Below, in pieces: positions 1 through 64,000 of a stretch of 64,000 nucleotides of DNA. The number at the start of each line of letters is the position of its first letter. Within the stretch, counting starts at the first letter, position 1. A model generated the notes under the pieces. That model was not told where the DNA came from and ran no database searches. It worked only from the letters and a program-made list of their open reading frames with translations. A program made the translations under genes and the position numbers. The DNA comes from Clostridia bacterium (GTDB lineage Bacteria > Bacillota > DSM-521 > Neomoorellales > JACIYF01). Location of the stretch: assembly GCA_014360065.1 (NCBI GenBank), contig JACIYF010000003.1, forward strand, positions 1,567-65,566, read 5' to 3'.

Positions 1-1
1 T

Positions 2-745
2 CCTGCGCGGGCGGAACTGTGTATTGAAGGTTTTTCCTATCCCAATAAGGGAATGCCTGAAGGCCCATTTGGCGAGTTCACGGGGTATTATGGACGTCCT
101 GGTCATGCCAATACGCCCTACATCGAGATTAAAGCGATGTATTTCCGCAACAATCCAATTATGACTGCTGCATTAATGGCAGACAAGCCTGGTTCGAATG
201 AGTGTGGTCTTGTCGTAGGGCTTATACGCGGAGCGAAGGTGTGGCGCGATCTGGAAGCCTGCGGCATTCCTGGCGTCAAAGGGGTATGGTCGGAACCTGC
301 TGCGGCAGGCGGATTTGGCCTTACCGTAGTATCGTTGAAACAACAATATCCCGGCCACGCCCAGCAGGCTGCTGCCATTGCAGCTCAATGCGCTGGCGGC
401 GCTTACTATTCCAAGTTTATCTATGTAGTTGATGAAGATATCGACCCGTCTGATCTCCACCAAGTAATATGGGCAGCCTCAACCCGTTGCCGGGTATCAG
501 AAGATATCGATATACTTCGCAACACCTGGTCAACGTATCTGGATCCTAGCAAGAATCCCCCCGAAACTAGACCATTTGGTTCTAAAGCGCTCATTTATGC
601 CTGCAAAGATTTTGCAAACTACGAGGTTTTCGCAAGGAGGACAGGATTAACTAAGGAACAGTACAACAACGTCTGCGCCCGTTGGCAAGAACTTGGGCTC
701 CCCGGTAACCCACCTGCGCTAAGGTACTTTGACGACCTCAAGTAG
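2..745 (+). CDS. UbiD-family (prenyl-FMN-dependent) decarboxylase, C-terminal part; 5' end lies outside the window
   Basis: The frame of ORF 53..745 stays open back to nt 2 (PARAELCIEGFSYPNKG-MPEGPFGEFTGYYG). It matches the UbiD core AExxxEG..PEGPxGxxTGYY and later KQQYPGHAQQ and YVVDEDIDPSDLHQVIWA. Confidence 0.85.
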   Translation, partial: PARAELCIEGFSYPNKGMPEGPFGEFTGYYGRPGHANTPYIEIKAMYFRNNPIMTAALMADKPGSNECGLVVGLIRGAKVWRDLEACGIPGVKGVWSEPAAAGGFGLTVVSLKQQYPGHAQQAAAIAAQCAGGAYYSKFIYVVDEDIDPSDLHQVIWAASTRCRVSEDIDILRNTWSTYLDPSKNPPETRPFGSKALIYACKDFANYEVFARRTGLTKEQYNNVCARWQELGLPGNPPALRYFDDLK

Positions 746-760
746 TTGATGCAAATGCCT

Positions 761-809
761 GGGGCGGTTCTACAAGTTACCTGTGTCACTTAGCTTGCAG
801 AACCGCCCC
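761..809 (+). terminator. Stem-loop 16 nt after the UbiD-family stop (possible weak terminator)
   Basis: GGGGCGGTTCT (761-771) is perfectly complementary to AGAACCGCCCC (799-809). There is no clear U-tract, so this is only a candidate. Confidence 0.3.
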
Positions 810-1000
810 TCTGCAAAAGTTGGCAGAGACGGTTCTCATTCAAGCAGAGCGCTAGTTCGTCCACTCAAAATCTATAGCTTAAAGCCAGCCGTAACCTCCA
901 AGCCCTCCAAGCGCCTGATGCTTTTTGCCGGCAAGCAAGTCTTTTTCGGAAGTTTCAAAGACAAAAGTAGAATCAGTTTCAGAAAGAAGGGGGGACGCCG

Positions 1001-2424
1001 ATGACATGGCCTGCAAGGGTGGCGGAAGCCAAGGCAGCAACACTGGATAGAAAGGTGTTGTGGCTTGGCATCGCAGTTTTATTGGGACTGATACTGTGGT
1101 TTATGCCTACTCCTCCTGGTCTTACTGTTGCAGGAAAGCATGCACTGGCAGTAGTTATCTTCACCGTCTTTTTATGGGTTTCAGGGGCTGTTCCTACAGG
1201 CGTGGGATCGCTCTTAATGATTGGAATTGTAATATGTCTGATGCCGAAAGAGGTCGAACCGGCCAAGTTCTTATCATTCTGGTCGCAGGACACAATGTGG
1301 TTTGTATTGGTGTGCTTCATATTTGGCGCTGTCATGCAAAAAAGTGGTCTCGGTAACCGTCTGGCCACTATGTGTTTTCTCTTCGCAACCTGTTTTTGAT
1401 TGACATTGCTATCTTTGGCCTGAATGCTATCTTTTCAGTAGTGGGCATGGGCGCTTCTTTCCCTAAGATTGCCCTTCTTTTGCCCTTGGTCACCTCAGTT
1501 GCCGCTCTATCCGGTATGAGCAAGGAAGACCCCTATATTAAACACGTAGCGCTGATGATCAACGTTCTGGCCAACCAAACCGGTGTGCTGGTGTACTCCG
1601 GGTTCATATTGAATCCTGCGCTTGGACCGCTCGGCGGGTTTCAGGTCAATTACACCACTTGGTTCCAGTGGTTTTTTGTGCCCGGGCTGGTTTTAAATAT
1701 TGTTTCATTTTTTGTTCTCTACTTCTTGTTCGTGCCTCGCCAGGGCACAAAAGGATTTGACCAAGAAGTTATCCAGGAAAGACGAAATGAACTGGGACCT
1801 CTAAGGAAAGAGGAGATTAAAGCTATCACCTGGCTGGCTTTCGCGGTCATTCTGTGGGCAACTAGCGGTTGGACTGGCATTCAAACCGGCTATGCGGCTG
1901 TTCTGGTAGCTGCCTTACTGATGCTGCCTGGAATAGGAATGATTAGCCTCAAGGAATTTGTTCAGGTAACCGATTGGAACACGGTATTCATGCTGATGGG
2001 AGTGCTTTCCATAGGAGCCCTAGGCGCAACCGGGTTTGCCAAATGGCTCTGGAGCCACATACTTCTCAGCCAGATGCCTGACAACCCTATGATAGTTTTG
2101 ATAATAGTCTCGTTCCTGGTTGAAATACTTCACATCCCTCTGGGCAGCCTCGGAACCACGCAGGCTCTGGCCGTCCCGTCACTGGCAGCCTACGGGCCTA
2201 CGGTCGGGATGTCCAACATACTGCTAAGCATTGTCGCTTACATGTCGATTGTTGGCCAGTTTTTCTTCGTCTACCAGAACGCTGCCTTGGTAGCGGGGCA
2301 GGGATATAGGCTTTGGAAGCCCAAGGATATTCTCAAGTTCGGAGTAGCTATGTTCTTCGTTACTCCAATTACTCTCGGCGTTATTCTCTACCCGTGGTGG
2401 GCGCATATGGGGTGGATACATTAG
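1001..2424 (+). pseudogene. DASS/SLC13-type anion (di/tricarboxylate-like) permease split by a frameshift near 1372-1399
   Basis: ORF 1001..1399 (132 aa; GKHALAVVIFTVFLWVSGAVP, QKSGLGNRLAT) and ORF 1372..2424 (350 aa, polytopic) overlap in different frames. Together they make about 480 aa, the size of one DASS permease. RBS GAAGGGGGG lies before ATG 1001. This is either a true frameshift or a sequencing error. Confidence 0.6.
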
Positions 2425-2594
2425 AAACGGCCTCCTTTGTCCGCAGTTGGCATATAACATCCGTGAGAAGGGAGAGGGGAATCCAGTGTCGAATTAAAAC
2501 TGGTTAGATGAAAAGTTTGAGCATCTTGTGCTGCACGGGACTGAGCGTAAAGAATCGGCTTGTCAACTGCAGTCTTAACCTTGGGGGGAGCGGC

Positions 2595-3167
2595 ATGGCC
2601 AAGTTTAAATCGCTTGAGAGCCCCCGCTTCGATCAAGCTTTGGAAGGGCTCATGTCCAGCCTAAAAGCAGAGTACGTAATTCTTAAGAAAAAACGCTTCC
2701 ACGTTCTTTCGGTCGGCGAGAGTGGCTATATTTGGATAATCTTTTCAGGATGGATGCTGGCAGTTAGAAGTAGTCCGCAAGGCCGGGTGAAAGGCATGGG
2801 ATTGTTCGGCCCCGGAGACATCTTGGGTGTCAGCGGCCTTGGTGGTAATTCGAGGGATGTTCCTCTTTATGCCGTGACCGACACCTTGGTTAAGCGTGCA
2901 TTTACACAAGACCTTAGACGCGCAATGAAAGATGACGCCAGATTATGCCAGTACATGTTGAACTATATCTGCAGGCGTTATGCTGAGCTGCTTGATGAGT
3001 TGGAGGACAGTACCTTGTTACCGCTTGGGGATCGCGTGAGGTCCTTCCAGAATAAGATCTCAGAGAAAGTGCCGGGTACTGCTCACATCAGCTTGTCTGA
3101 ACAAGTGGTTGCCTGGGCAGTGGGGGCTCACCCGGTTAGCGTTTGCCGTGCCCTGAAGGGCGAGTAG
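2595..3167 (+). CDS. Crp/Fnr-family transcriptional regulator (cNMP-binding-like fold plus C-terminal HTH)
   Basis: Internal ATG 2595 follows GGGGGGAG. The C-terminus (SLSEQVVAWAVGAHPVSVCRALKGE) looks like a Crp-type HTH, and a beta-roll-like region (GPGDILGVSGL) lies upstream. Confidence 0.55.
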   Translation: MAKFKSLESPRFDQALEGLMSSLKAEYVILKKKRFHVLSVGESGYIWIIFSGWMLAVRSSPQGRVKGMGLFGPGDILGVSGLGGNSRDVPLYAVTDTLVKRAFTQDLRRAMKDDARLCQYMLNYICRRYAELLDELEDSTLLPLGDRVRSFQNKISEKVPGTAHISLSEQVVAWAVGAHPVSVCRALKGE

Positions 3168-3227
3168 GTTTGTCTTCCTCAATACTATACCAATGCAGTA
3201 GTTCGATACGACTGTCTAAGTAGCCCG

Positions 3228-3400
3228 GGTGTGCAGAAACATGGGGCTCAACAGGTTGGCGGTTTGTTGCACTGATGCTTACTTTTTACAACAACCCTAC
3301 AACTATTGATGACATGATCAACCACTTGATTGGGAAGATCATGAGGGTATTCAACCTCAACTTCGATGCTTTTGTTCCGTGGAAAGGGGTTATCGAATAG
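3228..3400 (+). pseudogene. Remnant of UbiX (flavin prenyltransferase): C-terminal ~41 aa intact, upstream part frameshifted or missing
   Basis: Unlisted short ORF 3275..3400 encodes MLTFYNNPTTIDDMINHLIGKIMRVFNLNFDAFVPWKGVIE. This aligns by eye to the E. coli UbiX C-terminus PAFYHRPQSLDDVINQTVNRVLDQF...FARWQGA. A ..CRNMGLNRLA.. fragment sits just upstream in another frame. Confidence 0.5.
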
Positions 3401-3456
3401 TTGGCGCGCAGCGGCACGACACCTCAAGCTACATCATACCATGTGGAGTGTCTAGA

Positions 3457-4518
3457 ATGAGCAGGCGGAAAGACCAGCAGAGCTTATTGCCCATTGAAAC
3501 TCGGAAGAACCAGCATGTGGAGATTGCCCTGAGCAGGGATGTGGAGCAGGAATTCTCCTGGGGCGGATTTCAGGATTATCAGTTAGAGCATTGCGCCTTG
3601 CCAGAACTATCACTGTCAGAGATCGATACTTCGACTGTTTTTCTGGGAAAACAGGTTTCTTTACCGCTTGTAATCTCACCGATTACCGGGGGCACACCAG
3701 AGACATTCACTATTCTACGGACGCTGGCCGAGGCTGCGGAAGAGAAGAAAGTGGCGTTGGGGGTGGGATCCCAGCGCATAGCAATGGAGAATCAGAGGTC
3801 AAGCGATTTCTTTCGAATACGGGATGTAGCGCCCAGCATTCCAATCTTGGCTAATCTTGGTGCAGTTCAGCTGAATTACGGCCTGACTGTTTGCCACTGC
3901 CAGAAGGCAGTTGATATGGTAGAAGCTGATGCGCTAGTATTGCACCTGAACCCTCTCCATGAGTCCCTGCAAAACGATGGTAACACTGATTTCCGAAACT
4001 TACTGCCAAAGATTGACTCTGTTATCAAGAGCATTTCTGTGCCGGTGATTATTAAGGAAGTCGGTTTTGGCATTTCATTACAGGTGGCGAGGAAACTTGC
4101 CAGCATTGGGGTCGCAGCAATAGACCTTGCCGGTGCAGGTGGTACCTCGTGGCCTTTGATCGAGTCATCCAGAGCCCTATCAAAAGAACAGCAACAGCTT
4201 GCGCTTTCATTCACATCATGGGGTCTTCCTACAGCTTGGCTTCTCGAACAATACAGAAAAGAGCTAAGGCCGCTTGGTGTGCAGATAATTGCGAGCGGCG
4301 GCATCCGAAGTGGCATTGATATTGCCAAAAGTATTGCCATGGGCGCTTCCATGGCCGGGATTGGTTTGCCTTTTTTAAGAGCCTCTGCCGATGGCACTGC
4401 ATCGGTAACCCGTCTGATTGATCGGCTGAGAACGGAACTCTTGCTCTCGATGTTTAATACTGGATCTCCAAATATTAAGGCCTTATCAAAGGCGAGGGTA
4501 ATTCCCCTGAGAACTTGA
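3457..4518 (+). CDS. fni: Type 2 isopentenyl-diphosphate delta-isomerase (FMN-dependent IDI-2)
   Basis: MSRRKDQ...TRKNQHVEIAL, ISPITGG, GVGSQR, IIKEVGFGIS, ASGGIRSGIDIAKSIAMGA are typical of IDI-2. GGAG lies 9 nt before ATG 3457. The ORF-track start at 3379 overlaps the ubiX remnant. Confidence 0.85.
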   Translation: MSRRKDQQSLLPIETRKNQHVEIALSRDVEQEFSWGGFQDYQLEHCALPELSLSEIDTSTVFLGKQVSLPLVISPITGGTPETFTILRTLAEAAEEKKVALGVGSQRIAMENQRSSDFFRIRDVAPSIPILANLGAVQLNYGLTVCHCQKAVDMVEADALVLHLNPLHESLQNDGNTDFRNLLPKIDSVIKSISVPVIIKEVGFGISLQVARKLASIGVAAIDLAGAGGTSWPLIESSRALSKEQQQLALSFTSWGLPTAWLLEQYRKELRPLGVQIIASGGIRSGIDIAKSIAMGASMAGIGLPFLRASADGTASVTRLIDRLRTELLLSMFNTGSPNIKALSKARVIPLRT

Positions 4519-4669
4519 TCTCTGTTCGTGGTAGCCTAAAAGGCCACTATGGTAACAGAAGGGGTGCTGTTCTCACCTGGCCCGGAACTGGGCGGCGGAT
4601 CAATTTTGTTTGCTTGTTGCTATCTGCTGGGCTTCCATGCAGGCGCGCCTTCGCGGGCTTACCACGTTT

Positions 4670-5047
4670 TCATCCTCCGGCCACAGGCGGGATCAAAGTG
4701 ACTTCATCACCGGGATTAAGCGGCGTAGCCATCCCTTGCAAGAACTGGATATTGCGACCATTCACCAGTACGGTGATGTCCGGGCGCAGAAAGCCATCTT
4801 TCAAAAACGCTTCTTGGCGAAACCGTTCCCCTAGCCGCTCTCCTAAGCGTTGAATGAGCTGTTCCACATTGGCGGCATCGCAGTCTACTTCTTTTTGCCC
4901 AGCCACCAATCCAAGAAAGTTGAGCAACCGCACCCGCATACCTGGTTCGCCCCCCTCAAGCAACTGCTCATCTTCTCCACTGCCGTCGTACAACCTCAGG
5001 CTGGCAAACGCAAGTAGCGTTAACTCTTGGAACTTGAGGTACTGCAT
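4670..5047 (-). CDS. MoaD/ThiS-family ubiquitin-like sulfur-carrier protein (C-terminal Gly-Gly) with an N-terminal insertion
   Basis: It ends ...NPGDEVTLIPPVAGG-stop, the classic MoaD/ThiS tail, and has FASLR near the N-terminus. At 125 aa it is longer than usual, and its RBS is weak. Confidence 0.6.
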   Translation of the reverse strand: MQYLKFQELTLLAFASLRLYDGSGEDEQLLEGGEPGMRVRLLNFLGLVAGQKEVDCDAANVEQLIQRLGERLGERFRQEAFLKDGFLRPDITVLVNGRNIQFLQGMATPLNPGDEVTLIPPVAGG

Positions 5048-5202
5048 CTTTCGACATCAGCCAACTTTTTCCTGCCTAAGAGAAACGATTCTCCTGCCCA
5101 TGCCTGTGCGGTAGCGCCCATACTCTGGATGCCAACAATTGCTTGTTGCCGGTGGGGACCTTCGCCTTTCTGCCCTTCTCTATCGGGATCTTTAACCTTC
5201 GG

Positions 5203-5370
5203 TTACAAGAATTCCTGAACTATAGAGTCGCGCTTCCCGGACAGCCTGAAAAAGTCCACCGAGGCGGTGTAGAATCCCTTTCTCTTCAGCCGCCTCAGCA
5301 CCTCGTGGGCGAGGGAAGTCTTGTCTTCCTCGGAGACCGGGCCACCGAGGGGAAATAGTTTTCCAGGCAA
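5203..5370 (-). CDS. Small hypothetical protein (55 aa, TTG start), below the ORF-track size cutoff
   Basis: GGAGGG lies 6 nt before TTG 5370. The translation is (M)PGKLFPLGGPVSEEDKTSLAHEVLRRLKRKGFYTASVDFFRLSGKRDSIVQEFL. It looks protein-like, but I recognise no family. Confidence 0.25.
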   Translation of the reverse strand: MPGKLFPLGGPVSEEDKTSLAHEVLRRLKRKGFYTASVDFFRLSGKRDSIVQEFL

Positions 5371-5662
5371 GGCCAACCCTCCAGTCCTGGGTTTCGTTTA
5401 TTACTAACTACGTAACAAAATATTACATGATGGATAATAAGAGTACAATGGCCCAGCCGCCCGGAGTGCCAGTCAGGTGGAGCCGAAGTTATATCGCCCC
5501 CTCCTGCCGACACGTTCTACGTAGTGAAGCTTGAGTTCACCATCGTCGGCAAATTCCCTCGGTTGGCCCCAAGGGCTGTAAGTCCGGGGGCAAGGAGGCC
5601 CGGTACCCGCCCTGAATTGTGCGGGACTGGCGCCCCTTGCGCTCCACGATTTCCTAAGCTTT

Positions 5663-7264
5663 TCAGTTCCCCTTGAGCTTCCCGGCTATGGCAATGGCTT
5701 TGTCAGCCACTTCTTGAGGATTTCTGCCCAGGACTAGGATTACCCGCTCCAAATTGACCCGGTCGGGAGTGTCGATGACATCCGGGAGATAACTTTGCCG
5801 GGCCAACAGCTTGCGCAGTTCGCCATCAAACTCCTCCTCCGGCTGGATGAAATTGGAGGGCCCAGGCACGGCTACCAACCGGAGACCTAGGTCCCGACAT
5901 GCCTGGCGGATAGCCGCCGTACTGGCAAAGTTGGCCACGCACCTGGCTTCGGGGAAAAATTCCCGCACTGTGAGGATGGTGCTGCCCATGCGGCGGGAGG
6001 CGCCCATTTCTGGCTTCCCCAAGGTGGCCACTTGCCCCCGGAAACGCAGCATGCGCCCGGGAATACCAGCTACATCATCTAAGCCTTTGGCATCGGCCGA
6101 GGCATAGGCAAAGTTGGCGCCAATTTCCGGAAGCAAATCGACAATATTGGCAGACTTCAGCCTTTCAATAGCCGCCTCTAGTTCAGCAATTAATTGCGAG
6201 TGGGGGGCTTCTTCAGTTGGCTCGTTGCCCTCAGTCATGGCTGCAAAAAATACTTCCCAGAAAGGATCTTCTGGGGGAGCTACCAATGGCTCCTCTCCGG
6301 TGGCGGTAACCCATGCTCGCCCCTCGTCCTTGGGTACTACCTTTCCAACTACTGAAGCTTCAATTCCGGCCTCTTGGAAAGCCCGCAGCATAGCTTCGGC
6401 TTTTTCGGGATCGCAAGTCATGACCATGGTGCCCTCGCTGATGGAAATGTAAGGGTCAAGTCCAAAGTAATCACAGGTCACCCGTACGTCCTCTGGAACT
6501 AAAACCTTGTCTCGTTCAATCCGCAAACCCACTCCCGAGGCTTCAGCCACTTCCCATAGCCCCCGGGCCACCCCGCCCTCGGTGGCGTCGTGCATGGCGT
6601 GCACTCCTCCCACCTGCATGGCAACGGCTGCGTCCTTCACCACCGACATTTGGAAGCGGCGTTGGGAGGCTTTCTCTATCAGCTCCAGCGCTACCCCATC
6701 TCGGCGCATCCTCTTGCCAAGCTCAGAAGCCAAGATCCCGCTAGCCTCAATGGCCGCTCCCTTGGTAACGATGACCGCATCGCCCACCTGAGCCCCGCTG
6801 GGCAGCACAAACTCACTTCCGGTTCCCCAAACAGTTATGCCGCCGATGGTGGGAGTCACTACCGAGGGATAAAAGCCAGTGTGCCCACCTACAATGGCAA
6901 TACCTAGCTCGCGTGCGGTATTGCTAATACTTTGAACTAGCCTCCGGATGTAGTCTTCTGAAGTACCTGGAGGTATGAGCAAGGAATAGGTCATAAACTG
7001 AGGCTTAATGCCCAAGACAGCTACGTCGCTAGCGCCAATGTGAACGGTAAACCAACCGAAATCCTCGGGAGTAGAGGCGGGCGAAGGAAAAATCGGGTCC
7101 TCGGCAATGGCCAAGTACTGCTCGCCCATTTTTAAGATGGCGGCGTCCACTCCCATGGTAGGCCCTACCACCACCTGGGAAGATTCGGCTCCGATGAAAG
7201 GTAGAATGGATTGGCGAAAGAAACTGTCGTTAACTTTTCCGATCATGGTTTTCATATTGTGCAT
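5663..7264 (-). CDS. Fusion of an AIR-synthase-related (PurM/ThiL/HypE superfamily) domain with a C-terminal ThiN-type thiamine-phosphate synthase domain
   Basis: The N-terminal half carries GPTMGVDAAIL, AEDPIF, VGGHTG and HAMHDATEGG (PurM-like fold). The C-terminal ~190 aa (LLPEIGANFAYA...VAGIPGRM...) resembles the ThiN domain of archaeal ThiDN. A TPP riboswitch lies directly upstream. Confidence 0.7.
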   Translation of the reverse strand: MHNMKTMIGKVNDSFFRQSILPFIGAESSQVVVGPTMGVDAAILKMGEQYLAIAEDPIFPSPASTPEDFGWFTVHIGASDVAVLGIKPQFMTYSLLIPPGTSEDYIRRLVQSISNTARELGIAIVGGHTGFYPSVVTPTIGGITVWGTGSEFVLPSGAQVGDAVIVTKGAAIEASGILASELGKRMRRDGVALELIEKASQRRFQMSVVKDAAVAMQVGGVHAMHDATEGGVARGLWEVAEASGVGLRIERDKVLVPEDVRVTCDYFGLDPYISISEGTMVMTCDPEKAEAMLRAFQEAGIEASVVGKVVPKDEGRAWVTATGEEPLVAPPEDPFWEVFFAAMTEGNEPTEEAPHSQLIAELEAAIERLKSANIVDLLPEIGANFAYASADAKGLDDVAGIPGRMLRFRGQVATLGKPEMGASRRMGSTILTVREFFPEARCVANFASTAAIRQACRDLGLRLVAVPGPSNFIQPEEEFDGELRKLLARQSYLPDVIDTPDRVNLERVILVLGRNPQEVADKAIAIAGKLKGN

Positions 7265-7334
7265 GGCAGGAAAGCTGCCCGTCTTCCTCCTTCTTTCAAA
7301 GTGGTTTTATCCCAGAAAGTCCTCGCCCCCGCCT

Positions 7335-7370
7335 AAAAAATTCGGCCCCTCACCTGGGTGGCGAGCGGCC
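7335..7370 (-). terminator. Intrinsic terminator forming the expression platform of the TPP riboswitch
   Basis: On the minus strand, GGCCGCTCGCC-ACCCA-GGTGAGGGGCC is followed by GAATTTTTT. It sits between the aptamer and the ATG at 7264. Confidence 0.7.
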
Positions 7371-7385
7371 GCTGTCATTTGCAAT

Positions 7386-7483
7386 CACGGTCTATCTCTC
7401 CCTCCGCAGGTATTACCCTGATCAGGTTCAGCGGGTCAGGTGCTCACAGCCCTTTCTCAGCCCCTAACAGGGGCTCCCCGTCG
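7386..7483 (-). promoter_or_regulatory. TPP (THI-box) riboswitch aptamer
   Basis: The minus strand reads GGGGAGC-CCCUGUUAGGGG-CUGAGA...ACCCGCUGAACCUGAUCAGGGUAAUACCUGCGGAGGGA. This matches the conserved THI-box elements GGGGUGC/CUGAGA/ACCC/AACCUGAUC/UAAUACC/GCG-AGGGA. Confidence 0.9.
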
Positions 7484-7522
7484 TTTCTAAGTATGCAATT
7501 GGTTAAACTTCCTTGTGCTTAC

Positions 7523-7551
7523 ATTATAGCACCTGAGCGCTTCGGTGCCAA
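7523..7551 (-). promoter_or_regulatory. Sigma-A-type promoter for the riboswitch-controlled thiamine operon
   Basis: On the minus strand, TTGGCA is followed by 17 nt and then TATAAT, with a TG at the extended -10 position (TGcTATAAT). It lies about 40 nt upstream of the aptamer. Confidence 0.6.
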
Positions 7552-7554
7552 CGC

Positions 7555-7872
7555 TTATTCTTCCACCTCTACCGCCGTACCGCTGGCAGTAATCATGAGC
7601 ATTCCTTCCCGGACTACTTCATAGTCCAAGTCTACTCCCACTACAGCATTGGCGCCGGCCCGCCGGGCTTGATCCAGCATCTCGCTCAAGGCAATTTGCC
7701 TGCCTTCGGATAGTTTAGATTCATAGGCTCCAGAGCGGCCGCCAACGATATCAGTAATGCTGGCCAGAAAATCCCTAACGATATTGGCTCCCATGATGGC
7801 CTCCCCGAAGACTACCCCCAGATAACGCTTGATCCGCCTACCCTCAATGGTATTGGTGGTGGTAACAATCAT
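7555..7872 (-). CDS. YbjQ/UPF0145-family protein (putative heavy-metal-binding)
   Basis: At 105 aa, [22 protein letters not shown]...GGRSGAYE...[15 protein letters not shown] is the typical UPF0145 pattern. Confidence 0.85.
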
Positions 7873-8038
7873 TATTCTTGCCCGCCTTTCGCCAAGGGTT
7901 TCTGAGCGCTTTCATGTTACCACACTGCCCCCGCTCCGCCAAGGCTCAAATCGATAGACTCATGGTTACAAGTATGTTAGGATCAACTTATCCGATGGTT
8001 CCATGGTTCGAAGCTGAGTTGAGAGAGAAGGGCTCGCG

Positions 8039-9178
8039 ATGCGCACCGGAATCGCCAACCTGCCCTTGCATGGGGGAAAATGTCCACCCTGGCTGTTCGA
8101 GCGGATGACCAAGCTGGCTGCCGCTTTGGTGGAAGTGATGGTGGCCGACGCCGGCCCGGATCGGGTACTGCAGCGCCTGGCCGACCCCTTCTGGTTTCAG
8201 GCCTTTGGTTGCGCTTTAGGCTTCGACTGGCATTCTTCTGGCCTTACTACCACTGTCTGCGGCGCCCTGAAGGAAGCCCTAAAGGGCAGGGAATGGGATA
8301 CCGGCATCTTCATCGCCGGGGGTAAGGGCAAGACCAGCTTGCGCACTCCAGAAGAACTGAGGGATTATGGGGAAAGGTTTCCCCTGGCAACCAATCCCGA
8401 TAAGTTGATTTATGCCAGCCGGATGGCCGCCAAGGTAGACAATACCGCCGTCCAAGACGGCTATCAGCTTTATCACCACACTTTCCTTTTCACCGCCTCC
8501 GGGTTATGGGCGGTAATTCAGCAGGGAATGAACGAGTCTCTACGTTGGGCCCGCCGCTATCACTGGCTTAGTACCAAGGTTAGCGATTTCACCTGCGAGC
8601 CGCACCTGGCCGTGTGCTGCGACCACACCGCCATCACCCTGAACTTGGTAGCGGAGGAGAGCGGGGCCGCCCGCCAGGTTATAACCGAAGTAGCAGGAGA
8701 AAAACCGGAAAAGACTTTAGCAGACTTAAAAAAGCTGGGCGAGGCCCTTCGCGCCGCCCGCCGACCCAAGCTACCGGCCGGCACTCCCGCTTCCCAAGCC
8801 TCGCTTACTTTGAGCCTTCCCGCTACCCATCCCATTACTTTTCGCGACCTGCACCCCTCTAGCCTCAACCGAGTATTACTCCGGACCTACTCCCGGCCGC
8901 CCAAAGACTTCAATCAGCTCCTAGCTACTGAGGGGTTGGGGCCCAAATCATTGCGCGCGCTGAGCCTCTTGGCCGAGCTAGCCTACGGCACTCCGCCCAG
9001 TTATCGCGACCCAGTTAAGTATAGCTTTGCCCACGGGGGCAAAGACGGCTACCCTTACCCGGTTGATCGTAAGACTTATGATCAATCGGTGGAATTCCTG
9101 CGCCAAGCCCTCAACTCAGCCAAGGTAGGGCGCACCGAGAAGATTCAAGCCTTCCGGCGCTTAGCCAAGTTTGGCTAG
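8039..9178 (+). CDS. DUF763-family protein
   Basis: The N-terminus MRTGIANLPLHGGKCPPWLFERM...DPFWFQAFGCALGFDWHSSGLTT matches my memory of DUF763. RBS GAGAGAGAAGGG lies upstream. Confidence 0.65.
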   Translation: MRTGIANLPLHGGKCPPWLFERMTKLAAALVEVMVADAGPDRVLQRLADPFWFQAFGCALGFDWHSSGLTTTVCGALKEALKGREWDTGIFIAGGKGKTSLRTPEELRDYGERFPLATNPDKLIYASRMAAKVDNTAVQDGYQLYHHTFLFTASGLWAVIQQGMNESLRWARRYHWLSTKVSDFTCEPHLAVCCDHTAITLNLVAEESGAARQVITEVAGEKPEKTLADLKKLGEALRAARRPKLPAGTPASQASLTLSLPATHPITFRDLHPSSLNRVLLRTYSRPPKDFNQLLATEGLGPKSLRALSLLAELAYGTPPSYRDPVKYSFAHGGKDGYPYPVDRKTYDQSVEFLRQALNSAKVGRTEKIQAFRRLAKFG

Positions 9179-9191
9179 GGAGCGTCCGGCC

Positions 9192-9755
9192 TCACCTTTG
9201 CCGCAGAGAAGTGATTCGATAGCTGAGTTGAGCTTGCATGGCCTGCTGGAGGAAATAGATGAGGCCAGCCAGCATCAGCAAATCGCCTAAGCTGCTCCTC
9301 TTGGGAACTGGAAAAGGCACGAGGATAACATCCGCCAGCCATTTTAGCTTGGTCTGGTCCGAAATCAACCCGTGGGCCACTACCTGCCCGCTGGTCAGCT
9401 CATGGACCAAATTTGCTCCCAGGCCAGTTGCGTCTACTGGCATAATCCCTCCATTGGCGGCAATTACAGCCAGGTTCATCAGCGCCCCCAGGGCCAACAA
9501 CCAAAAGCCTGGCAGGCGGTAGTTGGCAACCAGAAAGAGCACTAAGAGAGCGTACACGGCCCCATAGAGCCATAGCTGAGCTCCCCGGACCCAATCCCAC
9601 CCCCAGGCCGGACCCCAGTCCAGCACTACCCTTACTAGTAAAGCCAATAGCGCTATCCAGATGGCAGCGACATCAATTGAAGCTAAGCGCCTCAAGCTAC
9701 CCTTGCGTAACCAACCAATGATTAGTCCTAGCCCGATGGCTACTAAAATGATCAA
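9192..9755 (-). CDS. DUF5317-like integral membrane protein (partner of the HD-GYP protein)
   Basis: 187 aa with about 5 TM segments and N-terminus MIILVAIGLGLIIGWLRKGSL. It lies directly downstream of an HD-GYP gene, as is usual for this family. Confidence 0.55.
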   Translation of the reverse strand: MIILVAIGLGLIIGWLRKGSLRRLASIDVAAIWIALLALLVRVVLDWGPAWGWDWVRGAQLWLYGAVYALLVLFLVANYRLPGFWLLALGALMNLAVIAANGGIMPVDATGLGANLVHELTSGQVVAHGLISDQTKLKWLADVILVPFPVPKRSSLGDLLMLAGLIYFLQQAMQAQLSYRITSLRQR

Positions 9756-9924
9756 ATGGCCGTCTCCTCCGTAAAAACATTCATTTCCCTCGTTATACGC
9801 CTTTGCCGGCCGCTTCCCCTCTCCAGCCCAGGTGATACTACCTTAGCCGCTCCGTCCAGCACTCAATCCTTGGGTCGTGGGACTTGGCAGGGCATTGGTT
9901 ATCGAGTCGGGACCAGGCCTACTC

Positions 9925-11241
9925 CTAGGTGGCATGGGAAGGAGCAGGCGCAGAAATCCCACCCGTAGAGGAGCTAATCTTACCCGCCACCTGGTGGTCA
10001 AATCCCAGGCGGTCATAAGCACGAATGAAGGCTTGCACCAGCGTGGGGTCGAGCTGGGTTCCAGCGCTAGCTTTGAGCTCCTCTAGGGCGGCCAACGGGC
10101 TCATGGCAGCCCGGTAGGGGCGATTAGAAGTCATGGCATCGAAGGCATCGCAAACAGCAATGATGCGTGACCCTAAAGGAATGGCCTCGCCGCTCAAACC
10201 GTGGGGATAGCCACCTCCATTCCAGTGTTCATGGTGGTAAAGCACGATTCGATAGGCGTCCTTAAAGAAACGCAGTTTCTTGGTAATTTCTGCCCCGACC
10301 GTAGTGTGGAGCTGGACCTCATTCATTTCCTTCTTGTCCAGCCTGCCCGCCTTATTGAGCACCCCGTCGCGAACTGCAATCTTGCCGATATCGTGGAGCA
10401 AAGCCACGTACCGCAATTGCTCCAACTCCTGATCGGGAAGATTGATCTCCTGAGCCAAGGCCACCGCATACCGTGCCACCCGCTCCGAATGGCCGTAGGT
10501 GTACGGATCCTTAGCATCCATGGCGGCGCTAAGGGTTTCAATGGTGTCCAGGTAATTCTGGCGCATATCTCGGTAAAGTTGAAAGGCATGACGGGCTAGA
10601 AGCAGCGGTATAGACAAGAGCAAGACCCCCGCCGCCCCCATGCTTATATAAACAGTAGCCAGCAAAACCCCTAGCGGAGCCAAACCTATGTAGTTGGGCA
10701 CCGCCCAGCGAATGTTGGCGCTCAAGATCCGGTGGATGCGGTCACCGCTGGTCAGGGATATGATTACTATTACCGCCCCAGTGTTAATGACCAGACTTAC
10801 TAGCACCGCTCCTATCAATGGCATCCAAGGAAATGGGCTTAAAACCGAGGCCTGTCCTCCTAGGCTTTCAAAGGCCAGCCCGCCCAAGCCGGCCGCCAAA
10901 GAAAGTTGGCCTAGGTTAAACAAATACTTATACCAAGGGATCTTGATTCCGAAGTTCTTGATGCTTAAGGCATCCGAAGCAACCACAAGTAGGGTGGCGG
11001 GGGCTGCGCCCCAGAGAATTAGAGCGGCAACGTAGAGGCTAAAGCCAACGGTTACAACTCCGCCCTGCGGCAGTTCGACCGGCAACGAATCCGCTACTAC
11101 CAGCAAGATGAAGAACAGCAATAACTCCTTCCAGTCAAAACCCCCCAACCAGACTTCCCGGGCCAGATAGGTCAGAAGGGCTACCCCGGCTATGGTTATT
11201 GCTGCTATATAAATTCTAGCCTGCCGCGGTAGTTCGCCCAC
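9925..11241 (-). CDS. Membrane-anchored HD-GYP domain protein (putative c-di-GMP phosphodiesterase)
   Basis: The N-terminal half has about 6 TM segments. The C-terminus carries HSERVA, HDIGKIAV and HHEHWNGGGYP motifs. It uses a GTG start. Confidence 0.85.
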   Translation of the reverse strand: MGELPRQARIYIAAITIAGVALLTYLAREVWLGGFDWKELLLFFILLVVADSLPVELPQGGVVTVGFSLYVAALILWGAAPATLLVVASDALSIKNFGIKIPWYKYLFNLGQLSLAAGLGGLAFESLGGQASVLSPFPWMPLIGAVLVSLVINTGAVIVIISLTSGDRIHRILSANIRWAVPNYIGLAPLGVLLATVYISMGAAGVLLLSIPLLLARHAFQLYRDMRQNYLDTIETLSAAMDAKDPYTYGHSERVARYAVALAQEINLPDQELEQLRYVALLHDIGKIAVRDGVLNKAGRLDKKEMNEVQLHTTVGAEITKKLRFFKDAYRIVLYHHEHWNGGGYPHGLSGEAIPLGSRIIAVCDAFDAMTSNRPYRAAMSPLAALEELKASAGTQLDPTLVQAFIRAYDRLGFDHQVAGKISSSTGGISAPAPSHAT

Positions 11242-11361
11242 AAGTCATTTCTCCCCGGAGTTATCTGATCTCCAGCAGTAGCTGGCAACCCTAATTCCCA
11301 CTGACTGTGTTAGTATCGGAAGCAGGCGAATGCAAGGTGAGGCTACGCTTTTATCTTCGGC

Positions 11362-11445
11362 TTAGGGATACCACTTGAAGAAGGCGCCGCCAGCTAGTAC
11401 CAGCGTGACCAAAGCGGTGAGGATCTTCAGGATGCGCATCTTCAT
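11362..11445 (-). CDS. Candidate 27-aa single-TM micropeptide
   Basis: GAAGGAG lies 8 nt before the ATG. The product is MKMRILKILTALVTLVLAGGAFFKWYP. It is unlisted because of its size. Confidence 0.3.
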   Translation of the reverse strand: MKMRILKILTALVTLVLAGGAFFKWYP

Positions 11446-11603
11446 CCTGTTCACTCCTTCATCTTAAGCTCCGGCCTTTCGGCCGGGCATCGCTCCGCTT
11501 TGAGGTCCGCTCCGCTCTTTTCCGCTTCGCTAGGTAGCACTCCCGACCCCCGCATCCGCCCCCATCCGATACTTGCCGATCAAAACTCTTCAGCTAGAGG
11601 CAA

Positions 11604-12323
11604 CTAACCCCCCTTCTGCAAAAGCGCTAACCTGCGATTGAGAGCTGCCAGTGTGGCCCGACCAGCTGCCTCCCGGTCATCGCCGTGGCTAAAAGCAGCT
11701 CCAAGCAAGGTCTCCACATCCCGGCCGGACACCCTACCAATGCAGACCAGTATAACTTCTTGTTTGGCTAGTACCAACTTGGCAATATCTTCGATAACAA
11801 ATTGGCCGGGGTCCTCGAGATAGGCTTCCACCGCCTCCAAGGTAGCTACGGCTGCCAACCGCATCTGGTTGCGGGGCGTGCTAAGACCCGCAACCTGGCC
11901 CTGGTATACGTGTCCCCCCAGGGCTATTTCCACCCGAATCTCGGCCGAGGTGCCGCTCACGGTCAAGGTCATGCCCACCCAGCGCGGGCGAATGATAGGC
12001 AAGGGGTGGACCGCATCTGGCTCTTCCCCTTGAACCCTGGCCACGCTAATCTTACGATGGTCAACTTCCACCCCTAGGCGGGCCATAAGCGTCGATTCAA
12101 TATCTCGAGCTATTTGCTTGGGATTAACGCCCGATTCGGCCACCGCATGGATCTCGGCAATCTCGCCCCGGAGATCAGTTTTGACTCTAGCAGCAATAAT
12201 GCCCTTAATTTCTCGGATCACTTCCTCATACACCTGTGGTCCAGGTCCAAGGCGTTGCGGCTGCTTGACCTCATCCAAAAGCGCTTTTCCCTCCCGCACC
12301 AGTGTTGGCCTAGTATTCGACAT
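11604..12323 (-). CDS. Hypothetical protein (~239 aa), family not recognised
   Basis: The ORF is long with good codon usage. I prefer ATG 12323 (MSNTRPTLV, GAGGAAAAG upstream) over the AT-rich 12377 start. It sits upstream of hpf. Confidence 0.5.
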   Translation of the reverse strand: MSNTRPTLVREGKALLDEVKQPQRLGPGPQVYEEVIREIKGIIAARVKTDLRGEIAEIHAVAESGVNPKQIARDIESTLMARLGVEVDHRKISVARVQGEEPDAVHPLPIIRPRWVGMTLTVSGTSAEIRVEIALGGHVYQGQVAGLSTPRNQMRLAAVATLEAVEAYLEDPGQFVIEDIAKLVLAKQEVILVCIGRVSGRDVETLLGAAFSHGDDREAAGRATLAALNRRLALLQKGG

Positions 12324-12479
12324 AGATCCTAACTTTTCCTCTAAATCCAAAGCTAATCCAATAAAATTAACAAACAAATAAGCCGAGCCACTTATGCAAG
12401 CCGCTCGGTTGACTGCTTACATAAGTGGTCGGCTTATAATCGCAATCTGGTCGATCCGGCCTTTGAGGTCAGGCCTGGA

Positions 12480-13019
12480 CTATTCGGGCTCGATCAATCC
12501 GTAGTTGCCGTCCCTCCGGCGGTAAACCACGTTGATCTCATCAGTTTCGGCGTTGGCAAAAACAAAGAAGCTATGCCCAACCAGATTCATTTGCATGATT
12601 GCTTCTTCTACCGACATGGGTTTGAGGGGAAACTTCTTGGTACGGACAATTTTTCTCTGTTGCTCTTCCGCCTCCGCCTCGCCCAAAGCCAAGTTATTGG
12701 CGTTGACCAGATTTTTAAGGCCTTGCTCCCGCACCCGCTTGGCCAGTTTAGTCTTGTGTTTCTCTATCTGTTTCTCTAGCTTCTCCAATACCAGATCGAT
12801 CGAGGAGTACATATCCCCCGTCTCTTCTTCGCCTCGCAAGATCAAGCCGTTCAGAGGAATCGTCACTTCGGCCACGTGGCGATCGCCCTCAACTGAGAAG
12901 ACTACCTGCACCTGGTCTAGAGAGCCAAGGTAGCGCTCCAGTTTTCCCAGGCGCTTGGCCGCGTAATCCCGAAGCGCATCAGTGACGGGTACGTTCTTGC
13001 CACGTGTAATCAGCTCCAC
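12480..13019 (-). CDS. hpf: Ribosome hibernation-promoting factor, long form
   Basis: N-terminal MELITRGKNVPVTDALRDYAAKRLGKLERY and C-terminal dimerisation domain KPMSVEEAIMQMNLVGHSFFVF...VVYRRRDGNYGLIEP are both present. Confidence 0.9.
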   Translation of the reverse strand: MELITRGKNVPVTDALRDYAAKRLGKLERYLGSLDQVQVVFSVEGDRHVAEVTIPLNGLILRGEEETGDMYSSIDLVLEKLEKQIEKHKTKLAKRVREQGLKNLVNANNLALGEAEAEEQQRKIVRTKKFPLKPMSVEEAIMQMNLVGHSFFVFANAETDEINVVYRRRDGNYGLIEPE

Positions 13020-13144
13020 TATGTACCTTCTCCTTTCCCTTGTGTTACCCCACCGGAAGCTGCTGTTATTGCTTCCAAACTGGATATATTATTCCCTTTA
13101 TTTGGGTAGAATCCTTCAGTCCTTTCCCTTGGTTGCCATATACT

Positions 13145-13172
13145 AGAAGCCCCGGTGCCTAGCACCGGGGCG
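13145..13172 (-). terminator. Hairpin downstream of the cold-shock gene
   Basis: CCCCGGTGC-TAG-GCACCGGGG (13150-13170) lies 30 nt after the csp stop. The U-tract is poor (CUUCU). Confidence 0.45.
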
Positions 13173-13199
13173 ATTTGGCTAACTTCGGATCGGCTCGCG

Positions 13200-13397
13200 T
13201 TAAAGCCTTACTACGTTAGCAGCCTGTGGGCCTCGCGGACCTTCGACAATATCGAACTCCACTTCCTGGCCTTCGTCTAGGGTCTTAAACCCCTCACCTT
13301 GGATGGCAGAGAAGTGAACAAACACGTCACTACCGTCATCCTTGGTAATAAACCCATAACCCTTCTTTTCGTTGAACCATTTGACCTTGCCGTGCAT
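13200..13397 (-). CDS. CspA-family cold-shock protein
   Basis: [17 protein letters not shown]...DVFVHFSAI contains the RNP1 and RNP2 motifs. Length is 65 aa. Confidence 0.95.
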
Positions 13398-13458
13398 GTT
13401 GAAGCATTCCTCCTAAACTTAACTCCCTCGGCCTTTAATCTGGCCCGCGAGTGACTTC

Positions 13459-13487
13459 ATTATAACCCTAGCTACAGATACTGTCAA
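13459..13487 (-). promoter_or_regulatory. Consensus sigma-A promoter of the cold-shock gene
   Basis: On the minus strand, TTGACA is followed by 17 nt and then TATAAT (both perfect). It lies about 60 nt upstream of the ATG, leaving a 5' UTR. Confidence 0.7.
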
Positions 13488-13558
13488 ACTTTTAGAACCA
13501 CTTGTGTAAATTTCCAGCCGGGTCGCTGGTCCTCGCTGGAAATCCCATGCTGAGCCAC

Positions 13559-16066
13559 CTAAAGCTCCATCTCGGCCTGCGATGACTGGGAAAGCGGCAG
13601 GGCACAAAGCAAATATTTCCGGGCCAGCCCCTTCGCTCCCACCGACGCTAAAACATCGGCTATTCGCAGGTAATCTTGGCCCCGGCGAGGCGAGATCAGG
13701 AGCTCTAATTCATCAGCCACCGCCTGCTCGCCGCCAGTCGCTTTTACAACCCGAGCCAGAGAATAAAGCGGCGGCAGCCAAACCGGGTTGGACTTTAGCG
13801 CTTCCCGAAACGCCCGGGCAGCCTCCTCTTTGTGGCCCAAGCGCTCCCAGGCCAACCCCAGCCCGTGCCAGGCCCGAAAAGTGCCAACCCCATTGACCCC
13901 GCTATAGTGGGCGGAAGCGTCTCCCCATTGCAAACATGACTGATAGGCAAGGGCTGCTAGTTCCCATCTTCCTTGCTTAGCCAAAATCTCGGCCTTCAGG
14001 AACAACAGGTCGGTGAAGCCGGGAAACTGCTTCAAAGCGTTGTCGATCCAGGACAGGGCTGGTTCCAGCTGGCCCAGCTCCATCAAGCAGATGGCCCGCT
14101 TATAAGCTACGTCCGAGGCGTACCCAACCGCCTGCTCTAGCCGGAGATTGCTTAGCTGCTTTAAGGCCTCTTGGTATTTGCCCTCCTGGAAGTCTTCCAC
14201 TGCCAACGCATACTGCCAGTAAGGGTTGGCTGGGTCCTGCCTTCGGGCTCGCTCGAGCAGCCGGCGGTTGCGAGCACTCTTCTTTTTCGCCCCTACCCGC
14301 GGATCCAAATAGCCATAATGAAGGATAGTCACATTAGTAAAGCGAATGCTGTCAGGTCCAGCTTGCTCCCGGATGGAGTCAATTACCTGCTCGTGAATTA
14401 TGCCTCTAAACCTATACTCGGGCCGGCGCCGGAACAGCCGGCAGACATTGTCGGTCACAAAATCAGGTCCCACCGTTGATCCGTAGTAGTTGGCTATGCG
14501 TAGGCAATAAGCCTCCACGTCCTGGCGCCAAAGTAGCCGTCGCAGGACTGGGATATCCCTGGCTTGCAATTCCTCATCGGCATCCAATACCAAGACCCAG
14601 TCGCCTCGGGCCTGCTCCAAGGCATAATTGCGAGCACGAGCGAAGTCCTCGGGCCACGGCAAGGAAAAAACCCGGGCTCCCGCCTGTTTGGCCACCGCAA
14701 TAGTTCCATCCCTGGAACCAGTATCGACTACCACAATGTCGTCCACCGCCTGGACAGCGCTGGCCAGACACCGCCCCAGGCTTTCCTCTTCATCGCGGAC
14801 GATCAGGCACAGGCTGAGGGTAGGACGAGGAGAGGTCAATGTCTCCACCGCCTGGCGTAGCACTTTAAGCTCAGGCCACCGGCGGGCTAAACCACGGCTT
14901 TCCTCAACCCACCGGTCAAGCCGGTAGCGTATCAGTCTGATCCAACCCTCCTCAACCCATGGCGTCGCCTTAAGCTGCGGCAGTATTTTCGGCAAGGCAC
15001 AAAAGGCTTCGTCCTCCCCTCCTTCCCCCAATTGCAGTACCCGAAGAAGAGCTTGAGCTGCCGCTTCCAGTTCCCCCAATTGGCAACAGACTCTGGCTAA
15101 AGCAATCAAGGCTCTCCAGCTACCTACCCCCTTTTCGCTGGTAAACCAAGGCGGAGCATCCCCCATGGCCAGGCAGCGCTCCAAAGCCTCCTTTGCTGCG
15201 TCCAGCTGCCCCAGAGCGCCTAGGATTAACCCCTCCTGAAAGGGTAGGTCAGTATAGGCAGGAAACTTGGCCTCGGCCTCCCGGCAAGCCGAGAGTGCCT
15301 CTTCTAAACGGCCCAAAGCCATCAAGCAATCAATGCGCCTCTTCTCCAGCAACGAGGCAAAGCTCCAGGCCGGATCCAGGTTTTGGCGTGCCTTTTCATA
15401 GCTGGCCAGGGCTTCTGTCAGCTCACCAGCCCGCTGCCGTTCCACTCCCAGGTTGAAGAGGACAAAGGGATCATGCGGCCGCTCAGCTAATTCCAACTGT
15501 AATAGGCGGAGATTGCGGCGAATCTTGTCTCCGCTAGCCACTTGGGCGGCCAGGTAGCCAAAATGTTTCACTCGCACCCCAGCTATTTCGATGCACCCTT
15601 GGTTAGCAGCCACAATGCTGGGCAGGATCTGCTCGTGAACCCGGCCCTGCCAGCGGTACTGGGGTCGCCTCCGAAAAAGGCGCAAAGCTGGGCTTACCAC
15701 TTGCCGGCCCCGGTCATCGATCAGGCTATGGATTACAAGAAAGTAGGCCTCTACTCCCGGCCGGGATAGCAACTCCTTAAGGAGAGGAGCATCCTCAGGA
15801 AAGAGAGTCTCATCGGTATCAAGAAATAGGACCCATTGTCCACCCGCCTTGGAGAGAGCAAAGTTGCGAGCAGCGGCAAAGTCGTCCCGCCATTGGTAGC
15901 GATAAACGCGCGCCCCCAACCGCTTGGCCACCTCTTCGGTAGCATCGTTAGAACCGGTATCCACTACCACTATCTCATCCGCCACTGCTTTCGCACCAGC
16001 CAGACAAGCCTCAAGGCTTGGGGCCGCATCCTTGGCAATAACGCAAAAACTTAAGCTGGGCGGCAT
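13559..16066 (-). CDS. Tandem double module glycosyltransferase: (GT2 domain + TPR repeats) x2, 835 aa
   Basis: There are two GT-A/GT2 cores (SFCVIAKDAA..VVDTGSNDAT..DTDE and SLCLIVRDEE..VVDTGSRDGT..DADE), each followed by TPR-like helical repeats. Its start overlaps the upstream stop as TAATG. Confidence 0.8.
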   Translation of the reverse strand: MPPSLSFCVIAKDAAPSLEACLAGAKAVADEIVVVDTGSNDATEEVAKRLGARVYRYQWRDDFAAARNFALSKAGGQWVLFLDTDETLFPEDAPLLKELLSRPGVEAYFLVIHSLIDDRGRQVVSPALRLFRRRPQYRWQGRVHEQILPSIVAANQGCIEIAGVRVKHFGYLAAQVASGDKIRRNLRLLQLELAERPHDPFVLFNLGVERQRAGELTEALASYEKARQNLDPAWSFASLLEKRRIDCLMALGRLEEALSACREAEAKFPAYTDLPFQEGLILGALGQLDAAKEALERCLAMGDAPPWFTSEKGVGSWRALIALARVCCQLGELEAAAQALLRVLQLGEGGEDEAFCALPKILPQLKATPWVEEGWIRLIRYRLDRWVEESRGLARRWPELKVLRQAVETLTSPRPTLSLCLIVRDEEESLGRCLASAVQAVDDIVVVDTGSRDGTIAVAKQAGARVFSLPWPEDFARARNYALEQARGDWVLVLDADEELQARDIPVLRRLLWRQDVEAYCLRIANYYGSTVGPDFVTDNVCRLFRRRPEYRFRGIIHEQVIDSIREQAGPDSIRFTNVTILHYGYLDPRVGAKKKSARNRRLLERARRQDPANPYWQYALAVEDFQEGKYQEALKQLSNLRLEQAVGYASDVAYKRAICLMELGQLEPALSWIDNALKQFPGFTDLLFLKAEILAKQGRWELAALAYQSCLQWGDASAHYSGVNGVGTFRAWHGLGLAWERLGHKEEAARAFREALKSNPVWLPPLYSLARVVKATGGEQAVADELELLISPRRGQDYLRIADVLASVGAKGLARKYLLCALPLSQSSQAEMEL

Positions 16067-18081
16067 TAGGAATCACCTCGAGATAGGCGCTCCAGGCTCA
16101 CATCAATTGCCTCTTTCAGCGCCGCCAGCCGCAAGCTTTCGGGGAACTGGCGTTCCCCGTCTGCTAACCAAGCCGCGGCCTCCCGTAACCGGGCTTCTAC
16201 CAAGAGAAGGCTATTCCTGGGGGTGGGATTGAGCTCCGCTGCTTGTTGGTAGAAGATGGCTGCCTCTCGGTGGAGTCCTTTAGCTGTGCAGATTCTACCC
16301 ATGGCCAAGCACATCATTTCATCAGCTACTTTGGCTTCCAGCGCCTTGAGGTAAAAGTCGGCCGCCTCCGCTACCCACCCATGGCGGTAATAAAGGTGGC
16401 CCAAGCGAAGATAGTCCGCCCCACCCTCTAAAGCCGTGACTATCCGCAGGGCCAAATCCACGTGGCGACGGGAATGAGTCTCCAAGAGCCGCCCCAGAAG
16501 ATTCCAGGCTTCCCCTCTCTGTTCAACATCCCCGGGCTTGAGCTGGGGCGGAACGGAATCCGCCTCACCCCCCAAACAATAGGAGTAGGCTTGCCAGACA
16601 TCAGCAACCGCCTCCGTGGCCAGGGATGCTAAGCGCCGCAACAATGAATTCATGAGGCGCCAGCGCTCGCCAAGCGAGGCTGCCAGGATAGCTAGTTTTA
16701 GGGCTTCAGAATGGGAAGGACTGGGGAGCCATGCCTTTAGCGCCATGCGCAAAGCTTCTTTCCAATGCCCAATTTGCATCAGGCCCCGAGACTTCAACAG
16801 ATGCCAATCCTGGACCCCGCCTTCTTCCCAAGCTGGATCTTCGGGAGCAGGAAGGAACATTAACGCCGCTTGGCCTTCTCCGGCATCCAATAGCGCCTGA
16901 ACCAGGCTCTTTTGTCCGCTATGAACGCCAGGAGATGTCAGCTGCCGAACCGCTTCCGCCAGCTTCGCTCCCCCCAACCCCCGGCCGCGTAGCTCGCTTA
17001 TAAGGCCACTCCACGCTCCCCCGTGCTCGGGCATCAATTCCAAGGCCTTTAGAAAGCATTGGGCTGCCTTTCGTCCCTGACCCAGCTCCCCATAAATCTG
17101 CCCAAGCATCGCTAGAGCAAGGGGACCGTTTACCCCCACCGTGCTCACATAGCGACGAGGAGGATCGGCCATTTGGCAACAATGCTCCAGGATCTGAATT
17201 GCCTCCCGGTAGCGGCGCAGGCACCTTAGGGCCAAGGCCCGCAGGTAAAAAAGCTCCGGATAGTCGGGAAAGCGTTGGCACTCTTTCTCGAGAACGCTCA
17301 GGGCTTGCTGTGCGTCACCAGCATCCAAGAGGGCGATGGCCAGGTGACGCACCAAGGTGGGATAAAAATTGGTCTCACGGGGTAGCCGGTGGTAGAGCGG
17401 CCAAAACAGCTCCAGGGCCCCCTTGACATCCCGCTCTTGATAGCGAGTGATCCCCAAGTGATAACGCAAGAAGACGTCATTGGGGGTACAAGCCAGCGCT
17501 GCCTCCAGAATGACTCGGTTCCGAGCTGCTTTAGCCGCATTCTGTGCTTGTAGATACCCGTGGTGGCGGACGACTACCTCAGCTTCCAGGATGCGGGCTT
17601 GAGGGCGCGCCGACAGAATTGACGGCAGTATTTGTTCGTGGATAGCCCCAACAAAGGCATATTCAGGCCGGCGCCGGAAGAGACGCAGGTTGAGGTGGCG
17701 TAACACCTGAGCCCCTGGCAGATCAGTAGTAGGGCTTTCCACCTGAAAAAGGTAACCCTCCACCTGGTCCTCAGCTTCCAGCAAGCTGGGTATCAGCTCT
17801 TTTCCACCGGCCAATTCCTCATCGGCATCCAAGATCAGCGCCCAGTCGCCGGTAGCTCGGGATAGGGAGACATTGCGGGCCCGGCTAAAATTTTCCTGCC
17901 ACGGGTCGTGGTAGACCAAGGCTCCCAACTGCTGGGCCAACTCCGGGGTACCGTCATGGGAGCCCGTATCAACTACGATGACCTCATCCACCAGACCTCG
18001 GGTGCTTTCCAAGCAACGCTTCAAGCGGGGAGCTTCGTTCTTTACGATCATACAAAGACTTAGGGTTGGCCGTCCTGGCAT
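16066..18081 (-). CDS. GT2 glycosyltransferase with long C-terminal TPR-repeat region, 671 aa
   Basis: SLCMIVKNEAPRL..VVDTGSHDGT..FSRARN..ILDADEEL forms the GT2 core. The remainder is a TPR-like region. Confidence 0.8.
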   Translation of the reverse strand: MPGRPTLSLCMIVKNEAPRLKRCLESTRGLVDEVIVVDTGSHDGTPELAQQLGALVYHDPWQENFSRARNVSLSRATGDWALILDADEELAGGKELIPSLLEAEDQVEGYLFQVESPTTDLPGAQVLRHLNLRLFRRRPEYAFVGAIHEQILPSILSARPQARILEAEVVVRHHGYLQAQNAAKAARNRVILEAALACTPNDVFLRYHLGITRYQERDVKGALELFWPLYHRLPRETNFYPTLVRHLAIALLDAGDAQQALSVLEKECQRFPDYPELFYLRALALRCLRRYREAIQILEHCCQMADPPRRYVSTVGVNGPLALAMLGQIYGELGQGRKAAQCFLKALELMPEHGGAWSGLISELRGRGLGGAKLAEAVRQLTSPGVHSGQKSLVQALLDAGEGQAALMFLPAPEDPAWEEGGVQDWHLLKSRGLMQIGHWKEALRMALKAWLPSPSHSEALKLAILAASLGERWRLMNSLLRRLASLATEAVADVWQAYSYCLGGEADSVPPQLKPGDVEQRGEAWNLLGRLLETHSRRHVDLALRIVTALEGGADYLRLGHLYYRHGWVAEAADFYLKALEAKVADEMMCLAMGRICTAKGLHREAAIFYQQAAELNPTPRNSLLLVEARLREAAAWLADGERQFPESLRLAALKEAIDVSLERLSRGDS

Positions 18082-18119
18082 ACCCTACCACCTTCTTCTT
18101 AAAGCTAAACCCCTCGCGC

Positions 18120-18818
18120 CTAGACTTGCGCGTTGTAGAAGATGTCCAGCGTAGTGGCGGCCGGAGCAGCATAGGCAATCCGGGTATACTTCATGAACAC
18201 CCGGGCCACATAGGCTTCGATGGTGCCAGCCGCCAGGGTCTGAGCTGCGGTATCGATATACCAAATATTGGCATCCGGACTGGCTTCAATGCGGATGGTA
18301 GCATCCTGGGTGCCGCTGTTATAAACGGCAAAGGTGTATTTGCTCATTTGCGACGTGTCTTGAGCTGGCACAAATGAGTAGTCAGTGCTGGTGGCAACGT
18401 TGAGCCAACTCAACTCGGTAAAGGCCCGAGCCTGCAGATTGGTCTGCAGGTTGTTGTTGGCATCCTGGGCCAGCGGCGAATCGGCCGAACCATATACCCG
18501 TACGTGGTCAGAAAGAGTCAGGTCCCGGATGTCTAGATTGCTAGCGGTTACGCTTACGACATCAGAAATGCTGGCCACCTGGAGCAGGCCGTCGCTGGTC
18601 TGCGCCAAGGCCGCGCCTTGATTGCCATAAACCATTACATGATCAGTAAGGGTCAGGGCCCGGATGTCTAGGCTGGTAGCAACGACGGTAACCGCTTCCG
18701 AAATGCTGGCAATTTGCAGAAGCCCGTCGGTAGTCTGGGCTAAGGCAGCTCCTTGGTTGCCAAAGATTTGGGTGCGTAGCTTTTCCGGCTCGATGTTGAA
18801 CACAACATTGTTAGGCAT
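18120..18818 (-). CDS. Repeat-containing protein, paralog of the upstream gene (shared C-terminal ~110-aa domain; possibly the family annotated DUF6385)
   Basis: GGAGGG lies before ATG 18818 (MPNNVVF). There are two 45-aa tandem repeats (GNQGAALAQT.DGLLQ.ASIS..V.V.A..LDIR.LTL.DHV.VY). The C-terminus YTFAVYNSGTQDATIRIEASPDANIWY...FMKYTRIAY parallels the neighbour. Confidence 0.6.
   Translation of the reverse strand: MPNNVVFNIEPEKLRTQIFGNQGAALAQTTDGLLQIASISEAVTVVATSLDIRALTLTDHVMVYGNQGAALAQTSDGLLQVASISDVVSVTASNLDIRDLTLSDHVRVYGSADSPLAQDANNNLQTNLQARAFTELSWLNVATSTDYSFVPAQDTSQMSKYTFAVYNSGTQDATIRIEASPDANIWYIDTAAQTLAAGTIEAYVARVFMKYTRIAYAAPAATTLDIFYNAQV
18492..18761 (-). repeat. 135-bp tandem coding repeat (2 copies) inside the 232-aa protein
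   Basis: Residues 20-64 and 65-109 are about 80% identical by eye. The DNA repeat is visible as recurring ...gccaaggc.gc.ccttg.ttgcc... blocks. Confidence 0.7.
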
Positions 18819-18918
18819 TTTGCTTCTCCCTCCTTTCTGGTTGGCCTTTCCTTGTATCCCGTTCTCTATCCAGGTTATGAAAGAAATAGAAGCGAGGTGC
18901 TTATCCAACTGCAAAGAT

Positions 18919-19986
18919 TTAGGCCTGGGACTGAAACCATATTACTAGGGAAGTGGTGGTTATGGCCTGGTAAGCCAGGCGGGCATAGCGAAGAAAGAAG
19001 CGAGGAGCAAGAACCAGAAGCTTTCCTGCCAGTATTGGTTGTTCCGGCGTATCATCCACCCAGTTAAGACCATCGGGGCTAATCTGCATCCTAACCGAAG
19101 CAGTGGCAGCGCCGGTATTCAGGACGGCATAGGAGTAGACCCGAAGGGTAGAAACATCGCGATCAGCAGTAAAGGCCCATGTTGGTGTGGCTGTGACTTC
19201 TTCCCTAAATTCAGCATAAGCCCGCTGGGCCACTTGGACCTGAGCTAAGCCTTCTGTAGTAGTAGCCAGCGGTGAAGGGCTGCTGCCATACACCCGCACC
19301 CCATCGCGAAGGGGGCTAAGGTCGCGAATGTCCGCAGCAACCGTGGCCTGAACGGTTATGGGCAGGGGCCCGGCCAACCGCACCGGCTTTAAGATCTCCC
19401 CCACCGTGTCCACATGGCGGACGAAGACTCGACCCTTCTCATCCAAGCGCAGCGCCCGGACGGGGTAAAGGCGATAGGCCTTGATTGCTTGAATACTGAT
19501 CCGGCCCGGCCCAACTATCCCTACCTCTAGCCAGAAAGAGGCGGTACCGCTGGCGGTAGTAAAAACCCGAGTAAAGGTCTCCGGCTCAAGACCTGGTCTT
19601 AGCAGGAATTCGATCTGCGTGGTCAGATAGCCAGCCGCCGTACCCATGTATACCCGCAAATAGCATTCGCTGCCCGGCGGGTCAGCCTGGAGTTGGACCT
19701 GAACTTTCCAACGCTGGATTTGGCCAGCCGGTACCGCTACCTCTCGCTCCTGCAGCACTCCTGCCGGCGGACCCGACGGGTGGACGATGACCACGGAACG
19801 CGGCCCAGATGGGGTGCCAACCCACTCCCAAGTGGTAGCGGCATCGCCTCCGACCCGGAGCCAGCCATCGGGAAAATTGGGTTCCGCCTCCTGGGCCCAT
19901 TGGAAATCACCATTATAGACTTGGTCGATTAGCTCTCTGCCTCTATGCACCTGTGTCCCCCAACCCTTCCCAGGCTTCACTGCCAT
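18919..19986 (-). CDS. 355-aa protein: N-terminal CBM/jelly-roll-like domain plus the same C-terminal domain as the downstream paralog
   Basis: The N-terminus NGDFQWAQ...FPDGW resembles the start of a carbohydrate-binding-module. The C-terminus DIRDLSPLRDGVRVYGSSPSPLA...YSYAVLNTGAATASVRMQISPDGLNWV...FLRYARLAY aligns with ORF 18120..18818. No obvious RBS. Confidence 0.6.
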   Translation of the reverse strand: MAVKPGKGWGTQVHRGRELIDQVYNGDFQWAQEAEPNFPDGWLRVGGDAATTWEWVGTPSGPRSVVIVHPSGPPAGVLQEREVAVPAGQIQRWKVQVQLQADPPGSECYLRVYMGTAAGYLTTQIEFLLRPGLEPETFTRVFTTASGTASFWLEVGIVGPGRISIQAIKAYRLYPVRALRLDEKGRVFVRHVDTVGEILKPVRLAGPLPITVQATVAADIRDLSPLRDGVRVYGSSPSPLATTTEGLAQVQVAQRAYAEFREEVTATPTWAFTADRDVSTLRVYSYAVLNTGAATASVRMQISPDGLNWVDDTPEQPILAGKLLVLAPRFFLRYARLAYQAITTTSLVIWFQSQA

Positions 19987-20089
19987 TGTATGCCAGACCT
20001 AGGTAAAGGGTTAGCGAATCGCCCAAACCCCTGTGGCAACAGCCGCAGTTTTGGGGTTGTGGGCAAGTTACACTCAACTCTAATTGGGC

Positions 20090-21043
20090 TTAGCGGGGAA
20101 CAAAGTGCTGGGAGTAGAATAGGTCGAACCAACCGGTTAACTTCACTTGCCTCAAGCCGTGGTTGATCTTGGCCCTTAGGAATTCGTCGTCTTTCCCTAT
20201 GGCTATGGCCAGCGGTATCTCTGAGCTCTCCTTGGCGGAGTCCGCCGTCGAGTCGGCTCGCAATCCGCTTTTTGTCAGCTCCAAGCCAGCCAGCACCAAT
20301 CCCGCCTGAGGATGGCGATCCAGGATGTATACCAGCGATGGCCGGTCTCCGAGCAGTGCTTGGATTTTACCCGATAGCAGATCTTCCCAGGCTTTATCCA
20401 GGCTGGGATAGGGTTGGAGCTGAGCGTTATTAGGCAAGCCCTTCAGTTGCTTCTCCTTTGCCAACTGAGCAGTCGGCCCTACCACTCCCACCTTTTTTCC
20501 TGCCAAATCCCCTAAGGCTTTGATGGTGGCGCCTCGGGGCGCACAAAGGGCCAGCCTAACTGTCAGATAGGCATCTGAAAAGTCAACCTCTTTGGTAAGC
20601 CCCTCGGTAGGAGAAAGGGCGCCAATGGCTGCATCGATGGTTCCAGCTTTGAGGGCTGCCCATAAGCCTTCTTGATCCAAAACTTTGACTTTAACTTCCA
20701 TGCCTTCCGCTTGAGCTATAGCCCGGATCAGTTGTAGGTCGAAACCAGTGAGCTCGCCGGTTTTCGCATCCCGATAAGTGAATGGTGGATGGGTGGCAGT
20801 GGTACCTACCCACAGAATGGACTTAAGCCCGGCCTCTGGCTGGCGAGCGGCTGGCTGGCTACCACACCCCTGTAGGCTGAAGACCGAAAGACTAGCCACC
20901 GCCAACCATAGCAAGGCTGCGATTATGTATTTCCCCTTGTTACCCTCATCCAATCCCAACCAGCCCCTTTTTCCCAAAAGTTTCCTCGCCCTCCGCTCCG
21001 TCCAGCCCTCAACCGTTCGCGCAGCCCCCGTTTGGTTTTTCAT
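20090..21043 (-). CDS. Amino-acid ABC transporter substrate-binding lipoprotein (family-3 SBP), with no cognate permease or ATPase nearby
   Basis: GTTATHPPFTYRD..TGELTGFDLQLIRAIA..GTIDAAIGALS is the SBP_bac_3 pattern, and SLSVFSLQGCG is lipobox-like. The start is ambiguous: ATG 21043, or TTG 20953 preceded by AAAGGGG. Confidence 0.75.
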   Translation of the reverse strand: MKNQTGAARTVEGWTERRARKLLGKRGWLGLDEGNKGKYIIAALLWLAVASLSVFSLQGCGSQPAARQPEAGLKSILWVGTTATHPPFTYRDAKTGELTGFDLQLIRAIAQAEGMEVKVKVLDQEGLWAALKAGTIDAAIGALSPTEGLTKEVDFSDAYLTVRLALCAPRGATIKALGDLAGKKVGVVGPTAQLAKEKQLKGLPNNAQLQPYPSLDKAWEDLLSGKIQALLGDRPSLVYILDRHPQAGLVLAGLELTKSGLRADSTADSAKESSEIPLAIAIGKDDEFLRAKINHGLRQVKLTGWFDLFYSQHFVPR

Positions 21044-21190
21044 TGCTCGGTTACGGCGCCTGGCCGCATGGAACAGCACGGAGAGAATGAGATGACCCTC
21101 CTCTAGCATTCCATGAGGAGGGCCGGTGCTATTCGCCGTCGAAAGACCCTAGCGCAATTCGACAAAGTGGATTAACGGGGCTTGGGATTC

Positions 21191-21242
21191 TGTGGATAAC
21201 CTTGTTCATAAGTGCCCTTTTCGGGCCTCTGGCTGTGGATAA
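21191..21242. promoter_or_regulatory. Two perfect DnaA boxes (TGTGGATAA = complement of TTATCCACA) in direct orientation
   Basis: Exact 9-mers sit at 21191-21199 and 21234-21242, with a 2-mismatch copy (AGTGGATTA) at about 21165. All are in the intergenic region upstream of the SBP gene. Confidence 0.45.
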
Positions 21243-21303
21243 GTTTGCGGATATGCGAATGTCGGCGGAAATGGAAATTTCTGTAGCGATCGCTGTCGAA
21301 ATT

Positions 21304-22386
21304 TTATTCCCATTTCCAAAACCGAACCGCTACCACTAAGGTGGCCACCGCCCAGGCCACCAGAACCAAAAGGTCGGTGGGCAAAGAGTACAGAGGCGTA
21401 GCTTCCACCATGACCTGGCGCAGGGCATCGCCCAGGTAGGTGAGGGGCATGGCCTTTAGCACTGGCTTTAGGAACGCCGGCATGAATTCTACTGGGAAAA
21501 AGATGCCGGAGAGAAACATCATGGGGAACTGCACCACGTTGGCCAGCCCCACCGCGCTTTCCTCAGTCTTGCACAGCGACACCAACAGATATCCCAGGCT
21601 TACAAAGGTAGCCGCGCCCAGCACTACGATCCCGAGGACCTTGAGCCAACTGCCAATGACGGTAACATGGAAGACCAGATAACCAATAACCACTATGGTT
21701 AGAGTCTGCACTAAAGCCATGAGGAACCGTACACTGATCTCCGCACCTAGGAGCGTCCACCGAGGCAGCGGGGTTGCTCCCAGGCTCTTTAAGATTTTCT
21801 GTTCCCGCAAGCTGACTAGGTGTAAGGCCCCAAAAATACCTAGCTGCATAAGAGCCATAGCCAGGATGCCCGGGAGGAGGTAATCAATGGTCCTTAGTTC
21901 CTTGGGTTGGACTGCTTGGGACTGAACCCTAAAGATCTGGGGGCGATGGGTGATGCCTCTCTCGATGCCATCCAAAACTTGCGCGATTACTGGCACGAGT
22001 ACTTGCCCCGAAGCCTGCTGGCTGGCATCGTAATATACGGGTATCTGCACCGGCTGGCCGGAGGTCACCGCCGGCCCCACTTCCTCGGGTATAACGATTA
22101 CCGCCCGCCGGTCCCCCTTGGTCAAAGCATTGAGCTCCTGGTCCCTGGTTCCTTGGTGAATCTTAAACGAAGCAATTGACCCCAGGGCGCGGGATATCTG
22201 CTCAGCAACCGGGTCTTGGGACTCAGCCACCAACCCAACGTCAAAGCTGCTGGATCCCTCGTTGGCAAAAACCGCTCCGAAGATGAGAATGAATATAACC
22301 GGGAACACCAGGAACCAAAAGATAGCCATCCGGTCCCGGACCAATTCTTTGACATTAGCCACAAACAGCTCGGCGAAAGTCTTCAT
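21304..22386 (-). CDS. ABC-2-type exporter permease
   Basis: 360 aa with an N-terminal TM segment, a large extracytoplasmic loop and 5 C-terminal TM segments. It overlaps the upstream ATPase gene by 4 nt. Confidence 0.8.
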   Translation of the reverse strand: MKTFAELFVANVKELVRDRMAIFWFLVFPVIFILIFGAVFANEGSSSFDVGLVAESQDPVAEQISRALGSIASFKIHQGTRDQELNALTKGDRRAVIVIPEEVGPAVTSGQPVQIPVYYDASQQASGQVLVPVIAQVLDGIERGITHRPQIFRVQSQAVQPKELRTIDYLLPGILAMALMQLGIFGALHLVSLREQKILKSLGATPLPRWTLLGAEISVRFLMALVQTLTIVVIGYLVFHVTVIGSWLKVLGIVVLGAATFVSLGYLLVSLCKTEESAVGLANVVQFPMMFLSGIFFPVEFMPAFLKPVLKAMPLTYLGDALRQVMVEATPLYSLPTDLLVLVAWAVATLVVAVRFWKWE

Positions 22387-23312
22387 TCCCGGATCCTCCT
22401 GCCTGTAAGCTTTAAAAATACGTCCTCCAGGGTAGCCCGCCTGACCACCACATGATCGATGGGGCTTTGACCGGTGGCTTCTTTTTTCCTAGTTGCATAG
22501 GCCATCAGGGCGGCGATGGTACCAGCCACATCAGTACTGTACAGGGTAACCTGGTCGCCCTCCACCTGTACCCGATTTACCCCTGGCAAGTGCTGGAACT
22601 CATCTCCATCAGTAGCCGGAGAATTGGTAAACTCGATGGCTTGCTCTCGAAAATTCTCATCAATCAGCTCGGACGGCGATCCACAGGCCAATACCCGGCC
22701 ATGGTCAATGACCAGCACCCGGTCGCATAGATGCTCCGCCTCATCCATGAAATGGGTGGTGAGAAAGACGGTCTTGCCTTGGCGCTTAAGATCCAGGATG
22801 GCGTCCCAAAGGGTGTGGCGCGCTTGCGGGTCCAGACCAGTGGTGGGTTCATCTAAGAACAAGATATCACCGCCGCTGACCATCGCCAGCCCCACTGCCA
22901 GGCGTTGCAGCTGCCCACCGGACAGGGCTTTAGTTTGGACGCGAGCTTTATCCGCCAATCCTACCCGTTCAAGTATTTCTGGTAGCGAGATTTTCCGAGG
23001 ATAAAAGCTGGAAAAGAGCTTTAAAGTCTCGAGGACAGTAAGGCGGGGGTACATCCCTCGCACTTGCAACTGCACGCCAATGCGCGACTTTACCGCTTGT
23101 GGCTCGCGGCCAGGATCTTTCCCCAATACCAGGACCTCGCCGGCGTCCCGCTCCCTTAAACCTACTAGGATCTCCACAGTGGTGGTCTTGCCGGCGCCGT
23201 TTGGTCCCAGCATGCCGAAAATTTCCCCGCTTTCCACCGCAAAGTCTACCCCGTCTACGGCCCGGACTGGGCCATAGCTCTTACGCAGTCCGGAAACGGT
23301 GATGCTTTCCAC
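22383..23312 (-). CDS. ABC transporter ATP-binding protein (DrrA/CcmA-like)
   Basis: Walker A GPNGAGKTT, signature LSGGQLQR, Walker B ILFLDEPTTGLD and an H-loop are present. Confidence 0.9.
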   Translation of the reverse strand: MESITVSGLRKSYGPVRAVDGVDFAVESGEIFGMLGPNGAGKTTTVEILVGLRERDAGEVLVLGKDPGREPQAVKSRIGVQLQVRGMYPRLTVLETLKLFSSFYPRKISLPEILERVGLADKARVQTKALSGGQLQRLAVGLAMVSGGDILFLDEPTTGLDPQARHTLWDAILDLKRQGKTVFLTTHFMDEAEHLCDRVLVIDHGRVLACGSPSELIDENFREQAIEFTNSPATDGDEFQHLPGVNRVQVEGDQVTLYSTDVAGTIAALMAYATRKKEATGQSPIDHVVVRRATLEDVFLKLTGRRIRE

Positions 23313-23477
23313 CTGACATAATCCCTCCCCACTAAGGCGTTTCCCCAGTAATCATTACACCATTAAGCCCAAAATAGTTTCCCAAAGCCCGGTTAAGGTT
23401 AACGCGCCAAGGCGATACTAACGCTGGTAAGTTAAGAAAACGAGAAACTTGGGTAAGAAAAGGGGTGAGCCCACTAA

Positions 23478-23852
23478 ATGTTGCTGCCGCTTACGGCCAA
23501 AAATGTGGTTTTGAAGCTGCTCGGGTTCGGATCAGTTTTGGCACTGGGAAAGAGTTTGCGCCCCACCCTCTACCCGTCGGCCCCACCCATCCTGGCTACT
23601 GCCACAGTCCTGACCTTGGTAGGAGCGGTAGCTGACCTAGTGATCGTGCCTAAATTGGGCAACCTGCCTTCACTCAACCTTGGCTTTCCCGGCATGACCA
23701 GCATAATCTGGGGAACGGCCAAGCTGTGGCCCAGAACCAACGTTTCCTTGGCCCAGGCAGCTACCTTAGCCCTTATGGCAGCCCCGATTGAGTACATCTT
23801 ACATAGGATGGTTTTACAAAATATAGGCCGGCAAAGCGCCGGCCACCGCTAG
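23478..23852 (+). CDS. Small membrane protein (YndM/DUF2512-like)
   Basis: 124 aa with about 4 TM segments. AAAGGGGTGAG lies 8 nt before the ATG. The family call is from memory only. Confidence 0.4.
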   Translation: MLLPLTAKNVVLKLLGFGSVLALGKSLRPTLYPSAPPILATATVLTLVGAVADLVIVPKLGNLPSLNLGFPGMTSIIWGTAKLWPRTNVSLAQAATLALMAAPIEYILHRMVLQNIGRQSAGHR

Positions 23853-24259
23853 CTGGATCTACCTTCTCTTAGAAAGGCAGCCAGAGCTTTATCCGCCCCC
23901 ATGATATGCTGGGTTAACCAGTCCACCACCTTACGGTTGATAACCACCACCAACCTTAGGGTAGCCCCTTCACTCTCAAACTGCTGCTTGAGATTGCCGA
24001 TGTCCTGGATAAACTGATCGTGTAACTGCTTGTGGGTTGGGTACTCAGGGTAATGATGGTCTTGTTGAAGTTTCTCCTCAGCGCGGAAATGGGTTTTTAC
24101 ATAGTCTTCCAGGAAGTTGAGCATTTCTTCCACTACTTCTTTGCCTTTACCTTGGTTACATGCCTCAAGCAGCTGGTTGATCCGCTTGATCAATTCCTGG
24201 TGCTGCTGGTCAATTAGGTCTACACCGGTGGCAAGGCTGGCGCTCCATTGCATGGCCAA
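23849..24259 (-). CDS. Bacteriohemerythrin
   Basis: W..SLATGV.LIDQQHQELI, H.....FL..Y...HF..EE and H...H are the hemerythrin His/Glu/Asp iron ligand pattern. Length is 136 aa. Confidence 0.85.
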   Translation of the reverse strand: MAMQWSASLATGVDLIDQQHQELIKRINQLLEACNQGKGKEVVEEMLNFLEDYVKTHFRAEEKLQQDHHYPEYPTHKQLHDQFIQDIGNLKQQFESEGATLRLVVVINRKVVDWLTQHIMGADKALAAFLREGRSS

Positions 24260-24276
24260 GACGTCCCCCCATCAAG

Positions 24277-25653
24277 TTAGTTGCCATAGAGATTCGGCGT
24301 TGGCTCTAGTTTTCCTTCACTTTGCTTTAGGAGCTCGATGGGGTGGACGGCAGATATGCCGGTGTGGCCCCAAAGCTGAACTTGGCACATCCCGCACTCG
24401 GTGGCTACCAGACGGGCATTGCTGGCAGCCAAGGATTCAACCAAGGAGCGGGCGATGCGCCGGCTAGCCGGATAGCGTTCTTGCTTCAGGGCATAGGTCC
24501 CCGCCGCCCCACAGCAGCTATCCGCTAGCGGTACAATATTGAGGCCGACCACCCGGCGCAGTAGCTCAAGTCCAGGAGCTCCAATGCCCTGGGCGGCCAG
24601 GTGGCAAGGCAGGTGATAGGCCACCGGCAACCCCGGCGGCCGGGGCGACCGCTGACCGCCGGTTACGGAATTCTCCAAGACAAACTGGCAGGCGTCGACC
24701 ACCGACCGGCTTAGGCTAAAAGCAGCAGGTCCCGGAACCAGGCTAGGATAAACCTCCTTTAGCACTAGGGCACAGCTGGGGCATAAAGCCAAGACCGGCA
24801 GGTCCGGATGCAATGCCCTGCCCAGAGATGGAGACGGTAGCAGAGTCAGCAGCTGCTCAAAGTGGCGCAGGTTACTTCCGGCCCACCGGGTCGCTTGCCG
24901 GCTGTCTCCGTTGGCCAGAGCCGGGAGGCCACAGCAGGCTGAATCCAACAGATAAAGCTGGCATCCCCATCCACTAAGAAGTCTTTTTAAGGCCTGGAAG
25001 GCTTGAGGTCGGCAGTAGCGATAGAAGCAACCCAGAAAGACCGCCACTACTTGCGGTAATGTTGGGGTGAAGCTACTTAGCTGGCCGGGCCGGTCAAGGT
25101 GGCCAGGTTCAGGTCCGGCCGAAGCCGGTTGAGCGGCAGCTACCCTAACCCACCCAAAGGTAGTTTCCGGGCGGGAGCTAAACCGGGGTAAAGGCTGGTC
25201 GGGGCTTATTCCTAGCCCCCAAGCCAAGGCCTTCCGGACCAGGTGGCGCCGCCCTAGCCAGTTAACGACCCTGGCCAGCAGCGCCGCCCATCGCCCCCAC
25301 GATGACCCCCGAGCCAAAAACCACTTGCGCAAAGATAGCATAAGACTAGGGAGCTTAGCTTTAGGCCTCCAGGACTGGATCAGATCCGCTACTGGTACTC
25401 CAGCCGGGCAAGCGATTTGGCAGCGCCGGCAACCGTTGCAACCCGCCAACGCCGAGTAGGGCGGCACCTGATAGGAAGGATGTCGTCGCCACCAGGCCAC
25501 CAGCGACTTGGGACCAGGAAAGGTGGGGTCTATACCATAAACCGGGCAAGCATCTAGGCAGATGGCGCAGCGCAGGCATGCCTCAAGAGACCAAGAAGCC
25601 CGAGCTAGCCCATGTTCTTCGCCCCAGCTTGGAACTTGCTGGCCTGTTGCCAT
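24277..25653 (-). CDS. glpC: Anaerobic glycerol-3-phosphate dehydrogenase subunit C (Fe-S/CCG-domain protein)
   Basis: There are two ferredoxin-type motifs (CLRCAICLDACP, CNGCRRCQIACP) and two CCG-type Cys motifs (CCGLPA, CCGAAG). ATG 25653 follows GGTAGGTGGG. Confidence 0.75.
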   Translation of the reverse strand: MATGQQVPSWGEEHGLARASWSLEACLRCAICLDACPVYGIDPTFPGPKSLVAWWRRHPSYQVPPYSALAGCNGCRRCQIACPAGVPVADLIQSWRPKAKLPSLMLSLRKWFLARGSSWGRWAALLARVVNWLGRRHLVRKALAWGLGISPDQPLPRFSSRPETTFGWVRVAAAQPASAGPEPGHLDRPGQLSSFTPTLPQVVAVFLGCFYRYCRPQAFQALKRLLSGWGCQLYLLDSACCGLPALANGDSRQATRWAGSNLRHFEQLLTLLPSPSLGRALHPDLPVLALCPSCALVLKEVYPSLVPGPAAFSLSRSVVDACQFVLENSVTGGQRSPRPPGLPVAYHLPCHLAAQGIGAPGLELLRRVVGLNIVPLADSCCGAAGTYALKQERYPASRRIARSLVESLAASNARLVATECGMCQVQLWGHTGISAVHPIELLKQSEGKLEPTPNLYGN

Positions 25654-25660
25654 GACGCCC

Positions 25661-25694
25661 ACCTACCTACCTACTTACTTACTTACCTAGTAAG
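25661..25694. repeat. Tetranucleotide microsatellite (CTAC)3(TTAC)3 in the glpAB-glpC spacer
   Basis: The sequence is acCTACCTACCTACTTACTTACTTACctagtaag. On the coding (minus) strand it reads GTAA x3 / GTAG x3 and runs into the glpC SD-like GGTAGGTGG. Confidence 0.8.
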
Positions 25695-25706
25695 CTTTGG
25701 CCCCTT

Positions 25707-28565
25707 TTATCTTTTCCCAGCGGCGGCTTGCAGGCCGGCCCAGTAGCCAGTTATGACCGCCACCGCATTTCCCCACCACCGCTGGGTGAGATCGATTCCC
25801 GTACCCACGGCCGCCCTGCCCGCCGGCCAGAAATTAAAGTTTATCCAACTTGGGTTCTCTTGAGCTAAAACTGTATCCCGAAGGCCGCCGGCCCGGTTAA
25901 CCTCCGCACCTCCGCCTACCAGCCCGCCAGTTGCCAGGATTAAGCTCCGGCCTTCGGCCCCATATGGGGCACCAATGCCAGTGACTGCCGCTTGCCACCT
26001 GTTCCCTACCCTTTGAGCTACCACCGGAAAGCCAAGCACCAGGGTTATTCCCAGTTCCCGGGCACGTTGCCGCAAGGCCTGAGCCACCCGCAAACCCGAC
26101 ACCGACGGCGGCAGCGTAGGTATTTCCACCACTCGGCAGCCCAGCAACGCTTCCAGCTGCCCTATGATCGAGCTACTCTTTCCCAAACCCAGGACCGCCG
26201 GGAAACCGAGGGCGTCTCCTCGACGGGCGACTGACCCCTTGCTCATGAGGGCCTGGCGGATCTGGCGGCCTAACCTTAACAAGCAGGAAGGGTTCTCGGA
26301 AAACTCATTCTCGAAATACCGGGCCAGTTGGACGGTCGACCAACCCTGGACCCCAACGCCTAAGTCTTTTAGTTTTAAGCGCACCAGGTCCAATCGGCCA
26401 TCCCAGTCCGGCTGAGCCATCAACGCTGGGTAAAAGCCTTGCAACTCTTCCCAAGTGATGATCGGAAACCGGGTAGGATTGCCTAGCTCCGGTGGCACCA
26501 ATAAGCTCTCCGGAGCCCCCCATACCGGTACCCTATTGCCCCAGGCGTCAATCATCCCATGGGGAGTTCCTTCCTGGCCGACCCAATAAGGCAAGCCTGC
26601 CGCCAAAAGCTCTTCCCGCAAAAACGCCAAGGCTTCCAGGACTTGCTCCGGTGTTAATCTCAGCAGGTGAGCTAGCTCTTCCAGATTGGGGCGGCTGCCC
26701 GGCGGCCCAGCCGTAATGGCACCCGAGGAAAGTTCCAGCAAACCCCACCCTTGGGCCAAAACGGCCACCCGTACGCCCCGCCGGGCAGCCGCCAGGGCTG
26801 CCACCAGCCCGGCCAACCCGGCCCCTATTACCAAGACATCAAATCGCTTCCAGTAGTTGGGCTTGAAGGTTTCCCTTGCAGCGGCCGGCTCCGCCGGCTT
26901 CGCTGGGCCAGGAAGCGCAGACTCCCAAGCCGACCTGGTCTCCAGCAGGCCTTTGGCCCCCAACCTCAACAGCTCCGCCTGGAGCAACTGAGTCCCCCGC
27001 GCGACCGGCTGCATGCCCCGAAGCCGCTCTTCCCAGAACTCCCTCAGCTGCAGCCGCCCCTCCAGGGGCGAAAGCAGTCCCGCTGCCACCAGCTCTCCTG
27101 CCGCCCGGTACCCGCACCAAAAGCCCTGACAACTGCCCATGCCTAGGCGGGTCAAGTGCCGGATTTTCACTAGACTAACAGCTTTGCCCTGCCCGCTTCC
27201 CTGGGATGGATGGCCAGCAGCGCTAAGGAGCATTTCTTTGGAAACCCCTTCGCATTCGCATATCAGGCCTAGCTCCCGGGCTGGCTCCAGCTTTGCCCCT
27301 GTCAGCTTAGCCTCAAGCCCATAAGACTTTCCCATTATAACCTTTCTTGCTTCCTTCGCGCCGGAGCCGAACATTATTAAGTCAGCAGCCTTCTCCGCCA
27401 TTAGCCGGGCAGTTATCAGCTTCCCACCTACTACCGAATAGAATCCCCATAGCCCTTCTTGTTGCCCGTGATCGATGATATGAAAATCCCGGCTTATGGC
27501 CCGCCCCGATTTAGCGTTGCCTTTACAGCTGCTATTACCGCTGCCGCCAGCCCCGCCGCCAACCGGCTGCCCAGCACCTGCCTCCGCTGCCGGAGCACAT
27601 AGGGGCCTAACCCCCGAAAAGGCTCTGATCAGGCGTTCCCGATCGAGCGCTGGTATCAGCTCCCGTCCCAGCTGAAGCAGCTGCTCAATCTCGGTGGACG
27701 TAGCCTCAAAAGCACTGGGCTGCTCCACCGCTAAAGCGGTGGTGCCGAGAATCGATGCCGTACGGTGGGGCAACAATATATCTCCGTCCCCTGGGGGTCG
27801 CAGTCGATTGAGAGCCCGCTGCACTAATCGGCGGCCAAATACCAAAAGGGTGCCTTTGGAAAGAGCCAGGGGTACCTTACAATTAGCTAGCTGGGCTACC
27901 TGGGCCGCCCAAGCGCCGGCCGCATTGATTATGGCCCAACCGGGCAAATACTGTTTTTCCCCGGTCCTGGTGTTGGTTGCCCATACCCCCGCCGCTCGAC
28001 CCTCAACCACCTCTATGGCTTCCACTCGGGTGTGGGGATAGTACTCAGCCCCCCGGGCCAGGGCTTCGGCTACCACCTCCCGCACCCACAAAAAGGGATC
28101 GATGGCCCCGTCCGGCACCTGATAAACAGCCGTCACTTCTGGACTTAAGAGCGGTTCCTGTTCCCGAGCTTCAGCTAAAGCGATGGAGCGGACTGGAATA
28201 CCAAGGTGGCGACAGCCTTCCAGCCACTCCTGGACATAATCAGGGTCATCTTGGGCCAGCGACACAAACCAGCCCCCAGTGGGATCAACGGCAAAGCTGG
28301 CCAGGCGGCGCAAAATTTGATTCTCCCGCCAGCATTCCTGAGCAGCAGCCGGATCGGTGACAGCATAGCGGGCTCCGCTGTGGAGAAGCCCATGGCATCG
28401 GCCGGTGGCCCCAAAGGCCAATTCTTCCTGCTCCAAAAGGCTAGCGGCAACCCCTCGCCGGGACAATTCCCAGAGCAAAAGCGATCCGGTGGCCCCACCC
28501 CCGATGATTATTACTCGTCGGTCCTGGCTTTCAATCACTACCTGCTCACCCTTTGATGCTCCCAT
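25707..28565 (-). CDS. glpA: Fused anaerobic glycerol-3-phosphate dehydrogenase subunits A and B (GlpA-GlpB), 952 aa
   Basis: The N-terminus has FAD motif VIIIGGGATGS..., HSGARY and a BFD-like CECEGVS. A second FAD motif FDVLVIGAGLAGLVAALAAARRG near aa 575 starts a GlpB-like half. The start could instead be GTG 28538 (AAGGGTGAG upstream). Confidence 0.8.
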   Translation of the reverse strand: MGASKGEQVVIESQDRRVIIIGGGATGSLLLWELSRRGVAASLLEQEELAFGATGRCHGLLHSGARYAVTDPAAAQECWRENQILRRLASFAVDPTGGWFVSLAQDDPDYVQEWLEGCRHLGIPVRSIALAEAREQEPLLSPEVTAVYQVPDGAIDPFLWVREVVAEALARGAEYYPHTRVEAIEVVEGRAAGVWATNTRTGEKQYLPGWAIINAAGAWAAQVAQLANCKVPLALSKGTLLVFGRRLVQRALNRLRPPGDGDILLPHRTASILGTTALAVEQPSAFEATSTEIEQLLQLGRELIPALDRERLIRAFSGVRPLCAPAAEAGAGQPVGGGAGGSGNSSCKGNAKSGRAISRDFHIIDHGQQEGLWGFYSVVGGKLITARLMAEKAADLIMFGSGAKEARKVIMGKSYGLEAKLTGAKLEPARELGLICECEGVSKEMLLSAAGHPSQGSGQGKAVSLVKIRHLTRLGMGSCQGFWCGYRAAGELVAAGLLSPLEGRLQLREFWEERLRGMQPVARGTQLLQAELLRLGAKGLLETRSAWESALPGPAKPAEPAAARETFKPNYWKRFDVLVIGAGLAGLVAALAAARRGVRVAVLAQGWGLLELSSGAITAGPPGSRPNLEELAHLLRLTPEQVLEALAFLREELLAAGLPYWVGQEGTPHGMIDAWGNRVPVWGAPESLLVPPELGNPTRFPIITWEELQGFYPALMAQPDWDGRLDLVRLKLKDLGVGVQGWSTVQLARYFENEFSENPSCLLRLGRQIRQALMSKGSVARRGDALGFPAVLGLGKSSSIIGQLEALLGCRVVEIPTLPPSVSGLRVAQALRQRARELGITLVLGFPVVAQRVGNRWQAAVTGIGAPYGAEGRSLILATGGLVGGGAEVNRAGGLRDTVLAQENPSWINFNFWPAGRAAVGTGIDLTQRWWGNAVAVITGYWAGLQAAAGKR

Positions 28566-28583
28566 TCACCTTTAGTGCCTGCC

Positions 28584-28636
28584 AAAAAGAAAAGCCCTAC
28601 TGGCCTGCGCCCCTACAGCGCCGGCTCGTAGGACTT
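28584..28636 (-). terminator. Strong intrinsic terminator in the glpP-glpA spacer (candidate GlpP antitermination target)
   Basis: The minus-strand RNA is AAGUCCUAC-GA-GCCGGCGC-UGUAGGG-GCGCAGGC-CA-GUAGGGCUU followed by UUCUUUUU. It ends 18 nt before the glpA ATG. Confidence 0.6.
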
Positions 28637-28666
28637 CTCGCCTTCTCCAGCCCTAACTATCAACTT

Positions 28667-28691
28667 TATAGATACAAGATATAGATACAAG
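28667..28691. repeat. Perfect 12-bp direct repeat TATAGATACAAG x2 (1-nt spacer) in an AT-rich island of the glpP-glpA spacer
   Basis: The copies at 28667-28678 and 28680-28691 are identical. Function is unknown (operator or promoter element?). Confidence 0.7.
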
Positions 28692-28741
28692 AATAGACAT
28701 ACGCCACCCGGGCCGAGAATCCTGCCTGCAACCCCACCCCA

Positions 28742-29353
28742 TTAGTCGCCAGTATAATTCCAAACTGCCCGGTAGCTAGTACTGACCGCCAAAGCTCCAG
28801 CTGCCAGCGCATCCCTGGCTTCTTGAGGCTTTCGGATCAGTCCTCCGGTAATGATGGGAAGCTTAAGCGACTGGCATATTTGGGCAATAATCCGGGGCGG
28901 GAGCACCCCCGGCAATATCTCCACCGCGTCCGGGTGGCAGGACCGGGCCATGCGCACCCCAGTCCGAATAGCATCAGTATCTACCAGGAATAGTCGGATT
29001 ATGCTGAGCAGGTTTTCCGACTTTCCTGCCTCGACTAAATTAGCCCGGGTGGTAATGAGGCCGTCAGCACCCAAGCGGGCTAAGTACCTGACTCCTGCCG
29101 CATCCTTACCCAGGCCCTCAATTAGATCCAAGTGCACCAGGATGAACTTACGCCGCCGGTGGACGCTCTCAATGGCTGCCGGTAGCGACATTAAGTCGCC
29201 GCTAAGTAGGAAGATGGTGCGCAGGCGAGGATGGCTTACCACCTCCGGTAGGTCTTCTAGCCGCCGCACCGCAGCGATGAGTGGAAAGGGACCTACCAAT
29301 TCTTCTAGGCTTGGTTTCTGGGTTGACCTTGACGGCCAGCTCTCCGTGGTCAT
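28742..29353 (-). CDS. glpP: Glycerol uptake operon antiterminator GlpP
   Basis: IAAVR..EDL, IFLL.GDL, VHLDLIEGLGKD..G..YL, GLITTR and PIITGGLIR match the GlpP (G3P_antiterm) family. I prefer ATG 29353 (GGGGG upstream) over 29431. Confidence 0.8.
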   Translation of the reverse strand: MTTESWPSRSTQKPSLEELVGPFPLIAAVRRLEDLPEVVSHPRLRTIFLLSGDLMSLPAAIESVHRRRKFILVHLDLIEGLGKDAAGVRYLARLGADGLITTRANLVEAGKSENLLSIIRLFLVDTDAIRTGVRMARSCHPDAVEILPGVLPPRIIAQICQSLKLPIITGGLIRKPQEARDALAAGALAVSTSYRAVWNYTGD

Positions 29354-29408
29354 GTTTGCCCCCTGCCTACCCGCCCTAACCAGGCTAGCATTCCAGGCTA
29401 GCATCAGC

Positions 29409-29437
29409 TTGTCAAGCCCGGCCAGGACCATTATATC
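29409..29437 (+). promoter_or_regulatory. Candidate sigma-A promoter driving a long plus-strand leader toward the glycyl-radical enzyme gene
   Basis: TTGTCA (29409-14) is followed by 17 nt and then TATATC (29432-37). A second -10-like TATAAT lies at 29664-69 without a good -35. Both are speculative. Confidence 0.3.
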
Positions 29438-29948
29438 CTGAATATTGCCGGCCCGCCACTACCCTTCCACCCTCGCTGCCAAACGGCCAGGCTACCTTGG
29501 TGACAGCAAGGGTGGAGGCGGGCCAGCGGAGACTCCCAGCCAACGAGGGTGCCAGGAAGCATAGTTCGCCAGCGCCCAAACTTCGTACTTGAGATGCTAG
29601 GCGAAAGAACCGATAAAAAACTTTTCTTATTTTCTAGCAGGAATGCGGGCACATTTGTTTAATTATAATAGCGTGGAGTTTTCCGACCTTTAGCATCGAT
29701 AACTTGACCAAGGCCGGGCTGGGAGAAGGCTGAGACAGCCCTTACTAAGCGCCAACCCAAAACCTAGGGCGCTCTGGTAAGGGCTTACTTAATTCCTGGG
29801 TTGCTATTCTAAGGCAGTGCCTTATGGGAGTAGCTGCACAAGCAGGCATGAAAAGGCACGTAGGGGATGCTGGGGCGCTGGTCCGGAAGCGACATTAAGC
29901 CGAGCGGCTAAGCCACCTTAGCGACGGCGAGGGTGGAGGCAGGTCAGA

Positions 29949-30044
29949 CCCAGCACTCAACTCACGAATCCAGGCATGAGGTCCGCCTTGGGCAGGCAGC
30001 AGGTTAATTAGAGTGCTGTGGTCTGCCGGCAGTTGAGTGCTGGG
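29949..30044 (+). promoter_or_regulatory. Leader element A: 14-bp perfect long-range stem CCCAGCACTCAACT / AGTTGAGTGCTGGG enclosing 68 nt, upstream of the GRE gene
   Basis: The arms are at 29949-29962 and 30031-30044. An inner hairpin is GGCAGGCAGCA...TGCTGTGGTCTGCC. A partial second 3' copy (AGAGTGCTGTGG) lies at 30010-30021. The 5' arm and flank are near-identical to element B. Confidence 0.6.
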
Positions 30045-30188
30045 GGAGCCGGCCACGGACATGGAAGTCCGATTGGCCGGGTAGCCTGCCGGAACCTGAG
30101 CTGGAGCTTTAGGTGGCTCCGCGCAGGATTACGGAGCGGAGGAACAGCGGGCCAGCTGGAAATATGCTTTTGGGAGGAGGCAAAGAAA

Positions 30189-32576
30189 ATGGAGGAAGGC
30201 TGTAAAGTAAAGCTTTGGTCGCCATCGGAAAATCTTTCTCCCCGGGTCAAGAAGCTGCGCGATGAATACTTTAGCTACCCCCACCGAGAATTTAAGAATA
30301 CGGTTCTAGCTTACACTACTGGAGCTCCTTGGGACCGGGTATATCGCAACTACGAAGACTATGTAGTTCCAGAGATGGTCCCCTTCATGAGCGGGATAGC
30401 GGACTCCCTCTTGGCTCTAGCCCAACCGGTAGATCTGCCGGCCAATTTCTTCAAAGAGCCCCTGATCGTGCGCCGGGCTTTATTTACCCAGGCGGTGCTT
30501 CGCCAGATCCCGGTGGATATTTTGGAGGGAGAGCTAATTGTCGGCGGCCGCTTCAATACCGCCATGTCCACCTGCCTCAACCAGGAAGAAACCCAAGCCT
30601 TTGAAGCCGTCTACCAAGAATACTGCGCCAAGACCGAACGCCTGATCAACCTCGGCATCTCCAACTGCGGAGCAGTGGGCTGCCACATCATCCAGGACTT
30701 CAAGCGGCTTTTGTCCATTGGCTTTAAGGGAGTTGAAGCCGAAGCTAGACGCTTATTGCAGGAGACCAGGGACCCTGAGAAAAAAGCTTTCTATCAAGCC
30801 ATCATCATCTCCTGTGAAGCAGTCAAGGAATTTACTGCCCGCTATGCCGCCGAGGCCCGCCGGCAGGCAGAGGCCATCGGCAAAGCCGATCCAGTCCGTC
30901 AAAAGGAGCTTCAGACCATTGCCGCCATCTGCGACCGGGTGCCCTATGAGCCACCCCAGACTTTTTATGAGGCGGTTCAGGCCTGTTGGTTCATCCACAT
31001 GATTGACATGATTGCCGAGGGTTACCACGGAGCTGGCTTGTCGTATGGCCGCTTTGACCAATACCTTTACCCGTTTTATGCGCGGGACCTAGCCGAGGGT
31101 CGAATTACCCGCGACCAAGCTAAAGAAATCCTACAATGCTTCTTCATCAAGCACAACTATGCCTATGATCGCCAGCCCGCCCACGGCAAGCAGGGCATCA
31201 ACTCTGGCTATGGCCAGCTAATAACCTTAGGCGGTATGGGACCCGGCGGGGTAGACCTCACCAACGACCTCACCTACTTGATGCTGGAAGTAATCATGGA
31301 AATGAACTTACTAGAGCCCAAGTGCACCTTCCGAATACACCAGGGAACTCCTGATCTCTTGTTTAAGCGCATCCTCAAGGCCATCCACCAAGCCCAGGGA
31401 TCACCCTTCCTGCTCAACTTTGATGAGCCCAGCATCCTGGGCTTGGAGAAGGAAGGGATTTCGCCCGAAGAAGCGGTTGACTATGGGGTAGTAGGCTGCA
31501 TCGAGAACACGTCTGCTGGCAACGACCTCTCCGGCACCGTTGATGTCAACATTAACATTGCCAAAGCGGTAGAGCTGGTTCTCAACAATGGCCGCTGCCT
31601 GCTCACCGGCGAACAGATCGGCCCCGCCACTGGGGATCCTGCTAGCTTCGCTAGCTTTGATCAGTTTTTCGCCGCGTACAAGGCTCAGCTTCAGGCCATC
31701 ATCCAGCAAACCTTAGAGGTAGCCTCCACCTGGGACGGCTTACGAGCTACTTACGTTCCCGTCCCCTATCTTTCCGCCACCATTGGCGGTTGTCTAGAAA
31801 AAGGCCGCGACGTCCGGGCCGGAGGAGCCAAATACAACTTCATTACCGTGGAAGGCGTAGGCATCGCTACCGCAGCCGACTCGGTAGCGGCAGTGAAGAA
31901 ACTGGTATATGACGAAAAACGGCTGACTATGGAGGAGCTAGTAGAAGCGCTCAAGGCTAACTTCGAAGGCAAAGAAGCGCTACGGCAGCTGCTTTTGAAT
32001 CGCGCTCCCAAGATGGGCAATGATGACCCCTATGTTGATGATATCGCTCGGGAAATATCTCGTTTCTGGGGACATGAGGTACAAAAGCATGTCTCCCCCA
32101 TTACCGGCCGTCGCTACATGGGCGGTTACCTCTCCTGGAATTATTTTGTGGGCATGGGAGCAACCACCGCTGCCACCCCCGATGGCCGTAAAAACGGTGA
32201 GCCCCTGTCCAACGCTGTAGCCCCCGCCCAGGGCCGGGACGTAAACGGACCCACCGCCGCCATCAAGTCGGTTACCCACTTGGGATTTGATGCTCAACCG
32301 CGCGGAGTCTCCTATACCATTACTTTCAACCCAGCCATGCTACAAACCGAAGAGCAGTTGGCCAAGTTGGGAGCGCTGCTGAAAGCCTACGGTCAGCTGG
32401 GCGGAACCTCCATCCAGCTCAATCTGATCGACCGGGAAACCCTGATTGACGCCCAGCAGAATCCCGAAAACTACCAAAACCTCTTGGTTCGGGTCACCGG
32501 TTACAATGCTTATTTCGTTACCCTGGGGCGAGCCATGCAGGATGAGATTATTGCCCGCACCGCCCATGCGGTTTAG
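30189..32576 (+). CDS. Glycyl-radical enzyme of the PFL-like/1,2-eliminase type, substrate unknown (795 aa)
   Basis: GGGAGGAGG lies 8 nt before ATG 30189. Motifs include the Gly-radical motif LLVRVTGYNAYFVTL, the Cys loop VVGCIENTSAGN, GRFDQYLYPFY, and TPDGRKNGEPLSNAVAPAQGRDVNGPTA. Confidence 0.9.
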   Translation: MEEGCKVKLWSPSENLSPRVKKLRDEYFSYPHREFKNTVLAYTTGAPWDRVYRNYEDYVVPEMVPFMSGIADSLLALAQPVDLPANFFKEPLIVRRALFTQAVLRQIPVDILEGELIVGGRFNTAMSTCLNQEETQAFEAVYQEYCAKTERLINLGISNCGAVGCHIIQDFKRLLSIGFKGVEAEARRLLQETRDPEKKAFYQAIIISCEAVKEFTARYAAEARRQAEAIGKADPVRQKELQTIAAICDRVPYEPPQTFYEAVQACWFIHMIDMIAEGYHGAGLSYGRFDQYLYPFYARDLAEGRITRDQAKEILQCFFIKHNYAYDRQPAHGKQGINSGYGQLITLGGMGPGGVDLTNDLTYLMLEVIMEMNLLEPKCTFRIHQGTPDLLFKRILKAIHQAQGSPFLLNFDEPSILGLEKEGISPEEAVDYGVVGCIENTSAGNDLSGTVDVNINIAKAVELVLNNGRCLLTGEQIGPATGDPASFASFDQFFAAYKAQLQAIIQQTLEVASTWDGLRATYVPVPYLSATIGGCLEKGRDVRAGGAKYNFITVEGVGIATAADSVAAVKKLVYDEKRLTMEELVEALKANFEGKEALRQLLLNRAPKMGNDDPYVDDIAREISRFWGHEVQKHVSPITGRRYMGGYLSWNYFVGMGATTAATPDGRKNGEPLSNAVAPAQGRDVNGPTAAIKSVTHLGFDAQPRGVSYTITFNPAMLQTEEQLAKLGALLKAYGQLGGTSIQLNLIDRETLIDAQQNPENYQNLLVRVTGYNAYFVTLGRAMQDEIIARTAHAV

Positions 32577-32678
32577 GTGCCTACGAAAGAAGTATCAAAA
32601 TGCGGAGATGCTGGCGTAAGGCGACTTTGGGCGAGTCGCGCGAGCCGTTGGCGGGGCCGGGCCCGGAGGTGGGGCCGA

Positions 32679-32806
32679 CCCAGCACTCAACTTACGAACC
32701 TGGTAATGGGGTTACCCTGCCTAGAAAGCAAGTGTCTATGGGCCATGGTATCTTTTTGTAGCTGAGTGCTGGGGAGGCCGGTCGGGTTAGTCAGTTGAGT
32801 GCTGGG
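32679..32806 (+). promoter_or_regulatory. Leader element B between GRE and activase: same 5' arm with two alternative 3' partners
   Basis: CCCAGCACTCAACT (32679-92) can pair with AGCTGAGTGCTGGGG (32760-74, 1 mismatch, 67-nt loop) or with AGTTGAGTGCTGGG (32793-806, perfect). The 16-nt GACCCAGCACTCAACT is identical to element A. Confidence 0.6.
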
Positions 32807-32923
32807 CGCCGAAGGGTGAGGAGAAGCCATACGGATCGCTGGCGAAGCATCTTGCGCCGGCGCCAGCGCCCCGGCATGGGGAACGTTTCGGAAGAACTGC
32901 AGTTTAAGCGGGAGGGGAAAAGG

Positions 32924-33931
32924 TTGGCAGACATAGAAACCACCGCCCAGCTGGTGGCAGATCCGGGAACAGCAGAAACAGATATGGATAGAGACGAATT
33001 GGCGGTTTCGGGGCTGGTGACCAATATACAGAAGTATTCCACCGAAGATGGTCCCGGCATCCGCACCACCGTCTTTCTCAAGGGCTGCCCCCTGCGCTGC
33101 CTTTGGTGCCACAATCCCGAAGGCCAGGAAACTAGGCCGGAATTAATCTATTACCAGGTCCGCTGTATTGGCTGCGGGGCTTGCGCTGAAGTTTGCCCCC
33201 AAAAGGCTATTACCCCCGACCCGGCCACCGGCTTTAGCCCTGACCGCCGCCGCTGCACCGGCTGTGGGACCTGTGCCGACGCTTGCCCGGCCAAGGCGAG
33301 AAAGCTAATGGGCAGCCGCCTCACCGTAGCCGCATTGTTGGCCGAGGTGGAAAAGGACGTTATCTTCTATGTCCAGTCGGGCGGTGGGATCACCCTTTCC
33401 GGCGGAGAACCCACCATGCAACCTGACTTCTGCCAAGCTTTGCTCTTTTCGGCCCGAAAGCGGGGCATCCCTACCGCTTTAGATACTTGTGGCTGGGTTA
33501 GTTGGAGCACCCTCAAAGAGATGCTCCCTGCGGTTGACCTAGTCCTGTTTGATCTCAAGCAGATAGATCCCGAACTGCACCGCAAACAGGTAGGAGCGAG
33601 CTTGGAACCCATTCTAGCCAATCTTCAGCGCCTGGACGCCGCCGGCAAAGCCATCTACATTCGTACCCCAGTGGTACCCGGCTATACCGACCAAGCGGAA
33701 AACATTGCCGCCATCGCCCGGTTTTTGAGGCCGCTTGAGCAAGTGCAGGTTTGGGATCTGCTTCCCTTTCATCAGCTAGGGGAAGCCAAATACCGACAGC
33801 TGGGAAAGAAATACGCCCTGGCCAACCTTAAGCCGCCAACCACCGAAACCATGGAGAGGCTGGCCGCCATCGCCCGGTCAGAGCTAGGCCAGTCGGCCGG
33901 GCGCATCCAAGTCAATGTCGGAGTCAGCTGA
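32924..33931 (+). CDS. Glycyl-radical enzyme activating enzyme (radical SAM, with two auxiliary 4Fe-4S motifs)
   Basis: IQKYSTEDGPGIRTTVFLKGCPLRCLWCHNPE is the CX3CX2C motif. Ferredoxin-like motifs are CIGCGACAEVCP and CTGCGTCADACP. I prefer TTG 32924 (GGGAGGGG 6 nt upstream); the ATG alternatives at 32876 and 32984 lack an RBS. Confidence 0.85.
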   Translation: MADIETTAQLVADPGTAETDMDRDELAVSGLVTNIQKYSTEDGPGIRTTVFLKGCPLRCLWCHNPEGQETRPELIYYQVRCIGCGACAEVCPQKAITPDPATGFSPDRRRCTGCGTCADACPAKARKLMGSRLTVAALLAEVEKDVIFYVQSGGGITLSGGEPTMQPDFCQALLFSARKRGIPTALDTCGWVSWSTLKEMLPAVDLVLFDLKQIDPELHRKQVGASLEPILANLQRLDAAGKAIYIRTPVVPGYTDQAENIAAIARFLRPLEQVQVWDLLPFHQLGEAKYRQLGKKYALANLKPPTTETMERLAAIARSELGQSAGRIQVNVGVS

Positions 33932-33986
33932 CTAGAAGAAACAGCGCCTCAGCTAGAAATATATGTTTTGCGGAGGAGGGTTTATC

Positions 33987-34394
33987 ATGGCTAAGATGCC
34001 AGACGTAGTAATGCAAAAGTTTCAGGATCTGAAGAATCCCAAATTCATGGCTACCGTGGATGCCGAGGGCAACCCCAACGTGGTTCCGGTACTTTCGGTC
34101 ACCGCCATTGACAACCAGTACCTTATCTTTGCTGACATCATGATCAATAAGACCAAGAAGAACCTCCTTGATAACGGTAAGGTGGCTGTAGCTGTCATTA
34201 CCGATAAGGGCGAAGCCTACCAGGTGAAAGGTAAGTTTTTAGGGTTCCAAACCTCGGGGATGTTGTTTGACGCCGTAGCTTCGGCGCCGGAGCTGAAGTA
34301 CAATGCCTACTTTGGCCCCAATGGCGTCGGCGTCATCGAGGTGACCGAGGTTTACACCGCTACCCTGCCCCTGCCTGGAGAAAGAATAGCCTAA
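33987..34394 (+). CDS. Pyridoxamine-5'-phosphate-oxidase-like FMN-binding split-barrel protein
   Basis: GGAGGAGGG lies 6 nt before ATG 33987. ...MATVDAEGNPNVVPV... and GKVAVAV...YQVKG follow the typical PNPOx-like pattern. Length is 135 aa. Confidence 0.6.
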   Translation: MAKMPDVVMQKFQDLKNPKFMATVDAEGNPNVVPVLSVTAIDNQYLIFADIMINKTKKNLLDNGKVAVAVITDKGEAYQVKGKFLGFQTSGMLFDAVASAPELKYNAYFGPNGVGVIEVTEVYTATLPLPGERIA

Positions 34395-34408
34395 GGAGGT
34401 AGGATAGC

Positions 34409-35914
34409 TTGCCTGAGTTCATCTTGGCCCTGGACCAGGGCACTACTAGTTCCCGGGCCATAATTTTTGACGCCTTTGGCCAACCCATTGCCCAAGCCCA
34501 GCAGGAGTTCCCCCAGCATTTTCCTCAGCCGGGTTGGGTAGAGCAGGACCCCAATGATATTTGGGAGAGCCAGCTGGCCTGCGCCCGAGCCGCCCTCGAA
34601 AAGGCGAGGCTGACAGCCAAAGATATTGCCGCCATCGGCATAACCAACCAGCGGGAGACTACCATTCTTTGGGACCGCAAGACCGGACAACCAGTGCACA
34701 ATGCCATCGTCTGGCAGTGCCGCCGAACCGCTCCTCTGTGCCATGAGCTCAAGTCCCGGGGCCTAGAGCCAATAGTGCAAGAGCGCACCGGGCTGGTCAT
34801 CGATGCTTACTTCTCCGGTACCAAAATCCAGTGGCTGCTCCAGACCTACCCGGAGATAAGAAAGCGGGCCGAGAAGGGTGAAATCGCCTTTGGCACGGTT
34901 GACTCTTGGTTAGTATATAAGCTGACCGGCGGACGCTTGCACCTTACCGACTATACCAATGCTTCCCGCACCCTCCTGTTCAACATCCATGACTTGAAAT
35001 GGGATGAGCTGCTCTTGGAAGAACTAGGCGTCCCCGCTGAAATCTTGCCGGAGGTTCGGCTCTCTTCCCAGCTATACGGGGAAACTGACCCCCATTGGCT
35101 GGGAGGACCCATTCCTATCGGCGGAATTGCCGGCGACCAACAAGCAGCCTTATTTGGACAGGGTTGCTTTAATTCCGGACAAGCCAAGAACACCTACGGC
35201 ACCGGATGTTTCCTTTTAATGAATACCGGAAGCCAGGCAGTCAACTCCCGGCACGGGCTGATTACCACCGTTGCCTGGGGTATCCCCAACGGCCAGGCTC
35301 GTCCCCGCATCGTTTACGCCCTGGAAGGCAGCATATTTGTAGCTGGAGCCGCCATCCAATGGCTCCGGGATAGCCTGGGCCTGTTGGAAACCGCTGCTGC
35401 TAGCGAGACCTTGGCAGCCTCGGTGCCGGATAACGGCGGCGTCTATTTGGTGCCGGCCTTCACCGGCTTGGGTGCCCCTTACTGGGACATGGAGGCCCGA
35501 GGCACTATCGTGGGCCTGACCCGGGGAAGCACTCGGGCCCACCTGGCTCGGGCCGCTTTGGAAGCCATTGCTTATCAAACCCGGGATGTTCTCGAAGCCA
35601 TGGTTGCCGACGCCGGCACTCCTTTAAACATTCTTAAGGCCGATGGTGGGGCTACTGCCAACAACTTTCTCATGCAATTTCAGGCCGATATCCTGGGAGT
35701 GCCGGTACAAAGAGCCGCCATCGGTGAGACTACAGCTTTGGGCGCAGCTTACTTGGCCGGCCTAGCTTCAGGCTTGTGGACCCTCTCTACCTTGCCGGGA
35801 ACCCGAGCCGGAAGCGAAGGTTACTTTGTCCCGGCAATGGATGCCATTAGCCGCGAGGCGCTTTACCAGCGCTGGAAACAAGCGGTAGCCCGCTCCCGCC
35901 AATGGGCTAGCTGA
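34409..35914 (+). CDS. glpK: Glycerol kinase
   Basis: [27 protein letters not shown] and [10 protein letters not shown] are present. It uses a TTG start after GGAGGT. Confidence 0.95.
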
Positions 35915-36049
35915 CAGGCCTTGGCGAGATTTACCAAGAGGGATAACCACCTCTGCCTAGAACTGTTTATAGCACATTAATATTCCAGCCATTCCGGACC
36001 CGACCTCAAGTTGTAAGCGCTTCCGGAAAGGCAAAGGGGAGAGGTGGTT

Positions 36050-37384
36050 ATGCCTAAACCAAAAGCTTGGCTGGCTGGGACTCTGTCGGTAGTGTTAGCA
36101 ACCGGATTGTGGGTCGGATGGGACGGCAGCGCCGCAGCCGCCACCCAGACCGGCGCGGCTAGCGCTACTGCCGCCAGCGCCACGGTGGCCTACAGGCCGG
36201 CAACCATTGCTTATCGGGTTGCCCCCGGCGATACGCTGTGGCTGTTGTCCCAGCGCTACGAAACCTCAGTGGCCGCCATTATCAACACCAATCGCCTGAG
36301 AAGCAATTACCTGCAAGTAGGCCAACCCCTGTTCTTACCTATCCTCTACCAGCCAACCCAAAACCAAGGTTATTACCTCTACCGGGTCCAAAAAGGAGAT
36401 ACCCTTTGGCTCCTGGCCCAGCGTATTGGTACCATAACCGTGAGCGATATTCAGCGAGCCAATGGAATAACATCCGATTATTTATGGGTGGGACAAGCCT
36501 TAAAGATACCTGTAGCCAAAAGCGGGTATCAAGCCTACCAAGTTCAACCAGGCGACAGCTTATACTTGATAGCTCGGAAGCTAGGAACCACCGTGGATGA
36601 CTTGGTAAGGGTCAACCGGTTAAGCGGCTACGACCTCCTGGTCGGCCAAGTGCTGATGCTTCCAGGTCAACGTAGTAAGCCGGCACCGCCGCCCACGCCC
36701 GCTCCCCAGCCCGGCCCGACCCCGGCTCCGGTCCCTCAGCCAGGACCACAACCAGAGCCCCAGCCCGCTCCGGCCCCCCAGCCACCAGCGGCAGAGCTAT
36801 CGGTTTACCGGGTAGTAGCTGGCGATACCCTCTGGGGCATAGCTCAGAAATTTGGTACCACCCAGAATGCCATTTATCAGACCAACCGCCTCCATTCTGA
36901 TATCCTCATGCCCGGCCAGCCCCTCTACATACCCCCAGGGGCCGAGCCGGTACAAGTTGAAGGTCCACGAGGAACCCAGAAGCCCGGTTATGGCGAGCTT
37001 CTGGAGTGGGATTGGGCGCGATGGATTTATAACCCCGGCTGTACAGCTACGGTCATCGACTTCTATACCGGCAGGAGCTTTCGGGTTCGCCACCTGGGCG
37101 GCTCCAACCACGCTGACTCTGAGCCCCTCACCGCCGCTGACACCGCGGTGATGAAGAGCGTTTTTGGCGGGCAATGGTCTTGGGCCAAGCGACCTATCCT
37201 CCTGCGAGTGGGTGACCGGCTTTTGGCCGCCTCCATGGCGGGAATGCCCCATAGCGTTGAGACTATCTATGACAACAACTTCCCCGGTCATTTTGACCTC
37301 TATTTCTATAACAGCCGTAGCCACAACACCAACGCTCTCGACCCGGTCCACCAGGCCAACGTCCTCACCGCCGCTGGCCAATAA
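36050..37384 (+). CDS. Secreted protein with 4 LysM repeats, a Pro-rich linker and an uncharacterised C-terminal domain
   Basis: There is a signal-like N-terminus and four Y(R/Q)V..GD(T/S)LW.(I/L)A repeats. A PAPPPTPAPQPGPTPAP linker follows, then a ~140-aa C-terminal domain (DFYTGRSFRVRHLGGSNHAD...) that I do not recognise. Confidence 0.85.
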   Translation: MPKPKAWLAGTLSVVLATGLWVGWDGSAAAATQTGAASATAASATVAYRPATIAYRVAPGDTLWLLSQRYETSVAAIINTNRLRSNYLQVGQPLFLPILYQPTQNQGYYLYRVQKGDTLWLLAQRIGTITVSDIQRANGITSDYLWVGQALKIPVAKSGYQAYQVQPGDSLYLIARKLGTTVDDLVRVNRLSGYDLLVGQVLMLPGQRSKPAPPPTPAPQPGPTPAPVPQPGPQPEPQPAPAPQPPAAELSVYRVVAGDTLWGIAQKFGTTQNAIYQTNRLHSDILMPGQPLYIPPGAEPVQVEGPRGTQKPGYGELLEWDWARWIYNPGCTATVIDFYTGRSFRVRHLGGSNHADSEPLTAADTAVMKSVFGGQWSWAKRPILLRVGDRLLAASMAGMPHSVETIYDNNFPGHFDLYFYNSRSHNTNALDPVHQANVLTAAGQ

Positions 37385-37412
37385 AGCGCAAACTAGCTAC
37401 TTGCCATAATCC

Positions 37413-37444
37413 GGCCCTGCTCTGGCCAACAACCGGGCAGGGCC
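37413..37444 (+). terminator. Hairpin after the LysM gene
   Basis: GGCCCTGC (37413-20) pairs with GCAGGGCC (37437-44) and is followed by TTGATTAT. It lies 29 nt after the stop. Confidence 0.45.
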
Positions 37445-37746
37445 TTGATTATGCCGGCGGCTCAGAACTGGAGACGGCCTCGCATCGAGACCAACGGCTA
37501 TCTCTTGCCCAGCTCTCCCAAGACGACCAATGCCGCCATTATAGCTAAGGCCGTGCCTTCACATGGTCTGATTTGAGGATCTCAAAAGCGTGATGCTAAA
37601 GTACGAGCTGGTAAAGAAATGCCTGAAGAAAGCAAATGGTAATACTAAGGCCAGGCAGGAATAAATTAGCAACATAGAGAACTGATAGAGACAGGCTACG
37701 CGAATTGTCTCCAACCTCACAATGGGTCGCATATGGAGTGAAGTAG

Positions 37747-38445
37747 TTGAACCTCTGGGACACCTTGAGTCAATCCATCAATTACTTTCTCCCCTGGGGC
37801 GGGTGGGGATTATTTGTTTTGGCTTTCATGGAGGCATCCTTCTTCCCCGTCCCCCCCGATGCCCTACTTATCCCCCTAGCTATCCTCCGACCCGGCCGGG
37901 CCATATGGTATGCCGCCATCACCACGGTAGGTTCAGTTATGGGAGGATATTTTGGCTATGTCCTGGGAGTCAAATTTGGCCGGCCCTTGCTCCGGCGATT
38001 GATTTCCGAGGTCCGGATGCAGCAGGTGGATGACCTGTTCCAGCGGTGGGGCGGGTGGGCAGTGCTTGCCGCAGCCCTTACTCCCATCCCCTACAAGGTC
38101 TTTACCATTGCTGCCGGCATCGCCCGGATCAACTTGATAACCTTCGGCATTGCCTCATTGGCAGGCCGGGCCCTGCGCTTTTTTGCTGAAGGGGTGGTTA
38201 TCTTCATCCTGGGACCAATGGCCCAAACTTACCTGGCCGAGTACCTGGATGTTGGGACCGTGGTGCTCCTGGCCGTACTGGTAGCTGGCTACCTATTGGT
38301 AAGAATGGTGCAGGCCAGACGACCAGTAGTCATTCGCCGCCAGGATTTTCAGAAAGCCCGGGCCCGCAGTCAAGGTGCTCTGGCAAGCCGGAATTCCCGA
38401 GCCGGATATGAGGGCTATCCCAGGGGAGAGAAGAAATACAGGTAA
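37747..38445 (+). CDS. DedA/YqaA-family (VTT/SNARE-associated domain) membrane protein
   Basis: WGGWGLFVLAFMEASFFPVPPDALLIPL... and GRALRFF are typical of YqaA-type DedA proteins. It uses a TTG start. Confidence 0.7.
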   Translation: MNLWDTLSQSINYFLPWGGWGLFVLAFMEASFFPVPPDALLIPLAILRPGRAIWYAAITTVGSVMGGYFGYVLGVKFGRPLLRRLISEVRMQQVDDLFQRWGGWAVLAAALTPIPYKVFTIAAGIARINLITFGIASLAGRALRFFAEGVVIFILGPMAQTYLAEYLDVGTVVLLAVLVAGYLLVRMVQARRPVVIRRQDFQKARARSQGALASRNSRAGYEGYPRGEKKYR

Positions 38446-38554
38446 TGAAAAACCAGCTATTTGGCCCCTGCCCGGCTATCCCTGGGGAGGTTCCGAAGGG
38501 TAGGTGCAAGGGCTGGTCGCTGGAAGTAAATGGTTTTTGGGAGGAGGGTCGTCG

Positions 38555-39745
38555 ATGGAATTGATGCGTCACATTTGGGCTCTTTCCCAGGAGATTGGCC
38601 CGCGCGGTTCTACCACCCCAGCCGAGGCCCGCGCCGCCGACTACATAGACCAAGAGATGAGTCGCTGGGCCAGTGAAGTGCGCCGGCAAGAGTTCATGTC
38701 TCCAACCAGCTTTTCCTGGATTTACGGCGCCCTTTACCTTTTAGGAGGGCTAGCCGGGTTGTTGTACTGGGTTAATCATTGGCTGGCTACAGCCATTAGC
38801 CTCTTGGCCCTTATCCTTTTTGTTATGGAGAATAGCTCCCGGGGAAGCTTCTGGAAACTCTTTCCCAAAAAGCCCAGCCAAAATGTCATCGGCATAGTTC
38901 GGCCTAAAGGCGAGGCTACCAGTAGCACTTCTTCCTCGCCCATCTCCATACCCAGACCCATTCCCAAGCGGGTGGTACTGGTAGCTCACCACGATTCCTC
39001 CCGCTCGGCATCCATGTTTAGTCCCGAGCAAGTTCCCTATTTCCGCCTGACCTTTCTCCTGGGCACCGCCTGCTTAGCTGTGGTTCCCTTACTCAACCTG
39101 CTTAGCTTGGTCTTCCCTCGCTGGCTTTGGATACCCTATGCTCAAACCCCGTTTTACTTGTACCTTCTGGCTGCTTTCCTGCTGATGGTGCACCGGGAGC
39201 TAAGCGGCGAGTATACCCCTGGAGCTAACGACAACGCCTCGGGAGAAGCAGCTATGCTAGCCGTAGGGGAAAGATTGGCTCAGGAAGGGCTCAATCACAT
39301 CGAGCTTTGGTGCGTCTCCACCGGATGCGAAGAAGTAGGAACCATCGGCATGATCTACTTCCTAGATGAGTATGGCCCCCAACTTCGGGATGCCTATTTC
39401 ATCAACCTCGACAACTTGGGTACCGGTACCGTCAAGTATACCACCGGTGAAGGGATGCTAGCAGTCTACCCCTGCGATGAATATTTAGTCGGGGTGGCCC
39501 GGCGCGTTAGCGCGGGCCACCCCGAGTGGGGAATCCAAGAGGCTGTAAACCAGATCATGATGACCGATGCCAATCCCGCCCTAGCTCGGGGATTTCGCAT
39601 TCTCAGCATCCGGGCCGAAGATGAAAATGGTTTGCTGCCTAACTGGCACTGGTATACCGATACTTATGACAATATTGACCCCAAGACCATGGGAGTGGTC
39701 GCCAACTTCCTTTACGCTTTGGTCCGGGCCATTGAAGCCGATTAG
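38555..39745 (+). CDS. Membrane-bound M28-family metallopeptidase
   Basis: GGGAGGAGGG lies 6 nt before ATG 38555. GPRGSTTPAEARAADYI, VLVAHHDS and GANDNASGEAAML are present, with TM segments inserted in the middle. Confidence 0.7.
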   Translation: MELMRHIWALSQEIGPRGSTTPAEARAADYIDQEMSRWASEVRRQEFMSPTSFSWIYGALYLLGGLAGLLYWVNHWLATAISLLALILFVMENSSRGSFWKLFPKKPSQNVIGIVRPKGEATSSTSSSPISIPRPIPKRVVLVAHHDSSRSASMFSPEQVPYFRLTFLLGTACLAVVPLLNLLSLVFPRWLWIPYAQTPFYLYLLAAFLLMVHRELSGEYTPGANDNASGEAAMLAVGERLAQEGLNHIELWCVSTGCEEVGTIGMIYFLDEYGPQLRDAYFINLDNLGTGTVKYTTGEGMLAVYPCDEYLVGVARRVSAGHPEWGIQEAVNQIMMTDANPALARGFRILSIRAEDENGLLPNWHWYTDTYDNIDPKTMGVVANFLYALVRAIEAD

Positions 39746-41178
39746 GCTTCTTCTTGGGCGGCACCCGCACCACCCATGCCTGCCGCCCGCAGTTCGGCGC
39801 CGGCCGAGCCAGTGGGTTCGGCTGGTGCTCTCACCCCCGACACCCTTACCTCGGGCGCCCCTGCCGGCGCGATGCTTGGGTTTATCGCTACCCTCGCCAT
39901 TCCCGGCTCTGCCGCTACCGGCCGCAACACCGCTTCCTTCCTGGCGACTTTCTTGGCTAACTTCTCCTTCCGCTTTTCCTCCCGCCGGGCTCGGCTAGCC
40001 TCCAGGAACCGCTCGTAGGCGGTTATAGTGTTGTTAACCATTAGGTTCCAATTGTAGTTCTGGTGCACTGACCGTAAACCGTTTTCAACTAAACGGCCGG
40101 CCAGCTGAGAGTCGGAAAGGATCTGGATGATCCGGTCAGCCAGCTCCCGGTGATCGCTCCGGCCTACCACGAAGCCGTTGTAGCCATCCTTCACCACCTC
40201 AGGCATACCGCCCGAATAAGTAACCACCAACGGCTTTCCTGAAGCCATCGCCTCCAGCATCACCAGCCCGAACGGTTCCTGATTGATGGAGGGATAGATA
40301 CAGACGTCGCAAATCTTGTAGAACTGGGGCATCTCGTCCCAGGAGAAAAGCTTGATAAACACGTGGTCTCGGAGATTAAGCTCGTTGATTAGGTCAGTGA
40401 TCTCCTTGATTTCCTTGGGCTGATGGCGGCACCAATCGACAATGTTGCCGCTGCCGGCCATGGCCAAAACTGCGGTAGGGAATTGCCGGCGCACCAGGTC
40501 TAAGGCTCGGACGCTAACATGGCAGCCTTTGGCTTTACCCATGCGCGCCGGGTGGAAAATAATCTTTTTGCCTTCCAGCTCTGGATACTGGTTGCGAATA
40601 GCTTTTTTCTCTTCCGGGGTAGCCGGGGCAAAGCGCTCGGTATCGATGCCGTGGTAGACTACCCGCAAGCGATCTTTGGGGTATCCCGCCTTCTCCATCT
40701 CGCGCCGGATGTAATCGCTGACGCAGATGATGCCGTCCCAGGCCGAAGCAAACTGGAGCATCTCCTCAGCAGTCTCATCCTCCCACACGTTGTGGGCAGT
40801 AAGGATAAGGGGAATGCCCAACCGCTCCTTAATCTCCACCAAAATTTTGGTGTGCAAAGGGCTAAAGTAGTGCATGTTGTGGGCATGGATGATCTGGGGT
40901 CTGGTCTCTTCTACAAAGTTATGGATCTCGCGCCGGATGGCATCTTCCTTGGCTCGGATGCTCTCGGGCGTCAGGTGGTTTAAATCCATGAGCGGGGTGC
41001 GCCGGATGCGCATGCCTTCCCAATGGTAATCCTCGATCATGTCCGCGTCGCTGGCCGTACCAGTAAGGAGGCTAACTTCCAACCCCTTGCGAACTAGACC
41101 CTTACCTAGTAAAACCAGGTGAGTTTCCACCCCTCCGATAGTGGGCGGAAAGGCCCAGTGCAGTTGCAGAACTCGCAT
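39742..41178 (-). CDS. GT4 (GT-B, group 1) glycosyltransferase with a ~90-aa charged and Ala/Gly-rich C-terminal tail
   Basis: GGAAGGAGTGGG lies before ATG 41178 (MRVLQLHWAFPPTIGGVETH). An E..FG....EAMA.G.P motif (EPFGLVMLEAMASGKP) is present. Its tail overlaps the convergent M28 gene by 4 nt. Confidence 0.8.
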   Translation of the reverse strand: MRVLQLHWAFPPTIGGVETHLVLLGKGLVRKGLEVSLLTGTASDADMIEDYHWEGMRIRRTPLMDLNHLTPESIRAKEDAIRREIHNFVEETRPQIIHAHNMHYFSPLHTKILVEIKERLGIPLILTAHNVWEDETAEEMLQFASAWDGIICVSDYIRREMEKAGYPKDRLRVVYHGIDTERFAPATPEEKKAIRNQYPELEGKKIIFHPARMGKAKGCHVSVRALDLVRRQFPTAVLAMAGSGNIVDWCRHQPKEIKEITDLINELNLRDHVFIKLFSWDEMPQFYKICDVCIYPSINQEPFGLVMLEAMASGKPLVVTYSGGMPEVVKDGYNGFVVGRSDHRELADRIIQILSDSQLAGRLVENGLRSVHQNYNWNLMVNNTITAYERFLEASRARREEKRKEKLAKKVARKEAVLRPVAAEPGMARVAINPSIAPAGAPEVRVSGVRAPAEPTGSAGAELRAAGMGGAGAAQEEA

Positions 41179-41315
41179 GCCACCCACTCCTTCCAAAATA
41201 CGTGCATTATGCCAATATCTACCACTTAGAATGTATAGCAATAACAATTTTCCATGGACAACCTTGGTAAGCGGCGCTGGCAAGAAAAACCTCGATCAAA
41301 TGCACCCAAGAAATT

Positions 41316-41338
41316 AGCACTCAACATAAATGAGTGCT
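41316..41338. promoter_or_regulatory. Perfect 8-7-8 inverted repeat AGCACTCA-ACATAAA-TGAGTGCT sharing its half-site with the GRE leader arms
   Basis: It is intergenic, between the amidase stop and the GT4 start. It could be an operator, or on the minus strand a terminator hairpin followed by AAUUUCUU. Confidence 0.4.
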
Positions 41339-41487
41339 GAAGGACCTGCTATCCAAACTTTTAGTTTACCGCTTTCTTGAGCCAATGCCAATAAGCTCCT
41401 GTTCCCTTGGAATTCAATTACCAAGCGCCTCGGTTAGTTTGAAGCAAATGGCTCCAATATATGCAAGCAGACAAGCTGATACATAGG

Positions 41488-43029
41488 CTAGAACCGGCCA
41501 TAGATTAGCTGGTAGAGGATCTTGGTCAGCTCAGCCCGGGTTATATACCGTTCAGGACCAAAGGTCCCGTCCCCATAGCCGCTGACGATGCCAGCCTGAT
41601 AAGCGCGATCGATTTCCGCTCGGGCCCAGCTGTATCGGGTGTCAGAGAACGGGGCCCGGGGCACAACCGTCCCAGTCTCCGGCAGCAAACGGCTAATCAT
41701 AACCGCCAGCTGGGCCCGGGTCAAGGGCTCGTTGGGATGGAAACTGGTTTCGGAGTAACCCATTACCACTCCGGCCTCGGCAGCAGCGCCAACATACGGG
41801 CGAGCCCAAGCCATATCCTGACCCTGCAAGTCAGCGAACTTACTGGCGGCTTGGGCGTTAGGAGTCAGGAAGATCCTAAGCTCTTGCCCCTCTTCTCTTG
41901 CGGCCTCGGTTGCCCTTACTATCATTTTGGCGGCCTGAGCCCGGGTAACCAGCTGGCCAGGCTGAAATTGGCCATTGGCATAGCCATGGATGACCCCGAT
42001 ATAGCCGAGCACCGAGATGAAATGTTCGGCCCAATAACCGTCGATGTCGGTAAAGCGCCTAGCAGAGCCCTGGATTGAGGTCACAGGAAGTTTTAACCCT
42101 TGCTCGAGGGCCTGCCGAAGGGCGCTGGCCGTAGCCGGGCCATAACATCCATCTACATCGAGCCCCATGGCCTTCTGCAACCTAGCTACGGCAATCTCGG
42201 TAGGAGCATCATAGGTCCCATTCACCTCTAGATCCACACCCAGGGCCCGTAGGCATTCCTGCAACCTGTTGACTTCCTCACCCCGGGCTCCCCAAGGTAA
42301 TCTGACCGTGGGCACCACTAGACCGCCGGGGCCCTGCTCGTGAGCGCTGTAATAGGCTCGCAAGCCATTGAAAATGCCCTGGGCCAAGCGCTGTTGAAAA
42401 TACACGTCCTTGAGCAGGCTTTCCTCCTCCGGGTTACTTATAAACACCCCTTCAATTAGCACGGCCGGCATCGGGCTTTGGCGCAGTACATAGAAATTGG
42501 CGGAATGAACTCCCCGGTCAAAGCGAGAGATGGAGCTAACCACTGCTTTCTGCACATAACTAGCGATGGCCTGGCTGGTAGCCACATAGGGAGAGCCAGG
42601 AGCACCACCCACCTTATTGTTATAGTAGTAGGTCTCAGTGCCGTTGGGCCTCGGGTCGCCAAAAGCGTTGTTATGTATGGAGATAAAAAGCTTGGCCCCT
42701 GCTCCTCGAGCTTTGGTAACCCGGTCAGATAAAGACACGTCGTAGTCACCATCCCTAGTCATGACTACCTTGACGCCCTCGGCCTCGAGGAGTTGGCGCA
42801 GGTGCAGGGCAATAGCCAAGTTAGGAATCTTCTCTTTAAGTCCAGTCGGTCCTATTGCCCCGGGATCCGATCCTCCGTGCCCGGGATCTACAGCAATTAT
42901 AGGTGGTAGTGCCGCCCAGGCCCAGGCATTAAAAGGCAGGAGCACTGCCATTATTAAGGCCACTGCTCCTGTCCCGATCCGCGCTAATTTGCTAACCCTG
43001 AGATTAGATCCTTCCCGCCTCATGGTCAA
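41488..43029 (-). CDS. N-acetylmuramoyl-L-alanine amidase (Amidase_3) with a PG_binding_1 domain and three C-terminal SLH domains
   Basis: DPGHGGSDPGA...FISIHNNA is the amidase_3 pattern. A PG-binding repeat (LQECLRALG...DGCYGPAT) follows, then three SLH-like repeats (FTDIDGYWA.., FADLQG.., FSDTRYSWA..). Confidence 0.85.
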   Translation of the reverse strand: MTMRREGSNLRVSKLARIGTGAVALIMAVLLPFNAWAWAALPPIIAVDPGHGGSDPGAIGPTGLKEKIPNLAIALHLRQLLEAEGVKVVMTRDGDYDVSLSDRVTKARGAGAKLFISIHNNAFGDPRPNGTETYYYNNKVGGAPGSPYVATSQAIASYVQKAVVSSISRFDRGVHSANFYVLRQSPMPAVLIEGVFISNPEEESLLKDVYFQQRLAQGIFNGLRAYYSAHEQGPGGLVVPTVRLPWGARGEEVNRLQECLRALGVDLEVNGTYDAPTEIAVARLQKAMGLDVDGCYGPATASALRQALEQGLKLPVTSIQGSARRFTDIDGYWAEHFISVLGYIGVIHGYANGQFQPGQLVTRAQAAKMIVRATEAAREEGQELRIFLTPNAQAASKFADLQGQDMAWARPYVGAAAEAGVVMGYSETSFHPNEPLTRAQLAVMISRLLPETGTVVPRAPFSDTRYSWARAEIDRAYQAGIVSGYGDGTFGPERYITRAELTKILYQLIYGRF

Positions 43030-43181
43030 AGCCCCCGTGCTTTCTCTTTATGGCCTCCTGCCGGCGAACCGGTCTTCGGCCGTCATTCTGGTATTCAATT
43101 CCCAGACCCGTAATCCTGCCTTACATTTGCTATTTCGACAGAATTTGGTGTAGGCTTGACCAGACCTAACGGTTATTATCA

Positions 43182-46067
43182 TTATCCTAGCGGTACGGAC
43201 GTACCGGTTTGGGAAGCACGAAGACCAGTAAATGCCTTGACCACTTCCACTACCACTATGGACATGAAACTTAAGCCCACTACTATCAGCCAATCGCTGG
43301 CAGTCAACAGGGCGGTGTCAAATATCTCTCTAAGCGGTGGCACCAAGATTACCGCCAGCTGCAAAGCAGCTGATAAACCGAAGGCACCGACCAGATAGCG
43401 ATTGGACAGTAGCCCCATCTTTACCAGCGACATTGGCCCTCGTACATTGAAAGCGTGGAAGAGCTGGGAAAGGCTCATGGTTAAAAAGGCCATGGTGTGG
43501 GCCTCCACCAGGGATCGCCCTCCTGCTATAGCCAGAGCATAAGCCGTAAAGGAAAGTCCGCCGATGAGTATGCCTTGCCAACCGATCTGTATACCTAAGC
43601 CGCCGGCAAAGATGCCCTCCTTGGCTCCCCGCGGTGGCCTCTGCATAACCCCCTTTTCAGCCCCTTCCAAGCCCAAAGCTAGGGCGGGAAATCCATCGGT
43701 GACCAAGTTCAGCCAAAGGATCTGGATAGGAGTTAAGGGGCTTCCCATACCGATGACGATGGCCAAGAAAATGGCAACGATCTCACCGATATTACAGGAA
43801 AGGAGGTAATGGATGGTCTTGCGAATATTGGCATAAATAGTTCGCCCTTCTTCGATGGCGTTAACGATAGTAGCAAAGTTATCGTCCATGAGTACCATAT
43901 CCGAGGCTTCCTTAGCTACTTCCGTTCCGGTGATTCCCATGGCCACACCGATGTCGGCCTGGCGGAGCGCAGGAGCATCATTTACTCCGTCGCCGGTCAT
44001 GGCTACCACCTGCTGATGGGCCCGGAGAGCCTTGACAATTCGAAGCTTGTGGTGAGGCGAAACTCGGGCATAGACTGAGGTCTTTAAGACCGCTGCCTCC
44101 AATTCTTCATCACTTGCTCTTTCTAGGTCCAGCCCAGTTAGGACCTGGTCTCCCGGACGGTAAATGCCGATCTCCTTGGCTATAGCCACTGCCGTAGTCT
44201 GATGGTCGCCGGTGATCATAACCGGACGGATACCCGCCTGGCGGCTAACCTCTACCGCCCGGGCTACTTCTGGCCGGGCCGGGTCTTGCATGGCAAAAAG
44301 CCCGACAAAGGTCATATCGGACTCCACCGCCTCGGAACTCATCTCCTCCGGCACTTGCAGCCAAGACCGGGTGGCCAGCGCCAAGACCCGCATGCCCTGT
44401 GAGGCCAGCTTAGAGTTGGCCTCTAGAAGCTTCTGTTTGTCCGCATCATTCAGGGGAGCAACCTCGCCATCGGGACCGTACCAAGACTGGCACCGTTCCA
44501 GCACAATATCAGGAGCTCCCTTGGTAAAGCTTACCACAGGCGCACCAAATCGGTCCGGCGGTACCTGGTGAAAAGTGGTCATCATCTTCCGGTCCGAGTC
44601 AAAGGGTACCTCGCCCACCCGGGGGTAATCCCGGTTGAGGCCCTCTCGGGTGAAACCAGCCTTGGCAGCGGCTACTACTAGCGCCCCTTCGGTAGGATCA
44701 CCAACGATTCGGTAATGGCCGTGATTATCCTGAGTTAGCCAGGCGTCACTTGCCAAGGCTCCGCCTATAAGCATCCGCTCCAGAGCCGGAGCAAAGCTGC
44801 CTTGGATCCCGGTTGCATCCAAGGCTTGCGCAGCTTTCTCCCCGGTCTGGTCAACGGCTTCCTCAGAACCCTCTGTCACCGGCTTAGACTCCGGTCCAGA
44901 GTGGACGACGGCAATAAATTCGCCTCGAGGGGCGTAGCCAACTCCCGTCACTTTCCAAACCCCTTCCGAGGTATAGATCTGGGCCACAGTCATTTCATTC
45001 TTGGTCAGGGTGCCGGTCTTGTCCGAGCAGATGGTCGTGGCTGTACCTAAAGTCTCTACGGCTGCCAGCTTGCGGATGATGGCCTGGCGCCGGCTCATCC
45101 GTTGCACCCCCAGGGCCAAGACGATGGTGACCACTGCCGGTAGGCCTTCCGGCACCGCCGCTACCGCCAAGCTTACCGAGGTCATGAACATCTCCAGCAG
45201 CTCTTCGCCCCGCAGTAGCCCGGCTATAAACACCACCGCTACCACAGCCAGGGCAATGACTCCCAAGTATTTACCGAGTTCGGCCAAGCGGCGTTGCAAG
45301 GGGGTGGGTTCCTGCTCCACCTGCTGAAGCATGCTGGCGATGCGCCCAATTTGGGTGCGCATGCCGGTATCCACTACTATGGCCTGGCCTCGTCCGGCGG
45401 TGATCACTGTGCCCATGAAGACCATGTTCTTTTGGTCGCCTAGCGTCACCTCCTGGCCTGATAAGACCTCCGCCGTCTTTTCCACCGGCACCGATTCCCC
45501 GGTTAGGGCCGATTCGTCCGCTGCCAAGCTAGCCACCTCAATCAGGCGGGCATCGGCCGGGACATAGTCTCCGGCTTCCAGCAATACTACATCCCCAGGC
45601 ACCAAATCCGCCGCCGGCACCTGATCCGGCCTGCCGTCGCGCAAAACTTTGGCCATCGGCTGGGTGAGCTTTTTCAGGGCTCGCAAAGCTTGCTCGGCCC
45701 GGCTCTCCTGAAACGCCCCTAAGGCAGCATTGAGAACCACGATGACCAGGATTACCCCGGAATCTTCGATCTCTCCTAAAGCTGCCGATATGATGGCGGC
45801 AGCAATGAGAATTAGCACCAAAACTTCTTTAATCTGGGAATAGATCATTTGGATAAGGCTGCGCGGTGGTGGCTCTTGCAACTGGTTGGGCCCGTACTCC
45901 CCCCGCCGTTTGGTGGCTTCATTGGCCTCGAGTCCTTGTTTCAAGTTAGAATTGAGAGCCATAGCTACCTCTTGAGCTGATCTTTGGTACCATTTCTTTT
46001 CAGCTTGGACGTTGGCAACTTCTGGTAGGATGGCGGCACTAGCTTCGGACGCTGGTGTCGACAACAA
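43182..46067 (-). CDS. P-type (type IIA-like, Ca2+/Mn2+) cation-transporting ATPase
   Basis: TGES, ICSDKTGTLT, MITGDH and TGDGVNDAPAL are present with 10 TM segments. The start is probably TTG 46067 (GGAGAGG 5 nt upstream), because the ORF-track start 46136 lies inside the riboswitch terminator. Confidence 0.85.
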   Translation of the reverse strand: MLSTPASEASAAILPEVANVQAEKKWYQRSAQEVAMALNSNLKQGLEANEATKRRGEYGPNQLQEPPPRSLIQMIYSQIKEVLVLILIAAAIISAALGEIEDSGVILVIVVLNAALGAFQESRAEQALRALKKLTQPMAKVLRDGRPDQVPAADLVPGDVVLLEAGDYVPADARLIEVASLAADESALTGESVPVEKTAEVLSGQEVTLGDQKNMVFMGTVITAGRGQAIVVDTGMRTQIGRIASMLQQVEQEPTPLQRRLAELGKYLGVIALAVVAVVFIAGLLRGEELLEMFMTSVSLAVAAVPEGLPAVVTIVLALGVQRMSRRQAIIRKLAAVETLGTATTICSDKTGTLTKNEMTVAQIYTSEGVWKVTGVGYAPRGEFIAVVHSGPESKPVTEGSEEAVDQTGEKAAQALDATGIQGSFAPALERMLIGGALASDAWLTQDNHGHYRIVGDPTEGALVVAAAKAGFTREGLNRDYPRVGEVPFDSDRKMMTTFHQVPPDRFGAPVVSFTKGAPDIVLERCQSWYGPDGEVAPLNDADKQKLLEANSKLASQGMRVLALATRSWLQVPEEMSSEAVESDMTFVGLFAMQDPARPEVARAVEVSRQAGIRPVMITGDHQTTAVAIAKEIGIYRPGDQVLTGLDLERASDEELEAAVLKTSVYARVSPHHKLRIVKALRAHQQVVAMTGDGVNDAPALRQADIGVAMGITGTEVAKEASDMVLMDDNFATIVNAIEEGRTIYANIRKTIHYLLSCNIGEIVAIFLAIVIGMGSPLTPIQILWLNLVTDGFPALALGLEGAEKGVMQRPPRGAKEGIFAGGLGIQIGWQGILIGGLSFTAYALAIAGGRSLVEAHTMAFLTMSLSQLFHAFNVRGPMSLVKMGLLSNRYLVGAFGLSAALQLAVILVPPLREIFDTALLTASDWLIVVGLSFMSIVVVEVVKAFTGLRASQTGTSVPLG

Positions 46068-46134
46068 CTTATCCTCTCCCCTCCCAAGTTTAGCCGTAGA
46101 CTTAAGTTGTCTTGCCTGCAAAAGGGGACAGATC

Positions 46135-46173
46135 AAAAAAGACCTTTGTGCATCCTCAGATGCCCAAAGGTCT
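46135..46173 (-). terminator. Intrinsic terminator of the Mn-riboswitch expression platform
   Basis: On the minus strand, AGACCUUUG-GGCAUCUGAGGAUGCA-CAAAGGUCU is followed by UUUUUU. The 5' arm is shared with the 3' strand of the aptamer P1, which implies an ON switch. Confidence 0.7.
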
Positions 46174-46295
46174 CGCTTCCGGATACCCCAACTGGGGAAC
46201 CCGCCAACCTAGCGGGAGGTAGCCTCCGATTGTGCCTTGGAGGTCTAGCTCCGTACTGGCGCTAGGCCGGTAAGTCGCTACTCCCCTTTTGCAAT
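46164..46295 (-). promoter_or_regulatory. yybP-ykoY (manganese) riboswitch aptamer
   Basis: The minus strand begins CAAAAGGGGAGUAGCG and ends GGAAGCGAGACCUUUG. These match the two conserved ends of yybP-ykoY (compare L. lactis AAAGGGGAGUAGCG...AGCAAGACCUUU, from memory). Confidence 0.8.
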
Positions 46296-46483
46296 ACTAA
46301 GGATAACATGGCCTTGTCCAAACCGTCAACCATTTCTTCTCGCAAGAGTCACAACATGCAAACAAATTCTGCTGCACCTAAACTAAAGCTTTCAGCCCGA
46401 GCAGAAATTAAATATACTAGTAGCTAGAAGTGCTGCGCCTGCCAGGCAGGTTCCGCCCATGTATGCTTCAGAGGTGCCGAGAT

Positions 46484-47005
46484 ATGAATCCGAGCCTGGA
46501 AAGGCTTTTAAATGCATTTGATCAGTACCGGCACGCCCGGCTGCAGTTTATGAAAATCTTGGGCTGTCCCGCTTCCAACCGGGATCCTTTGGCGGAGTTC
46601 AGTGAACGTCTGGTGGCAACGCTGGTGGGAGGGCAGCTGGCTGCGAGCAGGGTTCAGAAAGGCTATGATGTGGTTGGATCTCAGGGGGAGCGGATTCAGG
46701 TCAAGTACTTAGCTAATCCTCCTGGGCGCTGGGTCAATGAACACCATTTACGCTTTACCGCCGACATGGACCAGTATGCTCTGGTGTTGTTTGAAAACCT
46801 GGACGCCAAGGCGGTAGTCATCTTTCCCCAGGCTACTTTATCCCAAGTTGGCCAAGCTCTGGGCAAGCACCACCCCCATCAGGACCACACCCTGCAGCTC
46901 ACCCGGCATAACTGGCAGCAAATCCTTGCTAGCCCCGAGGCCTTTGCCCGCTTAGGGGTAAAGATTTATTGCCCTATACCGCCTGGCGGAGTACCATCCG
47001 AGTAA
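46484..47005 (+). CDS. Hypothetical protein with a possible PD-(D/E)xK nuclease-like core
   Basis: AGAGGTG lies before ATG 46484. SNRDPLAEFSERLV...GYDV...GERIQVKY resembles a D...(E/Q)xK nuclease motif. The family is not firmly recognised. Confidence 0.4.
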   Translation: MNPSLERLLNAFDQYRHARLQFMKILGCPASNRDPLAEFSERLVATLVGGQLAASRVQKGYDVVGSQGERIQVKYLANPPGRWVNEHHLRFTADMDQYALVLFENLDAKAVVIFPQATLSQVGQALGKHHPHQDHTLQLTRHNWQQILASPEAFARLGVKIYCPIPPGGVPSE

Positions 47006-47043
47006 GAGCCGTGCACCCCAGGCCTGCCCTTTATCGCCCTTTC

Positions 47044-47202
47044 TCAGGGTATGCCCACGTCCCTTTCCTGGTCTTCTGCTTTGCTCAGGTATTCTACGAT
47101 GGCTTCATTTACGATTTCTGAGTACCCTCGCATCCCTCTTTTGGCAGCCAAGGCCATCAGTTTGGCCCGGGTCTCATTGCTGATCTCAATGGTGGTGCGC
47201 AT
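47044..47202 (-). CDS. Ribbon-helix-helix (CopG/antitoxin-like) protein, 52 aa, unlisted
   Basis: GGTGAGGTG lies 6 nt before ATG 47202. MRTTIEISNETRAKLMALAAKRGMRGYSEIVNEAIVEYL is the classic RHH beta-alpha-alpha pattern. No toxin gene follows. Confidence 0.6.
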   Translation of the reverse strand: MRTTIEISNETRAKLMALAAKRGMRGYSEIVNEAIVEYLSKAEDQERDVGIP

Positions 47203-47406
47203 ATCGTTCACCTCACCTAAGCATTCTAATACTCACATGCTTGCATGTTTTAATTATACCAACCGCCACGTGTTGCCCCTTGAGAAATTTGAGGGTATTC
47301 CGACAAATTGGCTTCGCTTCGGAGACTGCTTCTATCCAGCTCGAGTGTGATTACTGAGGTTTAGAGGGACATTAAAGCCTAGGAACACGTTAGGCAGCAG
47401 ATAAGC

Positions 47407-48900
47407 TTAGGTGGACTTACCAGCCCTAGATTCTTTACGTTGTGACCGAACCCCGGGGATCGATAGCAAAGCGCTAAGGGTAGTGAAGAGGGCGCCAGCC
47501 AGATAGGCGTCCCGGAGGGCAGGGACGAAGGCATGATAATGGGCCTCCCTAGAAGCAAATATTGCCCCAGCCAAAGCTACCCCTAAGACCATGCCCACAT
47601 TGCGGATTACTGATAGCACTCCGGAGGCAATCCCAGTCCGCTCCCGAGGGACGCTCCCCATCACCGCGCTGTTGTTGGGAGATTGAAAGATGCCGGTGCC
47701 AAGTCCAAACAAAGCCAGGCCGGCCACTACCAGCCGTAAGGGCTCAGCGGCCTGAGAACCGACCCTGGCGGTTATACCCCCAGCCGCTGCTCCCCCGCCG
47801 CTTCCGCCCAAAGCCAGCCAGCCCAAAGCCACCGCGCACAGGCTAGCCCCCAAAATCGAAAGGCCACGAGTACCGATCCGGTCCGATAGGGCCCCAGACC
47901 AGGGAGCAGTGAAAAGAACTACTGCTGGGAAAGCAGTCATGAGCAGCCCTACTTGTCCGGGGAGCAAGCCCAAGTAATCCCGAAGATAAAAGGGGGTCAA
48001 AAAAACCAGAGTATACTGGCTCATGAAGTTAAACAGCGCTGCCAAGTTGGCGCAGCTGAATAGCCGGTTCTTAAAGAGGCTGAGATCCAGCATGGGCTGG
48101 GGCACCCGCCGCTCCCACAGGACGAACAACGCGGCGCCTACCAAGGCCAAAAGCCCAACTGCCAGGCTGGTAGAGGACCATAGACCCCAGCTGGGGAGGC
48201 GGTTGACCCAGAGCAAAAAGCTAAACAGGGTCACAAAGGCTAGAACCGCTCCTAGGCCGTCAAAGTGTTCAGTTGGCCGAGGCCGATCAGGTGGTAGGAG
48301 CCGCCGCGACCAAAAGAAGCCGATGATGCCAATGGGAACGTTAATGTAGAATACCCACCGCCAACCCCACCAGCCAGTAATCGCTCCGCCCAGGGATGGC
48401 CCCAAGGCTAGCCCAAATGCCACTGACATGCCGTTTAGGCCCAAGGCCCGGCCCCGCTCGCTAGCCGGAAAGGTAGTGGTAATGATGGCCGGGATGACTG
48501 CCATGAACATGCCGGCTCCAACCGCCTGGAGAGCACGAGCGCCGATCAAAAACCCCATGGAGGGAGAAAGGCCGCACAAAGCCGATGAAATCACAAACAG
48601 GATGATGCCCCCTAAGAACAAGCGCCGGTACCCCCACATATCCCCCAGCCGACCATAGCTCAACAGCAAGCTGCTGAGCACTAAGAGATAGGCCATGGGT
48701 ACCCATCCAGCTAGAGACATAGGCGCATGAAAAAACCCGGCTATGGTAGGGAGATTGACGTTAATAATGCTGGCATCTAAAGGGCCCATGACGCCCGCCG
48801 CCAACACCGCTGCCAGCACCCGCCAACGCCTAGGGTCGGCTGACTCCGTCATCAGCGCCTGCCCCGTCCTCTTCCCCACTGAGGTCATCCCCTTTCCCAA
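47407..48900 (-). CDS. MFS transporter, DHA2 (EmrB/QacA, 14-TM) type
   Basis: 497 aa with about 14 TM segments. Motif-A-like GRLGDMWGYRR and LDASIINVNLPTI are present. Confidence 0.85.
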   Translation of the reverse strand: MGKGMTSVGKRTGQALMTESADPRRWRVLAAVLAAGVMGPLDASIINVNLPTIAGFFHAPMSLAGWVPMAYLLVLSSLLLSYGRLGDMWGYRRLFLGGIILFVISSALCGLSPSMGFLIGARALQAVGAGMFMAVIPAIITTTFPASERGRALGLNGMSVAFGLALGPSLGGAITGWWGWRWVFYINVPIGIIGFFWSRRLLPPDRPRPTEHFDGLGAVLAFVTLFSFLLWVNRLPSWGLWSSTSLAVGLLALVGAALFVLWERRVPQPMLDLSLFKNRLFSCANLAALFNFMSQYTLVFLTPFYLRDYLGLLPGQVGLLMTAFPAVVLFTAPWSGALSDRIGTRGLSILGASLCAVALGWLALGGSGGGAAAGGITARVGSQAAEPLRLVVAGLALFGLGTGIFQSPNNSAVMGSVPRERTGIASGVLSVIRNVGMVLGVALAGAIFASREAHYHAFVPALRDAYLAGALFTTLSALLSIPGVRSQRKESRAGKST

Positions 48901-49185
48901 TAGCTATTCACCCGACCGTCGATCCCCTGCAATTTCAGTTGGACTTCACGGCCATGCCCCCCAAGCTGAATACTAGGTTAAGGACCGGCGAAAACCCCGT
49001 CGCGGTCTTTCGTAGCTAGCATTCAACGTACCCAGGTTGGTTGTACGGCTTAGCGTGAACCAGTAGGCTAGCTACGACTTATGTTAATTCGTTTCCTTAC
49101 TAACTATTTCCTGCTTGTCAAACTCTCCTAGGACATGCTAAAAAGAGAAGGGTCCACCCATTCATCCCCTGGAAGGGAGATATCT

Positions 49186-50268
49186 ATGTCCATCCTACTC
49201 GCCTTTAATGCTGTCCCCGCCTCGGCCCGAACTGGAGCCTTCAGCGAGTGCCTAGCTCCCCAAGTGGTTTCCGCCATTAGCGCACCCTTGGCGGAAGCTG
49301 GACTAGACATAATCCTTTGCAACTTGTACTCACCCCGGGATTTGGTAGAAACGCTGTCCGCTCACCCAAACATCAAGCTAGCCCTGGTACTGGCAGAAGG
49401 TTACCTCAAGTTTCCCTTTACCTTGCACAACGGCACCGGTCCCGCTCACATCCGAAGATTGCTTAGAGCCTTAGGAAAACCCTTTTCCCATTCCGGGCCC
49501 GAAGCCATGACGGTGTTAAGGCATAAAGACATTACCTACCAGGTGTTGTCTGAGGTAGGAATAAGGGTTCCTTTCTACTTTAAGGTTGAGGCCAGCCTGG
49601 CTGTAACCAACAGGATAGAACAGCTCCCGCCGCCTCATGTGCTGCCCTTTCCGCTGTTCGTCAAGCCAGCAGGAGGAGGTGCCAGCCTGGGCATAGACAG
49701 CCAATCCATAGTCTACACCCCTGAAGAACTGGAGCGGCAAGTAAGGAAAGTGGCTCAAAGTTTTAAGGCCGATGTCATCGTGGAAGAATACTTGCCTGGA
49801 CGTGAATACACCATTGGGGTTATCGGTAATGAACGGCCTACAGTGCTGCCAATCCTAGCTTTTCCGCCCCACTACCCCATTCGCACTACCCAGGTCAAGC
49901 GTAGCGAGCACGAGCAAAGGGATCTGTTTGAGCTTTTTACCTCTTCCCATCCCCTTTACGCTCCCCTGGCGAGCTTGGCTGAGACCATATTTCGGACCGT
50001 AGGGGCCCAGGATTGTATCCGTATCGACCTCAAAGAAGACCAAGAGGGCCGGCCGGTGGTAATTGATGTCAATGGTACCCCGGCCTTGGCCCCTACCTCG
50101 TCCCTGGCCTTTGTGGCCAGCGCCGCTGGTCTATCATACTCTGAACTCATCAACCTGGTGTGCGGCGAGGCCATGCTGCGAAACCAGATTGACCCGCCCC
50201 CGGATATGGCCGCCATCCTTAGCGCCGCCTACGTCAAGCTGGAAACCTACCGCCAGCAGGTAGCTTAG
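49186..50268 (+). CDS. ATP-grasp enzyme, D-alanine--D-alanine-ligase-like
   Basis: GGAAGGGAG lies before ATG 49186. FPLFVKPAGGGASLGI, VIVEEYLPGREYTIGV and IRIDLKED..GRPVVIDVN are present. Confidence 0.7.
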   Translation: MSILLAFNAVPASARTGAFSECLAPQVVSAISAPLAEAGLDIILCNLYSPRDLVETLSAHPNIKLALVLAEGYLKFPFTLHNGTGPAHIRRLLRALGKPFSHSGPEAMTVLRHKDITYQVLSEVGIRVPFYFKVEASLAVTNRIEQLPPPHVLPFPLFVKPAGGGASLGIDSQSIVYTPEELERQVRKVAQSFKADVIVEEYLPGREYTIGVIGNERPTVLPILAFPPHYPIRTTQVKRSEHEQRDLFELFTSSHPLYAPLASLAETIFRTVGAQDCIRIDLKEDQEGRPVVIDVNGTPALAPTSSLAFVASAAGLSYSELINLVCGEAMLRNQIDPPPDMAAILSAAYVKLETYRQQVA

Positions 50269-50538
50269 CTGTGGGCCCTACTGCTCCGGGTTAGGGAGCG
50301 GGCCATGCGCTCCAGCCTGAAGACGGTCATAAATTCCACATTCTTGTTGATCCAGGGCTGCCGGTATGTCGGTATCTTCTAAGGCTCTGGCCTCATATCA
50401 CTTCTGTCCCTGATTCTAGGTTGCTTCCAGGCCGAACAGCGCCCGGCCAAGCTGCTGCCAGCCAAAAAAGATATTCATCGCCACAAATGCTAACCGCCTT
50501 TAAGTGTCACAGTTGAGATAACCAGGCAATAAGGCCGG

Positions 50539-51801
50539 TTACTCGTATACTTTTTCCTCAACGGCATCAGCTTCAGCCGCATCGGCTTCTACGTCCCGGC
50601 CTAGCACACCGGCCCGGTCAAATTCTTGGTAGAATTCATGTTGTATAATTAAATCCATGACTTCGTTGGTACCGGTCCAAATCATAATTAGGCGGGCATC
50701 GCGAAGCAACCTCTCCACCGGGTAGATGCTCGTGTAGCCGATTCCACCCATGACTTGCATGGCATGATTAATGACTTCCCAGGCCGACTCGGTAGCAAAC
50801 TTTTTGGCCTCGGATACCATGCGCCGCTGCAAAGAGGAAGGCATACCTTCATCGATGGAGCGAGCGGCAGCATAGACCAAGGATCGCGCCGCATCCAGCT
50901 TAGTGATGGAGTCGGCGATTTTAAAACTTACCGCTTGAAACTCTTTAATGTGGCGGCCGAAAGCTTTGCGCTTGGTGCTATAACGGGTAGCCACCTCCAG
51001 CGCCGCCCGAGCCATGCCAATGGCTCCGGCGGCGCTGGTCATGCGCTCAGGAATCATCATTTGATAGAAAATCGGTGCGGCTCCGTGGAGTTCGCCCAAT
51101 AGGTTTTCTTCAGGAACGAAGGCATCCCGAAACAACAGCCGGCCCGCGCCCCCACCTCGGGTACCCATGAGCCCATAGACGTGCTTGACTTCCACCCCCG
51201 GCCCCCGGTCAACTATGAAGGCGCTGATGGCCTGATGGGGAGCTACCGCCGGATCTAGGTTGGTGCGAGCATAGACCATAAAGTAATCCGCTCCTTCGGC
51301 GCCGACCACAAACCGCTTCTGGCCATTTAGGATAAAGCCCCCTTCTACCTTCTCCGCCTTGGTGGTAGCGCCAAAGAAGTCAGAGCCGCCTCGGGGCTCA
51401 GTTAAAGCCTCGGCAGTGCAAAGCTCGCCAGCCAAGGTGGGTCGAAGGTACTTCTCCTTTAGCTTGGCGCTTCCAAAACGGTTAATAGCCTCACCCACAA
51501 TGGTGGGTAGAGAATAGAGGCAAGCCAGGGAAGTACCAAGGACCCCCACTTCTTCAAGAGCTACGATTTCTGAACTCCAGCCTAAACCTCGGCCGCCGTA
51601 TTGGCTCGGAAAGCGAAGGCCCAACAAGTTCTGTTGCCCTAAGGCCCGAACATAACCCCGAGGGTAAACTATCTTCTCAGCGTCCATATCCAAAATCAGT
51701 TGGCGGTCCACACGGGCAACAAACTGTCTAACTTCATCGCGAAGCTTCCTTTGATCCTCATTTAACAAGAAATCAAACAAGTCTGACAACCCCTTTCCCA
51801 A
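50539..51801 (-). CDS. Acyl-CoA dehydrogenase
   Basis: TEP.GGSD, the catalytic-region pattern [22 protein letters not shown], and [11 protein letters not shown] are present. Length is 420 aa. Confidence 0.9.
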
Positions 51802-52291
51802 GCGTTCTTAAGCCGTGCCCTACCAAGCCGCTTTCAGGTTACCCGGCTCAAGTCCCCTTCGCGGGCATCCCCGCCCCTACGGAAGGCCTCAGGAATTCTC
51901 CGGCCTCTCCCAGTGCTCCCCAGACCCTCGGCAATTCTTGTCTGCTACAACAAGTCCTGGCACTTTCTCCCCGGTCACTCCGGCCAGCAGAGCTGACAAA
52001 GCAGGACTTTCCAACTTGCCGTCCCTTGCCTACACCTCCCCTAGTTCCCTCGCCTTTTTTAACCCCACTCTTCTCCTCAAGGAGCTTGGCAAACTGCTCT
52101 CGAAACTCCAGCATTTCCGCTTTCAGCTGCTGGAACTCGTGAATCATCTCGTCAATCTCCCTGATTTTGGTCACCATATTCGATGGTACGGACCAGCTGC
52201 ATCTTCTGGGTAGGATCGACTTTCCGCCCCCGAGCTTCAATACGTGGTGGCGCCCATGCCGCAACCGGGAAAGGGCTTTTGAACCCGAAGC

Positions 52292-53881
52292 TCACACTGC
52301 TGCATCCCTTGGCTGGTGTCGGCGGCGGAACTCAGTAGGGGCCATCCCATGGGCTTTGCGAAATACCCGGGCAAAGTAATTGGCATCGTCATAGCCCACC
52401 TGACGAGCAATTTCATAGATGGGAGCATCAGTATTAAGGAGGAGATCAATGGCTTTTTTCAAGCGTACCCGTTCAAGATACGCCTTAAAACTGGTTCCAG
52501 TTTGCTTGCGGAAAAGGGTACTGAAGTACGACGGGCTCAGACAAACAGTGCGGGCTACTTCCTTTAGCGTAATGCTGCGGCCCAGATGCTTTTGTACGTA
52601 TGCCTCAGCTTCAGCAACCATTTGCTCCGCGTGACTCATTCCCGTTTGGCTTGCCAGGACAAGAAGAGCAGTGATGGTTTGTCGCATCCATTCCCTCAGG
52701 CTTGTTTCTCCTACAACTTTCGCTAACCAGCGCAGCTGCCGACAGCTCAAATGGAGCACCTCCCTGGGGTCGACCATACGGCTCAAGGTAGCCCGCGAGG
52801 CTATGGCCAGGATCTCCGCTGCCCTTGCCTGCCTTTCGCCAACGTAGGGGGAGTTGTGGATAACCTCATCTAGAAGCTGCAGGGCCAGATGGATTGCCTG
52901 GTCAGGCCTGCCCAGCCGGATGGCAACGGCAAGCTCTTCCTCCTTTTCCCACGGGTAAACCCAGTTGGAGGGGCCAGCTGCCTTGATGCTACTGAAGCTC
53001 AGCCACGGCTCCCGGAGGCGATTCCGGGTAGCCTTGAGGAACTCCAGGGCCTGGAGGGCCTCAGCATACGAGACGGTTAAAGAAGAAGGATCCGGTACGG
53101 GCCTGCCGATGCCGATCAAGGTGGTGGTACCGCACCTTTCCAGGAGGCCTGAATACATCCGTTCCCCAAGCTCTGCCACCCTTTCAGGCGACGGCTCCTC
53201 AGCAGAAGAAGAAAGGAGCAGTACCAGCCTGCCATCCACGGCAGCTCCAAAGGCGCCCCACGGCCAGGCTAGATCCTTGGCGGTATCGATCCACTCCCGC
53301 CAGTCTGCTCTGCCGTCTTGGGACTCTATAACTAGGCAGACGTGATGCAATTGGCAAGACTGGGAATTGCTTCTATGGGACGGTTTAGCTGAGGGATCGG
53401 CCTGACTTCCGGTCCCCTGGGGAATCAGTGCATGGACTAGGTACTGCTCAAGCAGTTGGCAGGTAGACTTAAGGTTGGCAGCAGCACTTCTTTGTGCTTC
53501 GCTAGCGGCAAGGGAATCGATGCAACGTTGGAGGGCCTGGTGGAGCTGTTCGTCTTCTACCGGCTTGACCAGGTAATCAAAGGCTCCATGCCGCAGCGCT
53601 TCTTGGGCATAGTCGAAACGGTCATAAGCAGTCAAGATTACCAGCCGAGCTTCTGGAGAGACTTCTTGCAGTTGCTCCATAATCTCTAGGCCGCTCGGGC
53701 CCGGCATACGAATATCCAAGAAAACGAGATTATGCCTGTGTTTAGCGGCTGCAGCCAGTGCCTCCCTCGCGTTGGCCGCTTCATCTATGCGTTCCCAATT
53801 CACTCCTGACTCGCTCAGCATGAGAGCAAGGCCCTGGCGCACCACTGGCTCGTCATCAACGATCAGTGCTCTAAGCTGCAT
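52292..53881 (-). CDS. Response regulator with REC domain, long linker domain and AraC-type HTH (YesN-like)
   Basis: LIVDDEP...FLDIRMPG..G..., the AraC signature YFSTLFRKQTG.SFKAYL...R..KA..LL and IA..VGYDD..YF.R.F are present. It overlaps the kinase gene by 19 nt. Confidence 0.85.
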   Translation of the reverse strand: MQLRALIVDDEPVVRQGLALMLSESGVNWERIDEAANAREALAAAAKHRHNLVFLDIRMPGPSGLEIMEQLQEVSPEARLVILTAYDRFDYAQEALRHGAFDYLVKPVEDEQLHQALQRCIDSLAASEAQRSAAANLKSTCQLLEQYLVHALIPQGTGSQADPSAKPSHRSNSQSCQLHHVCLVIESQDGRADWREWIDTAKDLAWPWGAFGAAVDGRLVLLLSSSAEEPSPERVAELGERMYSGLLERCGTTTLIGIGRPVPDPSSLTVSYAEALQALEFLKATRNRLREPWLSFSSIKAAGPSNWVYPWEKEEELAVAIRLGRPDQAIHLALQLLDEVIHNSPYVGERQARAAEILAIASRATLSRMVDPREVLHLSCRQLRWLAKVVGETSLREWMRQTITALLVLASQTGMSHAEQMVAEAEAYVQKHLGRSITLKEVARTVCLSPSYFSTLFRKQTGTSFKAYLERVRLKKAIDLLLNTDAPIYEIARQVGYDDANYFARVFRKAHGMAPTEFRRRHQPRDAAV

Positions 53882-55089
53882 CCCTTCACTTCCCCCATGC
53901 TGTCAATATAGGGCAGAAAAAGACGGACTTCAGTGCCGTTGCCGGGGGAGCTCTGCAAGGTAAGGTCGCCCTGTTGGTCAAACATCAGCCGGTACCGGTG
54001 GTACACGTTGAGGAGGCCAGAGCTGGTACCATTAAGCGACCGCTTCATGGCACGCCGGATGGCCAGCACCTTCTCCCGGCCCATGCCTACCCCATTGTCT
54101 CGTACGCTGAGGCACACTCTCCCGCTCTTATCCAGGCAGCCACTGATCCATATGGTTCCGCCCGACTCCAGCGGCTCGATGCCATGGACCAGGGCGTTTT
54201 CCACTAGAGGCTGTAGTGACAGCGGCAAGATGAGTACCCGCAATAGGTGCTCGGGCACCTCCTTGGCTATGTGGAGGCGGTCACCGAAGCGCACCTTCTG
54301 GATGGAGAGGTAGCTGTCCACCAGCTCCAGCTCTTGGGCCAGCGGGATCAGGGGATCCTTGGGCCGGAATGTCAGCTTCAGAAGCCGTGCCAGCATCTGG
54401 GTCACCTGTCGGGTCTGGGGAGCGTTCTCGATCAGGGCCAGCATGGCGACTGTGTTGAGGGCATTGAATAGGAAGTGGGGGTTGATCCGGGCTTGCAGGG
54501 CTTTCAGTTCAGCCTCCCGGCGGAACTTTTCCGCCTCGGCCCGCTCTCTGGCAGAGACCGTAATAGCTACTTTGACAAAACAATTGCTAAGAGCGTCGAG
54601 TATTTCGCCAGTGACTCGGAGCCGCTCGTGATTCCAGACGGGTAGCTCGCAGAAGGCTCTTAATAGTTCATTGCTATCGACGCCTATCTCTCTGGCAAGA
54701 CAGGAGATGGTCTCCAGCTGCTTCTCTGTTGGCTTCTCGGCTACGATCTCGCCGCACACCAGGGCTCCGATGCATTTGCCTTCGACGGCTATGGGCACTG
54801 TGATCCGCCTCGCCTGAGCATGGCAGTGGCTATAACGGGCGCTCATGTCGGCGGAGCACTCGACAATTGCCTGCCTGGCCGATGCCTTGCAGCGCTCTCG
54901 TCCCGCCGGAGTGCTGCGAACCAGTTGGCAGAACCGGCATGGCTGCTTAGTATCGGGAGTGAGGATGTATTCCCCGTCGAGATCGACAAACTTTAACCAT
55001 AGGTCGAAGAACTCTCCTATGGCGTCCACCAGGGGCTGGAGGATTCTGATTGGCACTGCCAAGGGGTTAGACTGCGCCTTCTTGGCCAT
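53863..55089 (-). CDS. Soluble sensor histidine kinase: N-terminal PocR-type sensory domain plus LytS/YesM-type His_kinase and HATPase
   Basis: No TM segment is apparent. The Cys-rich PocR-like core is CRFCQLVRS...RC...SHCHAQ...VPI..EGKCIGALVCGE. INPHFLFNALN (His_kinase) and LVENALVHG...DNGVGM (HATPase) follow. Confidence 0.8.
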   Translation of the reverse strand: MAKKAQSNPLAVPIRILQPLVDAIGEFFDLWLKFVDLDGEYILTPDTKQPCRFCQLVRSTPAGRERCKASARQAIVECSADMSARYSHCHAQARRITVPIAVEGKCIGALVCGEIVAEKPTEKQLETISCLAREIGVDSNELLRAFCELPVWNHERLRVTGEILDALSNCFVKVAITVSARERAEAEKFRREAELKALQARINPHFLFNALNTVAMLALIENAPQTRQVTQMLARLLKLTFRPKDPLIPLAQELELVDSYLSIQKVRFGDRLHIAKEVPEHLLRVLILPLSLQPLVENALVHGIEPLESGGTIWISGCLDKSGRVCLSVRDNGVGMGREKVLAIRRAMKRSLNGTSSGLLNVYHRYRLMFDQQGDLTLQSSPGNGTEVRLFLPYIDSMGEVKGCSLEH

Positions 55090-55522
55090 ATTGGCTGCCT
55101 CCGTGCTCCATCCTATCTATCAAAATCCGTTTTCTAGATATTCGCTCTTTTGTTGGTTTATCCTGCCGGCTGCGCTTCTAACTGGGCCCGTTAAGCCAGA
55201 AACTTAAGCCTTCGGAAACGTAGCCTTGTGCCTACACTGGGTTCGGGGTTCAGCTGGAAACTTTTTTGATTAATGAAGACAAATTTTCGGTGCTAGTTAT
55301 CTTGTGCTATTGCTTATAAGTAATAATTACTATTTTTTTTAGGAAATCACAAACGAATCAAGGTTAGCAATATGAAAATTCAGAGGTTAGAGGCCGACGG
55401 GGAGAGAATAAGCTCCGAGGATCCGTTGGGAGGGCCTAGGGCCGCTCGCCAGTTTGGATAAGCTATCACCTGGCAGGCCAAGCCCACTTTTACGAACCAC
55501 AATTAAGAAAGGGGGTATAAAG

Positions 55523-56005
55523 GTGGCCAAGTTAACGGAAGAAATGAAAACTGTTCTCAAGGTGGTAGGCAAGGGTGGAGCGGTGGTACATCTTACCACG
55601 TGCAGCGCTGACGGGGAGCCGAACATAGTCGGCGAGCGATTTGTTACTCACTACAAGGATGAATATATCCTCATCGCCGAGATGTACGCTCAGAAGACCA
55701 AGGTGAACCTGAACGAAAACCCGGTGGGATGCATCTCTATTGCCAACCCGGTGCGCGGCCACACGTGGGTATTCCGGGGTCCCTGCACCATCATCCGCCA
55801 CGATGCGCCCGACAACTACCAGTGGTACGGAATCAAGGCTGGCGAGGTGCTCGAAGAGTGGGGCAACTGGGCGGAGAAAGAACCGCCCGACGAGGTGCCG
55901 CCGGATATCAGGCCTCCCAAGCTGGTGCAGCGGGGCCTGATTGCGCTCAAGGTGGACGAGGTGTACAGCTGGGCGCCCGAAGAGGCGGGACGCAAGATCC
56001 TTTAG
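55523..56005 (+). CDS. PNPOx-like split-barrel flavoprotein with a Pro/Glu-rich C-terminal extension
   Basis: AAAGGGGGT lies 6 nt before GTG 55523. ...HLTTCSADGEPNIVGERF...YILIAEMYAQKTKVNL..NP and a C-terminal EKEPPDEVPPDIRPPK are present. Confidence 0.55.
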   Translation: MAKLTEEMKTVLKVVGKGGAVVHLTTCSADGEPNIVGERFVTHYKDEYILIAEMYAQKTKVNLNENPVGCISIANPVRGHTWVFRGPCTIIRHDAPDNYQWYGIKAGEVLEEWGNWAEKEPPDEVPPDIRPPKLVQRGLIALKVDEVYSWAPEEAGRKIL

Positions 56006-56020
56006 GCAGGAGGGGTGAGA

Positions 56021-56434
56021 ATGGCTGTGCCATTGACGCCGCGGATGAAGGATTGGCTAGAAACGTTGGGAGCACACATTGCCACTGCGACTAGGTCAGG
56101 CTTTCCCACGGTAACGGTAGTTGACCGGGCAATTGTGGACGGGGGGAAGGTTACATTTATCCTTTCCAGCGCTCAGGCGGAGCAGATCAGGGGTAACCTG
56201 GAAGAGAACCCTCGGGTCGCCATCGGTCCTGGCGGTCTAGGCGTGGTTCGTGCTCCGTACCAGTTTAAAGGCAATGGGCACCTGGAGGGCGACCGGCTGG
56301 TGGTCGAGGTTGACAAGATCTACTGCACCCGTCCTGGCCCGGAGGCAGGGCTACGGCTGGATGTACTGGGATACGAGAAGATGCGAGAGTTTGATGAGAG
56401 CCGCTGGACCGATATGGCTCCGAAGCCAAATTGA
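56021..56434 (+). CDS. PNPOx-like split-barrel flavoprotein
   Basis: GGAGGGGTGAG lies before ATG 56021. ...HIATATRSGFPTVTVVD...AEQIRGNLEENPRVAI is present. It begins 15 nt after the preceding gene. Confidence 0.55.
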   Translation: MAVPLTPRMKDWLETLGAHIATATRSGFPTVTVVDRAIVDGGKVTFILSSAQAEQIRGNLEENPRVAIGPGGLGVVRAPYQFKGNGHLEGDRLVVEVDKIYCTRPGPEAGLRLDVLGYEKMREFDESRWTDMAPKPN

Positions 56435-56510
56435 GAATGGAAGCTACCGAGACGAGAATAGAGCCCATGAGGCCACCTACCCCGATCGGTCGTAGAAAGG
56501 AAGGCTTAGA

Positions 56511-58283
56511 ATGGAACGTGAGATATTAGCTGCTTTACATGCAGCGACTGCCCAGCCCGACTACCTGACCACGGAGAAATTTGATGCCATTCTTGGAGGG
56601 TTTGGGGTCTTCAACCTCGGGATCTGGGCAGCAGCCAACGTTATCGCTAAGGAGAAGCAGAAAGGGAAAAAGATCAACGTAACCGTCAGCAATGAAAAGA
56701 CTACAGATATCGATGAAGTAGCCCGTAAGGCAGTCAAGGTGCTCATGGATTGCGGGGCTGACGCTTCCAACGCGTCGCTGGCGGCGGCAACCCTTCTCTA
56801 CTGGGCGGGAAGCAGCACCACTGCTGGCATACCTGCGCCCAACCGGAAATTGGGGGCGGTATGCCGCATGGCAGCTGGGGCGCCGGCAGGTAGGGTGGCC
56901 AACATTCCCACCGAGAAGCTCAATAACAAGATCTCAGGTTTTGCTGCCGTCCAGGCTATGTACCAGGCCATGCAGGGTCAAATCCTTGCTCCTTGGAGCG
57001 GGGACCTAACGCCGCTGGGAGTTGCAGGCAGTCCGGTCACCGGTCATACCCGGGTGGGGGAGGACCTGCTGTTTCCGGAGTTGGCCCAAAAGCTGGTACC
57101 GATTGGCGTGGAGGCAATGCTTCAGGCTTACCGGTCGGTAGGCATCAAACCGTGTCGCTGGATGGCCAGCCTATTGGCCTCCGCGGCTGCCTTGGAAATC
57201 CTGCACCCCGATGCTTACGTGGGCGAAGAATGGGGTCCCTTCCTGCAGACTCGTACTCCTTACGTTTGTGGTTTGGCAGCGGTGAAGGCAGCCAAGATGC
57301 CTGAGAAGATCCATATCCGCGGCACCGGGGAAGAGCTAGAGACTGCCAAAGTAGTTGGCGACCTAGCCATGATCCTCAAGGATTGCGGAGCTCCCACGGT
57401 GGTGGGCATGATCATGTTCAATGAGATCAACGCCCTGATCGCCGAAGGTGCCATCCTAGGTGTGGGCAGAAGCGGCGGACCCTTGCTCTTGCCGCTGACC
57501 CACTGGTGTACGTCGGCGTCGCTGTCGCTCTATCTACTTAGTAAGGGAATGGCGGAAGAGGAGGTGGCGGATGTCATTTCCCGAACCATGGATGCCTACT
57601 TCCAGCCTGAGCACGCGGCAGTAGCCACCAACCTACTAGCTCGGCGGGCAAACTTCATCGAGAGGGGCCCGGTAACCAGAGCGGTGATAATGGCCACGGA
57701 GCCTTCCCTAATCCAGTCGGTTCTTAAGCGGGCGCGGTATGCGTACGAGGGGCTGAGGGCGGGTAAGACCCTGACCGAAGTCACCCAGGAATTGGAACTC
57801 CAACGCATTGAAGATATCGGCTCCGGTACGGCCAGGATTTTCTCCCAAGTCCTGGGGCGCAACATAGAGTATGTTCGCTTCCTCAATGTCCGGCCCGGGT
57901 CAGGCAGGCGTACTCATAAGTTTGCCAAGAGGTACTTCGCCTTTGACGGTTATGTGGATGTGGAGCTGAAAGTGGACGGAAAGGTCTACCGCTTCGAGAA
58001 TATTTATGCAGAGACCATTCCCAACGCTCTTTTAAACCAAGATGCAGAAACCCTGGATCTGGTCCAGTGTTTCGCTGCTGGCGCTGTTGACCTTCTCAAC
58101 GCTGGTGCTGTAGCCATGGATGTGGTGGTGCCGGCTTGCGTAGCGGCAGCTATGGGCATGAACCCGGAGGAAGCTGTACAGCAGGCATCCGAAGGTGCTA
58201 CCATCAGCATGAGTATTCCGGTTCCAACCATTACCGAGTCGGCGACCCTGGCAAGCCGGATAGCCCGAGGGTTGCAGGACTAG
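56511..58283 (+). CDS. 590-aa Ala/Gly-rich soluble protein, no family recognised (core of the PocR-TCS-associated operon)
   Basis: The ORF is long and clean, with GAAAGGAAGG upstream of ATG 56511. There are 8 scattered Cys but no CxxC cluster. I recognise no Rossmann, P-loop or radical-SAM motif. Confidence 0.7.
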   Translation: MEREILAALHAATAQPDYLTTEKFDAILGGFGVFNLGIWAAANVIAKEKQKGKKINVTVSNEKTTDIDEVARKAVKVLMDCGADASNASLAAATLLYWAGSSTTAGIPAPNRKLGAVCRMAAGAPAGRVANIPTEKLNNKISGFAAVQAMYQAMQGQILAPWSGDLTPLGVAGSPVTGHTRVGEDLLFPELAQKLVPIGVEAMLQAYRSVGIKPCRWMASLLASAAALEILHPDAYVGEEWGPFLQTRTPYVCGLAAVKAAKMPEKIHIRGTGEELETAKVVGDLAMILKDCGAPTVVGMIMFNEINALIAEGAILGVGRSGGPLLLPLTHWCTSASLSLYLLSKGMAEEEVADVISRTMDAYFQPEHAAVATNLLARRANFIERGPVTRAVIMATEPSLIQSVLKRARYAYEGLRAGKTLTEVTQELELQRIEDIGSGTARIFSQVLGRNIEYVRFLNVRPGSGRRTHKFAKRYFAFDGYVDVELKVDGKVYRFENIYAETIPNALLNQDAETLDLVQCFAAGAVDLLNAGAVAMDVVVPACVAAAMGMNPEEAVQQASEGATISMSIPVPTITESATLASRIARGLQD

Positions 58284-58326
58284 GCCGGAACTCCGATTTA
58301 ACACGCCGAAGGGGCGGGATGGTCAG

Positions 58327-58623
58327 GTGGCAAACACCGGTAATGGTAGCGGCGGGCGAAAGCTGCCTAAAAAGATGCCCTGGGTCATACCTTCACAGTG
58401 TGAGGGGTGTGGCGACTGCGTCAACCGCTGCCAGCGCAAGGGTCTGGTGATGTTGGAAACTAATGTTGCTGGGGTATACGTGCCGTGGCTTCTGGAGCCG
58501 GACCTGTGCTCCGGCTGCGGTCGGTGTGCCAGCGGCTGCGTCGTGGGCGGCATTGTCATGACCGAGTACGTAGAGCAGGCTAGGCGGCGCTTTCTGGAGA
58601 CACGACCGCGGATTGCTGTTTAG
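58327..58623 (+). CDS. Small 2x[4Fe-4S] ferredoxin-like protein
   Basis: CEGCGDCVNRC and CSGCGRCASGC motifs are separated by about 30 aa. The start is uncertain (GTG 58327 or ATG 58375). Confidence 0.65.
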   Translation: MANTGNGSGGRKLPKKMPWVIPSQCEGCGDCVNRCQRKGLVMLETNVAGVYVPWLLEPDLCSGCGRCASGCVVGGIVMTEYVEQARRRFLETRPRIAV

Positions 58624-58684
58624 GGCTGGGCCTTAAGTTACAGATAACGGCGGAGGGAAACGAAAAGAAGGAGTAGATCTAGGT

Positions 58685-59140
58685 GTGCGTGAGGTAAGCC
58701 TGCGGGAGCTGGTAAACTATGTCAGGGTAGCTGGAGGCTATGCCGGTTACACCGACGCTGAGCGGGCAGTTAGATCCGTGCTGGGAGGAGTTTTGAGGGT
58801 TACGGAGCCTAGCGAGCGGACGGCGCTTGTGACTATCCTTCCTGCCGATTTAAGGGAGTTGTGGCAGGGGCCTGGTAACCCCGCCACCGACCGGACCAAA
58901 GAGTCTGCAAACGGTGAGGCTCGGGATAGCGAAGCTCTGCTACAAGCTGTCTGCCACCAGGCCAGGTATAGCGAGGGGTCCGAGGCACGACGGGCAATTC
59001 TGGCTGTATTCGGAGCACTGAAGGAGAAGCTCCAGGAGCGTACTGCCGCCTGGGCCGACAAGCTGCCGCAGGCGGCCCGCCCCTTTTGGGAGCGGGCCCA
59101 TACCATCGATGAACGGCAGGACGCCTACCAGTGCCTCTGA
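58685..59140 (+). CDS. DUF2267-family protein (two repeats)
   Basis: The pattern (Y..V...GG......AERA.R.VL..L...........LP..LR..W) appears twice. It uses a GTG start after GAAGGAG. Confidence 0.5.
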   Translation: MREVSLRELVNYVRVAGGYAGYTDAERAVRSVLGGVLRVTEPSERTALVTILPADLRELWQGPGNPATDRTKESANGEARDSEALLQAVCHQARYSEGSEARRAILAVFGALKEKLQERTAAWADKLPQAARPFWERAHTIDERQDAYQCL

Positions 59141-59181
59141 CGCTGAGGCAGAGGTACCTGGCAGGTACCGGGGGTGGGGAG

Positions 59182-59769
59182 ATGACAGAGTCTTGTCTGC
59201 TTCTGGCCCAGGTAGATGATGTGACCGGCGAGGTGTTGGGCCGGGCAGGAGATGACTTGATGGCGCTTGGCGCTCGCAACGTACAGCTTTTGTCGGGGCT
59301 GAGCAAGAAAGGGCGCCCAGCGTATGTTCTGCTTGTGGATACAACTCAGGAGAAGGTTGTTTCCGTTGGTAGCTACCTGGCTTTGGAACTGGGTGTGTGG
59401 GGCTACCACGTCATACCGACAGAGCACCGGCATATGAGCGTTGCTTTCAGGGAAGTCACGGTGCATCTGCTCGGGAAAAAGGACGAACGCAGACTGTTGT
59501 GCCGAGTAAAAGAGGTCCGGGACGGTGAAAAGCTTGTGGGCCTAAAGGTGGAGCACGACTTTATCTGTCACCTGCAGGAGCGTCTACGGCAGGAAGGAGT
59601 CGAGTGCTCCCTGCGCGCCCTACGGGTGGCGTTGGAGAGCAGGCTATGGGAGGAGGCATCTGCCATAAGGCTAAGCGTCTCCGGCGGCAGACTGATTGTT
59701 AGTTCTGACCGGGACTGCTCTTCTATGCGGGAAGGTCCTGCTGGCCTCGTTGTTGAAGGTTCATATTAG
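59182..59769 (+). CDS. Stand-alone LarC-C-terminal-like (DUF111/LarC2-like) domain protein
   Basis: AQVDDVTGEVLGRAGDDLMALGARNVQLLSGLSKKGRPAYVLLV...LELGVWGYHV...R...VKV...EHDF parallels, from memory, LarC2 (E.NLDD.TGE.LGY....LL.AGA.DV...PI.MKK.RP...L.VL...ETTT.GVR...PEY.DC). Confidence 0.5.
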   Translation: MTESCLLLAQVDDVTGEVLGRAGDDLMALGARNVQLLSGLSKKGRPAYVLLVDTTQEKVVSVGSYLALELGVWGYHVIPTEHRHMSVAFREVTVHLLGKKDERRLLCRVKEVRDGEKLVGLKVEHDFICHLQERLRQEGVECSLRALRVALESRLWEEASAIRLSVSGGRLIVSSDRDCSSMREGPAGLVVEGSY

Positions 59770-59823
59770 GAGCCGACAGGACTACCAGTCCCACCTTAAG
59801 TTGCCGGGCATTTGCCGCATAAG

Positions 59824-60240
59824 CTAGAGCCGAGCAAGGAACTCCGCGGGCGGACAATTGCTATTCTCTGGTATTCCTTAATATCCAGTAGGTGCTCGGC
59901 GCCGCTGACGATGCAGTCCGCGCCCGCCTCCAGCGCAGCAGCAACAAACTTATCGTCATCCGGGTCCGCACTTGCTCCTTTAACCTCAATCTTGCCTGAA
60001 ACTATGGTTGCCAGCCCCGGAGCCCCGCAAGATATTTCCCGGCCAAGGCTTCATCTATGCGCCCGTAGTAGCGCCGCAGTTTCTCCCTTTGGAGCACTTC
60101 AGCCACTTCATCCAGGATAGCTGGGGAGAGAATGAGTTCGAATTGCTTTTGTCGCCAAGCCCTAATTAGCAGGGCAGGCGCTCCCTGGGGACTGATTAAG
60201 CCGAAACCAAAACGTTGGTGTCAAGTACAACTTGCTGAAT
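59824..60240 (-). pseudogene. Decayed PIN-domain (PIN_3-type TA toxin) gene: no start codon, at least 3 frameshifts
   Basis: Fragments lie in three frames: VLDTNVLVSA | LISPQGAPALLIRAWRQKQFELILSPAILDEVAEVLQREKLRRYYG | GKIEVKGASADPDDDKFVAAALEAGADCIVSGAEHLLDIKEYQRIAIVRP | AEFLARL-stop. The N-terminus overlaps the nagA stop codon. Confidence 0.6.
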
Positions 60241-61804
60241 ACTTGTCTCGTATATATCTTACCAGTCCATTGATCATGGTTAGCCGAACCTCAAAATTCG
60301 GCTCCACTATTACTACATCAGCATCCTTGCCTGGTTCCAATGATCCCTTGGCGCCATCGATGCCAAGCCGACGGGCTGGGTTAAGGGATGCCAAATTAAT
60401 AGCTTGGGTTAAAGACATGCCTGTCCACTCCATCATGTTTCTTATAGCCTGGTTTAGTGTAAGTATACTTCCCGCCAAAGGAGCAGTTGGAGAAACTAAC
60501 CTTACGATGCCATCCTTAACTACTACTTGTTGCCCACCCAAGTCATAGTCGCCCTCAGGTAAACCACAGGCGCTCATGGCATCGGTAATTAAGACCAAGC
60601 GATCCAGCCCGGTTCCGCCCTGATTTGCATGTAGAGCAGATCGCCGCTCTCCTAACAAAGCTCCTACCAGCAAGCGAATAACTGCTGGGTGTACATGATG
60701 TCCATCAGCAATTAGCTCCAAAGTGACTTCGGGACAATCGATAGCAGCGCCTGCCGTTCCAGGCTCCCGGTGATGAAAGCCCCGCATGGCGTTAAAAAGG
60801 TGAGTGACATGAGCAACTCCCTTGGCCACAGCAACCTTAAACTGCTCATAAGTGGCTCCTGTATGGCCGGTACTAGCAATGACGTCATAGTCGCGGAGAA
60901 CCTTGAGCAAACTGCTGGCACCCGCAATCTCCGGAGCCAGGGTGACCATCCTGACCAAATTGGAACCACACGCTGTGGGGAAGGGCTTCTGGCTTATTAG
61001 CCTAGCCCCCGCTTTCAAAAGGTCCTCTAATTCACGGGCGTTAGCAGGACGGATCTGGCCTAGCGGCTGCCCACCAGCGTAATCCGGGTTGAGGTACGGC
61101 CCCTCTAAGTGCACCCCCAAGGGATAGGCGCCCGGAGGCAATGTGTCTGACGCTAGTGTGTTCCCGTAGCTCCCCCCGGCAGATTGCCAATTGTGGAACA
61201 CGCTTTGAAGCTTAGCAGCTGTATCAAGGGCGGTTTCCAGGGTCTTCGGGTCAGAAGCTAGGGTAGTAGCTAGGAAAGCAGTAGTCCCAAAGCGCGCCAG
61301 CATCCGGGCTGCCTTCATCCATCCTTCCAACGGGTCAGTAGTAAAGTCGCCGCCTCCGGCCCCATGAACATGCAGGTCGATGAACCCGGGGGCTACCAGG
61401 TGACCCCGGGCATCTAAAACCTCAAGGGTATACGATGTGCTAGTATCGCCACCGGCACTTTTACCGGCGCCCGTGATGGGGCTAGACCCTAGGCCCAACA
61501 CCTGGGCTGGCCCGGACAGGATCAAGCGTTTTTCCAGGTAGGCTAGATCCATCCTGGTTCCTTGTTGGCCCAAGCAGAGCGCTACCAGTTGACCCGGCCT
61601 CTGCAGGGCGTTTTTGGCCAGGAAATGGGCTGCCGTACCCCGGGGGCCAACAGCCTGAATCTTGCCCTTCTGGATGATCAATTCCCCATCGTTAATAATC
61701 CGACCCGGGGCTATCAAGTCGCCACCCAAAATCACGGTTACAACCGAAGACGGTTCCAACCGCCCCACTTCTTGGCTCACTCTTACCCCACCCTGACCTG
61801 GCAT
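60221..61804 (-). CDS. nagA: N-acetylglucosamine-6-phosphate deacetylase with unusually large insertions (527 aa)
   Basis: PGFIDLHVHGAGGGDF, GVHLEGPYLN, VTLAPE, GHTGATY, HLFNAM and LITDAM are present. About 70 extra residues lie between the first beta-strands and the HxH motif. Confidence 0.8.
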   Translation of the reverse strand: MPGQGGVRVSQEVGRLEPSSVVTVILGGDLIAPGRIINDGELIIQKGKIQAVGPRGTAAHFLAKNALQRPGQLVALCLGQQGTRMDLAYLEKRLILSGPAQVLGLGSSPITGAGKSAGGDTSTSYTLEVLDARGHLVAPGFIDLHVHGAGGGDFTTDPLEGWMKAARMLARFGTTAFLATTLASDPKTLETALDTAAKLQSVFHNWQSAGGSYGNTLASDTLPPGAYPLGVHLEGPYLNPDYAGGQPLGQIRPANARELEDLLKAGARLISQKPFPTACGSNLVRMVTLAPEIAGASSLLKVLRDYDVIASTGHTGATYEQFKVAVAKGVAHVTHLFNAMRGFHHREPGTAGAAIDCPEVTLELIADGHHVHPAVIRLLVGALLGERRSALHANQGGTGLDRLVLITDAMSACGLPEGDYDLGGQQVVVKDGIVRLVSPTAPLAGSILTLNQAIRNMMEWTGMSLTQAINLASLNPARRLGIDGAKGSLEPGKDADVVIVEPNFEVRLTMINGLVRYIRDKYSASCT

Positions 61805-62541
61805 AAGCTTGAATTCAGGTGCGAGGCAGCCTCCCGGTCGGCAACCACCGTCACTGCCGGGTGGAGCTGCAATACCGACGCTGGAACCTCCGGCGTAACC
61901 GGCCCCTCCAGGGCCCGCGCTAAGGCCAGAGCTTTTTCTGCACCAGAAGCCAGCAAAAGAATCTCTTTCGCCCTCATGATGGTCTTAATCCCCATGGTAA
62001 TGGACTGACGCGGAACCCTCAAAGGCAAAAAGGGTTGAGAATTGATTTCCACCGTCTCCCGATCCAGATCGACCACCCGGGTACGGGATTCCAACGGGGC
62101 CCCGGGCTCGTTGAAACCAATATGCCCGTTGCGCCCAAGGCCCAGGATCTGGAGGTCAATTCCCCCGGCTTTCTCAATCTCCTTCTCATAGTCAGCGGCA
62201 ACCTGTTCCGCATCTTGGGGATTTAGCTGGCTGGGCAGCAGGTGGATACGCCTGGGGTCAATGTTGGTTTTGCCAAACAAGTGTTCCTGCATGAAATAAC
62301 GGAAGCTGCGCGGGTCTTGGGGATTCAAGCCAACATACTCATCCAGGTTAAAGGTAGTGACTTCAGCCATGTCCAAAAGCCCTCTACGGTACAGCTCTAC
62401 CACCTCGCGGTAAAGGCCCACCATGGTGGTTCCGGTTGCTAGTCCCAGCACCAAGTCGGGCTTACGGCGTATGCGATCGGCAACAATGCTTGCCCCCTGA
62501 CGACTCATATCATCGTAATCCCAGGTTACTATTACCCTCAT
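61783..62541 (-). CDS. nagB: Glucosamine-6-phosphate deaminase
   Basis: GGGAAGGGG lies before ATG 62541 (MRVIVT...). LGLATGTTMVGLY, FNLDEYVGL and LGLGRNGHIGFNEPG are present. Length is 252 aa. Confidence 0.9.
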   Translation of the reverse strand: MRVIVTWDYDDMSRQGASIVADRIRRKPDLVLGLATGTTMVGLYREVVELYRRGLLDMAEVTTFNLDEYVGLNPQDPRSFRYFMQEHLFGKTNIDPRRIHLLPSQLNPQDAEQVAADYEKEIEKAGGIDLQILGLGRNGHIGFNEPGAPLESRTRVVDLDRETVEINSQPFLPLRVPRQSITMGIKTIMRAKEILLLASGAEKALALARALEGPVTPEVPASVLQLHPAVTVVADREAASHLNSSLCQVRVG

Positions 62542-62620
62542 GACGACCCCTTCCCGATCAAGATTCACCAAAGCTAGCCCTGCCAACAGCTCGCCCACCA
62601 TCAGCGCCTTTATCATCGAT

Positions 62621-63421
62621 TCAGAAGAAAAATGCAGGTGAAGGGCTGAAAATGTCTGCCAGCCGCCGGCAAGCCATGAAAGCCTGCGCCGCCCGGCACC
62701 CGGCCTCAAGACCTCGCACCCTAACCATAGCCTCATAATAGCTTTGATAGGGAATGCCCTGGTGCGGGCGAGGTCCACCACCTACCGCATCAAGGCGGAA
62801 AAGTTCGTATTTCTTTAGAGCAGCCAGCCATATATCCACATACCCGGAGACATCAATGTAGACCCCAGGGTTAAAGCCGTTCAGGTCCTCGCAATTCTCG
62901 CCGAATAGCACCTCGCCCACCCGCCAGGGCCGGCTACCGCCTGGGTCATATGCGGGATCCGCAGCCAGCTTTACCCCCTTGAGCACCGATTGGTGAGTGG
63001 CAACGTGGCGGGGATGCCAGCTGCCCAGCCAGTGAGTGACTATGCCGTCAGGCCTTTCTGTCCGGATGAGATCAGCTATGGTTTTCCCGAGAGTATCGCT
63101 CCCCGGCAAAGCTCCCGCCGCAAATCCCAGCCAAATGCAGCCGGCCCCCAGCTCTTGGGCCGCCAACTTCATTTCTTCCTCCAGCTGGGCCGCAAATACT
63201 TCCGGAGGTTTAGAAGGATGTCCTCTCTCCCCCCGGGTAAGGTGGACCATGGTGACCCGGTGGCCCTGAGAAGCGTACCTGGCCGCCACTGCTCCTGCCA
63301 TGCACTCGGCATCCATGGCGTGAGCGCCAATAACCATCAAGTGCCTTTTGTCCGTCGCTACCGCCCCCTCCAAAAACCAGTTGTTTTCTAACCGGACCGC
63401 CGGTTCCTCGCTCACCCACAA
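62621..63421 (-). CDS. PIG-L/LmbE-family N-acetylglucosaminyl deacetylase
   Basis: LMVIGAHAMDAECMAGAVAA...GHRVTMVHLTRGERG and HP.H.. motifs are present. Confidence 0.8.
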   Translation of the reverse strand: MWVSEEPAVRLENNWFLEGAVATDKRHLMVIGAHAMDAECMAGAVAARYASQGHRVTMVHLTRGERGHPSKPPEVFAAQLEEEMKLAAQELGAGCIWLGFAAGALPGSDTLGKTIADLIRTERPDGIVTHWLGSWHPRHVATHQSVLKGVKLAADPAYDPGGSRPWRVGEVLFGENCEDLNGFNPGVYIDVSGYVDIWLAALKKYELFRLDAVGGGPRPHQGIPYQSYYEAMVRVRGLEAGCRAAQAFMACRRLADIFSPSPAFFF

Positions 63422-63484
63422 GCCCTAGGCTCACCACAACTCGGCAACGTTTTTGTTACAGGAGCTTCCTGCTTCAAGCACACC

Positions 63485-64000
63485 TTATTCCTTACGTGTG
63501 CCCGTAGGAACGCCATTAGAGGTACTGCCGCGCCAGGGAAAGGTGATCCTGCCCAGCAGCGCTGGGTGTCTAGCGCCACTAGTGCGAGGCACATTGGCCG
63601 GAAGACCCTGGATGGTCTCATCAGCAAGGATGGTCCAAGTCATAGCCTCCCTGGCTTCGTTGGGTATGCCGAAGTCCTCATGGGTTTTGACCGCAGCCGG
63701 AGCCAGACACTTTCGCACAAAGGCAAGGAGAGTCTTATTCTTGGTACCCCCGCCACCCAGGATTACTTCATCCACCTGCCCCCGCGGGTACAGGAACCGC
63801 CTGTAGTGATAAGCCATGCATTCCGCTGTATAGGCAGTTACGGTAGCAACGATGTCAGCCGAATTAAGGCCAAGCTCTTGACTCTTGACCATAACTTGGT
63901 CAACGAACTCTTCCCCAAAGTCTTCCCGACCGGTAGTCTTGGGCAGGGGGCGCTCAAGGTAAGGATGCCTGAGCAATTGCTCCAGCAGTTCTCGGTTGAC
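63485..64000 (-). CDS. anmK: Anhydro-N-acetylmuramic acid kinase, C-terminal part (gene continues beyond the window)
   Basis: LPKTTGREDFG, VILGGGGTKN, THEDFGIPNEAREAMTWTILA and the frame open to nt 64000 (..VNRELLEQLLRHPYL) support the call. Confidence 0.8.
   Translation of the reverse strand, partial: VNRELLEQLLRHPYLERPLPKTTGREDFGEEFVDQVMVKSQELGLNSADIVATVTAYTAECMAYHYRRFLYPRGQVDEVILGGGGTKNKTLLAFVRKCLAPAAVKTHEDFGIPNEAREAMTWTILADETIQGLPANVPRTSGARHPALLGRITFPWRGSTSNGVPTGTRKE

Follow-up and report, generated by a model that had tools for sequence, protein, structure and literature searches.

A PurM-superfamily domain linked to thiamine genes, fused to ThiN under a TPP riboswitch in a Clostridia bacterium

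Background

How bacteria make thiamine is considered an all but solved problem. Two enzymes of the PurM superfamily, ThiL (TIGR01379; PDB 3c9t), the thiamine-monophosphate kinase, and HypE (TIGR02124; PDB 2z1e and 3vys), the carbamoyl dehydratase of [NiFe]-hydrogenase maturation, are the closest described relatives of the protein domain analyzed here. ThiN, the second domain of the protein, is found in archaeal ThiDN, in which the HMP/HMP-P kinase ThiD is joined to a TMP synthase, and, in a non-catalytic form, in the archaeal repressor ThiR. Yeast THI6 is a fusion of TMP synthase with the thiazole kinase; the hydroxyethylthiazole kinase ThiM is encoded in operons of the thiM-thiD-thiE type.

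The window analyzed is a stretch of 64,000 nucleotides from a Clostridia bacterium (assembly GCA_014360065.1, contig JACIYF010000003.1). It encodes a protein, P0001, made up of a PurM-type domain and a ThiN domain; the former, and the clade it belongs to, are called AIRSx, a label coined in the present analysis.

HypE is the best sequence match of AIRSx (122.1 bits to the NCBIfam model, 95 bits to 2z1e) and its closest fold (TM 0.79-0.84). The two share the two-domain PurM fold and the ATP-binding acidic motifs, and are sister clades. Yet the AIRSx score is under the curated cut-off (251.6 bits), while the two HypE proteins of the host, 26% identical to AIRSx, score 438-444 bits. The C-terminal Cys, which in HypE carries the carbamoyl/cyano group, is missing in AIRSx, stand-alone members ending shortly after the FWEVFF helix, and P0001 running on into a linker and ThiN. 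AIRSx was never seen adjoining hyp genes in the loci examined and, unlike HypE, is under TPP-riboswitch control and joined to ThiN. ThiL shares with AIRSx superfamily, fold (TM 0.73-0.78), pathway and ATP dependence; however, AIRSx scores 102 bits against a ThiL cut-off of 184, is 24% identical to the ThiL of the host, and is found in genomes that also have ThiL, at times within the same operon.

Like ThiDN, AIRSx-ThiN would associate a kinase-type ATP enzyme, supplier of a substrate, with the condensing enzyme. The ATP domain of ThiDN is however of the ribokinase type, unrelated to the PurM-type AIRSx, and many AIRSx carriers have ThiDN too. AIRSx takes the slot of thiM in thiM-thiD-thiE-type operons, but has no sequence or fold kinship with ThiM, a shared activity being predicted only. 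A fusion of AIRSx to a TMP synthase would mirror the layout of THI6. P0001 resembles ThiR in having a ThiN domain where the catalytic His may be missing, and differs from it in lacking a DNA-binding domain, in conserving the Arg as well as the Met adjoining the His position, and in having an enzyme domain as partner.

Results and discussion

The AIRSx-ThiN locus

The initial annotation had noticed a near-consensus promoter, a THI-box aptamer and a terminator in front of a 533-aa ORF, and all are found at that place, on the minus strand (Table 1). The promoter matches 11 of 12 consensus positions, shuffles of the region averaging 0.2 sites. The aptamer matches RF00059 over its full length (model positions 1-105) with 72.6 bits (gathering score 54.3; E 2.3e-12), and is one of two TPP riboswitches in the whole genome. 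Downstream of the aptamer and ahead of the start codon, the MFE and centroid folds alike contain a GC-rich hairpin (about 7371-7343), and the U6 tract that follows can be read directly in the sequence (7339-7334). The hairpin is absent from the output of a simple pattern scan, and was recovered by folding only. The AIRSx-ThiN gene is a monocistronic thiamine gene, probably repressed by TPP: binding of TPP to the aptamer would allow the terminator hairpin to form, halting transcription, and the 533-aa protein would be produced when TPP is scarce.

Table 1. Features of the AIRSx-ThiN locus (positions in the window)
Feature	Position	Strand	Basis
Sigma-70-type promoter, TG-extended	7523..7551	-	TTGGCA, 17-nt spacer, TATAAT
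TPP riboswitch aptamer (THI element, RF00059)	7382..7490	-	Rfam match
Putative expression platform, GC-rich hairpin then U6 (intrinsic-terminator type)	7334..7371	-	Folding and sequence
CDS of the AIRSx-ThiN fusion (P0001), 533 aa	5663..7264	-	ORF and Pfam domains
AIRSx domain, residues 7-345	6230..7246	-	AIRS and AIRS_C; C-terminal end at the conserved DxFWExFF helix
ThiN domain, residues 361-524	5693..6184	-	Pfam and alignment to 2pb9
Codon CGC, Arg425, at the ThiN catalytic-His position	5990..5992	-	Alignment

Translation may start at 7246 instead of 7264, because relatives begin at Met7 (MIGKVND) and residues 1-6 are modelled at low confidence. The AF2 model as a whole is confident (mean pLDDT 90.7), and features two domains connected by a floppy linker (residues 346-352). 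A ThiS/MoaD-like gene located about 600 nt downstream (4939-4670) is not supported as part of the same unit, since the corresponding locus of the closest relative (L063) has opposite-strand genes there; neither an E1 enzyme nor any other thiazole gene was found near it.

The AIRSx domain

The PurM/ThiL/HypE fold initially proposed for the N-terminal domain is confirmed by Pfam matches to AIRS (residues 39-143, 67.2 bits) and AIRS_C (residues 159-317, 93.8 bits), both far over the cut-off, and by structure comparison, in which AIRSx matches HypE, ThiL and SelD structures with a probability of 1.00. The presence of both Pfam domains and of the two-domain fold places AIRSx in the PurM superfamily. 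Family members share 45-67% identity across bacteria and archaea, and residues D40, E55, D56, D80, H128, D226, C264 and W336 are invariant in the family alignment. The motifs AEDPIFP, HIGASD, GGHTG, HAMHDATEGG, ISEGT and DxFW, along with the position in the tree, assign the P0001 domain to AIRSx, which forms a clade of its own, sister to HypE, with ThiL outside the AIRSx and HypE group. The match to SelD (TIGR00476) is also below cut-off (71.6 vs. 125 bits), and the SelD-type N-terminal Cys/Sec-Lys loop is not present, the N-terminus MIGKVND having no Cys. AIRSx is an ATP-dependent PurM-superfamily domain of a separate, widespread, thiamine-linked clade, and is neither ThiL nor HypE.

Spread and gene context of the family

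At least 590 AIRSx loci were counted in species genomes from many phyla of both bacteria and archaea. Context was read from the 69 loci where an AIRSx ORF had been called; in 11 of 80 GC-rich loci, and in part of the tier-2 loci, greedy ORF calling had picked longer antisense ORFs over AIRSx. AIRSx is fused to ThiN in 25 of the 69 loci, is adjoined by a stand-alone ThiN in 19, and lies beside thiE and/or thiD in at least 8. The order of the fused domains is AIRSx-ThiN in bacteria, ThiN-AIRSx in archaea. One member of the clade (P0122) is fused to ThiD, and tier-2 members adjoin ThiDN. A TPP riboswitch is found directly upstream of the AIRSx gene or operon in 11 of the 12 bacterial loci tested, as well as in L018 and L020. 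The thiamine role suggested for this AIRS-related family is sustained by fusions, neighbours and riboswitches at many other loci, and holds well beyond the P0001 locus.

Operons vary in composition. The order riboswitch-AIRSx-thiD-thiE-HAD is found in Bacillota, AIRSx occupying the slot usual for thiM, and the HAD protein of these clusters being presumably ThMPase. The same cluster hosts AIRSx and thiL in two loci: L074, with the order thiD-thiE-thiM-thiL-tenA-AIRSx/ThiN, and L141, a minimal cluster in which thiC and thiL share a strand and diverge from AIRSx-ThiN. The AIRSx gene of Methanomicrobia and Methanothrix belongs to a conserved block that also contains NifS, a LarE-like PP-loop sulfur transferase, FdhD, NcsA/TtuA and a BioB/LipS2-like radical SAM gene. 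Four AIRSx operons include tenA or thiXYZ, fusions of AIRSx to an isochorismatase-type hydrolase exist, and a peptide-deformylase-like gene follows AIRSx-ThiN in Asgard loci.

Thiamine genes in the host and in other carriers

The host genome has canonical thiL (319 bits, cut-off 184.15), thiE (198 bits), thiD, thiC and thi4; it has neither ThiM nor ThiG. Fifty other genomes with the AIRSx family, many of which are MAGs, were surveyed for the same genes. ThiL or TPK is encoded in 48 of these carriers, ThiD, often adjoining AIRSx, in 38, and ThiC in 37, some methanogen ThiC matches being possibly BzaF-type paralogues. ThiM is found in 22 carriers, once within the AIRSx operon (L074), Thi4 in 11 and ThiG in 3, a depletion in thiazole synthases. 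ThiG, Thi4 and ThiM are all missing in 17 carriers, 13 of which have ThiD; the pathway variants tabulated from 2,228 gut genomes (PMC6593275, Table 1) do not include one with ThiD but no ThiG, Thi4 or ThiM.

Twelve carriers have no ThiD, and nine of them have ThiC. Methanoregula-type genomes encode ThiC, ThiM, ThiN, AIRSx and ThiL, with no ThiD-family match; in a complete Methanoregulaceae chromosome, PF08543 (ThiD) found no match even at E 1e-3. G240 and G249 have Thi4, and lack both ThiC and ThiD.

Carriers and non-carriers were compared in a sample of 151 Halobacteriota genomes. Of the 16 carriers, 2 have Thi4, vs. 108 of the 135 non-carriers, and neither Thi4 nor ThiM is found in 11 of 16 carriers vs. 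12 of 135 others, though Fisher p-values overstate the case, since the archaeal carriers probably amount to no more than a few lineages related to each other. The absence of ThiD is weakly enriched in carriers (3/16 vs. 12/135).

The ThiN domain

The initial assignment of the C-terminal domain to ThiN is correct: PF10120 is matched with 126.5 bits, far over its cut-off, across profile positions 1-164 of 165, and the domain aligns with its counterpart in P. furiosus ThiDN (2pb9; 68 bits). We take the catalytic His of ThiN to be the residue corresponding to His341 of P. calidifontis ThiDN, located in the GASDH motif of 2pb9; the catalytic Arg is reportedly Arg320 of the same protein. P0001 has Arg425 in the column of the His. 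This is not a sequencing error, because relatives 97% and 87% identical have Arg as well. Among 79 bacterial fusions the residue at this position is Tyr in 48, His in 17, Asn in 11 and Arg in 3.

The ThiN domain of P0001 might accordingly be non-catalytic, a ThiR-like module which binds thiamine phosphate and delivers or senses a ligand for AIRSx, a reading which we regard as doubtful, though it deserves serious consideration. The replacement of a reportedly essential His by an Arg that the two close relatives share, the low frequency of His among the fusions, and the presence of ThiE in the host genome speak for it. The other residues point the opposite way. R404 (PGR motif), equivalent to Arg320, is kept in P0001 and is invariant in 79/79 fusions; 36/36 fusions and 19/19 stand-alone ThiN proteins compared have Met right after the His position, as do 6/12 ThiDN. 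Moreover, Tyr or Thr replaces the His in 3 of 12 bona fide ThiDN proteins, the stand-alone ThiN adjoining archaeal AIRSx retain His in 19 of 19 cases, and the profile match of P0001 is full-length. In view of Arg425, the TMP synthase activity of the domain is putative.

Possible functions of AIRSx

Gene context and phyletic pattern suggest, as the best explanation and with confidence somewhat short of even, that AIRSx performs an ATP-dependent step supplying the thiazole moiety to TMP synthase. Located beside a thiamine-phosphate synthase, AIRSx would make or activate one of the two substrates of the synthase, the thiazole moiety being the likeliest. It may phosphorylate hydroxyethylthiazole or a related precursor, a job done elsewhere by ThiM, or run an ATP-driven step in a thiazole route not yet recognised. 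Either the fused ThiN or the ThiE that the host encodes at another locus would join the product of AIRSx and HMP-PP to form TMP, which canonical ThiL would then turn into TPP. With Arg instead of the catalytic His in ThiN, condensation may fall to ThiE. Since the host makes thiazole via Thi4 and has no ThiM, the AIRSx-ThiN module would be there a thiazole-salvage or feeding arm. Against thiazole supply stand the ThiM genes of 22 of the 50 carriers, and Thi4, present in 11 of them and in the host; the carriers with ThiC and no ThiD, which suit an HMP-P kinase better; and the ThiN domains, where P0001 has Arg, and the majority of bacterial fusions Tyr or Asn, at the place of the catalytic His. 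We know of no PurM-superfamily enzyme that phosphorylates an alcohol.

The main rival to thiazole supply sees in AIRSx an HMP-phosphate kinase, which would convert HMP-P to HMP-PP and so take over the second activity of ThiD without being its orthologue, and in AIRSx-ThiN the functional counterpart of archaeal ThiDN. We consider it unlikely. AIRSx and ThiD do have the same fusion partner, and phosphorylating a phosphate monoester is the chemistry of ThiL, a relative in fold. Such a kinase would also suit the 12 carriers without ThiD, 9 of them with ThiC, the gene set of Methanoregula-type genomes, the L141 minimal cluster, and G240 and G249. Yet ThiD is present in most carriers, and is the immediate neighbour of AIRSx in several operons; one clade member is fused to ThiD, others of tier 2 adjoin ThiDN; the loss of ThiD is weakly enriched in carriers; and 13 of the carriers with ThiD would still be left without a thiazole source. 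The ThiD genes of 38 of 50 carriers and the ThiD-fused member argue that AIRSx is probably not a ThiD analogue. The initial proposal, by which ThiN makes TMP and the fused domain, a divergent TMP kinase, converts it to TPP, is very improbable. The PurM/ThiL fold, the 102 bits to TIGR01379 and the common fusion of consecutive pathway enzymes agree with it; AIRSx however scores below the ThiL cut-off, and ThiL branches outside the AIRSx and HypE group. The TMP to TPP step is moreover already covered by the canonical ThiL of the host, and by ThiL or TPK in 48 of 50 carriers, with thiL clustering with AIRSx in L074 and L141. Bacillota with AIRSx beside the HAD-IB phosphatase have TPK and no ThiL, which implies that TMP reaches TPP by way of thiamine, a detour that a TMP kinase would cut short. 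The initial annotation had named as counter-evidence thiE and thiL in the genome along with an N-terminal domain grouping with HypE or SelD; both genes are present, but the domain falls inside neither family. Its fallback, another ATP-dependent thiamine activity, stands.

AIRSx could also carry out PurM/HypE-type chemistry, using ATP to activate the amide or formamide oxygen of a thiamine-related compound. The reaction may start from an N-formyl thiol intermediate and re-close or build the thiazolium ring, or serve formylaminopyrimidine salvage, perhaps as part of an unrecognised sulfur-dependent thiazole route. We hold this for quite unlikely. The nearest relatives by both sequence and fold are HypE-type dehydratases, and both known thiazole synthases are missing from most carriers; the archaeal block of sulfur and radical SAM genes, the deformylase-like gene of Asgard loci, the isochorismatase-type hydrolase fusions, and tenA or thiXYZ in four operons fit in as well. 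This argument is however one of gene context purely, the sulfur-gene neighbourhood is limited to a few related archaeal lineages, where a coincidence of gene order is possible, the candidate substrates are hypothetical in vivo, and in bacterial operons AIRSx is the sole gene of unknown role, whereas a de novo route would need more. There is a slim chance that, in anaerobic bacteria and archaea without ThiG or Thi4, AIRSx and its dedicated ThiN partner are a third, unrecognised thiazole source, either as a new thiazole kinase or through an ATP-driven ring-forming step, acting in methanogens together with the products of the adjacent cysteine desulfurase, LarE-like sulfur transferase and radical-SAM genes.

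Two further activities were discarded. Processing of ADP-thiazole, the product of Thi4, was rejected because Thi4 is found in only 11 of 50 carriers and is anticorrelated with AIRSx in Halobacteriota. A thiamine kinase would leave the synthase fusion unaccounted for, and was set aside because, alongside the HAD-IB phosphatase and TPK of Bacillota, it would run a futile cycle.

A riboswitch-controlled family of this size, fused to the condensing enzyme of a supposedly solved pathway, bears on gaps in that pathway. A third of the carriers have TMP synthase and no known source of thiazole phosphate, and a quarter lack ThiD. Assigning the AIRSx reaction, which could be of a type new to the PurM superfamily, would close both gaps in carriers, and correct predictions of vitamin-B1 auxotrophy in methanogens, syntrophs, and rumen and gut anaerobes. 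No description of the AIRSx family was found in full-text literature searches. For the P0001 gene, annotation as ThiL or HypE is unwarranted; AIRSx members are labelled in databases as HypE, AIR synthase, ThiL or "thiamine-phosphate synthase family".

Organization of the P0001 locus

The P0001 locus is real and cleanly organized. The promoter, THI-box aptamer, terminator and 533-aa AIRS/ThiN ORF described in the initial annotation were all found; a covariance search returned the full-length aptamer, and profiles of AIRS, AIRS_C and ThiN all match P0001, the fusion protein, far above cut-offs. The putative terminator was visible in folds only, hairpin and U6 tract having been missed by a simple terminator pattern scan. 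Met7 (nt 7246) is where relatives begin; the confident AF2 model (42 relatives in the alignment; pLDDT 90.7) leaves residues 1-6 disordered and features two domains joined by a flexible linker (346-352). A GGAGG motif resides 21 nt ahead of the ATG at 7264 (region 7265-7290, minus strand), with a small hairpin (GGCAG-CTTTC-CTGCC) in between.

Upstream lie a YbjQ-family gene and a divergent DUF763 gene, neither of which has a thiamine link at other loci. A ThiS/MoaD-like gene, likely starting at ATG 4939 (89 aa; the maximal ORF is 125 aa), follows the P0001 gene on the same strand at a distance of about 720 nt. No E1 enzyme or thiazole gene was found near it, and its adjacency to the fusion gene is absent from the locus of the closest relative. 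The RF01766 match spans leader and coding region of a cold-shock-protein gene; the host looks like a Moorella-related member of Bacillota.

Features of the P0001 locus and its surroundings
Feature	Position	Strand	Evidence
Near-consensus promoter, TTGGCA-17-TATAAT, upstream TG	7551-7523	minus	motif scan
TPP riboswitch aptamer, full length	7490-7382	minus	RF00059, 72.6 bits vs. 54.3
GC-rich hairpin; U6 tract	~7371-7343; 7339-7334	minus	MFE and centroid folds
P0001 ORF, 533 aa	7264-5663	minus	AIRS 39-143, AIRS_C 159-317, ThiN 361-524, all well over Pfam cut-offs
ThiS/MoaD-family small protein, ends in GG	4670-4939	minus	PF02597, 56 bits
YbjQ-family protein	7555-7872	minus	PF01906
DUF763 protein	8039-9178	plus	441 bits
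cspA thermoregulator	13145-13492	minus	RF01766, 84.6 bits vs. gathering score 78

AIRSx, a separate family

The N-terminal domain of P0001 belongs to a family of its own within the PurM superfamily, here called AIRSx. Its scores fall short of the curated cut-offs for HypE (122 vs. 252 bits), ThiL (102 vs. 184) and SelD (72 vs. 125), and it is 26% and 24% identical to the HypE and ThiL of the source genome; identity within the family is 45-67%. Among solved structures HypE ranks first (TM 0.79-0.84), ThiL next (0.73-0.78), SelD third. In a maximum-likelihood tree all AIRSx members, including the more distant archaeal subgroup (tier-2) and one AIRSx-ThiD fusion, form one clade (support 87/90), with HypE as sister and ThiL outside. 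Unlike HypE, AIRSx lacks the C-terminal Cys, and unlike SelD, the N-terminal Cys/Sec loop. The initial reading of the domain as a ThiL-like TMP kinase is wrong, given its ThiL score, its own clade and the canonical thiL of the genome. Both thiE and thiL, whose presence the initial annotation had proposed to check, are present; the placement among HypE- or SelD-like proteins that the same annotation had set against its reading was not obtained, the clade being separate.

Thiamine genes of the source genome

The draft genome G000 (3.04 Mb, 242 contigs, 99% complete, 3.3% contamination) encodes thiL (319 bits vs. a cut-off of 184), thiE and thiC together behind the sole other TPP riboswitch, thiD, and a Thi4-type thiazole synthase. 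The genome thus has the whole standard de novo route even without the P0001 gene, and the main argument for a replacement of ThiE plus ThiL is gone. Searches of the genome did not find ThiG, ThiM, TPK or TenA. P0001 is its only ThiN-bearing gene; further AIRS-fold genes are two hypE, selD, purM, purL and one sll0787-family fusion.

The last (sll0787/MSMEG_0567-type, GNAT-AIR-synthase-like; C65:2318-4550) adjoins an MSMEG_0568-like radical SAM gene, to which the radical SAM gene found beside archaeal AIRSx is distantly related; the pairing of AIRS-like enzyme and radical SAM thus recurs in two unrelated systems. Two near-identical selD copies on short contigs (C239:8367-9359, C110:1173-2165) suggest strain heterogeneity or duplicated assembly. 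The thiD ORF (C210:46857-48119) is 420 aa long, its final ~150 residues being without Pfam match.

Distribution and gene context of AIRSx

AIRSx is an uncharacterised, widespread, thiamine-tied family. At least 590 loci were detected by a pattern scan in which each GTDB species was represented by a single genome. Those listed include, in bacteria, Bacillota, Fibrobacter, Megasphaera, Spirochaetota, Chloroflexota, Aminicenantes, Zixibacteria and Brocadiaceae, and in archaea, Methanoregula, Methanothrix, Methanomassiliicoccales, Archaeoglobus, Thermococci, Bathyarchaeia, Asgard, Caldarchaeales and Aenigmatarchaeota. Gene context was monitored in the best 80 of these loci, ORF calling having kept the AIRSx gene in 69. 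ThiN is fused to AIRSx in 25 of the 69 (AIRSx-ThiN in bacteria, ThiN-AIRSx in archaea), directly adjoins it as a stand-alone gene in 19, and thiE and/or thiD lie alongside in at least eight. Of the 12 bacterial loci tested, 11 have a TPP riboswitch directly upstream of the AIRSx gene or operon, as do two further loci. The thiamine role proposed at the outset for this AIRS-related family is borne out by these many associations with TMP-synthase genes and riboswitches.

Typical operons are riboswitch-AIRSx-thiD-thiE-HAD (Desulfotomaculia-type Bacillota), riboswitch-thiXYZ-thiED-thiC-AIRSx, AIRSx-thiE-thiD-tenA and thiD-thiE-thiM-thiL-tenA-AIRSx/ThiN; in a further arrangement thiC and thiL are divergent from AIRSx-ThiN. 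The adjoining HAD is an MtnX-like HAD-IB phosphatase; such proteins in such clusters are reportedly TMP phosphatases. Further fusion partners are an isochorismatase-type hydrolase and ThiD (P0122, an AIRSx-like-ThiD fusion of 625 aa). Tier-2 elements (L155, L157), nested within the AIRSx clade, lie immediately beside ThiD or ThiDN, the archaeal ThiD-ThiN fusion. Ten Methanomicrobia/Methanothrix loci (L096, L100, L103, L104, L112, L113, L126, L128, L135, L137) share one conserved block, made up of NifS, an HTH protein of 110 aa whose tail is Cys-rich, a PP-loop sulfur transferase resembling LarE, FdhD, an NcsA/TtuA-like protein, ThiN, AIRSx and a radical SAM protein of 335 aa that resembles BioB/LipS2. 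In Asgard Jord- and Freyarchaeia (L105, L107, L108, L124) the genes after ThiN-AIRSx encode an Fe-S protein of QueG/RDH type and a protein resembling peptide deformylase, an arrangement hinting at formyl-group chemistry near the family.

Pathway gaps in AIRSx carriers

Thiamine genes were monitored in 50 AIRSx-carrying genomes of many phyla, a set with no matched background. ThiG is found in three and Thi4 in 11, leaving 36 carriers with no known thiazole synthase; 17 of the 50 also miss ThiM, and 13 of these 17 have ThiD. ThiC resides in 37. ThiD is missing from 12, nine of which have ThiC; upon recheck of five at E 1e-3, four, including a complete Methanoregulaceae chromosome, had no PF08543 match, and the fifth (G245) a single one of 22 bits, under the cut-off. 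Neither gap is among the pathway variants given for 2,228 gut genomes in Table 1 of PMC6593275. In the complete Methanoregulaceae chromosome (G224, C1:1822433-1823237) thiL appears to be split, with neighbouring frames scoring 139 and 77 bits, which may be a long-read assembly frameshift.

A background was available in 151 Halobacteriota genomes. Thi4 is present in 2/16 close carriers vs. 108/135 others, neither Thi4 nor ThiM in 11/16 vs. 12/135, and ThiD is missing from 3/16 vs. 12/135. AIRSx carriage is strongly associated with the thiazole gap and weakly with ThiD loss; the nominal p-values (~1e-7) overstate independence, as the carriers probably represent just a few related lineages. The depletion recurs across many phyla in the 50-carrier set, where the background is unmatched.

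Candidate reactions

P0001 is not ThiL; its gene belongs to the thiamine pathway, where it acts beside TMP synthase. Gene context and phyletic pattern point, tentatively, to thiazole supply as the AIRSx role, ranked ahead of HMP-P kinase, other PurM/HypE-type chemistry or a new route, and TMP kinase, in this order. AIRSx would supply the thiazole branch, acting beside TMP synthase. It holds the thiM slot in Bacillota operons, its carriers are poor in ThiG and Thi4, with 17 of 50 deprived of any thiazole source, and the NifS/LarE-like/FdhD/NcsA-TtuA/radical SAM neighbourhood recurs in Methanomicrobia and Methanothrix. Against this role, ThiM accompanies AIRSx in 22/50 carriers, once in one operon, and the source genome itself encodes Thi4; moreover, we know of no PurM-fold enzyme phosphorylating an alcohol.

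An HMP-P kinase would neatly complete the pathway of ThiD-less, ThiC-positive carriers, but is unlikely: the fusion of one clade member to ThiD lowers the odds of a ThiD-like role, and ThiD loss is only weakly associated with AIRSx in Halobacteriota. A different reaction of PurM/HypE type, with a thiamine-related amide as substrate or as part of a new thiazole route, is unlikely as well. TMP kinase, a very improbable activity, is excluded as a general role, ThiL being over cut-off in 34-36/50 carriers and TPK present in 13 of the 15 ThiL-less ones. That so few carriers (11/50) have Thi4 rules out a role in processing its product.

Residues of the ThiN domain

The PGR-motif Arg, which corresponds to Arg320 of P. 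calidifontis ThiDN, does not vary. In P0001 the catalytic-His position (His341 in that protein; GASDH in 2pb9) is taken by Arg425 (codon CGC), a change shared by relatives at 97% and 87% identity. The residue roles reportedly come from work by Hayashi (2014) and Hwang (2017). With this Arg, the ThiN domain of P0001 is a putative synthase; ThiE could be the condensing enzyme of the source organism. The position is Y in 48, H in 17, N in 11 and R in 3 of 79 bacterial AIRSx-ThiN fusions, and H in 9, Y in 2 and T in 1 ThiDN proteins; His is kept in all 19 stand-alone ThiN adjoining archaeal AIRSx.

Follow-up and report, generated by a model that had tools for sequence, protein, structure and literature searches.

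Four co-directional genes on the minus strand of the window (by which we mean the whole 64,000-nucleotide stretch of DNA that was analysed) encode two small proteins with a DUF6385 domain and two large glycosyltransferases (GTs) in which GT2 domains are combined with TPR repeats (Table 1). We give about an even chance to the reading that they form a late-sporulation mother-cell operon that supplies the outermost spore layer with glycosylated proteins. The gene set recurs across spore-forming Clostridia, and its probable product is a sugar-coated structure on the spore surface.

According to this model, two sigma-K-type promoters would drive paralogs A and B, with read-through into both GT genes. 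Being soluble and free of export signals, all four products would come together in the cytoplasm of the mother cell, the site of coat and exosporium protein synthesis. The GT2 domains, which resemble those of GmaR, SgtA and SunS, would glycosylate protein directly with nucleotide sugars, with the acceptor recognised by the TPR regions. Within the DUF6385 proteins, the Ser/Thr-rich segments of repeats and linker would be the likeliest acceptors, and the three GT2 domains may divide the work either as one initiating activity followed by elongating steps or as separate specificities for each paralog. The C-terminal DUF6385 jelly-roll shared by both paralogs would serve as an assembly or anchoring domain, and the variable N-termini would be exposed, paralog B presenting a stalk of repeats and paralog A a CBM-like head.

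Table 1. Features of the operon and its products (nucleotide positions are those of the window, residue numbers those of the named protein).
Feature	Position	Strand	Details
Sigma-K-type promoter candidate P1	19985..20011	minus	ACCCTTTACCTAGGTCTGGCATACAAT (AC-N17-CATAcaaT), motif scan
DUF6385 paralog A	18919-19986	minus	355-aa ORF
Paralog A, CBM-like jelly-roll head	residues 20-172		AF2 model, Foldseek
Paralog A, linker	residues 176-255		low confidence, one DIRDL...VRVYG unit
Paralog A, DUF6385 jelly-roll	residues 277-354		
Sigma-K-type promoter candidate P2	18872..18898	minus	ACCTCGCTTCTATTTCTTTCATAACCT (AC-N17-CATAaccT)
DUF6385 paralog B	18120-18818	minus	232 aa
Paralog B, two 45-aa Ser/Thr-rich repeats	between MPNNVVF N-terminus and jelly-roll		..DGLLQIASISDxVxVTAxxLDIRDLTLxDHVxVYG
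Tandem DNA repeat in paralog B	18490..18762	minus	period 135 nt (45 aa), 2.0 copies, 75% match
Paralog B, DUF6385 jelly-roll	residues 154-231		
GT2+TPR glycosyltransferase	16066-18081	minus	671 aa
671-aa protein, GmaR-like GT domain	~residues 2-190		DxD 85-87
671-aa protein, TPR and alpha-helical repeats	after GT domain, to C-terminus		
Tandem (GT2+TPR)x2 glycosyltransferase	13559-16066	minus	835 aa
835-aa protein, GT domain 1	~residues 2-194		DxD 83-85
835-aa protein, GT domain 2	~residues 412-627		DxD 495-497

Organization of the operon

All four open reading frames lie where an earlier note on this DNA had placed them (13559-19986), and the start of the 835-aa gene can be seen to overlap the preceding stop as TAATG. 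One detail of that description was inconsistent: the 232-aa paralog B had been put 4 nt behind its neighbor, which fits only a TTG-initiated 264-aa ORF starting at 18914, and the true distance is 100 nt past the upstream stop. Paralog B starts at ATG 18818 behind a strong RBS (GGAGGG), and aligned homologs share its N-terminal MPNNVVF. For paralog A the true start is most likely GTG 19950, giving a protein of 343 aa, because the RBS (GGGGGA) and the start codon are kept in relatives, the N-termini of homologs begin at the matching position, and residues 1-16 of the structural model are disordered. A search of the 38-nt gap between paralog B and the 671-aa GT gene found no terminator. In agreement with what had been judged by eye, signal peptides are missing from all four proteins, as are transmembrane segments.

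Glycosyltransferase domains

Pfam identified the 671-aa product as a GT2+TPR protein, and the 835-aa product is, as previously read, a duplication of the same module, with halves that share 42% identity over 346 aa (E 1e-76). PF00535 scored above its cut-off in both (71.5 bits in the 671-aa protein and 149.3 bits with two stretches in the 835-aa protein), which makes three GT2 domains in total, and the DxD is kept in all three. The TPR matches come after the GT domain.

Among solved structures, both GTs matched the GT domain of GmaR best (chain 22ao; E 1.4e-30 and 2.8e-31), over ~190 residues (2-190) of which about half are identical as read from the printed alignment. SunS and the SunS relative 7msk came next. 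Beyond this GT-domain chain, GmaR had no match to the window GTs at E <= 1e-3. The best NCBIfam model was that of the SunS family (TIGR04195), with 133.2 and 47.3 bits, below its cut-off of 350. The GT domains of the window are closest to the protein and peptide glycosyltransferases GmaR and, after it, SunS.

DUF6385 paralogs

An HMM check for a DUF6385-type domain, proposed at the outset, returned Pfam PF19912 at the C-terminus of both small proteins (94.3 and 84.0 bits; gathering score 26.8), with model positions 1-81 of 82 covered. The two are indeed paralogs, with 31% identity over 229 aa (E 8e-28). Modelling gave the DUF6385 domain, with good confidence, a small jelly-roll fold, for which Foldseek matches included the endospore appendage proteins Ena1B, Ena2A, Ena1C and Ena3A as well as PirA and XepA; it also resembles the C-termini of viral collagen-repeat proteins. 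These structure matches are generic (TM 0.5-0.65), the Ena-type match having an E value of 2.4e-4 and a TM of 0.56, and no Pfam DUF3992 match was obtained in either paralog. Paralog B contains no Cys and paralog A a single one.

Residues 20-172 of paralog A were modelled by AF2 with a pLDDT of ~90 and matched CBM4-2, CBM16 and CBM22 (target-normalised TM ~0.66-0.73, E ~1e-8), which supports, at fold level, a CBM4/16/22-like jelly-roll (galactose-binding-like fold) with putative carbohydrate binding. The CBM-like N-terminus that had been attributed to a 355-aa protein was thus borne out as a fold, while the protein itself is probably the shorter 343-aa form. CBM96 (PF24517) had no match in the window paralog A at E <= 0.01, and hhalign of its N-domain family against CBM96-type N-domains gave a probability of 0.6%. 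The positional counterparts of paralog A in other lineages do match CBM96 above its cut-off (e.g. 99 bits in locus L024), a family that binds alginate (PMC9971899).

The repeat region of paralog B has 18% S+T and is hypervariable among relatives, where the copy number ranges from 1 to 5 DLDIRDL units (3 in the Moorellales MAG homolog P0001); D. reducens has Thr/Pro-rich GLAITPPSGG repeats in place of these units. Modelled as monomers, the repeat regions reach only low confidence (pLDDT < 50), so that a fibre or other oligomer is put forward only as a proposal.

The head of paralog A opens another possibility, namely that the GT2-TPR enzymes build a spore- or cell-surface polysaccharide, as with the crust glycans of Bacillus subtilis, and that the DUF6385 proteins are lectin-like anchors holding it through the CBM-like head rather than acceptors. 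We consider this unlikely, although it has several points in its favor: the CBM4/16/22-like fold of the head, the bona fide CBM96 of its counterparts, a CBM96-TPR fusion (L021:12269-14098), and the extra GT1, GT4 or CgeB-like transferases, sugar-nucleotide genes, or sulfotransferase with APS kinase of many loci, which fit a complex glycan. However, all of the characterised enzymes nearest to the GT domains modify proteins or peptides, no polyprenyl-phosphate transferase, flippase, polymerase or membrane-spanning GT is encoded in the window operon, and paralog B combines Ser/Thr-rich hypervariable repeats with the lack of any CBM. The polysaccharide and protein-acceptor readings are compatible, because paralog A could bind a protein-primed glycan.

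Conserved linkage of DUF6385 and GT2-TPR genes

In 13 of the 17 genome loci with enough flank, the DUF6385 gene has a GT2-TPR homolog (E <= 1e-38) no more than a few kb away, the other 4 having none adjacent. The same was seen in 4 of the 5 metagenome loci that could be used, and the DUF6385 gene of Desulfosporosinus acidiphilus likewise has a GT2-TPR gene nearby. When the search was reversed, three of four GT homologs in named genomes adjoined DUF6385 genes (D. reducens, a D. ruminis-like contig and D. hydrothermalis). The full-length Thermodesulfitimonas homolog lies between flagellin and flaG-fliD, so that its neighbor is a substrate of a known type. Gene order depends on the clade (A-B-GT-GT, B-GT-A or divergent operons), yet the trio is kept together. 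The linkage is reciprocal and withstands rearrangement, and the association is not incidental.

The earlier note had suggested examining this co-occurrence, and had proposed that the GT2-TPR enzymes act on protein with the paralogs as substrates or partners. As the two families are linked in both directions across many Clostridia, the finding that would have spoken against the proposal, DUF6385 genes mostly without GT2-TPR neighbors, was not obtained. The proposal is supported in part, by this two-way linkage and by the kinship of the enzymes with GmaR and SunS.

Promoter motifs and sporulation context

We scanned the regions upstream of DUF6385 genes for the sigma-K-type motif AC-N16-17-CATAnnnT, which was present at 21 of 54 genes, compared with 3 of 54 when the opposite strand was read. 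A full sigma-K promoter would have AC at -35, a spacer of 16-17 nt and CATAnnnTA at -10. In the initial 51-gene set it preceded 20 DUF6385 genes, compared with 17 of 268 control genes from the same loci (odds ratio 9.5, p 8e-9) and ~1.8 matches expected from mononucleotide shuffles; the motif is short and, because some loci are related, the counts are not fully independent. A sigma-E-type -35 element gave 1 versus 1.

The window contains two such candidates. P1 overlaps the annotated ATG 19986, its final two bases being the AT of this codon, and its block is kept in the relative L011 as ...GGCATAGGAT. P2 sits in the 100-nt spacer between the paralogs, beginning 80 nt upstream of ATG 18818, and has equivalents in L010 and L011 (ACCCTTTGGCTACTGTTTTCATAACTT) and in L005. 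Upstream of Desulfosporosinus-type genes the strict motif is absent, and other conserved blocks are seen (CGATAGGATA and GCATATAGTAT) that fit sigma-K only partly. The motifs suggest that the operon may depend on sigma-K.

Every DUF6385 host that we found belongs to Bacillota. The cultured ones are Desulfosporosinus, Desulforamulus, Desulforadius, Tepidibacter and Sporosalibacterium, all of which are endospore formers. DUF6385 loci also carry rmlACBD, yabG, splB and, in several cases, CgeB/YkvP-type glycosyltransferases (PF13524 with DUF3880/YkvP_N); the window itself has only one sporulation marker, a weak one, in the form of a SafA-type LysM domain. Among the cell-surface settings considered at the outset, the spore is favored by the sigma-K-type motifs, the spore-forming hosts and the CgeB/YkvP-like GTs, and the absence of signal peptides argues against the S-layer.

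The same data bear on the idea that the genes are unrelated to spores and form a phage-derived or vegetative fibre or particle set (a released XepA/PirA-like protein, or a defence or toxin component) that is glycosylated in the cytoplasm and freed by lysis. It would account for PirA and PBSX XepA among the best Foldseek matches, for the many small phage jelly-roll or virion proteins among the structure matches, for the tailspike, Cry and Vip3 domains matched by the CBM-like head, and for the DLDIRDL repeat also turning up in large proteins that end in other domains (up to 1391 and 1655 aa). We nevertheless regard it as improbable: tblastn against 50,697 phage records gave no match, neither paralog matches any PHROG family, the loci are chromosomal with housekeeping neighbors and no phage genes, the sigma-K-type motif is enriched, and the hosts are restricted to spore formers.

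Comparison with known systems

The earlier note was aware of no characterised system of this composition, and this holds for DUF6385, for which we found no characterised protein or system in the literature, but functional analogues exist in SgtA-BclA3 and GmaR-flagellin. The best reading is that the operon is analogous to the C. difficile pair, in which SgtA, a GT-A+TPR enzyme encoded beside its spore-surface substrate BclA3, attaches O-GlcNAc to Thr (PMC7157674) and both bclA3 and CD3350 (sgtA) are sigma-K-dependent (PMC3789822). In both cases a soluble GT-A/GT2+TPR enzyme is encoded beside a repeat-bearing protein, the spore-surface location being suggested here by motif, hosts and neighbors, and the SgtA N-terminus MITISLCMI, taken from a published primer, shares its beta-1 motif with the window GTs (PTLSLCMIVKNE). 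The two systems differ in that SgtA has 358 aa and one GT domain, whereas the window enzymes have 671 and 835 aa and three GT domains. BclA3 consists of collagen-like GXX repeats and a BclA-type C-terminal domain, whereas its counterparts in the window are DUF6385 jelly-rolls with 45-aa repeats or a CBM-like head, and contain no collagen (GXX)n repeats.

Listeria GmaR, which O-GlcNAcylates flagellin (PMC9638930), modifies its filament protein in the cytoplasm and shares the order of GT2, TPR and a further helical region at a similar size (637 aa versus 671 aa in the window). It is also the MogR anti-repressor, and differs in this C-terminal antirepressor region, which has no detectable match in the window GTs, in that one window enzyme is a tandem duplication, and in its setting, since the window operon has no flagellin or flagellar genes close by. 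SunS and ThuS, the peptide S-glycosyltransferases of glycocins, likewise act directly on a peptide acceptor and join a GT2 domain to a C-terminal helical TPR-like domain, with homology over ~210-290 residues, but have only ~420 aa. That the window GTs are themselves GmaR-type flagellin or SunS-type glycocin enzymes in a chance DUF6385 neighborhood is very improbable. In its favor, no characterised homologs rank above GmaR and SunS, a full-length homolog does sit inside the Thermodesulfitimonas flagellin locus, and the operon lies just upstream of cspA-hpf (in B. subtilis, hpf comes after the fliD-fliS-fliT genes). Against it, none of the ORF translations within ~4 kb looks like flagellin, a small Cys-rich precursor peptide, a C39-peptidase transporter or a thiol-disulfide oxidoreductase, the syntenic relative L010 likewise shows none over ~10 kb on each side, the SunS model scores (133 and 47 bits) are far under the 350 cut-off, and the reciprocal linkage with DUF6385 survives rearrangement.

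Spore-surface fibres offer further likenesses to the preferred mother-cell reading. The small jelly-roll subunit of Ena (Bacillus cereus group, DUF3992) resembles DUF6385 at the generic fold level only, without sequence kinship, and the window paralogs lack its Cys-bearing N-terminal connector. Like the window proteins, those of Ena and the BclA nap have no signal peptides; they are produced in the mother cell, and BclA is a glycosylated protein with a variable-length repeat stalk and a C-terminal beta-sandwich. In the B. subtilis crust, whose structural proteins CotX, CotY, CotZ and CgeA are unrelated to DUF6385, the outermost spore layer is likewise decorated by cytoplasmic mother-cell GTs (cgeB, ykvP and sps genes), although the window operon has no CgeB-type gene. 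The GT2-TPR family itself extends outside Bacillota, into Actinobacteria and Syntrophobacteraceae.

Operon structure and gene starts

The four co-directional minus-strand genes described in the earlier note were all recovered as open reading frames (see table). The two small proteins, paralogs A and B, each carry the domain of unknown function DUF6385 (PF19912) that had been proposed for checking, with Pfam scores of 94.3 and 84.0 bits (cut-off 26.8), and they are paralogs as supposed, with 31% identity across 229 aa (E 8e-28). Three GT2 domains, all of which keep the DxD motif, are distributed between the two glycosyltransferases. The halves of the larger enzyme are 42% identical across 346 aa (E 1e-76), confirming a duplicated module of GT2 and tetratricopeptide-type (TPR) repeats, and the TAATG overlap of its start with the preceding stop is real. 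As the reading by eye had indicated for signal peptides, no signal peptide was predicted in any of the four proteins, nor was a transmembrane segment. A scan of the operon for intrinsic terminators gave nothing above background.

The 4-nt spacer claimed ahead of paralog B had to be corrected, as it fits only a TTG-started 264-aa frame. We rejected that start in favor of ATG 18818, which lies 100 nt past the upstream stop, is preceded by GGAGGG and opens the N-terminus MPNNVVF kept in the aligned homologs. Paralog A probably starts at GTG 19950, giving 343 aa: an RBS (GGGGGA) with a start codon is conserved among its relatives, its homologs start 5-15 residues ahead of the conserved NQVYNGDF, and residues 1-16 are disordered in the structural model.

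Coordinates of the operon genes, of the sigma-K-type motifs ahead of them and of a related gene in Desulforamulus reducens
Feature	Position	Strand	Description
Paralog A	18919-19986	minus	355-aa ORF; C-terminal DUF6385 (Pfam)
Paralog B	18120-18818	minus	232 aa; C-terminal DUF6385 (Pfam)
GT2+TPR glycosyltransferase	16066-18081	minus	671 aa (Pfam)
(GT2+TPR) x2 glycosyltransferase	13559-16066	minus	835 aa; two GT2 stretches (Pfam)
Sigma-K-type motif AC-N16-17-CATAnnnT ahead of paralog A	20011-19985	minus	motif scan
Sigma-K-type motif AC-N16-17-CATAnnnT ahead of paralog B	18898-18872	minus	motif scan
MPN-type DUF6385 protein, Desulforamulus reducens MI-1 CP000612	L049:6838-7884	minus	348 aa

Conserved linkage of DUF6385 and GT2-TPR genes

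The whole operon is kept in close relatives, and DUF6385 genes were paired with glycosyltransferases in all of the first six distinct contexts, where additional genes included rmlACBD, a GT2-methyltransferase, a sulfotransferase with APS kinase, and GT1/GT4 genes. Scanning one genome per species gave 22 DUF6385 loci, all in Bacillota. Of the 17 loci whose flanks were long enough, 13 had a GT2-TPR homolog of the window enzymes (E <= 1e-38) no more than a few kb away; the exceptions included one locus with a TPR-only neighbor and another adjoining spore photoproduct lyase. When metagenomes were scanned with the paralog A family as seed, three GT2-TPR genes were present in 4/5 usable loci, and Desulfosporosinus acidiphilus SJ4 has a like pattern together with a YkvP/CgeB-like transferase. 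Of four glycosyltransferase homologs from named genomes that were used for reverse sampling, three have adjoining DUF6385 genes (in D. reducens MI-1, a D. ruminis-like contig and D. hydrothermalis), and the fourth, from Thermodesulfitimonas autotrophica, adjoins flagellin.

Gene order varies by clade (A-B-GT-GT, B-GT-A, or divergent operons). The trio of both paralogs and a GT2-TPR gene persists despite this reordering; the family is therefore not one that occurs in most genomes without GT2-TPR neighbors, the pattern that the earlier note had named as counting against its proposal. A profile of DUF6385 plus repeat retrieved 1,331 clusters at 50% identity. We considered the upstream ABC transporter and substrate-binding genes (20090-23312) as part of the system and rejected them, since only the closest relatives conserve them.

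Relationship of the glycosyltransferases to protein-modifying enzymes

For both enzymes, the top solved-structure sequence match was the glycosyltransferase domain of Listeria GmaR (E 1.4e-30 and 2.8e-31), with roughly half of the residues identical over about 190 positions as read off the printed alignment, followed by SunS and its relative 7msk. The best NCBIfam model was the SunS S-glycosyltransferase family, far under its cut-off. GmaR, which transfers GlcNAc to flagellin, has the same GT-TPR-helical layout as the window enzymes (PMC9638930). In C. difficile, the GT-A+TPR enzyme SgtA is encoded beside bclA3 and O-GlcNAcylates Thr in the BclA3 repeats (PMC7157674); bclA3 and CD3350 are both sigma-K-dependent (PMC3789822). 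The characterised relatives GmaR, SunS and SgtA therefore all act directly on proteins or peptides. This homology, together with the conserved linkage, supports the part of the original proposal that has the enzymes acting on protein; that the paralogs are the acceptors we infer. The homolog in Thermodesulfitimonas autotrophica (locus L050) lies between flagellin and flaG-fliD-fliS-fliT and thus adjoins the kind of substrate shown for GmaR.

By analogy, the DUF6385 module may be likened to SgtA-BclA3 and GmaR-flagellin, in which a soluble GT2-TPR enzyme is likewise encoded beside the surface protein that it modifies (here predicted), yet it belongs to neither. The partner proteins there come from families other than the uncharacterised DUF6385, the window paralogs lack the collagen repeats of BclA3, the antirepressor domain of GmaR is not detectable in the window enzymes, and these enzymes do not pass the SunS family model. 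We found no paper mentioning DUF6385 and nothing usable on the spore proteomes of Desulfotomaculum/Desulfosporosinus.

Modular architecture of the DUF6385 proteins

Paralog B consists of a conserved N-terminus, two 45-aa repeats (a 135-nt tandem repeat in the DNA, 18490-18762) and a C-terminal domain modelled confidently as a beta-sandwich (pLDDT 80-93, residues about 140-232). The repeat unit, ..DGxLxIASISDxVTVTATxLDIRDLTxxDxVxVYG, is rich in Ser/Thr and occurs in 1-5 copies in homologs, with three in the ortholog from a Moorellales metagenome-assembled genome. In Desulforamulus reducens, like termini surround a wholly different middle of short Thr/Pro-rich repeats (GLAITPPSGG, TPPTNG, TSTG) in place of DLDIRDL units. 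This 348-aa protein is absent from precomputed Pfam matches; its gene, flanked by those for two related Cys-rich proteins of 140-152 aa with no assigned function, is oriented divergently to a GT2-TPR operon of three genes. Larger proteins of up to 1391 and 1655 aa (P0027, P0034, P0039, P0060, P0070, P0084, P0089, P0091) likewise contain many copies of the DLDIRDL repeat and end in another C-terminal domain (...RTNRDNQAQDLYSTISG), not DUF6385; the repeat may be a general fibre-shaft module paired with several terminal domains.

Between the confidently modelled N-terminal jelly-roll of paralog A (residues 20-172) and its DUF6385 sandwich runs a low-confidence linker that contains a single DIRDL...VRVYG unit. 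With a target-normalised TM of about 0.7, this N-terminal head matches the modules CBM4-2, CBM16 and CBM22 as well as one that binds hyaluronan. A CBM96 identity was rejected, as the head has neither a Pfam match nor profile-profile similarity to CBM96-type heads; the earlier description of this N-terminus as CBM-like therefore holds only at the level of fold. In other lineages, the gene at this position has a genuine CBM96 head on a DUF6385 base, and hhalign gave no detectable homology between the two head families (probability 0.6%), so DUF6385 acts as the constant base to which interchangeable outward parts are joined. At locus L021, a 609-aa protein (12269-14098, plus strand) lacks a GT2 domain and is a fusion of a CBM96 domain with TPR repeats; its gene sits between the GT2-TPR gene and the CBM96+DUF6385 gene and provides a Rosetta-stone-like link between a lectin-like head and the TPR module.

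The best solved-structure matches of the DUF6385 domain were PirA, PBSX XepA and the Bacillus endospore-appendage subunits Ena1B, Ena2A, Ena1C and Ena3A, and those among viral models were small virion jelly-rolls and the C-termini of collagen-repeat proteins; all are resemblances of predicted fold only.

Promoter motifs and sporulation context

The pattern AC-N16-17-CATAnnnT corresponds to the established B. subtilis sigma-K consensus (logos are described in PMC517825), which we used for the motif scan. In the window, the CATAnnnT boxes occupy 19985-19992 and 18872-18879. The full pattern was found upstream of 21/54 DUF6385 genes versus 3/54 on the reverse strand. In the initial set it preceded 20 of 51 genes, where mononucleotide shuffles expect about 1.8 matches, versus 17 of 268 control genes from the same loci (odds ratio 9.5, p 8e-9). 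As some loci are related, neither set of counts is fully independent. CATAnnnT on its own had no strand bias. Sigma-E-type and sigma-A-type promoters, considered as alternatives, were not enriched (1 vs 1, as for the sigma-E-type -35 element, and 3 vs 7).

The strict motif is missing from the Desulfosporosinus-type loci, which have other conserved upstream blocks (L034, L037, L043-L047): AGTG(C/A)TATTT-N13-CGATAGGATA ahead of the first DUF6385 gene and GTTTCAGTTTT..GCATATAGTAT ahead of the divergent glycosyltransferase operon. These match the strict sigma-K pattern only in part.

CgeB/YkvP-type transferases, yabG and splB recur as neighbors in DUF6385 loci, whose cultured hosts are endospore formers. 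This host range, these neighbors and the four soluble, export-signal-free products are pointers to a putative mother-cell role at the spore surface. The only sporulation hint in the window outside the operon was a 446-aa protein (36044-37384, plus strand) with four LysM domains, one of which scores above the cut-off of the SafA/ExsA spore-coat-assembly LysM model (83.6 against 67.85 bits).

Proposed role and alternatives

We give roughly even chances to a late mother-cell operon in which GmaR/SgtA-like GT2-TPR enzymes would glycosylate the Ser/Thr-rich segments of the DUF6385 proteins, which would use their jelly-roll bases to assemble on the outer layer of the spore and leave the repeat stalk and lectin-like head exposed. 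The main rival, rather unlikely in our estimate and able to coexist with this reading, is that the enzymes produce a glycan to which paralog A binds without carrying it. A non-spore or phage-derived role is improbable: the contexts are chromosomal and housekeeping, and phage matches are absent. Phage origin itself was rejected, since a tblastn search of 50,697 phage records with paralog B gave no match, neither paralog has a PHROGs family, and BFVD yielded only generic jelly-roll fold matches. That the enzymes serve flagellin or a glycocin at this locus, as their closest relatives do, is very improbable, with no substrate genes nearby and family cut-offs failed.

More tentatively, the DUF6385 proteins may define a class of endospore surface structure that has so far gone unrecognised, the third besides the collagen-like nap of BclA and the Ena pili, and one that would be widespread in anaerobic Clostridia (Desulfotomaculia, Moorellia, Desulfitobacteriia, Peptostreptococcales). 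Such structures may combine a conserved jelly-roll base with either a stalk that is Ser/Thr-rich and hypervariable or a lectin-like (CBM-type) head from one of two unrelated families, and dedicated protein O-glycosyltransferases of the GmaR type may decorate them under the control of sigma-K.

Spore surfaces set adhesion, dispersal, immune recognition and metal interactions. To our knowledge, almost nothing is known of what they consist of outside Bacillus and C. difficile, a gap that extends to those sulfate reducers and acetogens that form spores and matter for the subsurface, corrosion and nuclear-waste settings. The DUF6385 proteins and GmaR-like GT2-TPR enzymes provide a concrete, conserved and experimentally tractable candidate set and a first functional hypothesis for this domain. 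With 1,331 clusters, the hypothesis spans a sizeable family and is testable in cultured, sequenced hosts such as Desulforamulus reducens MI-1 and Desulfosporosinus acidiphilus SJ4. The loci concerned span 1.513-1.531 Mb of CP000612 in the former and 0.582-0.603 Mb of CP003639 in the latter. It would also support a general rule whereby a soluble GT2-TPR gene adjoins the filament or surface protein that is modified (flagellin, BclA3, now DUF6385).

Surroundings of the operon

The operon is followed directly downstream by a cold-shock protein gene (13200-13397, minus strand), with a perfect sigma-A promoter (13487-13459, minus strand; TTGACA-17-TATAAT, 12/12), and by hpf, encoding a ribosome hibernation factor (12480-13019, minus strand). 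As hpf comes after fliT in B. subtilis, and the homologous GT2-TPR gene of Thermodesulfitimonas is within a hag-flaG-fliD-fliS-fliT block, the operon might hold a former flagellar-locus position. A 257-aa ORF (11604-12377, minus strand) is kept downstream of hpf in the syntenic relative L010, where the gene calls give 230 + 83 aa; neither it nor a 590-aa ORF (56511-58283, plus strand) had a Pfam or NCBIfam match.

Farther away, a glycerol-related cluster (23849-35914) encodes hemerythrin, a CCG/Fe-S protein, a 952-aa GlpA-like FAD oxidoreductase and a GlpP-type antiterminator on the minus strand; on the plus strand it has a PFL-like glycyl-radical enzyme (30018-32576), then a 378-aa ORF (possibly its activase) and, farther on, a 501-aa ORF with an N-terminus that looks glycerol-kinase-like by eye. 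At 39742-43029 (minus strand), a 513-aa GT4 glycosyltransferase adjoins a 513-aa Amidase_3 protein that also has three SLH domains and one for peptidoglycan binding, which indicates an S-layer or SLH-anchored cell-wall architecture in the source organism.

Follow-up and report, generated by a model that had tools for sequence, protein, structure and literature searches.

The 64,000-nucleotide stretch analysed here (the window) carries two divergent gene sets. The minus strand bears glpC, a glpA-glpB fusion and glpP; the plus strand bears genes for a glycyl radical enzyme (GRE), its activase and a PNPOx-like protein, followed by glpK. Every gene named in the original prediction was confirmed in position and strand. 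The Fe-S/CCG subunit of an anaerobic glycerol-3-phosphate (G3P) dehydrogenase is encoded by glpC (24277..25662; NF008369, 282 bits against a cut-off of 278; CCG and 4Fe-4S dicluster domains by Pfam) and the flavoprotein subunits by the 952-residue glpA-glpB fusion (25707..28565), in which GlpA models cover residues 12-328 (TIGR03377 at 1.1e-147 over residues 18-326) and GlpB models residues 573-901. L001, the locus of a 91%-identical relative, carries the identical fusion architecture. The third minus-strand gene, glpP (28742..29431), encodes a G3P-responsive antiterminator (Pfam G3P_antiterm PF04309, 189 bits, 4.8e-56, spanning residues 52-224) whose true start is probably internal to the ORF, near 29353. 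Directly 3′ of glpC, also on the minus strand, lies a bacteriohemerythrin gene (23849..24259; NCBIfam NF033749, 130 bits against a cut-off of 84) that keeps this adjacency in L001 and is possibly an O2-binding or sensing companion, peripheral to the GRE/glp system. On the plus strand the glycerol kinase gene glpK (34409..35914; TIGR01311, 734 bits against 590) begins 14 nt past the stop codon of the PNPOx-like gene, and the order activase, PNPOx-like gene, glpK is the same in seven assemblies of the source organism. Pfam searches covering nearly every non-overlapped ORF of 150 aa or longer in the window found no Fe-ADH, dhaT, aldehyde dehydrogenase, Dha kinase, microcompartment shell protein or MIP/GlpF, which bears out the absences noted in the original prediction and leaves no aldehyde-handling gene anywhere in the window.

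The GRE (795 aa; 30189..32576, plus strand; Pfam PFL-like 8e-153, Gly_radical 1.5e-28) occupies an ORF of 30018-32576 and starts at the ATG at 30189, with the ribosome binding site GGGAGGAGG upstream. This start is supported by DNA homology to the genome of a 91%-identical homologue of equal length (P0001), which begins at 30174. The key residues are Gly771, Cys437-x-Glu439 and His166, all invariant in 162 clade members; the last corresponds to His164 in glycerol dehydratase, which is proposed to act as the acid for the departing hydroxyl (PMC13450708). Judged by its sequence, the enzyme is of the CxE (1,2-eliminase) type and a member of an uncharacterised clade.

Its best PDB match is the glycerol dehydratase 1r8w (444 bits for the single sequence and 595 for the clade profile), and it shares the fold, glycyl radical motif and Cys-x-Glu loop of Clostridium butyricum DhaB1/DhaB2 (1r8w/1r9d) and of propanediol dehydratase (5i2a). 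Equivalents of His164, Glu435, Cys433, Tyr640 and Gly763 are all found (His166 and Tyr647 being the counterparts of His164 and Tyr640), and both systems have an adjacent activase with a ferredoxin-like insert and a genomic link to glycerol catabolism. The PDB match and the retained residues would suit an ordinary DhaB1/DhaB2 orthologue whose 1,3-propanediol dehydrogenase is encoded elsewhere, yet this reading is highly improbable. The GRE is 39% identical to DhaB1 over 620 aligned residues, CutC, HypD, 9rco and IseG score nearly level with glycerol dehydratase, TIGR01774 gives 565 bits against a cut-off of 678, and no curated NCBIfam family cut-off is reached. The GHSISP and GWHD motifs common to glycerol dehydratase, propanediol dehydratase and 9rco are absent, GHS and WHD being replaced in 162/162 clade members; instead the GRE has G-A/P-G with a 2-residue insertion and SGTVD, and Gly in place of Y339. 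Unlike the DhaB1/DhaB2 systems, which pair with DhaD and DhaK, this locus pairs its GRE with GlpK and GlpABC, has an additional conserved split-barrel partner, and has neither a microcompartment nor, within the 64 kb, dhaT. The motif test (GHS, WHD) largely refutes a DhaB1-type glycerol dehydratase, and the predicted separation from bona fide B12-independent glycerol dehydratases stands.

The pocket changes relative to glycerol dehydratase (H281 to Ala/Pro, S282 to Gly, Y339 to Gly, D447 to Val, and the 2-residue insertion) affect the half that holds the far end of glycerol, so that glycerol would have to bind differently. At the positions where the sulfonate lyases IslA, IseG and HpsG anchor the anionic group, the GRE has Gly161 for R187, Gly/Cys165 for Q191 and an invariant Gly646 for R676, and the active site is unlike that of every characterised GRE. 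The invariant pocket includes aromatic (W650, Y279, Y324, Y326) and polar residues (N323, N440, N651, Q343, S285, S448, S649, T441, T450). Candidate active-site positions do not vary across the clade, whose members come from over 580 species genomes of Chloroflexota, Asgard archaea, Actinomycetota, Desulfobacterota and Bacillota, and a pocket kept constant in bacteria and archaea alike implies one ubiquitous substrate.

The gene order GRE, activase, split-barrel protein is conserved in the clade. The activase (32925..33931, plus strand), a radical-SAM enzyme with a two-ferredoxin-cluster insert (TIGR02494, 364 bits against 174), likely starts at the TTG at 32925, to judge from the ribosome binding site GGGAGGGG and L001 homology that begins at 32908. 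The partner (33987..34394, plus strand; 135 aa) is a PNPOx/HupZ/FMN-binding-protein-like split β-barrel (Pfam PNPOx_N, 37.8 bits against 28.1) and an exact match to P0121; its AF2 model (pLDDT 85.9) matched HupZ (2e-10), Swol_0183 and the D. vulgaris FMN-binding protein in Foldseek. It is found at 120/165 clade loci, and its gene abuts or overlaps that of the activase in several lineages. The conserved third gene of the clade is that of the PNPOx-like protein, not glpK, a point missed in the original prediction. We know of no characterised GRE with such a partner, nor of one in dha operons. Like HPAD gamma, BSS beta/gamma and MASS beta/gamma/delta, it is a small protein encoded beside the GRE and activase. 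Solubility, radical control or turnover depends on those accessory subunits, all of which are HiPIP-like or rubredoxin-like Fe-S/Fe proteins (PMC13450708), whereas the present partner has a PNPOx/HupZ-type split-barrel fold and lacks Cys clusters.

The original prediction paired the GRE with glpK, and this link does recur, although roughly 93% of clade loci have no glp gene nearby. A glpK lies beside the clade GRE at 11/166 loci and in 5/37 GRE lineages, for which a binomial model gives P ∼5e-6 by lineage if a 3-Mb genome is taken to have a single glpK and neighbours are counted up to 10 kb to either side. The linked kinases exceed the curated GlpK equivalog cut-off (719–741 bits against 590) and are often accompanied by glpA, glpB or glpC. 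The five lineages, 48–63% identical to each other in their GREs, are the studied window with L001; L087 (glpK-GRE-activase-partner, with a GldA glycerol dehydrogenase nearby); L021, L032, L033 and L095-097 (glpA<glpK<>GRE), together with L031 (GRE ∼80% identical), where glpK and a full G3P dehydrogenase set lie downstream on the opposite strand; L105; and L154, a tight operon GRE-activase-partner-glpA-glpBC-glpK. Since glpK stands beside the triad in five divergent lineages and in differing orders, the synteny is neither unique nor accidental. The GRE thus lies outside the glycerol dehydratases, the window is free of aldehyde-handling genes and the glpK synteny recurs, so the two findings that would speak against the original prediction were not what we observed, and the undescribed GRE function it proposed is likely.

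It is nevertheless conceivable, if somewhat doubtful, that the substrate is unrelated to glycerol (another small diol, amino alcohol or polyol) and that the glp adjacency reflects shared anaerobic regulation or gene shuffling. The glp-free majority of loci, an active site that differs from all characterised GREs, and acyl-CoA dehydrogenase as the commonest neighbour beyond the triad would agree with this. Against it, a bona fide glpK, often with G3P dehydrogenase genes, lies beside or inside the operon in five independent lineages at the low chance probability given above, and no other catabolic gene set recurs with equal specificity.

The triad sits within glycerol-utilisation genes here and in at least four unrelated lineages, and it is therefore probably the entry to an undescribed oxygen-free pathway for glycerol or one of its close derivatives. 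Our preferred, though tentative, reading is that the GRE represents a new radical 1,2-eliminase whose substrate is glycerol itself, working in parallel with GlpK and GlpABC. The plus-strand unit would form a three-part radical system of CxE GRE, radical-SAM activase and small split-barrel protein. The activase would install the radical on Gly771, from where it would move to Cys437, which would take hydrogen from the substrate carbinol carbon; Glu439 would deprotonate the hydroxyl at that carbon and His166 protonate the neighbouring leaving group, yielding a C3 carbonyl compound, 3-hydroxypropanal or, if C2-H is abstracted, hydroxyacetone. The partner, probably flavin-binding, would most likely be a dedicated low-potential electron donor to the activase, as its fold matches small FMN-binding electron-carrier-like proteins. 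Such a system would give anaerobic glycerol catabolism a branch that needs neither ATP nor B12, expressed from one locus with the route from GlpK through G3P and GlpAB-C to DHAP. Other recurring clade neighbours, an aldehyde:ferredoxin oxidoreductase, acyl-CoA ligase, enoyl-CoA hydratase and acyl-CoA dehydrogenase, fit a path from 3-hydroxypropanal through 3-hydroxypropionate and acryloyl-CoA to propionyl-CoA. In some Dehalococcoidia the acyl-CoA dehydrogenase lies between GRE and activase, and its best NCBIfam match is acryloyl-CoA reductase, at 256 bits far under the cut-off of 640. Counting against glycerol are the glp-free loci and the lack of an aldehyde- or ketone-reducing gene with the GRE in the window or in the L154 operon. 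GRE clades of such divergence also usually differ in substrate.

The original prediction had instead proposed a glycerol-containing or phosphorylated three-carbon substrate, or glycerol release, and is only partly supported: neither a phosphorylated substrate nor glycerol release gains positive sequence support, and free glycerol in a non-DhaB1 active site explains all neighbours at least as well. A GRE that competes with GlpAB-C for sn-glycerol-3-phosphate (or glycerol-1-phosphate) from the adjacent GlpK is unlikely. By analogy it might dehydrate the free 1,2-diol end, as HpfG does with dihydroxypropanesulfonate (DHPS), or eliminate phosphate after C2-H abstraction, as HpsG expels its distal group, to give hydroxyacetone and phosphate. 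HpfG (DHPS dehydratase) and HpsG (DHPS sulfolyase) are CxE eliminases on a C3 1,2-diol with a distal substituent, and show that C1-H abstraction on this scaffold leads to dehydration and C2-H abstraction to expulsion of the distal group with formation of hydroxyacetone. Every glp-linked arrangement includes the kinase, which makes it the most constant of the glp neighbours, and glpF was found at none of these loci. A reactive end that retains Cys, Glu and His, joined to a remodelled, enlarged distal half, is also what one would expect if the substrate were HO-CH2-CH(OH)-CH2-X, where X is not OH. PflD/YbiW, CxE anhydro-hexitol-6-phosphate isomerases whose substrate comes from a neighbouring phosphorylating system, offer a kinase-then-GRE precedent, but they are less similar (343–349 bits), catalyse sugar-phosphate ring opening and have no split-barrel partner. 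The HpfG/HpsG equivalogs likewise reach 459–497 bits against a cut-off of 1000, and their Arg/Gln/Arg anchor is missing, with no conserved basic residue at the IslA/IseG/HpsG positions. No downstream pathway is known for either product, 3-phosphooxypropanal or acetol (the latter made at the expense of one ATP), and the oxidoreductase, ligase, hydratase and dehydrogenase neighbours would go unexplained.

Release of glycerol or G3P for GlpK and GlpAB-C by a lyase acting on a glyceryl ether, glycosylglycerol or glycerophosphodiester is less probable still. The order GRE-activase-partner-glpK without glpF suits glycerol made inside the cell, and a polyol or sugar moiety could be well accommodated by a pocket with many Trp, Tyr, Asn, Gln, Ser and Thr residues. 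A glycerolipid-derived substrate would agree both with the lipid-type neighbours (acyl-CoA dehydrogenase, enoyl-CoA hydratase, CoA ligase and aldehyde oxidoreductase) and with the glp genes. By our own mechanistic reasoning, however, CxE chemistry on the obvious candidates would yield hydroxyacetone or 3-hydroxypropanal, not glycerol; glycosides and phosphodiesters are already handled by hydrolases; the triad has no recurrent neighbour that is a lipase, glycosidase, phosphodiesterase or matching transporter; and a literature search found no link between GREs and such substrates.

The original prediction also placed the GRE in a GlpP regulon; such control of the GRE operon is hypothetical and here comes down to adjacency, as glpP lies beside the GRE in this genome only and no GlpP-type RNA target is identifiable in the GRE leader. 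As in the B. subtilis glpP-glpFK-glpD regulon, glpP adjoins glpK and G3P dehydrogenase genes, and a terminator-like hairpin lies ahead of the latter. Unlike that regulon, the dehydrogenase is of the anaerobic GlpAB-C type, glpF is absent with its place 5′ of glpK taken by GRE, activase and partner, and no GlpP RNA target was found. Between glpP and glpAB, the minus-strand spacer (28592..28692) contains a perfect 13-nt tandem repeat (28667-28692) and, at 28606-28592, the hairpin, which resembles a terminator but is weak; glpAB-glpC may be controlled from this spacer. Even with the threshold relaxed to E ≤ 1, Rfam gave no match to the 757-bp divergent region and GRE leader (29432..30188, plus strand). 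Positions 29600-29680 of this region are AT-rich, the part downstream of them is strongly structured (fold z-score –4.67), and a 49-nt direct repeat occupies 29478-29526 and 29899-29947. A hairpin element in the same region (29925-30055) has a second copy (32655..32810, plus strand) in the 348-nt GRE-activase spacer, with a 5′ arm at 32679-32692 and alternative 3′ arms at 32760-32773 and 32793-32806, which is an insertion relative to L001. In five samples, the assembly of the source organism is broken at 32834 or 32851-32852.

The genes of the locus lie exactly where the original prediction had placed them. On the minus strand these are glpC (24277-25662; NF008369, 282 bits vs a cut-off of 278), a 952-aa glpA-glpB fusion recognized by GlpA and GlpB models (25707-28565) and glpP (28742-29431; Pfam G3P_antiterm PF04309, 4.8e-56, 189 bits), the true start of which is probably downstream of the 5′ end of its ORF. 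The best NCBIfam match of the GlpA part of the fusion reaches 493 bits vs a cut-off of 553, and those of its GlpB part reach 97-126 bits vs equivalog cut-offs of 174-354. Divergent from this group is a plus-strand unit headed by the glycyl radical enzyme (GRE), whose ORF opens at 30018 and whose start is the ATG at 30189 behind the ribosome-binding site GGGAGGAGG. The resulting protein of 795 aa (30189-32576) has the same length as its 91% identical homologue P0001, and DNA homology to the locus of the latter begins at 30174. The GRE is followed by its radical-SAM activase (probable TTG start at 32925; TIGR02494, 364 bits vs 174), by a 135-aa PNPOx-like split-barrel protein, hereafter the partner (33987-34394; PF01243, 37.8 bits vs 28.1), identical in sequence to a protein from NCBI 'MAG: Clostridia bacterium', and by glpK (34409-35914; TIGR01311, 734 bits vs 590), which starts 14 nt past the partner stop codon. 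A bacteriohemerythrin gene (23849-24259, minus strand) sits directly 3′ of glpC and keeps this position in L001, the locus of a 91% relative; its product may accompany the oxygen-sensitive genes here by binding oxygen.

The encoded enzyme combines a PFL-like barrel (PF02901, 8e-153) with a glycine-radical domain (PF01228, 1.5e-28), and its glycyl motif reads RVTG771YNAYF, Gly771 being invariant in 162 relatives. Its single catalytic cysteine is found in VVGC437-I-E439-NT, and both Cys and Glu are invariant in the 162 sequences; such a CxE motif is the mark of the 1,2-eliminase and isomerase classes of GREs (2026 review, PMC13450708). None of the curated NCBIfam cut-offs is reached by the GRE, which scores 564.7 bits against TIGR01774 (PFL2/glycerol dehydratase subfamily, cut-off 678.2), 497 and 459 against the GRE C-S lyase/HpfG equivalogs NF048011 and NF048009 (cut-off 1000 for both; 497 is the HpsG score), 496 against HypD (NF043068, cut-off 1100) and 441 against CutC (TIGR04394, cut-off 1050). 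The best solved relative is 1r8w, the B12-independent glycerol dehydratase (GD) of C. butyricum (444 bits, 39% identity over 620 residues), at a score barely above those of 9rco, CutC, HypD and IseG. A profile built from the clade, the large uncharacterised group to which the GRE belongs, gives 595 bits for glycerol dehydratase, 360 for MasD and 322 for TutD. An identity as X-succinate synthase (Ass/Bss/Mas) was rejected, as MasD and TutD score far under glycerol dehydratase and a small Fe-S subunit gene does not recur at the loci.

Pocket residues were assigned by sequence alignment to solved structures. In the alignment to 1r8w the GD active-site residues His164, Cys433, Glu435, Tyr640 and Gly763 are retained; the first of these, the general acid for the leaving hydroxyl, corresponds to His166 of the GRE and is invariant in the clade. 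Other GD residues are altered (H281 to Ala, S282 to Gly, Y339 to Gly and D447 to Val), together with a two-residue insertion. Profile alignments reveal GHSISP-x-RFDQY and GCVEPQ...GWHD to be common to GD, the GRE propanediol dehydratase and 9rco, and the clade counterparts of these motifs are E-S/G-Y-P/H-G-A/P-G-LSYGR and GC(L/I)ENT...SGTVD. The exchanges of G-H281-S282-ISP for G-A/P-G-LS-Y and of G-W-H-D447 for S-G-T-V451-D are found in the window GRE and in all 162 members. Likewise, the Arg/Gln/Arg sulfonate anchor of IslA/IseG/HpsG is absent from the GRE in the IseG alignment, where R187, Q191 and R676 are replaced by Gly161, Gly/Cys165 and Gly646, respectively. Since the motif, anchor and curated-score comparisons all fail to place it, the GRE falls outside all characterised families, the DhaB1-type dehydratases included, and is, judged by its sequence, a CxE eliminase. 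In particular, the reading that it is a plain DhaB1 orthologue is rejected by the motif comparison, and a dhaT or microcompartment/aldehyde dehydrogenase partner is lacking in the 64-kb window, where Pfam detects no Fe-alcohol dehydrogenase, aldehyde dehydrogenase, Dha kinase, MIP/GlpF or microcompartment shell gene among the remaining sizeable ORFs; we therefore regard this reading as highly improbable.

The candidate pocket positions (H166, E277, Y279, G283, S285, N323, Y324, Y326, D327, G342, Q343, C437, E439, N440, T441, D446, S448, T450, V451, D452 and G646-N651) are all invariant or nearly so in the 162 members, which are at least 45% identical, and this argues for one substrate across bacteria and archaea. 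From these alignments we infer that the substrate shares the reactive HO-C-C-X end of glycerol, and that the distal half of the pocket has been rebuilt.

glpK lies beside the GRE-activase-partner triad in 11 of 166 loci, and most loci are without a nearby glp gene. These 11 loci represent five GRE lineages, mutually 48-63% identical and differing in gene order. The window and L001 share the arrangement glpC-glpAB(-glpP) divergent from GRE-activase(-partner-glpK). In L087 the order is glpK-GRE-activase-partner, all on a single strand, and a GldA glycerol dehydrogenase and another FGGY kinase are encoded close by. In the Dehalococcoidia-type loci (L021, L032, L033 and L095-097) glpK followed by glpA is divergent from the triad. 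L031, binned as Euryarchaeota and counted with this lineage because its GRE is ∼80% identical to theirs, has the triad followed by an opposite-strand glpK and a full set of glycerol-3-phosphate (G3P) dehydrogenase genes. In L105 glpK is upstream of the GRE, and L154 is a tight, partly overlapping GRE-activase-partner-glpA-glpBC-glpK operon. The neighbouring kinases of L154, L105, L097 and L087 score 719-741 bits vs the GlpK equivalog cut-off of 590. Assuming one glpK per 3-Mb genome and a 10-kb window on either side, the chance probability of glpK adjacency in 5 of 37 lineages is ∼5e-6, the independence of the lineages being judged by GRE identity and gene order rather than by a tree. We discarded a count confined to loci flanked by long sequence on either side, since paralogous GREs in some of them and short contigs distorted it. 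As the linkage recurs in five divergent lineages, the synteny is not unique to the window genome, the outcome that had been named as speaking against the original prediction. We consider it unlikely, while worth keeping in view, that the substrate is unrelated to glycerol. One of the Dehalococcoidia-type loci, L097, encodes two more, distantly related GRE paralogues within 10 kb (1-2119, minus strand, and 19114-21456, plus strand), both without a PNPOx-like partner.

The remaining recurrent neighbours were tallied by independent lineages. An acyl-CoA dehydrogenase is near the triad in six lineages, and aldehyde:ferredoxin oxidoreductase, enoyl-CoA hydratase and short-chain dehydrogenase in four each; an acyl-CoA ligase, a ThDP enzyme and an old-yellow-enzyme homologue are also recurrent, as counted by loci only. 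In several Dehalococcoidia the acyl-CoA dehydrogenase is inserted between GRE and activase (L011, 11932-13167; also L019, L036 and L049). Its best NCBIfam match is the acryloyl-CoA reductase AcrC at 256 bits vs a cut-off of 640, and with a score so far under the threshold this is only a hint. Near the inserted gene, a ThDP enzyme and an aldehyde:ferredoxin oxidoreductase are also encoded. The ABC transporter and S-layer-like neighbours of Thorarchaeota belong to a single lineage and were set aside as inherited synteny rather than functional evidence, and some neighbour families that appeared conserved, such as clusters 7 and 8, were spurious, consisting of antisense ORFs in GC-rich loci.

The reading that covers most neighbours is that glycerol itself is the substrate, and we put it forward tentatively. 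Glycerol would be dehydrated to 3-hydroxypropanal or, alternatively, to hydroxyacetone, with C2-H abstraction as in HpsG, and the GRE reaction would form a branch parallel to that of glycerol kinase (GlpK) and the anaerobic G3P dehydrogenase (GlpAB-C). 3-Hydroxypropanal could then be converted via 3-hydroxypropionate and acryloyl-CoA to propionyl-CoA, a route that would suit the aldehyde oxidoreductase, CoA ligase, enoyl-CoA hydratase and acyl-CoA dehydrogenase neighbours and that, by our own stoichiometric reasoning, would make the conversion of glycerol to propionate a redox-neutral fermentation. The GldA in L087 would fit either glycerol oxidation or acetol reduction. G3P could also be the substrate, given that no neighbour is as constant as the kinase and that the distal pocket is remodelled, but the pocket offers no basic anchor and the products would have no known fate, and we judge this rather improbable. 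Less probable still is a lyase acting on a glycerol conjugate. The GRE shares its mechanism class with the GRE dehydratases, and the logic of its locus is similar to that of a dha regulon, here with GlpK and GlpABC in place of DhaD and DhaK.

The three genes form a recurrent unit. Among 165 non-redundant loci the activase is 3′ of the GRE in 138, with a partner homologue next in line in 120; contigs are truncated at many of the other loci. In several lineages the activase and partner genes abut or overlap. The partner is a single-domain protein of ∼135-150 aa in the sub-clade of the window and mostly a tandem duplication of ∼260 aa elsewhere. Its AF2 model (pLDDT 85.9) matches HupZ, the Syntrophomonas FMN-binding protein Swol_0183 and the small FMN-binding protein of D. 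vulgaris with a Foldseek probability of 1.0. A motif NKTKKNL..NGKV is conserved in the partner, and we take it to resemble the cofactor-phosphate helix of the split-barrel superfamily. Given the tight coupling with the activase and the FMN-carrier-like fold of the model, we favour a role of the partner as a dedicated electron donor to the activase; less probably, it is a structural subunit or a product reductase. Known GREs are without an accessory of this kind, as their accessory subunits are all HiPIP- or rubredoxin-like (PMC13450708). Taken as a whole, the triad might constitute a new glycyl-radical system, with an undescribed reaction on a glycerol-derived substrate (an acetol-forming glycerol dehydration, or a G3P dehydration/phosphate elimination), with a small flavoprotein as a new GRE accessory (electron donor to the activase, or subunit) and with an active site invariant in hundreds of uncultured lineages including Asgard archaea, a composite proposal that we hold with less than even confidence.

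More than 1,600 relatives of the GRE came up in a protein search, and the closest of them (55-68% identical) are from Abyssubacteria, Dehalococcoidia, Anaerolineae, Deltaproteobacteria and Freyarchaeota. Pattern scans place the clade in at least 587 species genomes and at least 549 metagenome contigs, with hosts including Thor-, Frey-, Jord- and Promethearchaeota, Geothermincolales and Bacillota. It spans Chloroflexota, Asgard archaea, Geothermincolales, Desulfobacterota and Bacillota of sediments and the subsurface. GREs carry out key conversions in anaerobic metabolism. The June 2026 review contains no characterised GRE of this clade; whole GRE clades, including all archaeal PFL-like ones, lack an assigned function there (PMC13450708). 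Searches of the literature on GRE sequence-similarity networks, Thorarchaeota, Dehalococcoidia and Asgard archaea found no paper on the clade, those on GREs with glycerol kinase and G3P nothing relevant, and those on GREs with ether lipids or glycerophospho compounds none. 'Alkyl/benzylsuccinate synthases' have been published for Asgard archaea (PMC8163825), and these 'Ass/Bss' genes may belong to this clade. The locus offers a very large clade a concrete hypothesis, in which the substrate is glycerol or closely derived from it and the unit to consider is a defined set of three proteins. If confirmed, glycerol carbon would have a route independent of B12 in anoxic habitats that are limited in energy, and GREs would have a new type of accessory protein. 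The labels 'pyruvate formate-lyase' and 'alkylsuccinate synthase' in genome papers on uncultured lineages might be corrected. For biotechnology, too, a radical enzyme that converts glycerol in a different pocket is of interest.

Among the surveyed clade loci, the antiterminator gene glpP accompanies a GRE only in the window genome. The glpP-GRE intergenic region of 757 bp is strongly structured (z -4.67). Our scan of the GRE leader found no U-tract terminator and no convincing sigma-70 promoter, nor a terminator after glpK, and the leader and spacers match no known RNA family, either at Rfam gathering thresholds across the whole window or at E ≤ 1 on 28500-33000. A hairpin element of ∼130 nt occurs twice in the GRE operon, in the leader (29925-30055) and in the 348-nt GRE-activase spacer (32655-32810), the two copies being 75% identical with perfect 14-nt arms (CCCAGCACTCAACT/AGTTGAGTGCTGGG) and the spacer copy offering two alternatives for the 3′ arm. 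At least this copy is an insertion relative to L001, which lacks it and where the GRE stop is ∼19 nt from the activase; five independent assemblies of short reads from the same organism, each from a different sample, end immediately 3′ of it. In L001 the place of the long leader upstream of the GRE is taken by McrBC genes, and the region is unrelated to that of the window. The hairpin element is more probably a repeat than a riboswitch-like control element of ancestral origin. GlpP may plausibly control the GRE operon, and the case for this is positional only, since glpP is a companion in one genome, neither a U-tract terminator nor an Rfam match is found and the hairpin element is likely a repeat.

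The McrBC-type restriction system of L001 (MrcB_N/AAA_5 and DUF2357/PDDEXK_7) occupies 5572-9914, where the window has glpP and the leader. The glpP-GRE intergenic region also contains a 49-nt direct repeat (29478-29526 and 29899-29947), 78% identical and with a hairpin in each copy, of which the window holds only these two copies (0.02 expected by chance). Between glpP and glpAB, the spacer combines a weak hairpin resembling a terminator with a 13-nt tandem repeat, the latter a perfect doubling of TATAGATACAAGA at 28667-28692, and a further perfect tandem repeat, CCAGGCTAGCAT in two copies (29380-29404), is found at the 5′ end of the glpP ORF.

Elsewhere in the window, a PocR-sensor histidine kinase and an AraC-type response regulator are encoded on the minus strand within 52292-56005, divergent from a second PNPOx_N protein of 183 aa. 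Regulators of this type are found beside GRE diol-dehydratase loci. No dehydratase adjoins the pair at 52292-56005, and it was dismissed as a flag for a diol dehydratase or dhaT, its neighbours being the PNPOx_N protein, a 590-aa unknown protein, a DUF2267 protein and a Ni-insertion fragment. Rfam identifies a TPP riboswitch (7382-7490, minus strand) upstream of an AIR-synthase-like/ThiN fusion and a full-length match to the cspA thermoregulator (84.6 bits, 13145-13492, minus strand), which probably indicates a cold-shock gene with its leader. Finally, two adjacent DUF6385 proteins (18120-19986, minus strand) are encoded beside two very large glycosyltransferase-TPR fusions of 671 and 835 aa (13559-18081, minus strand).
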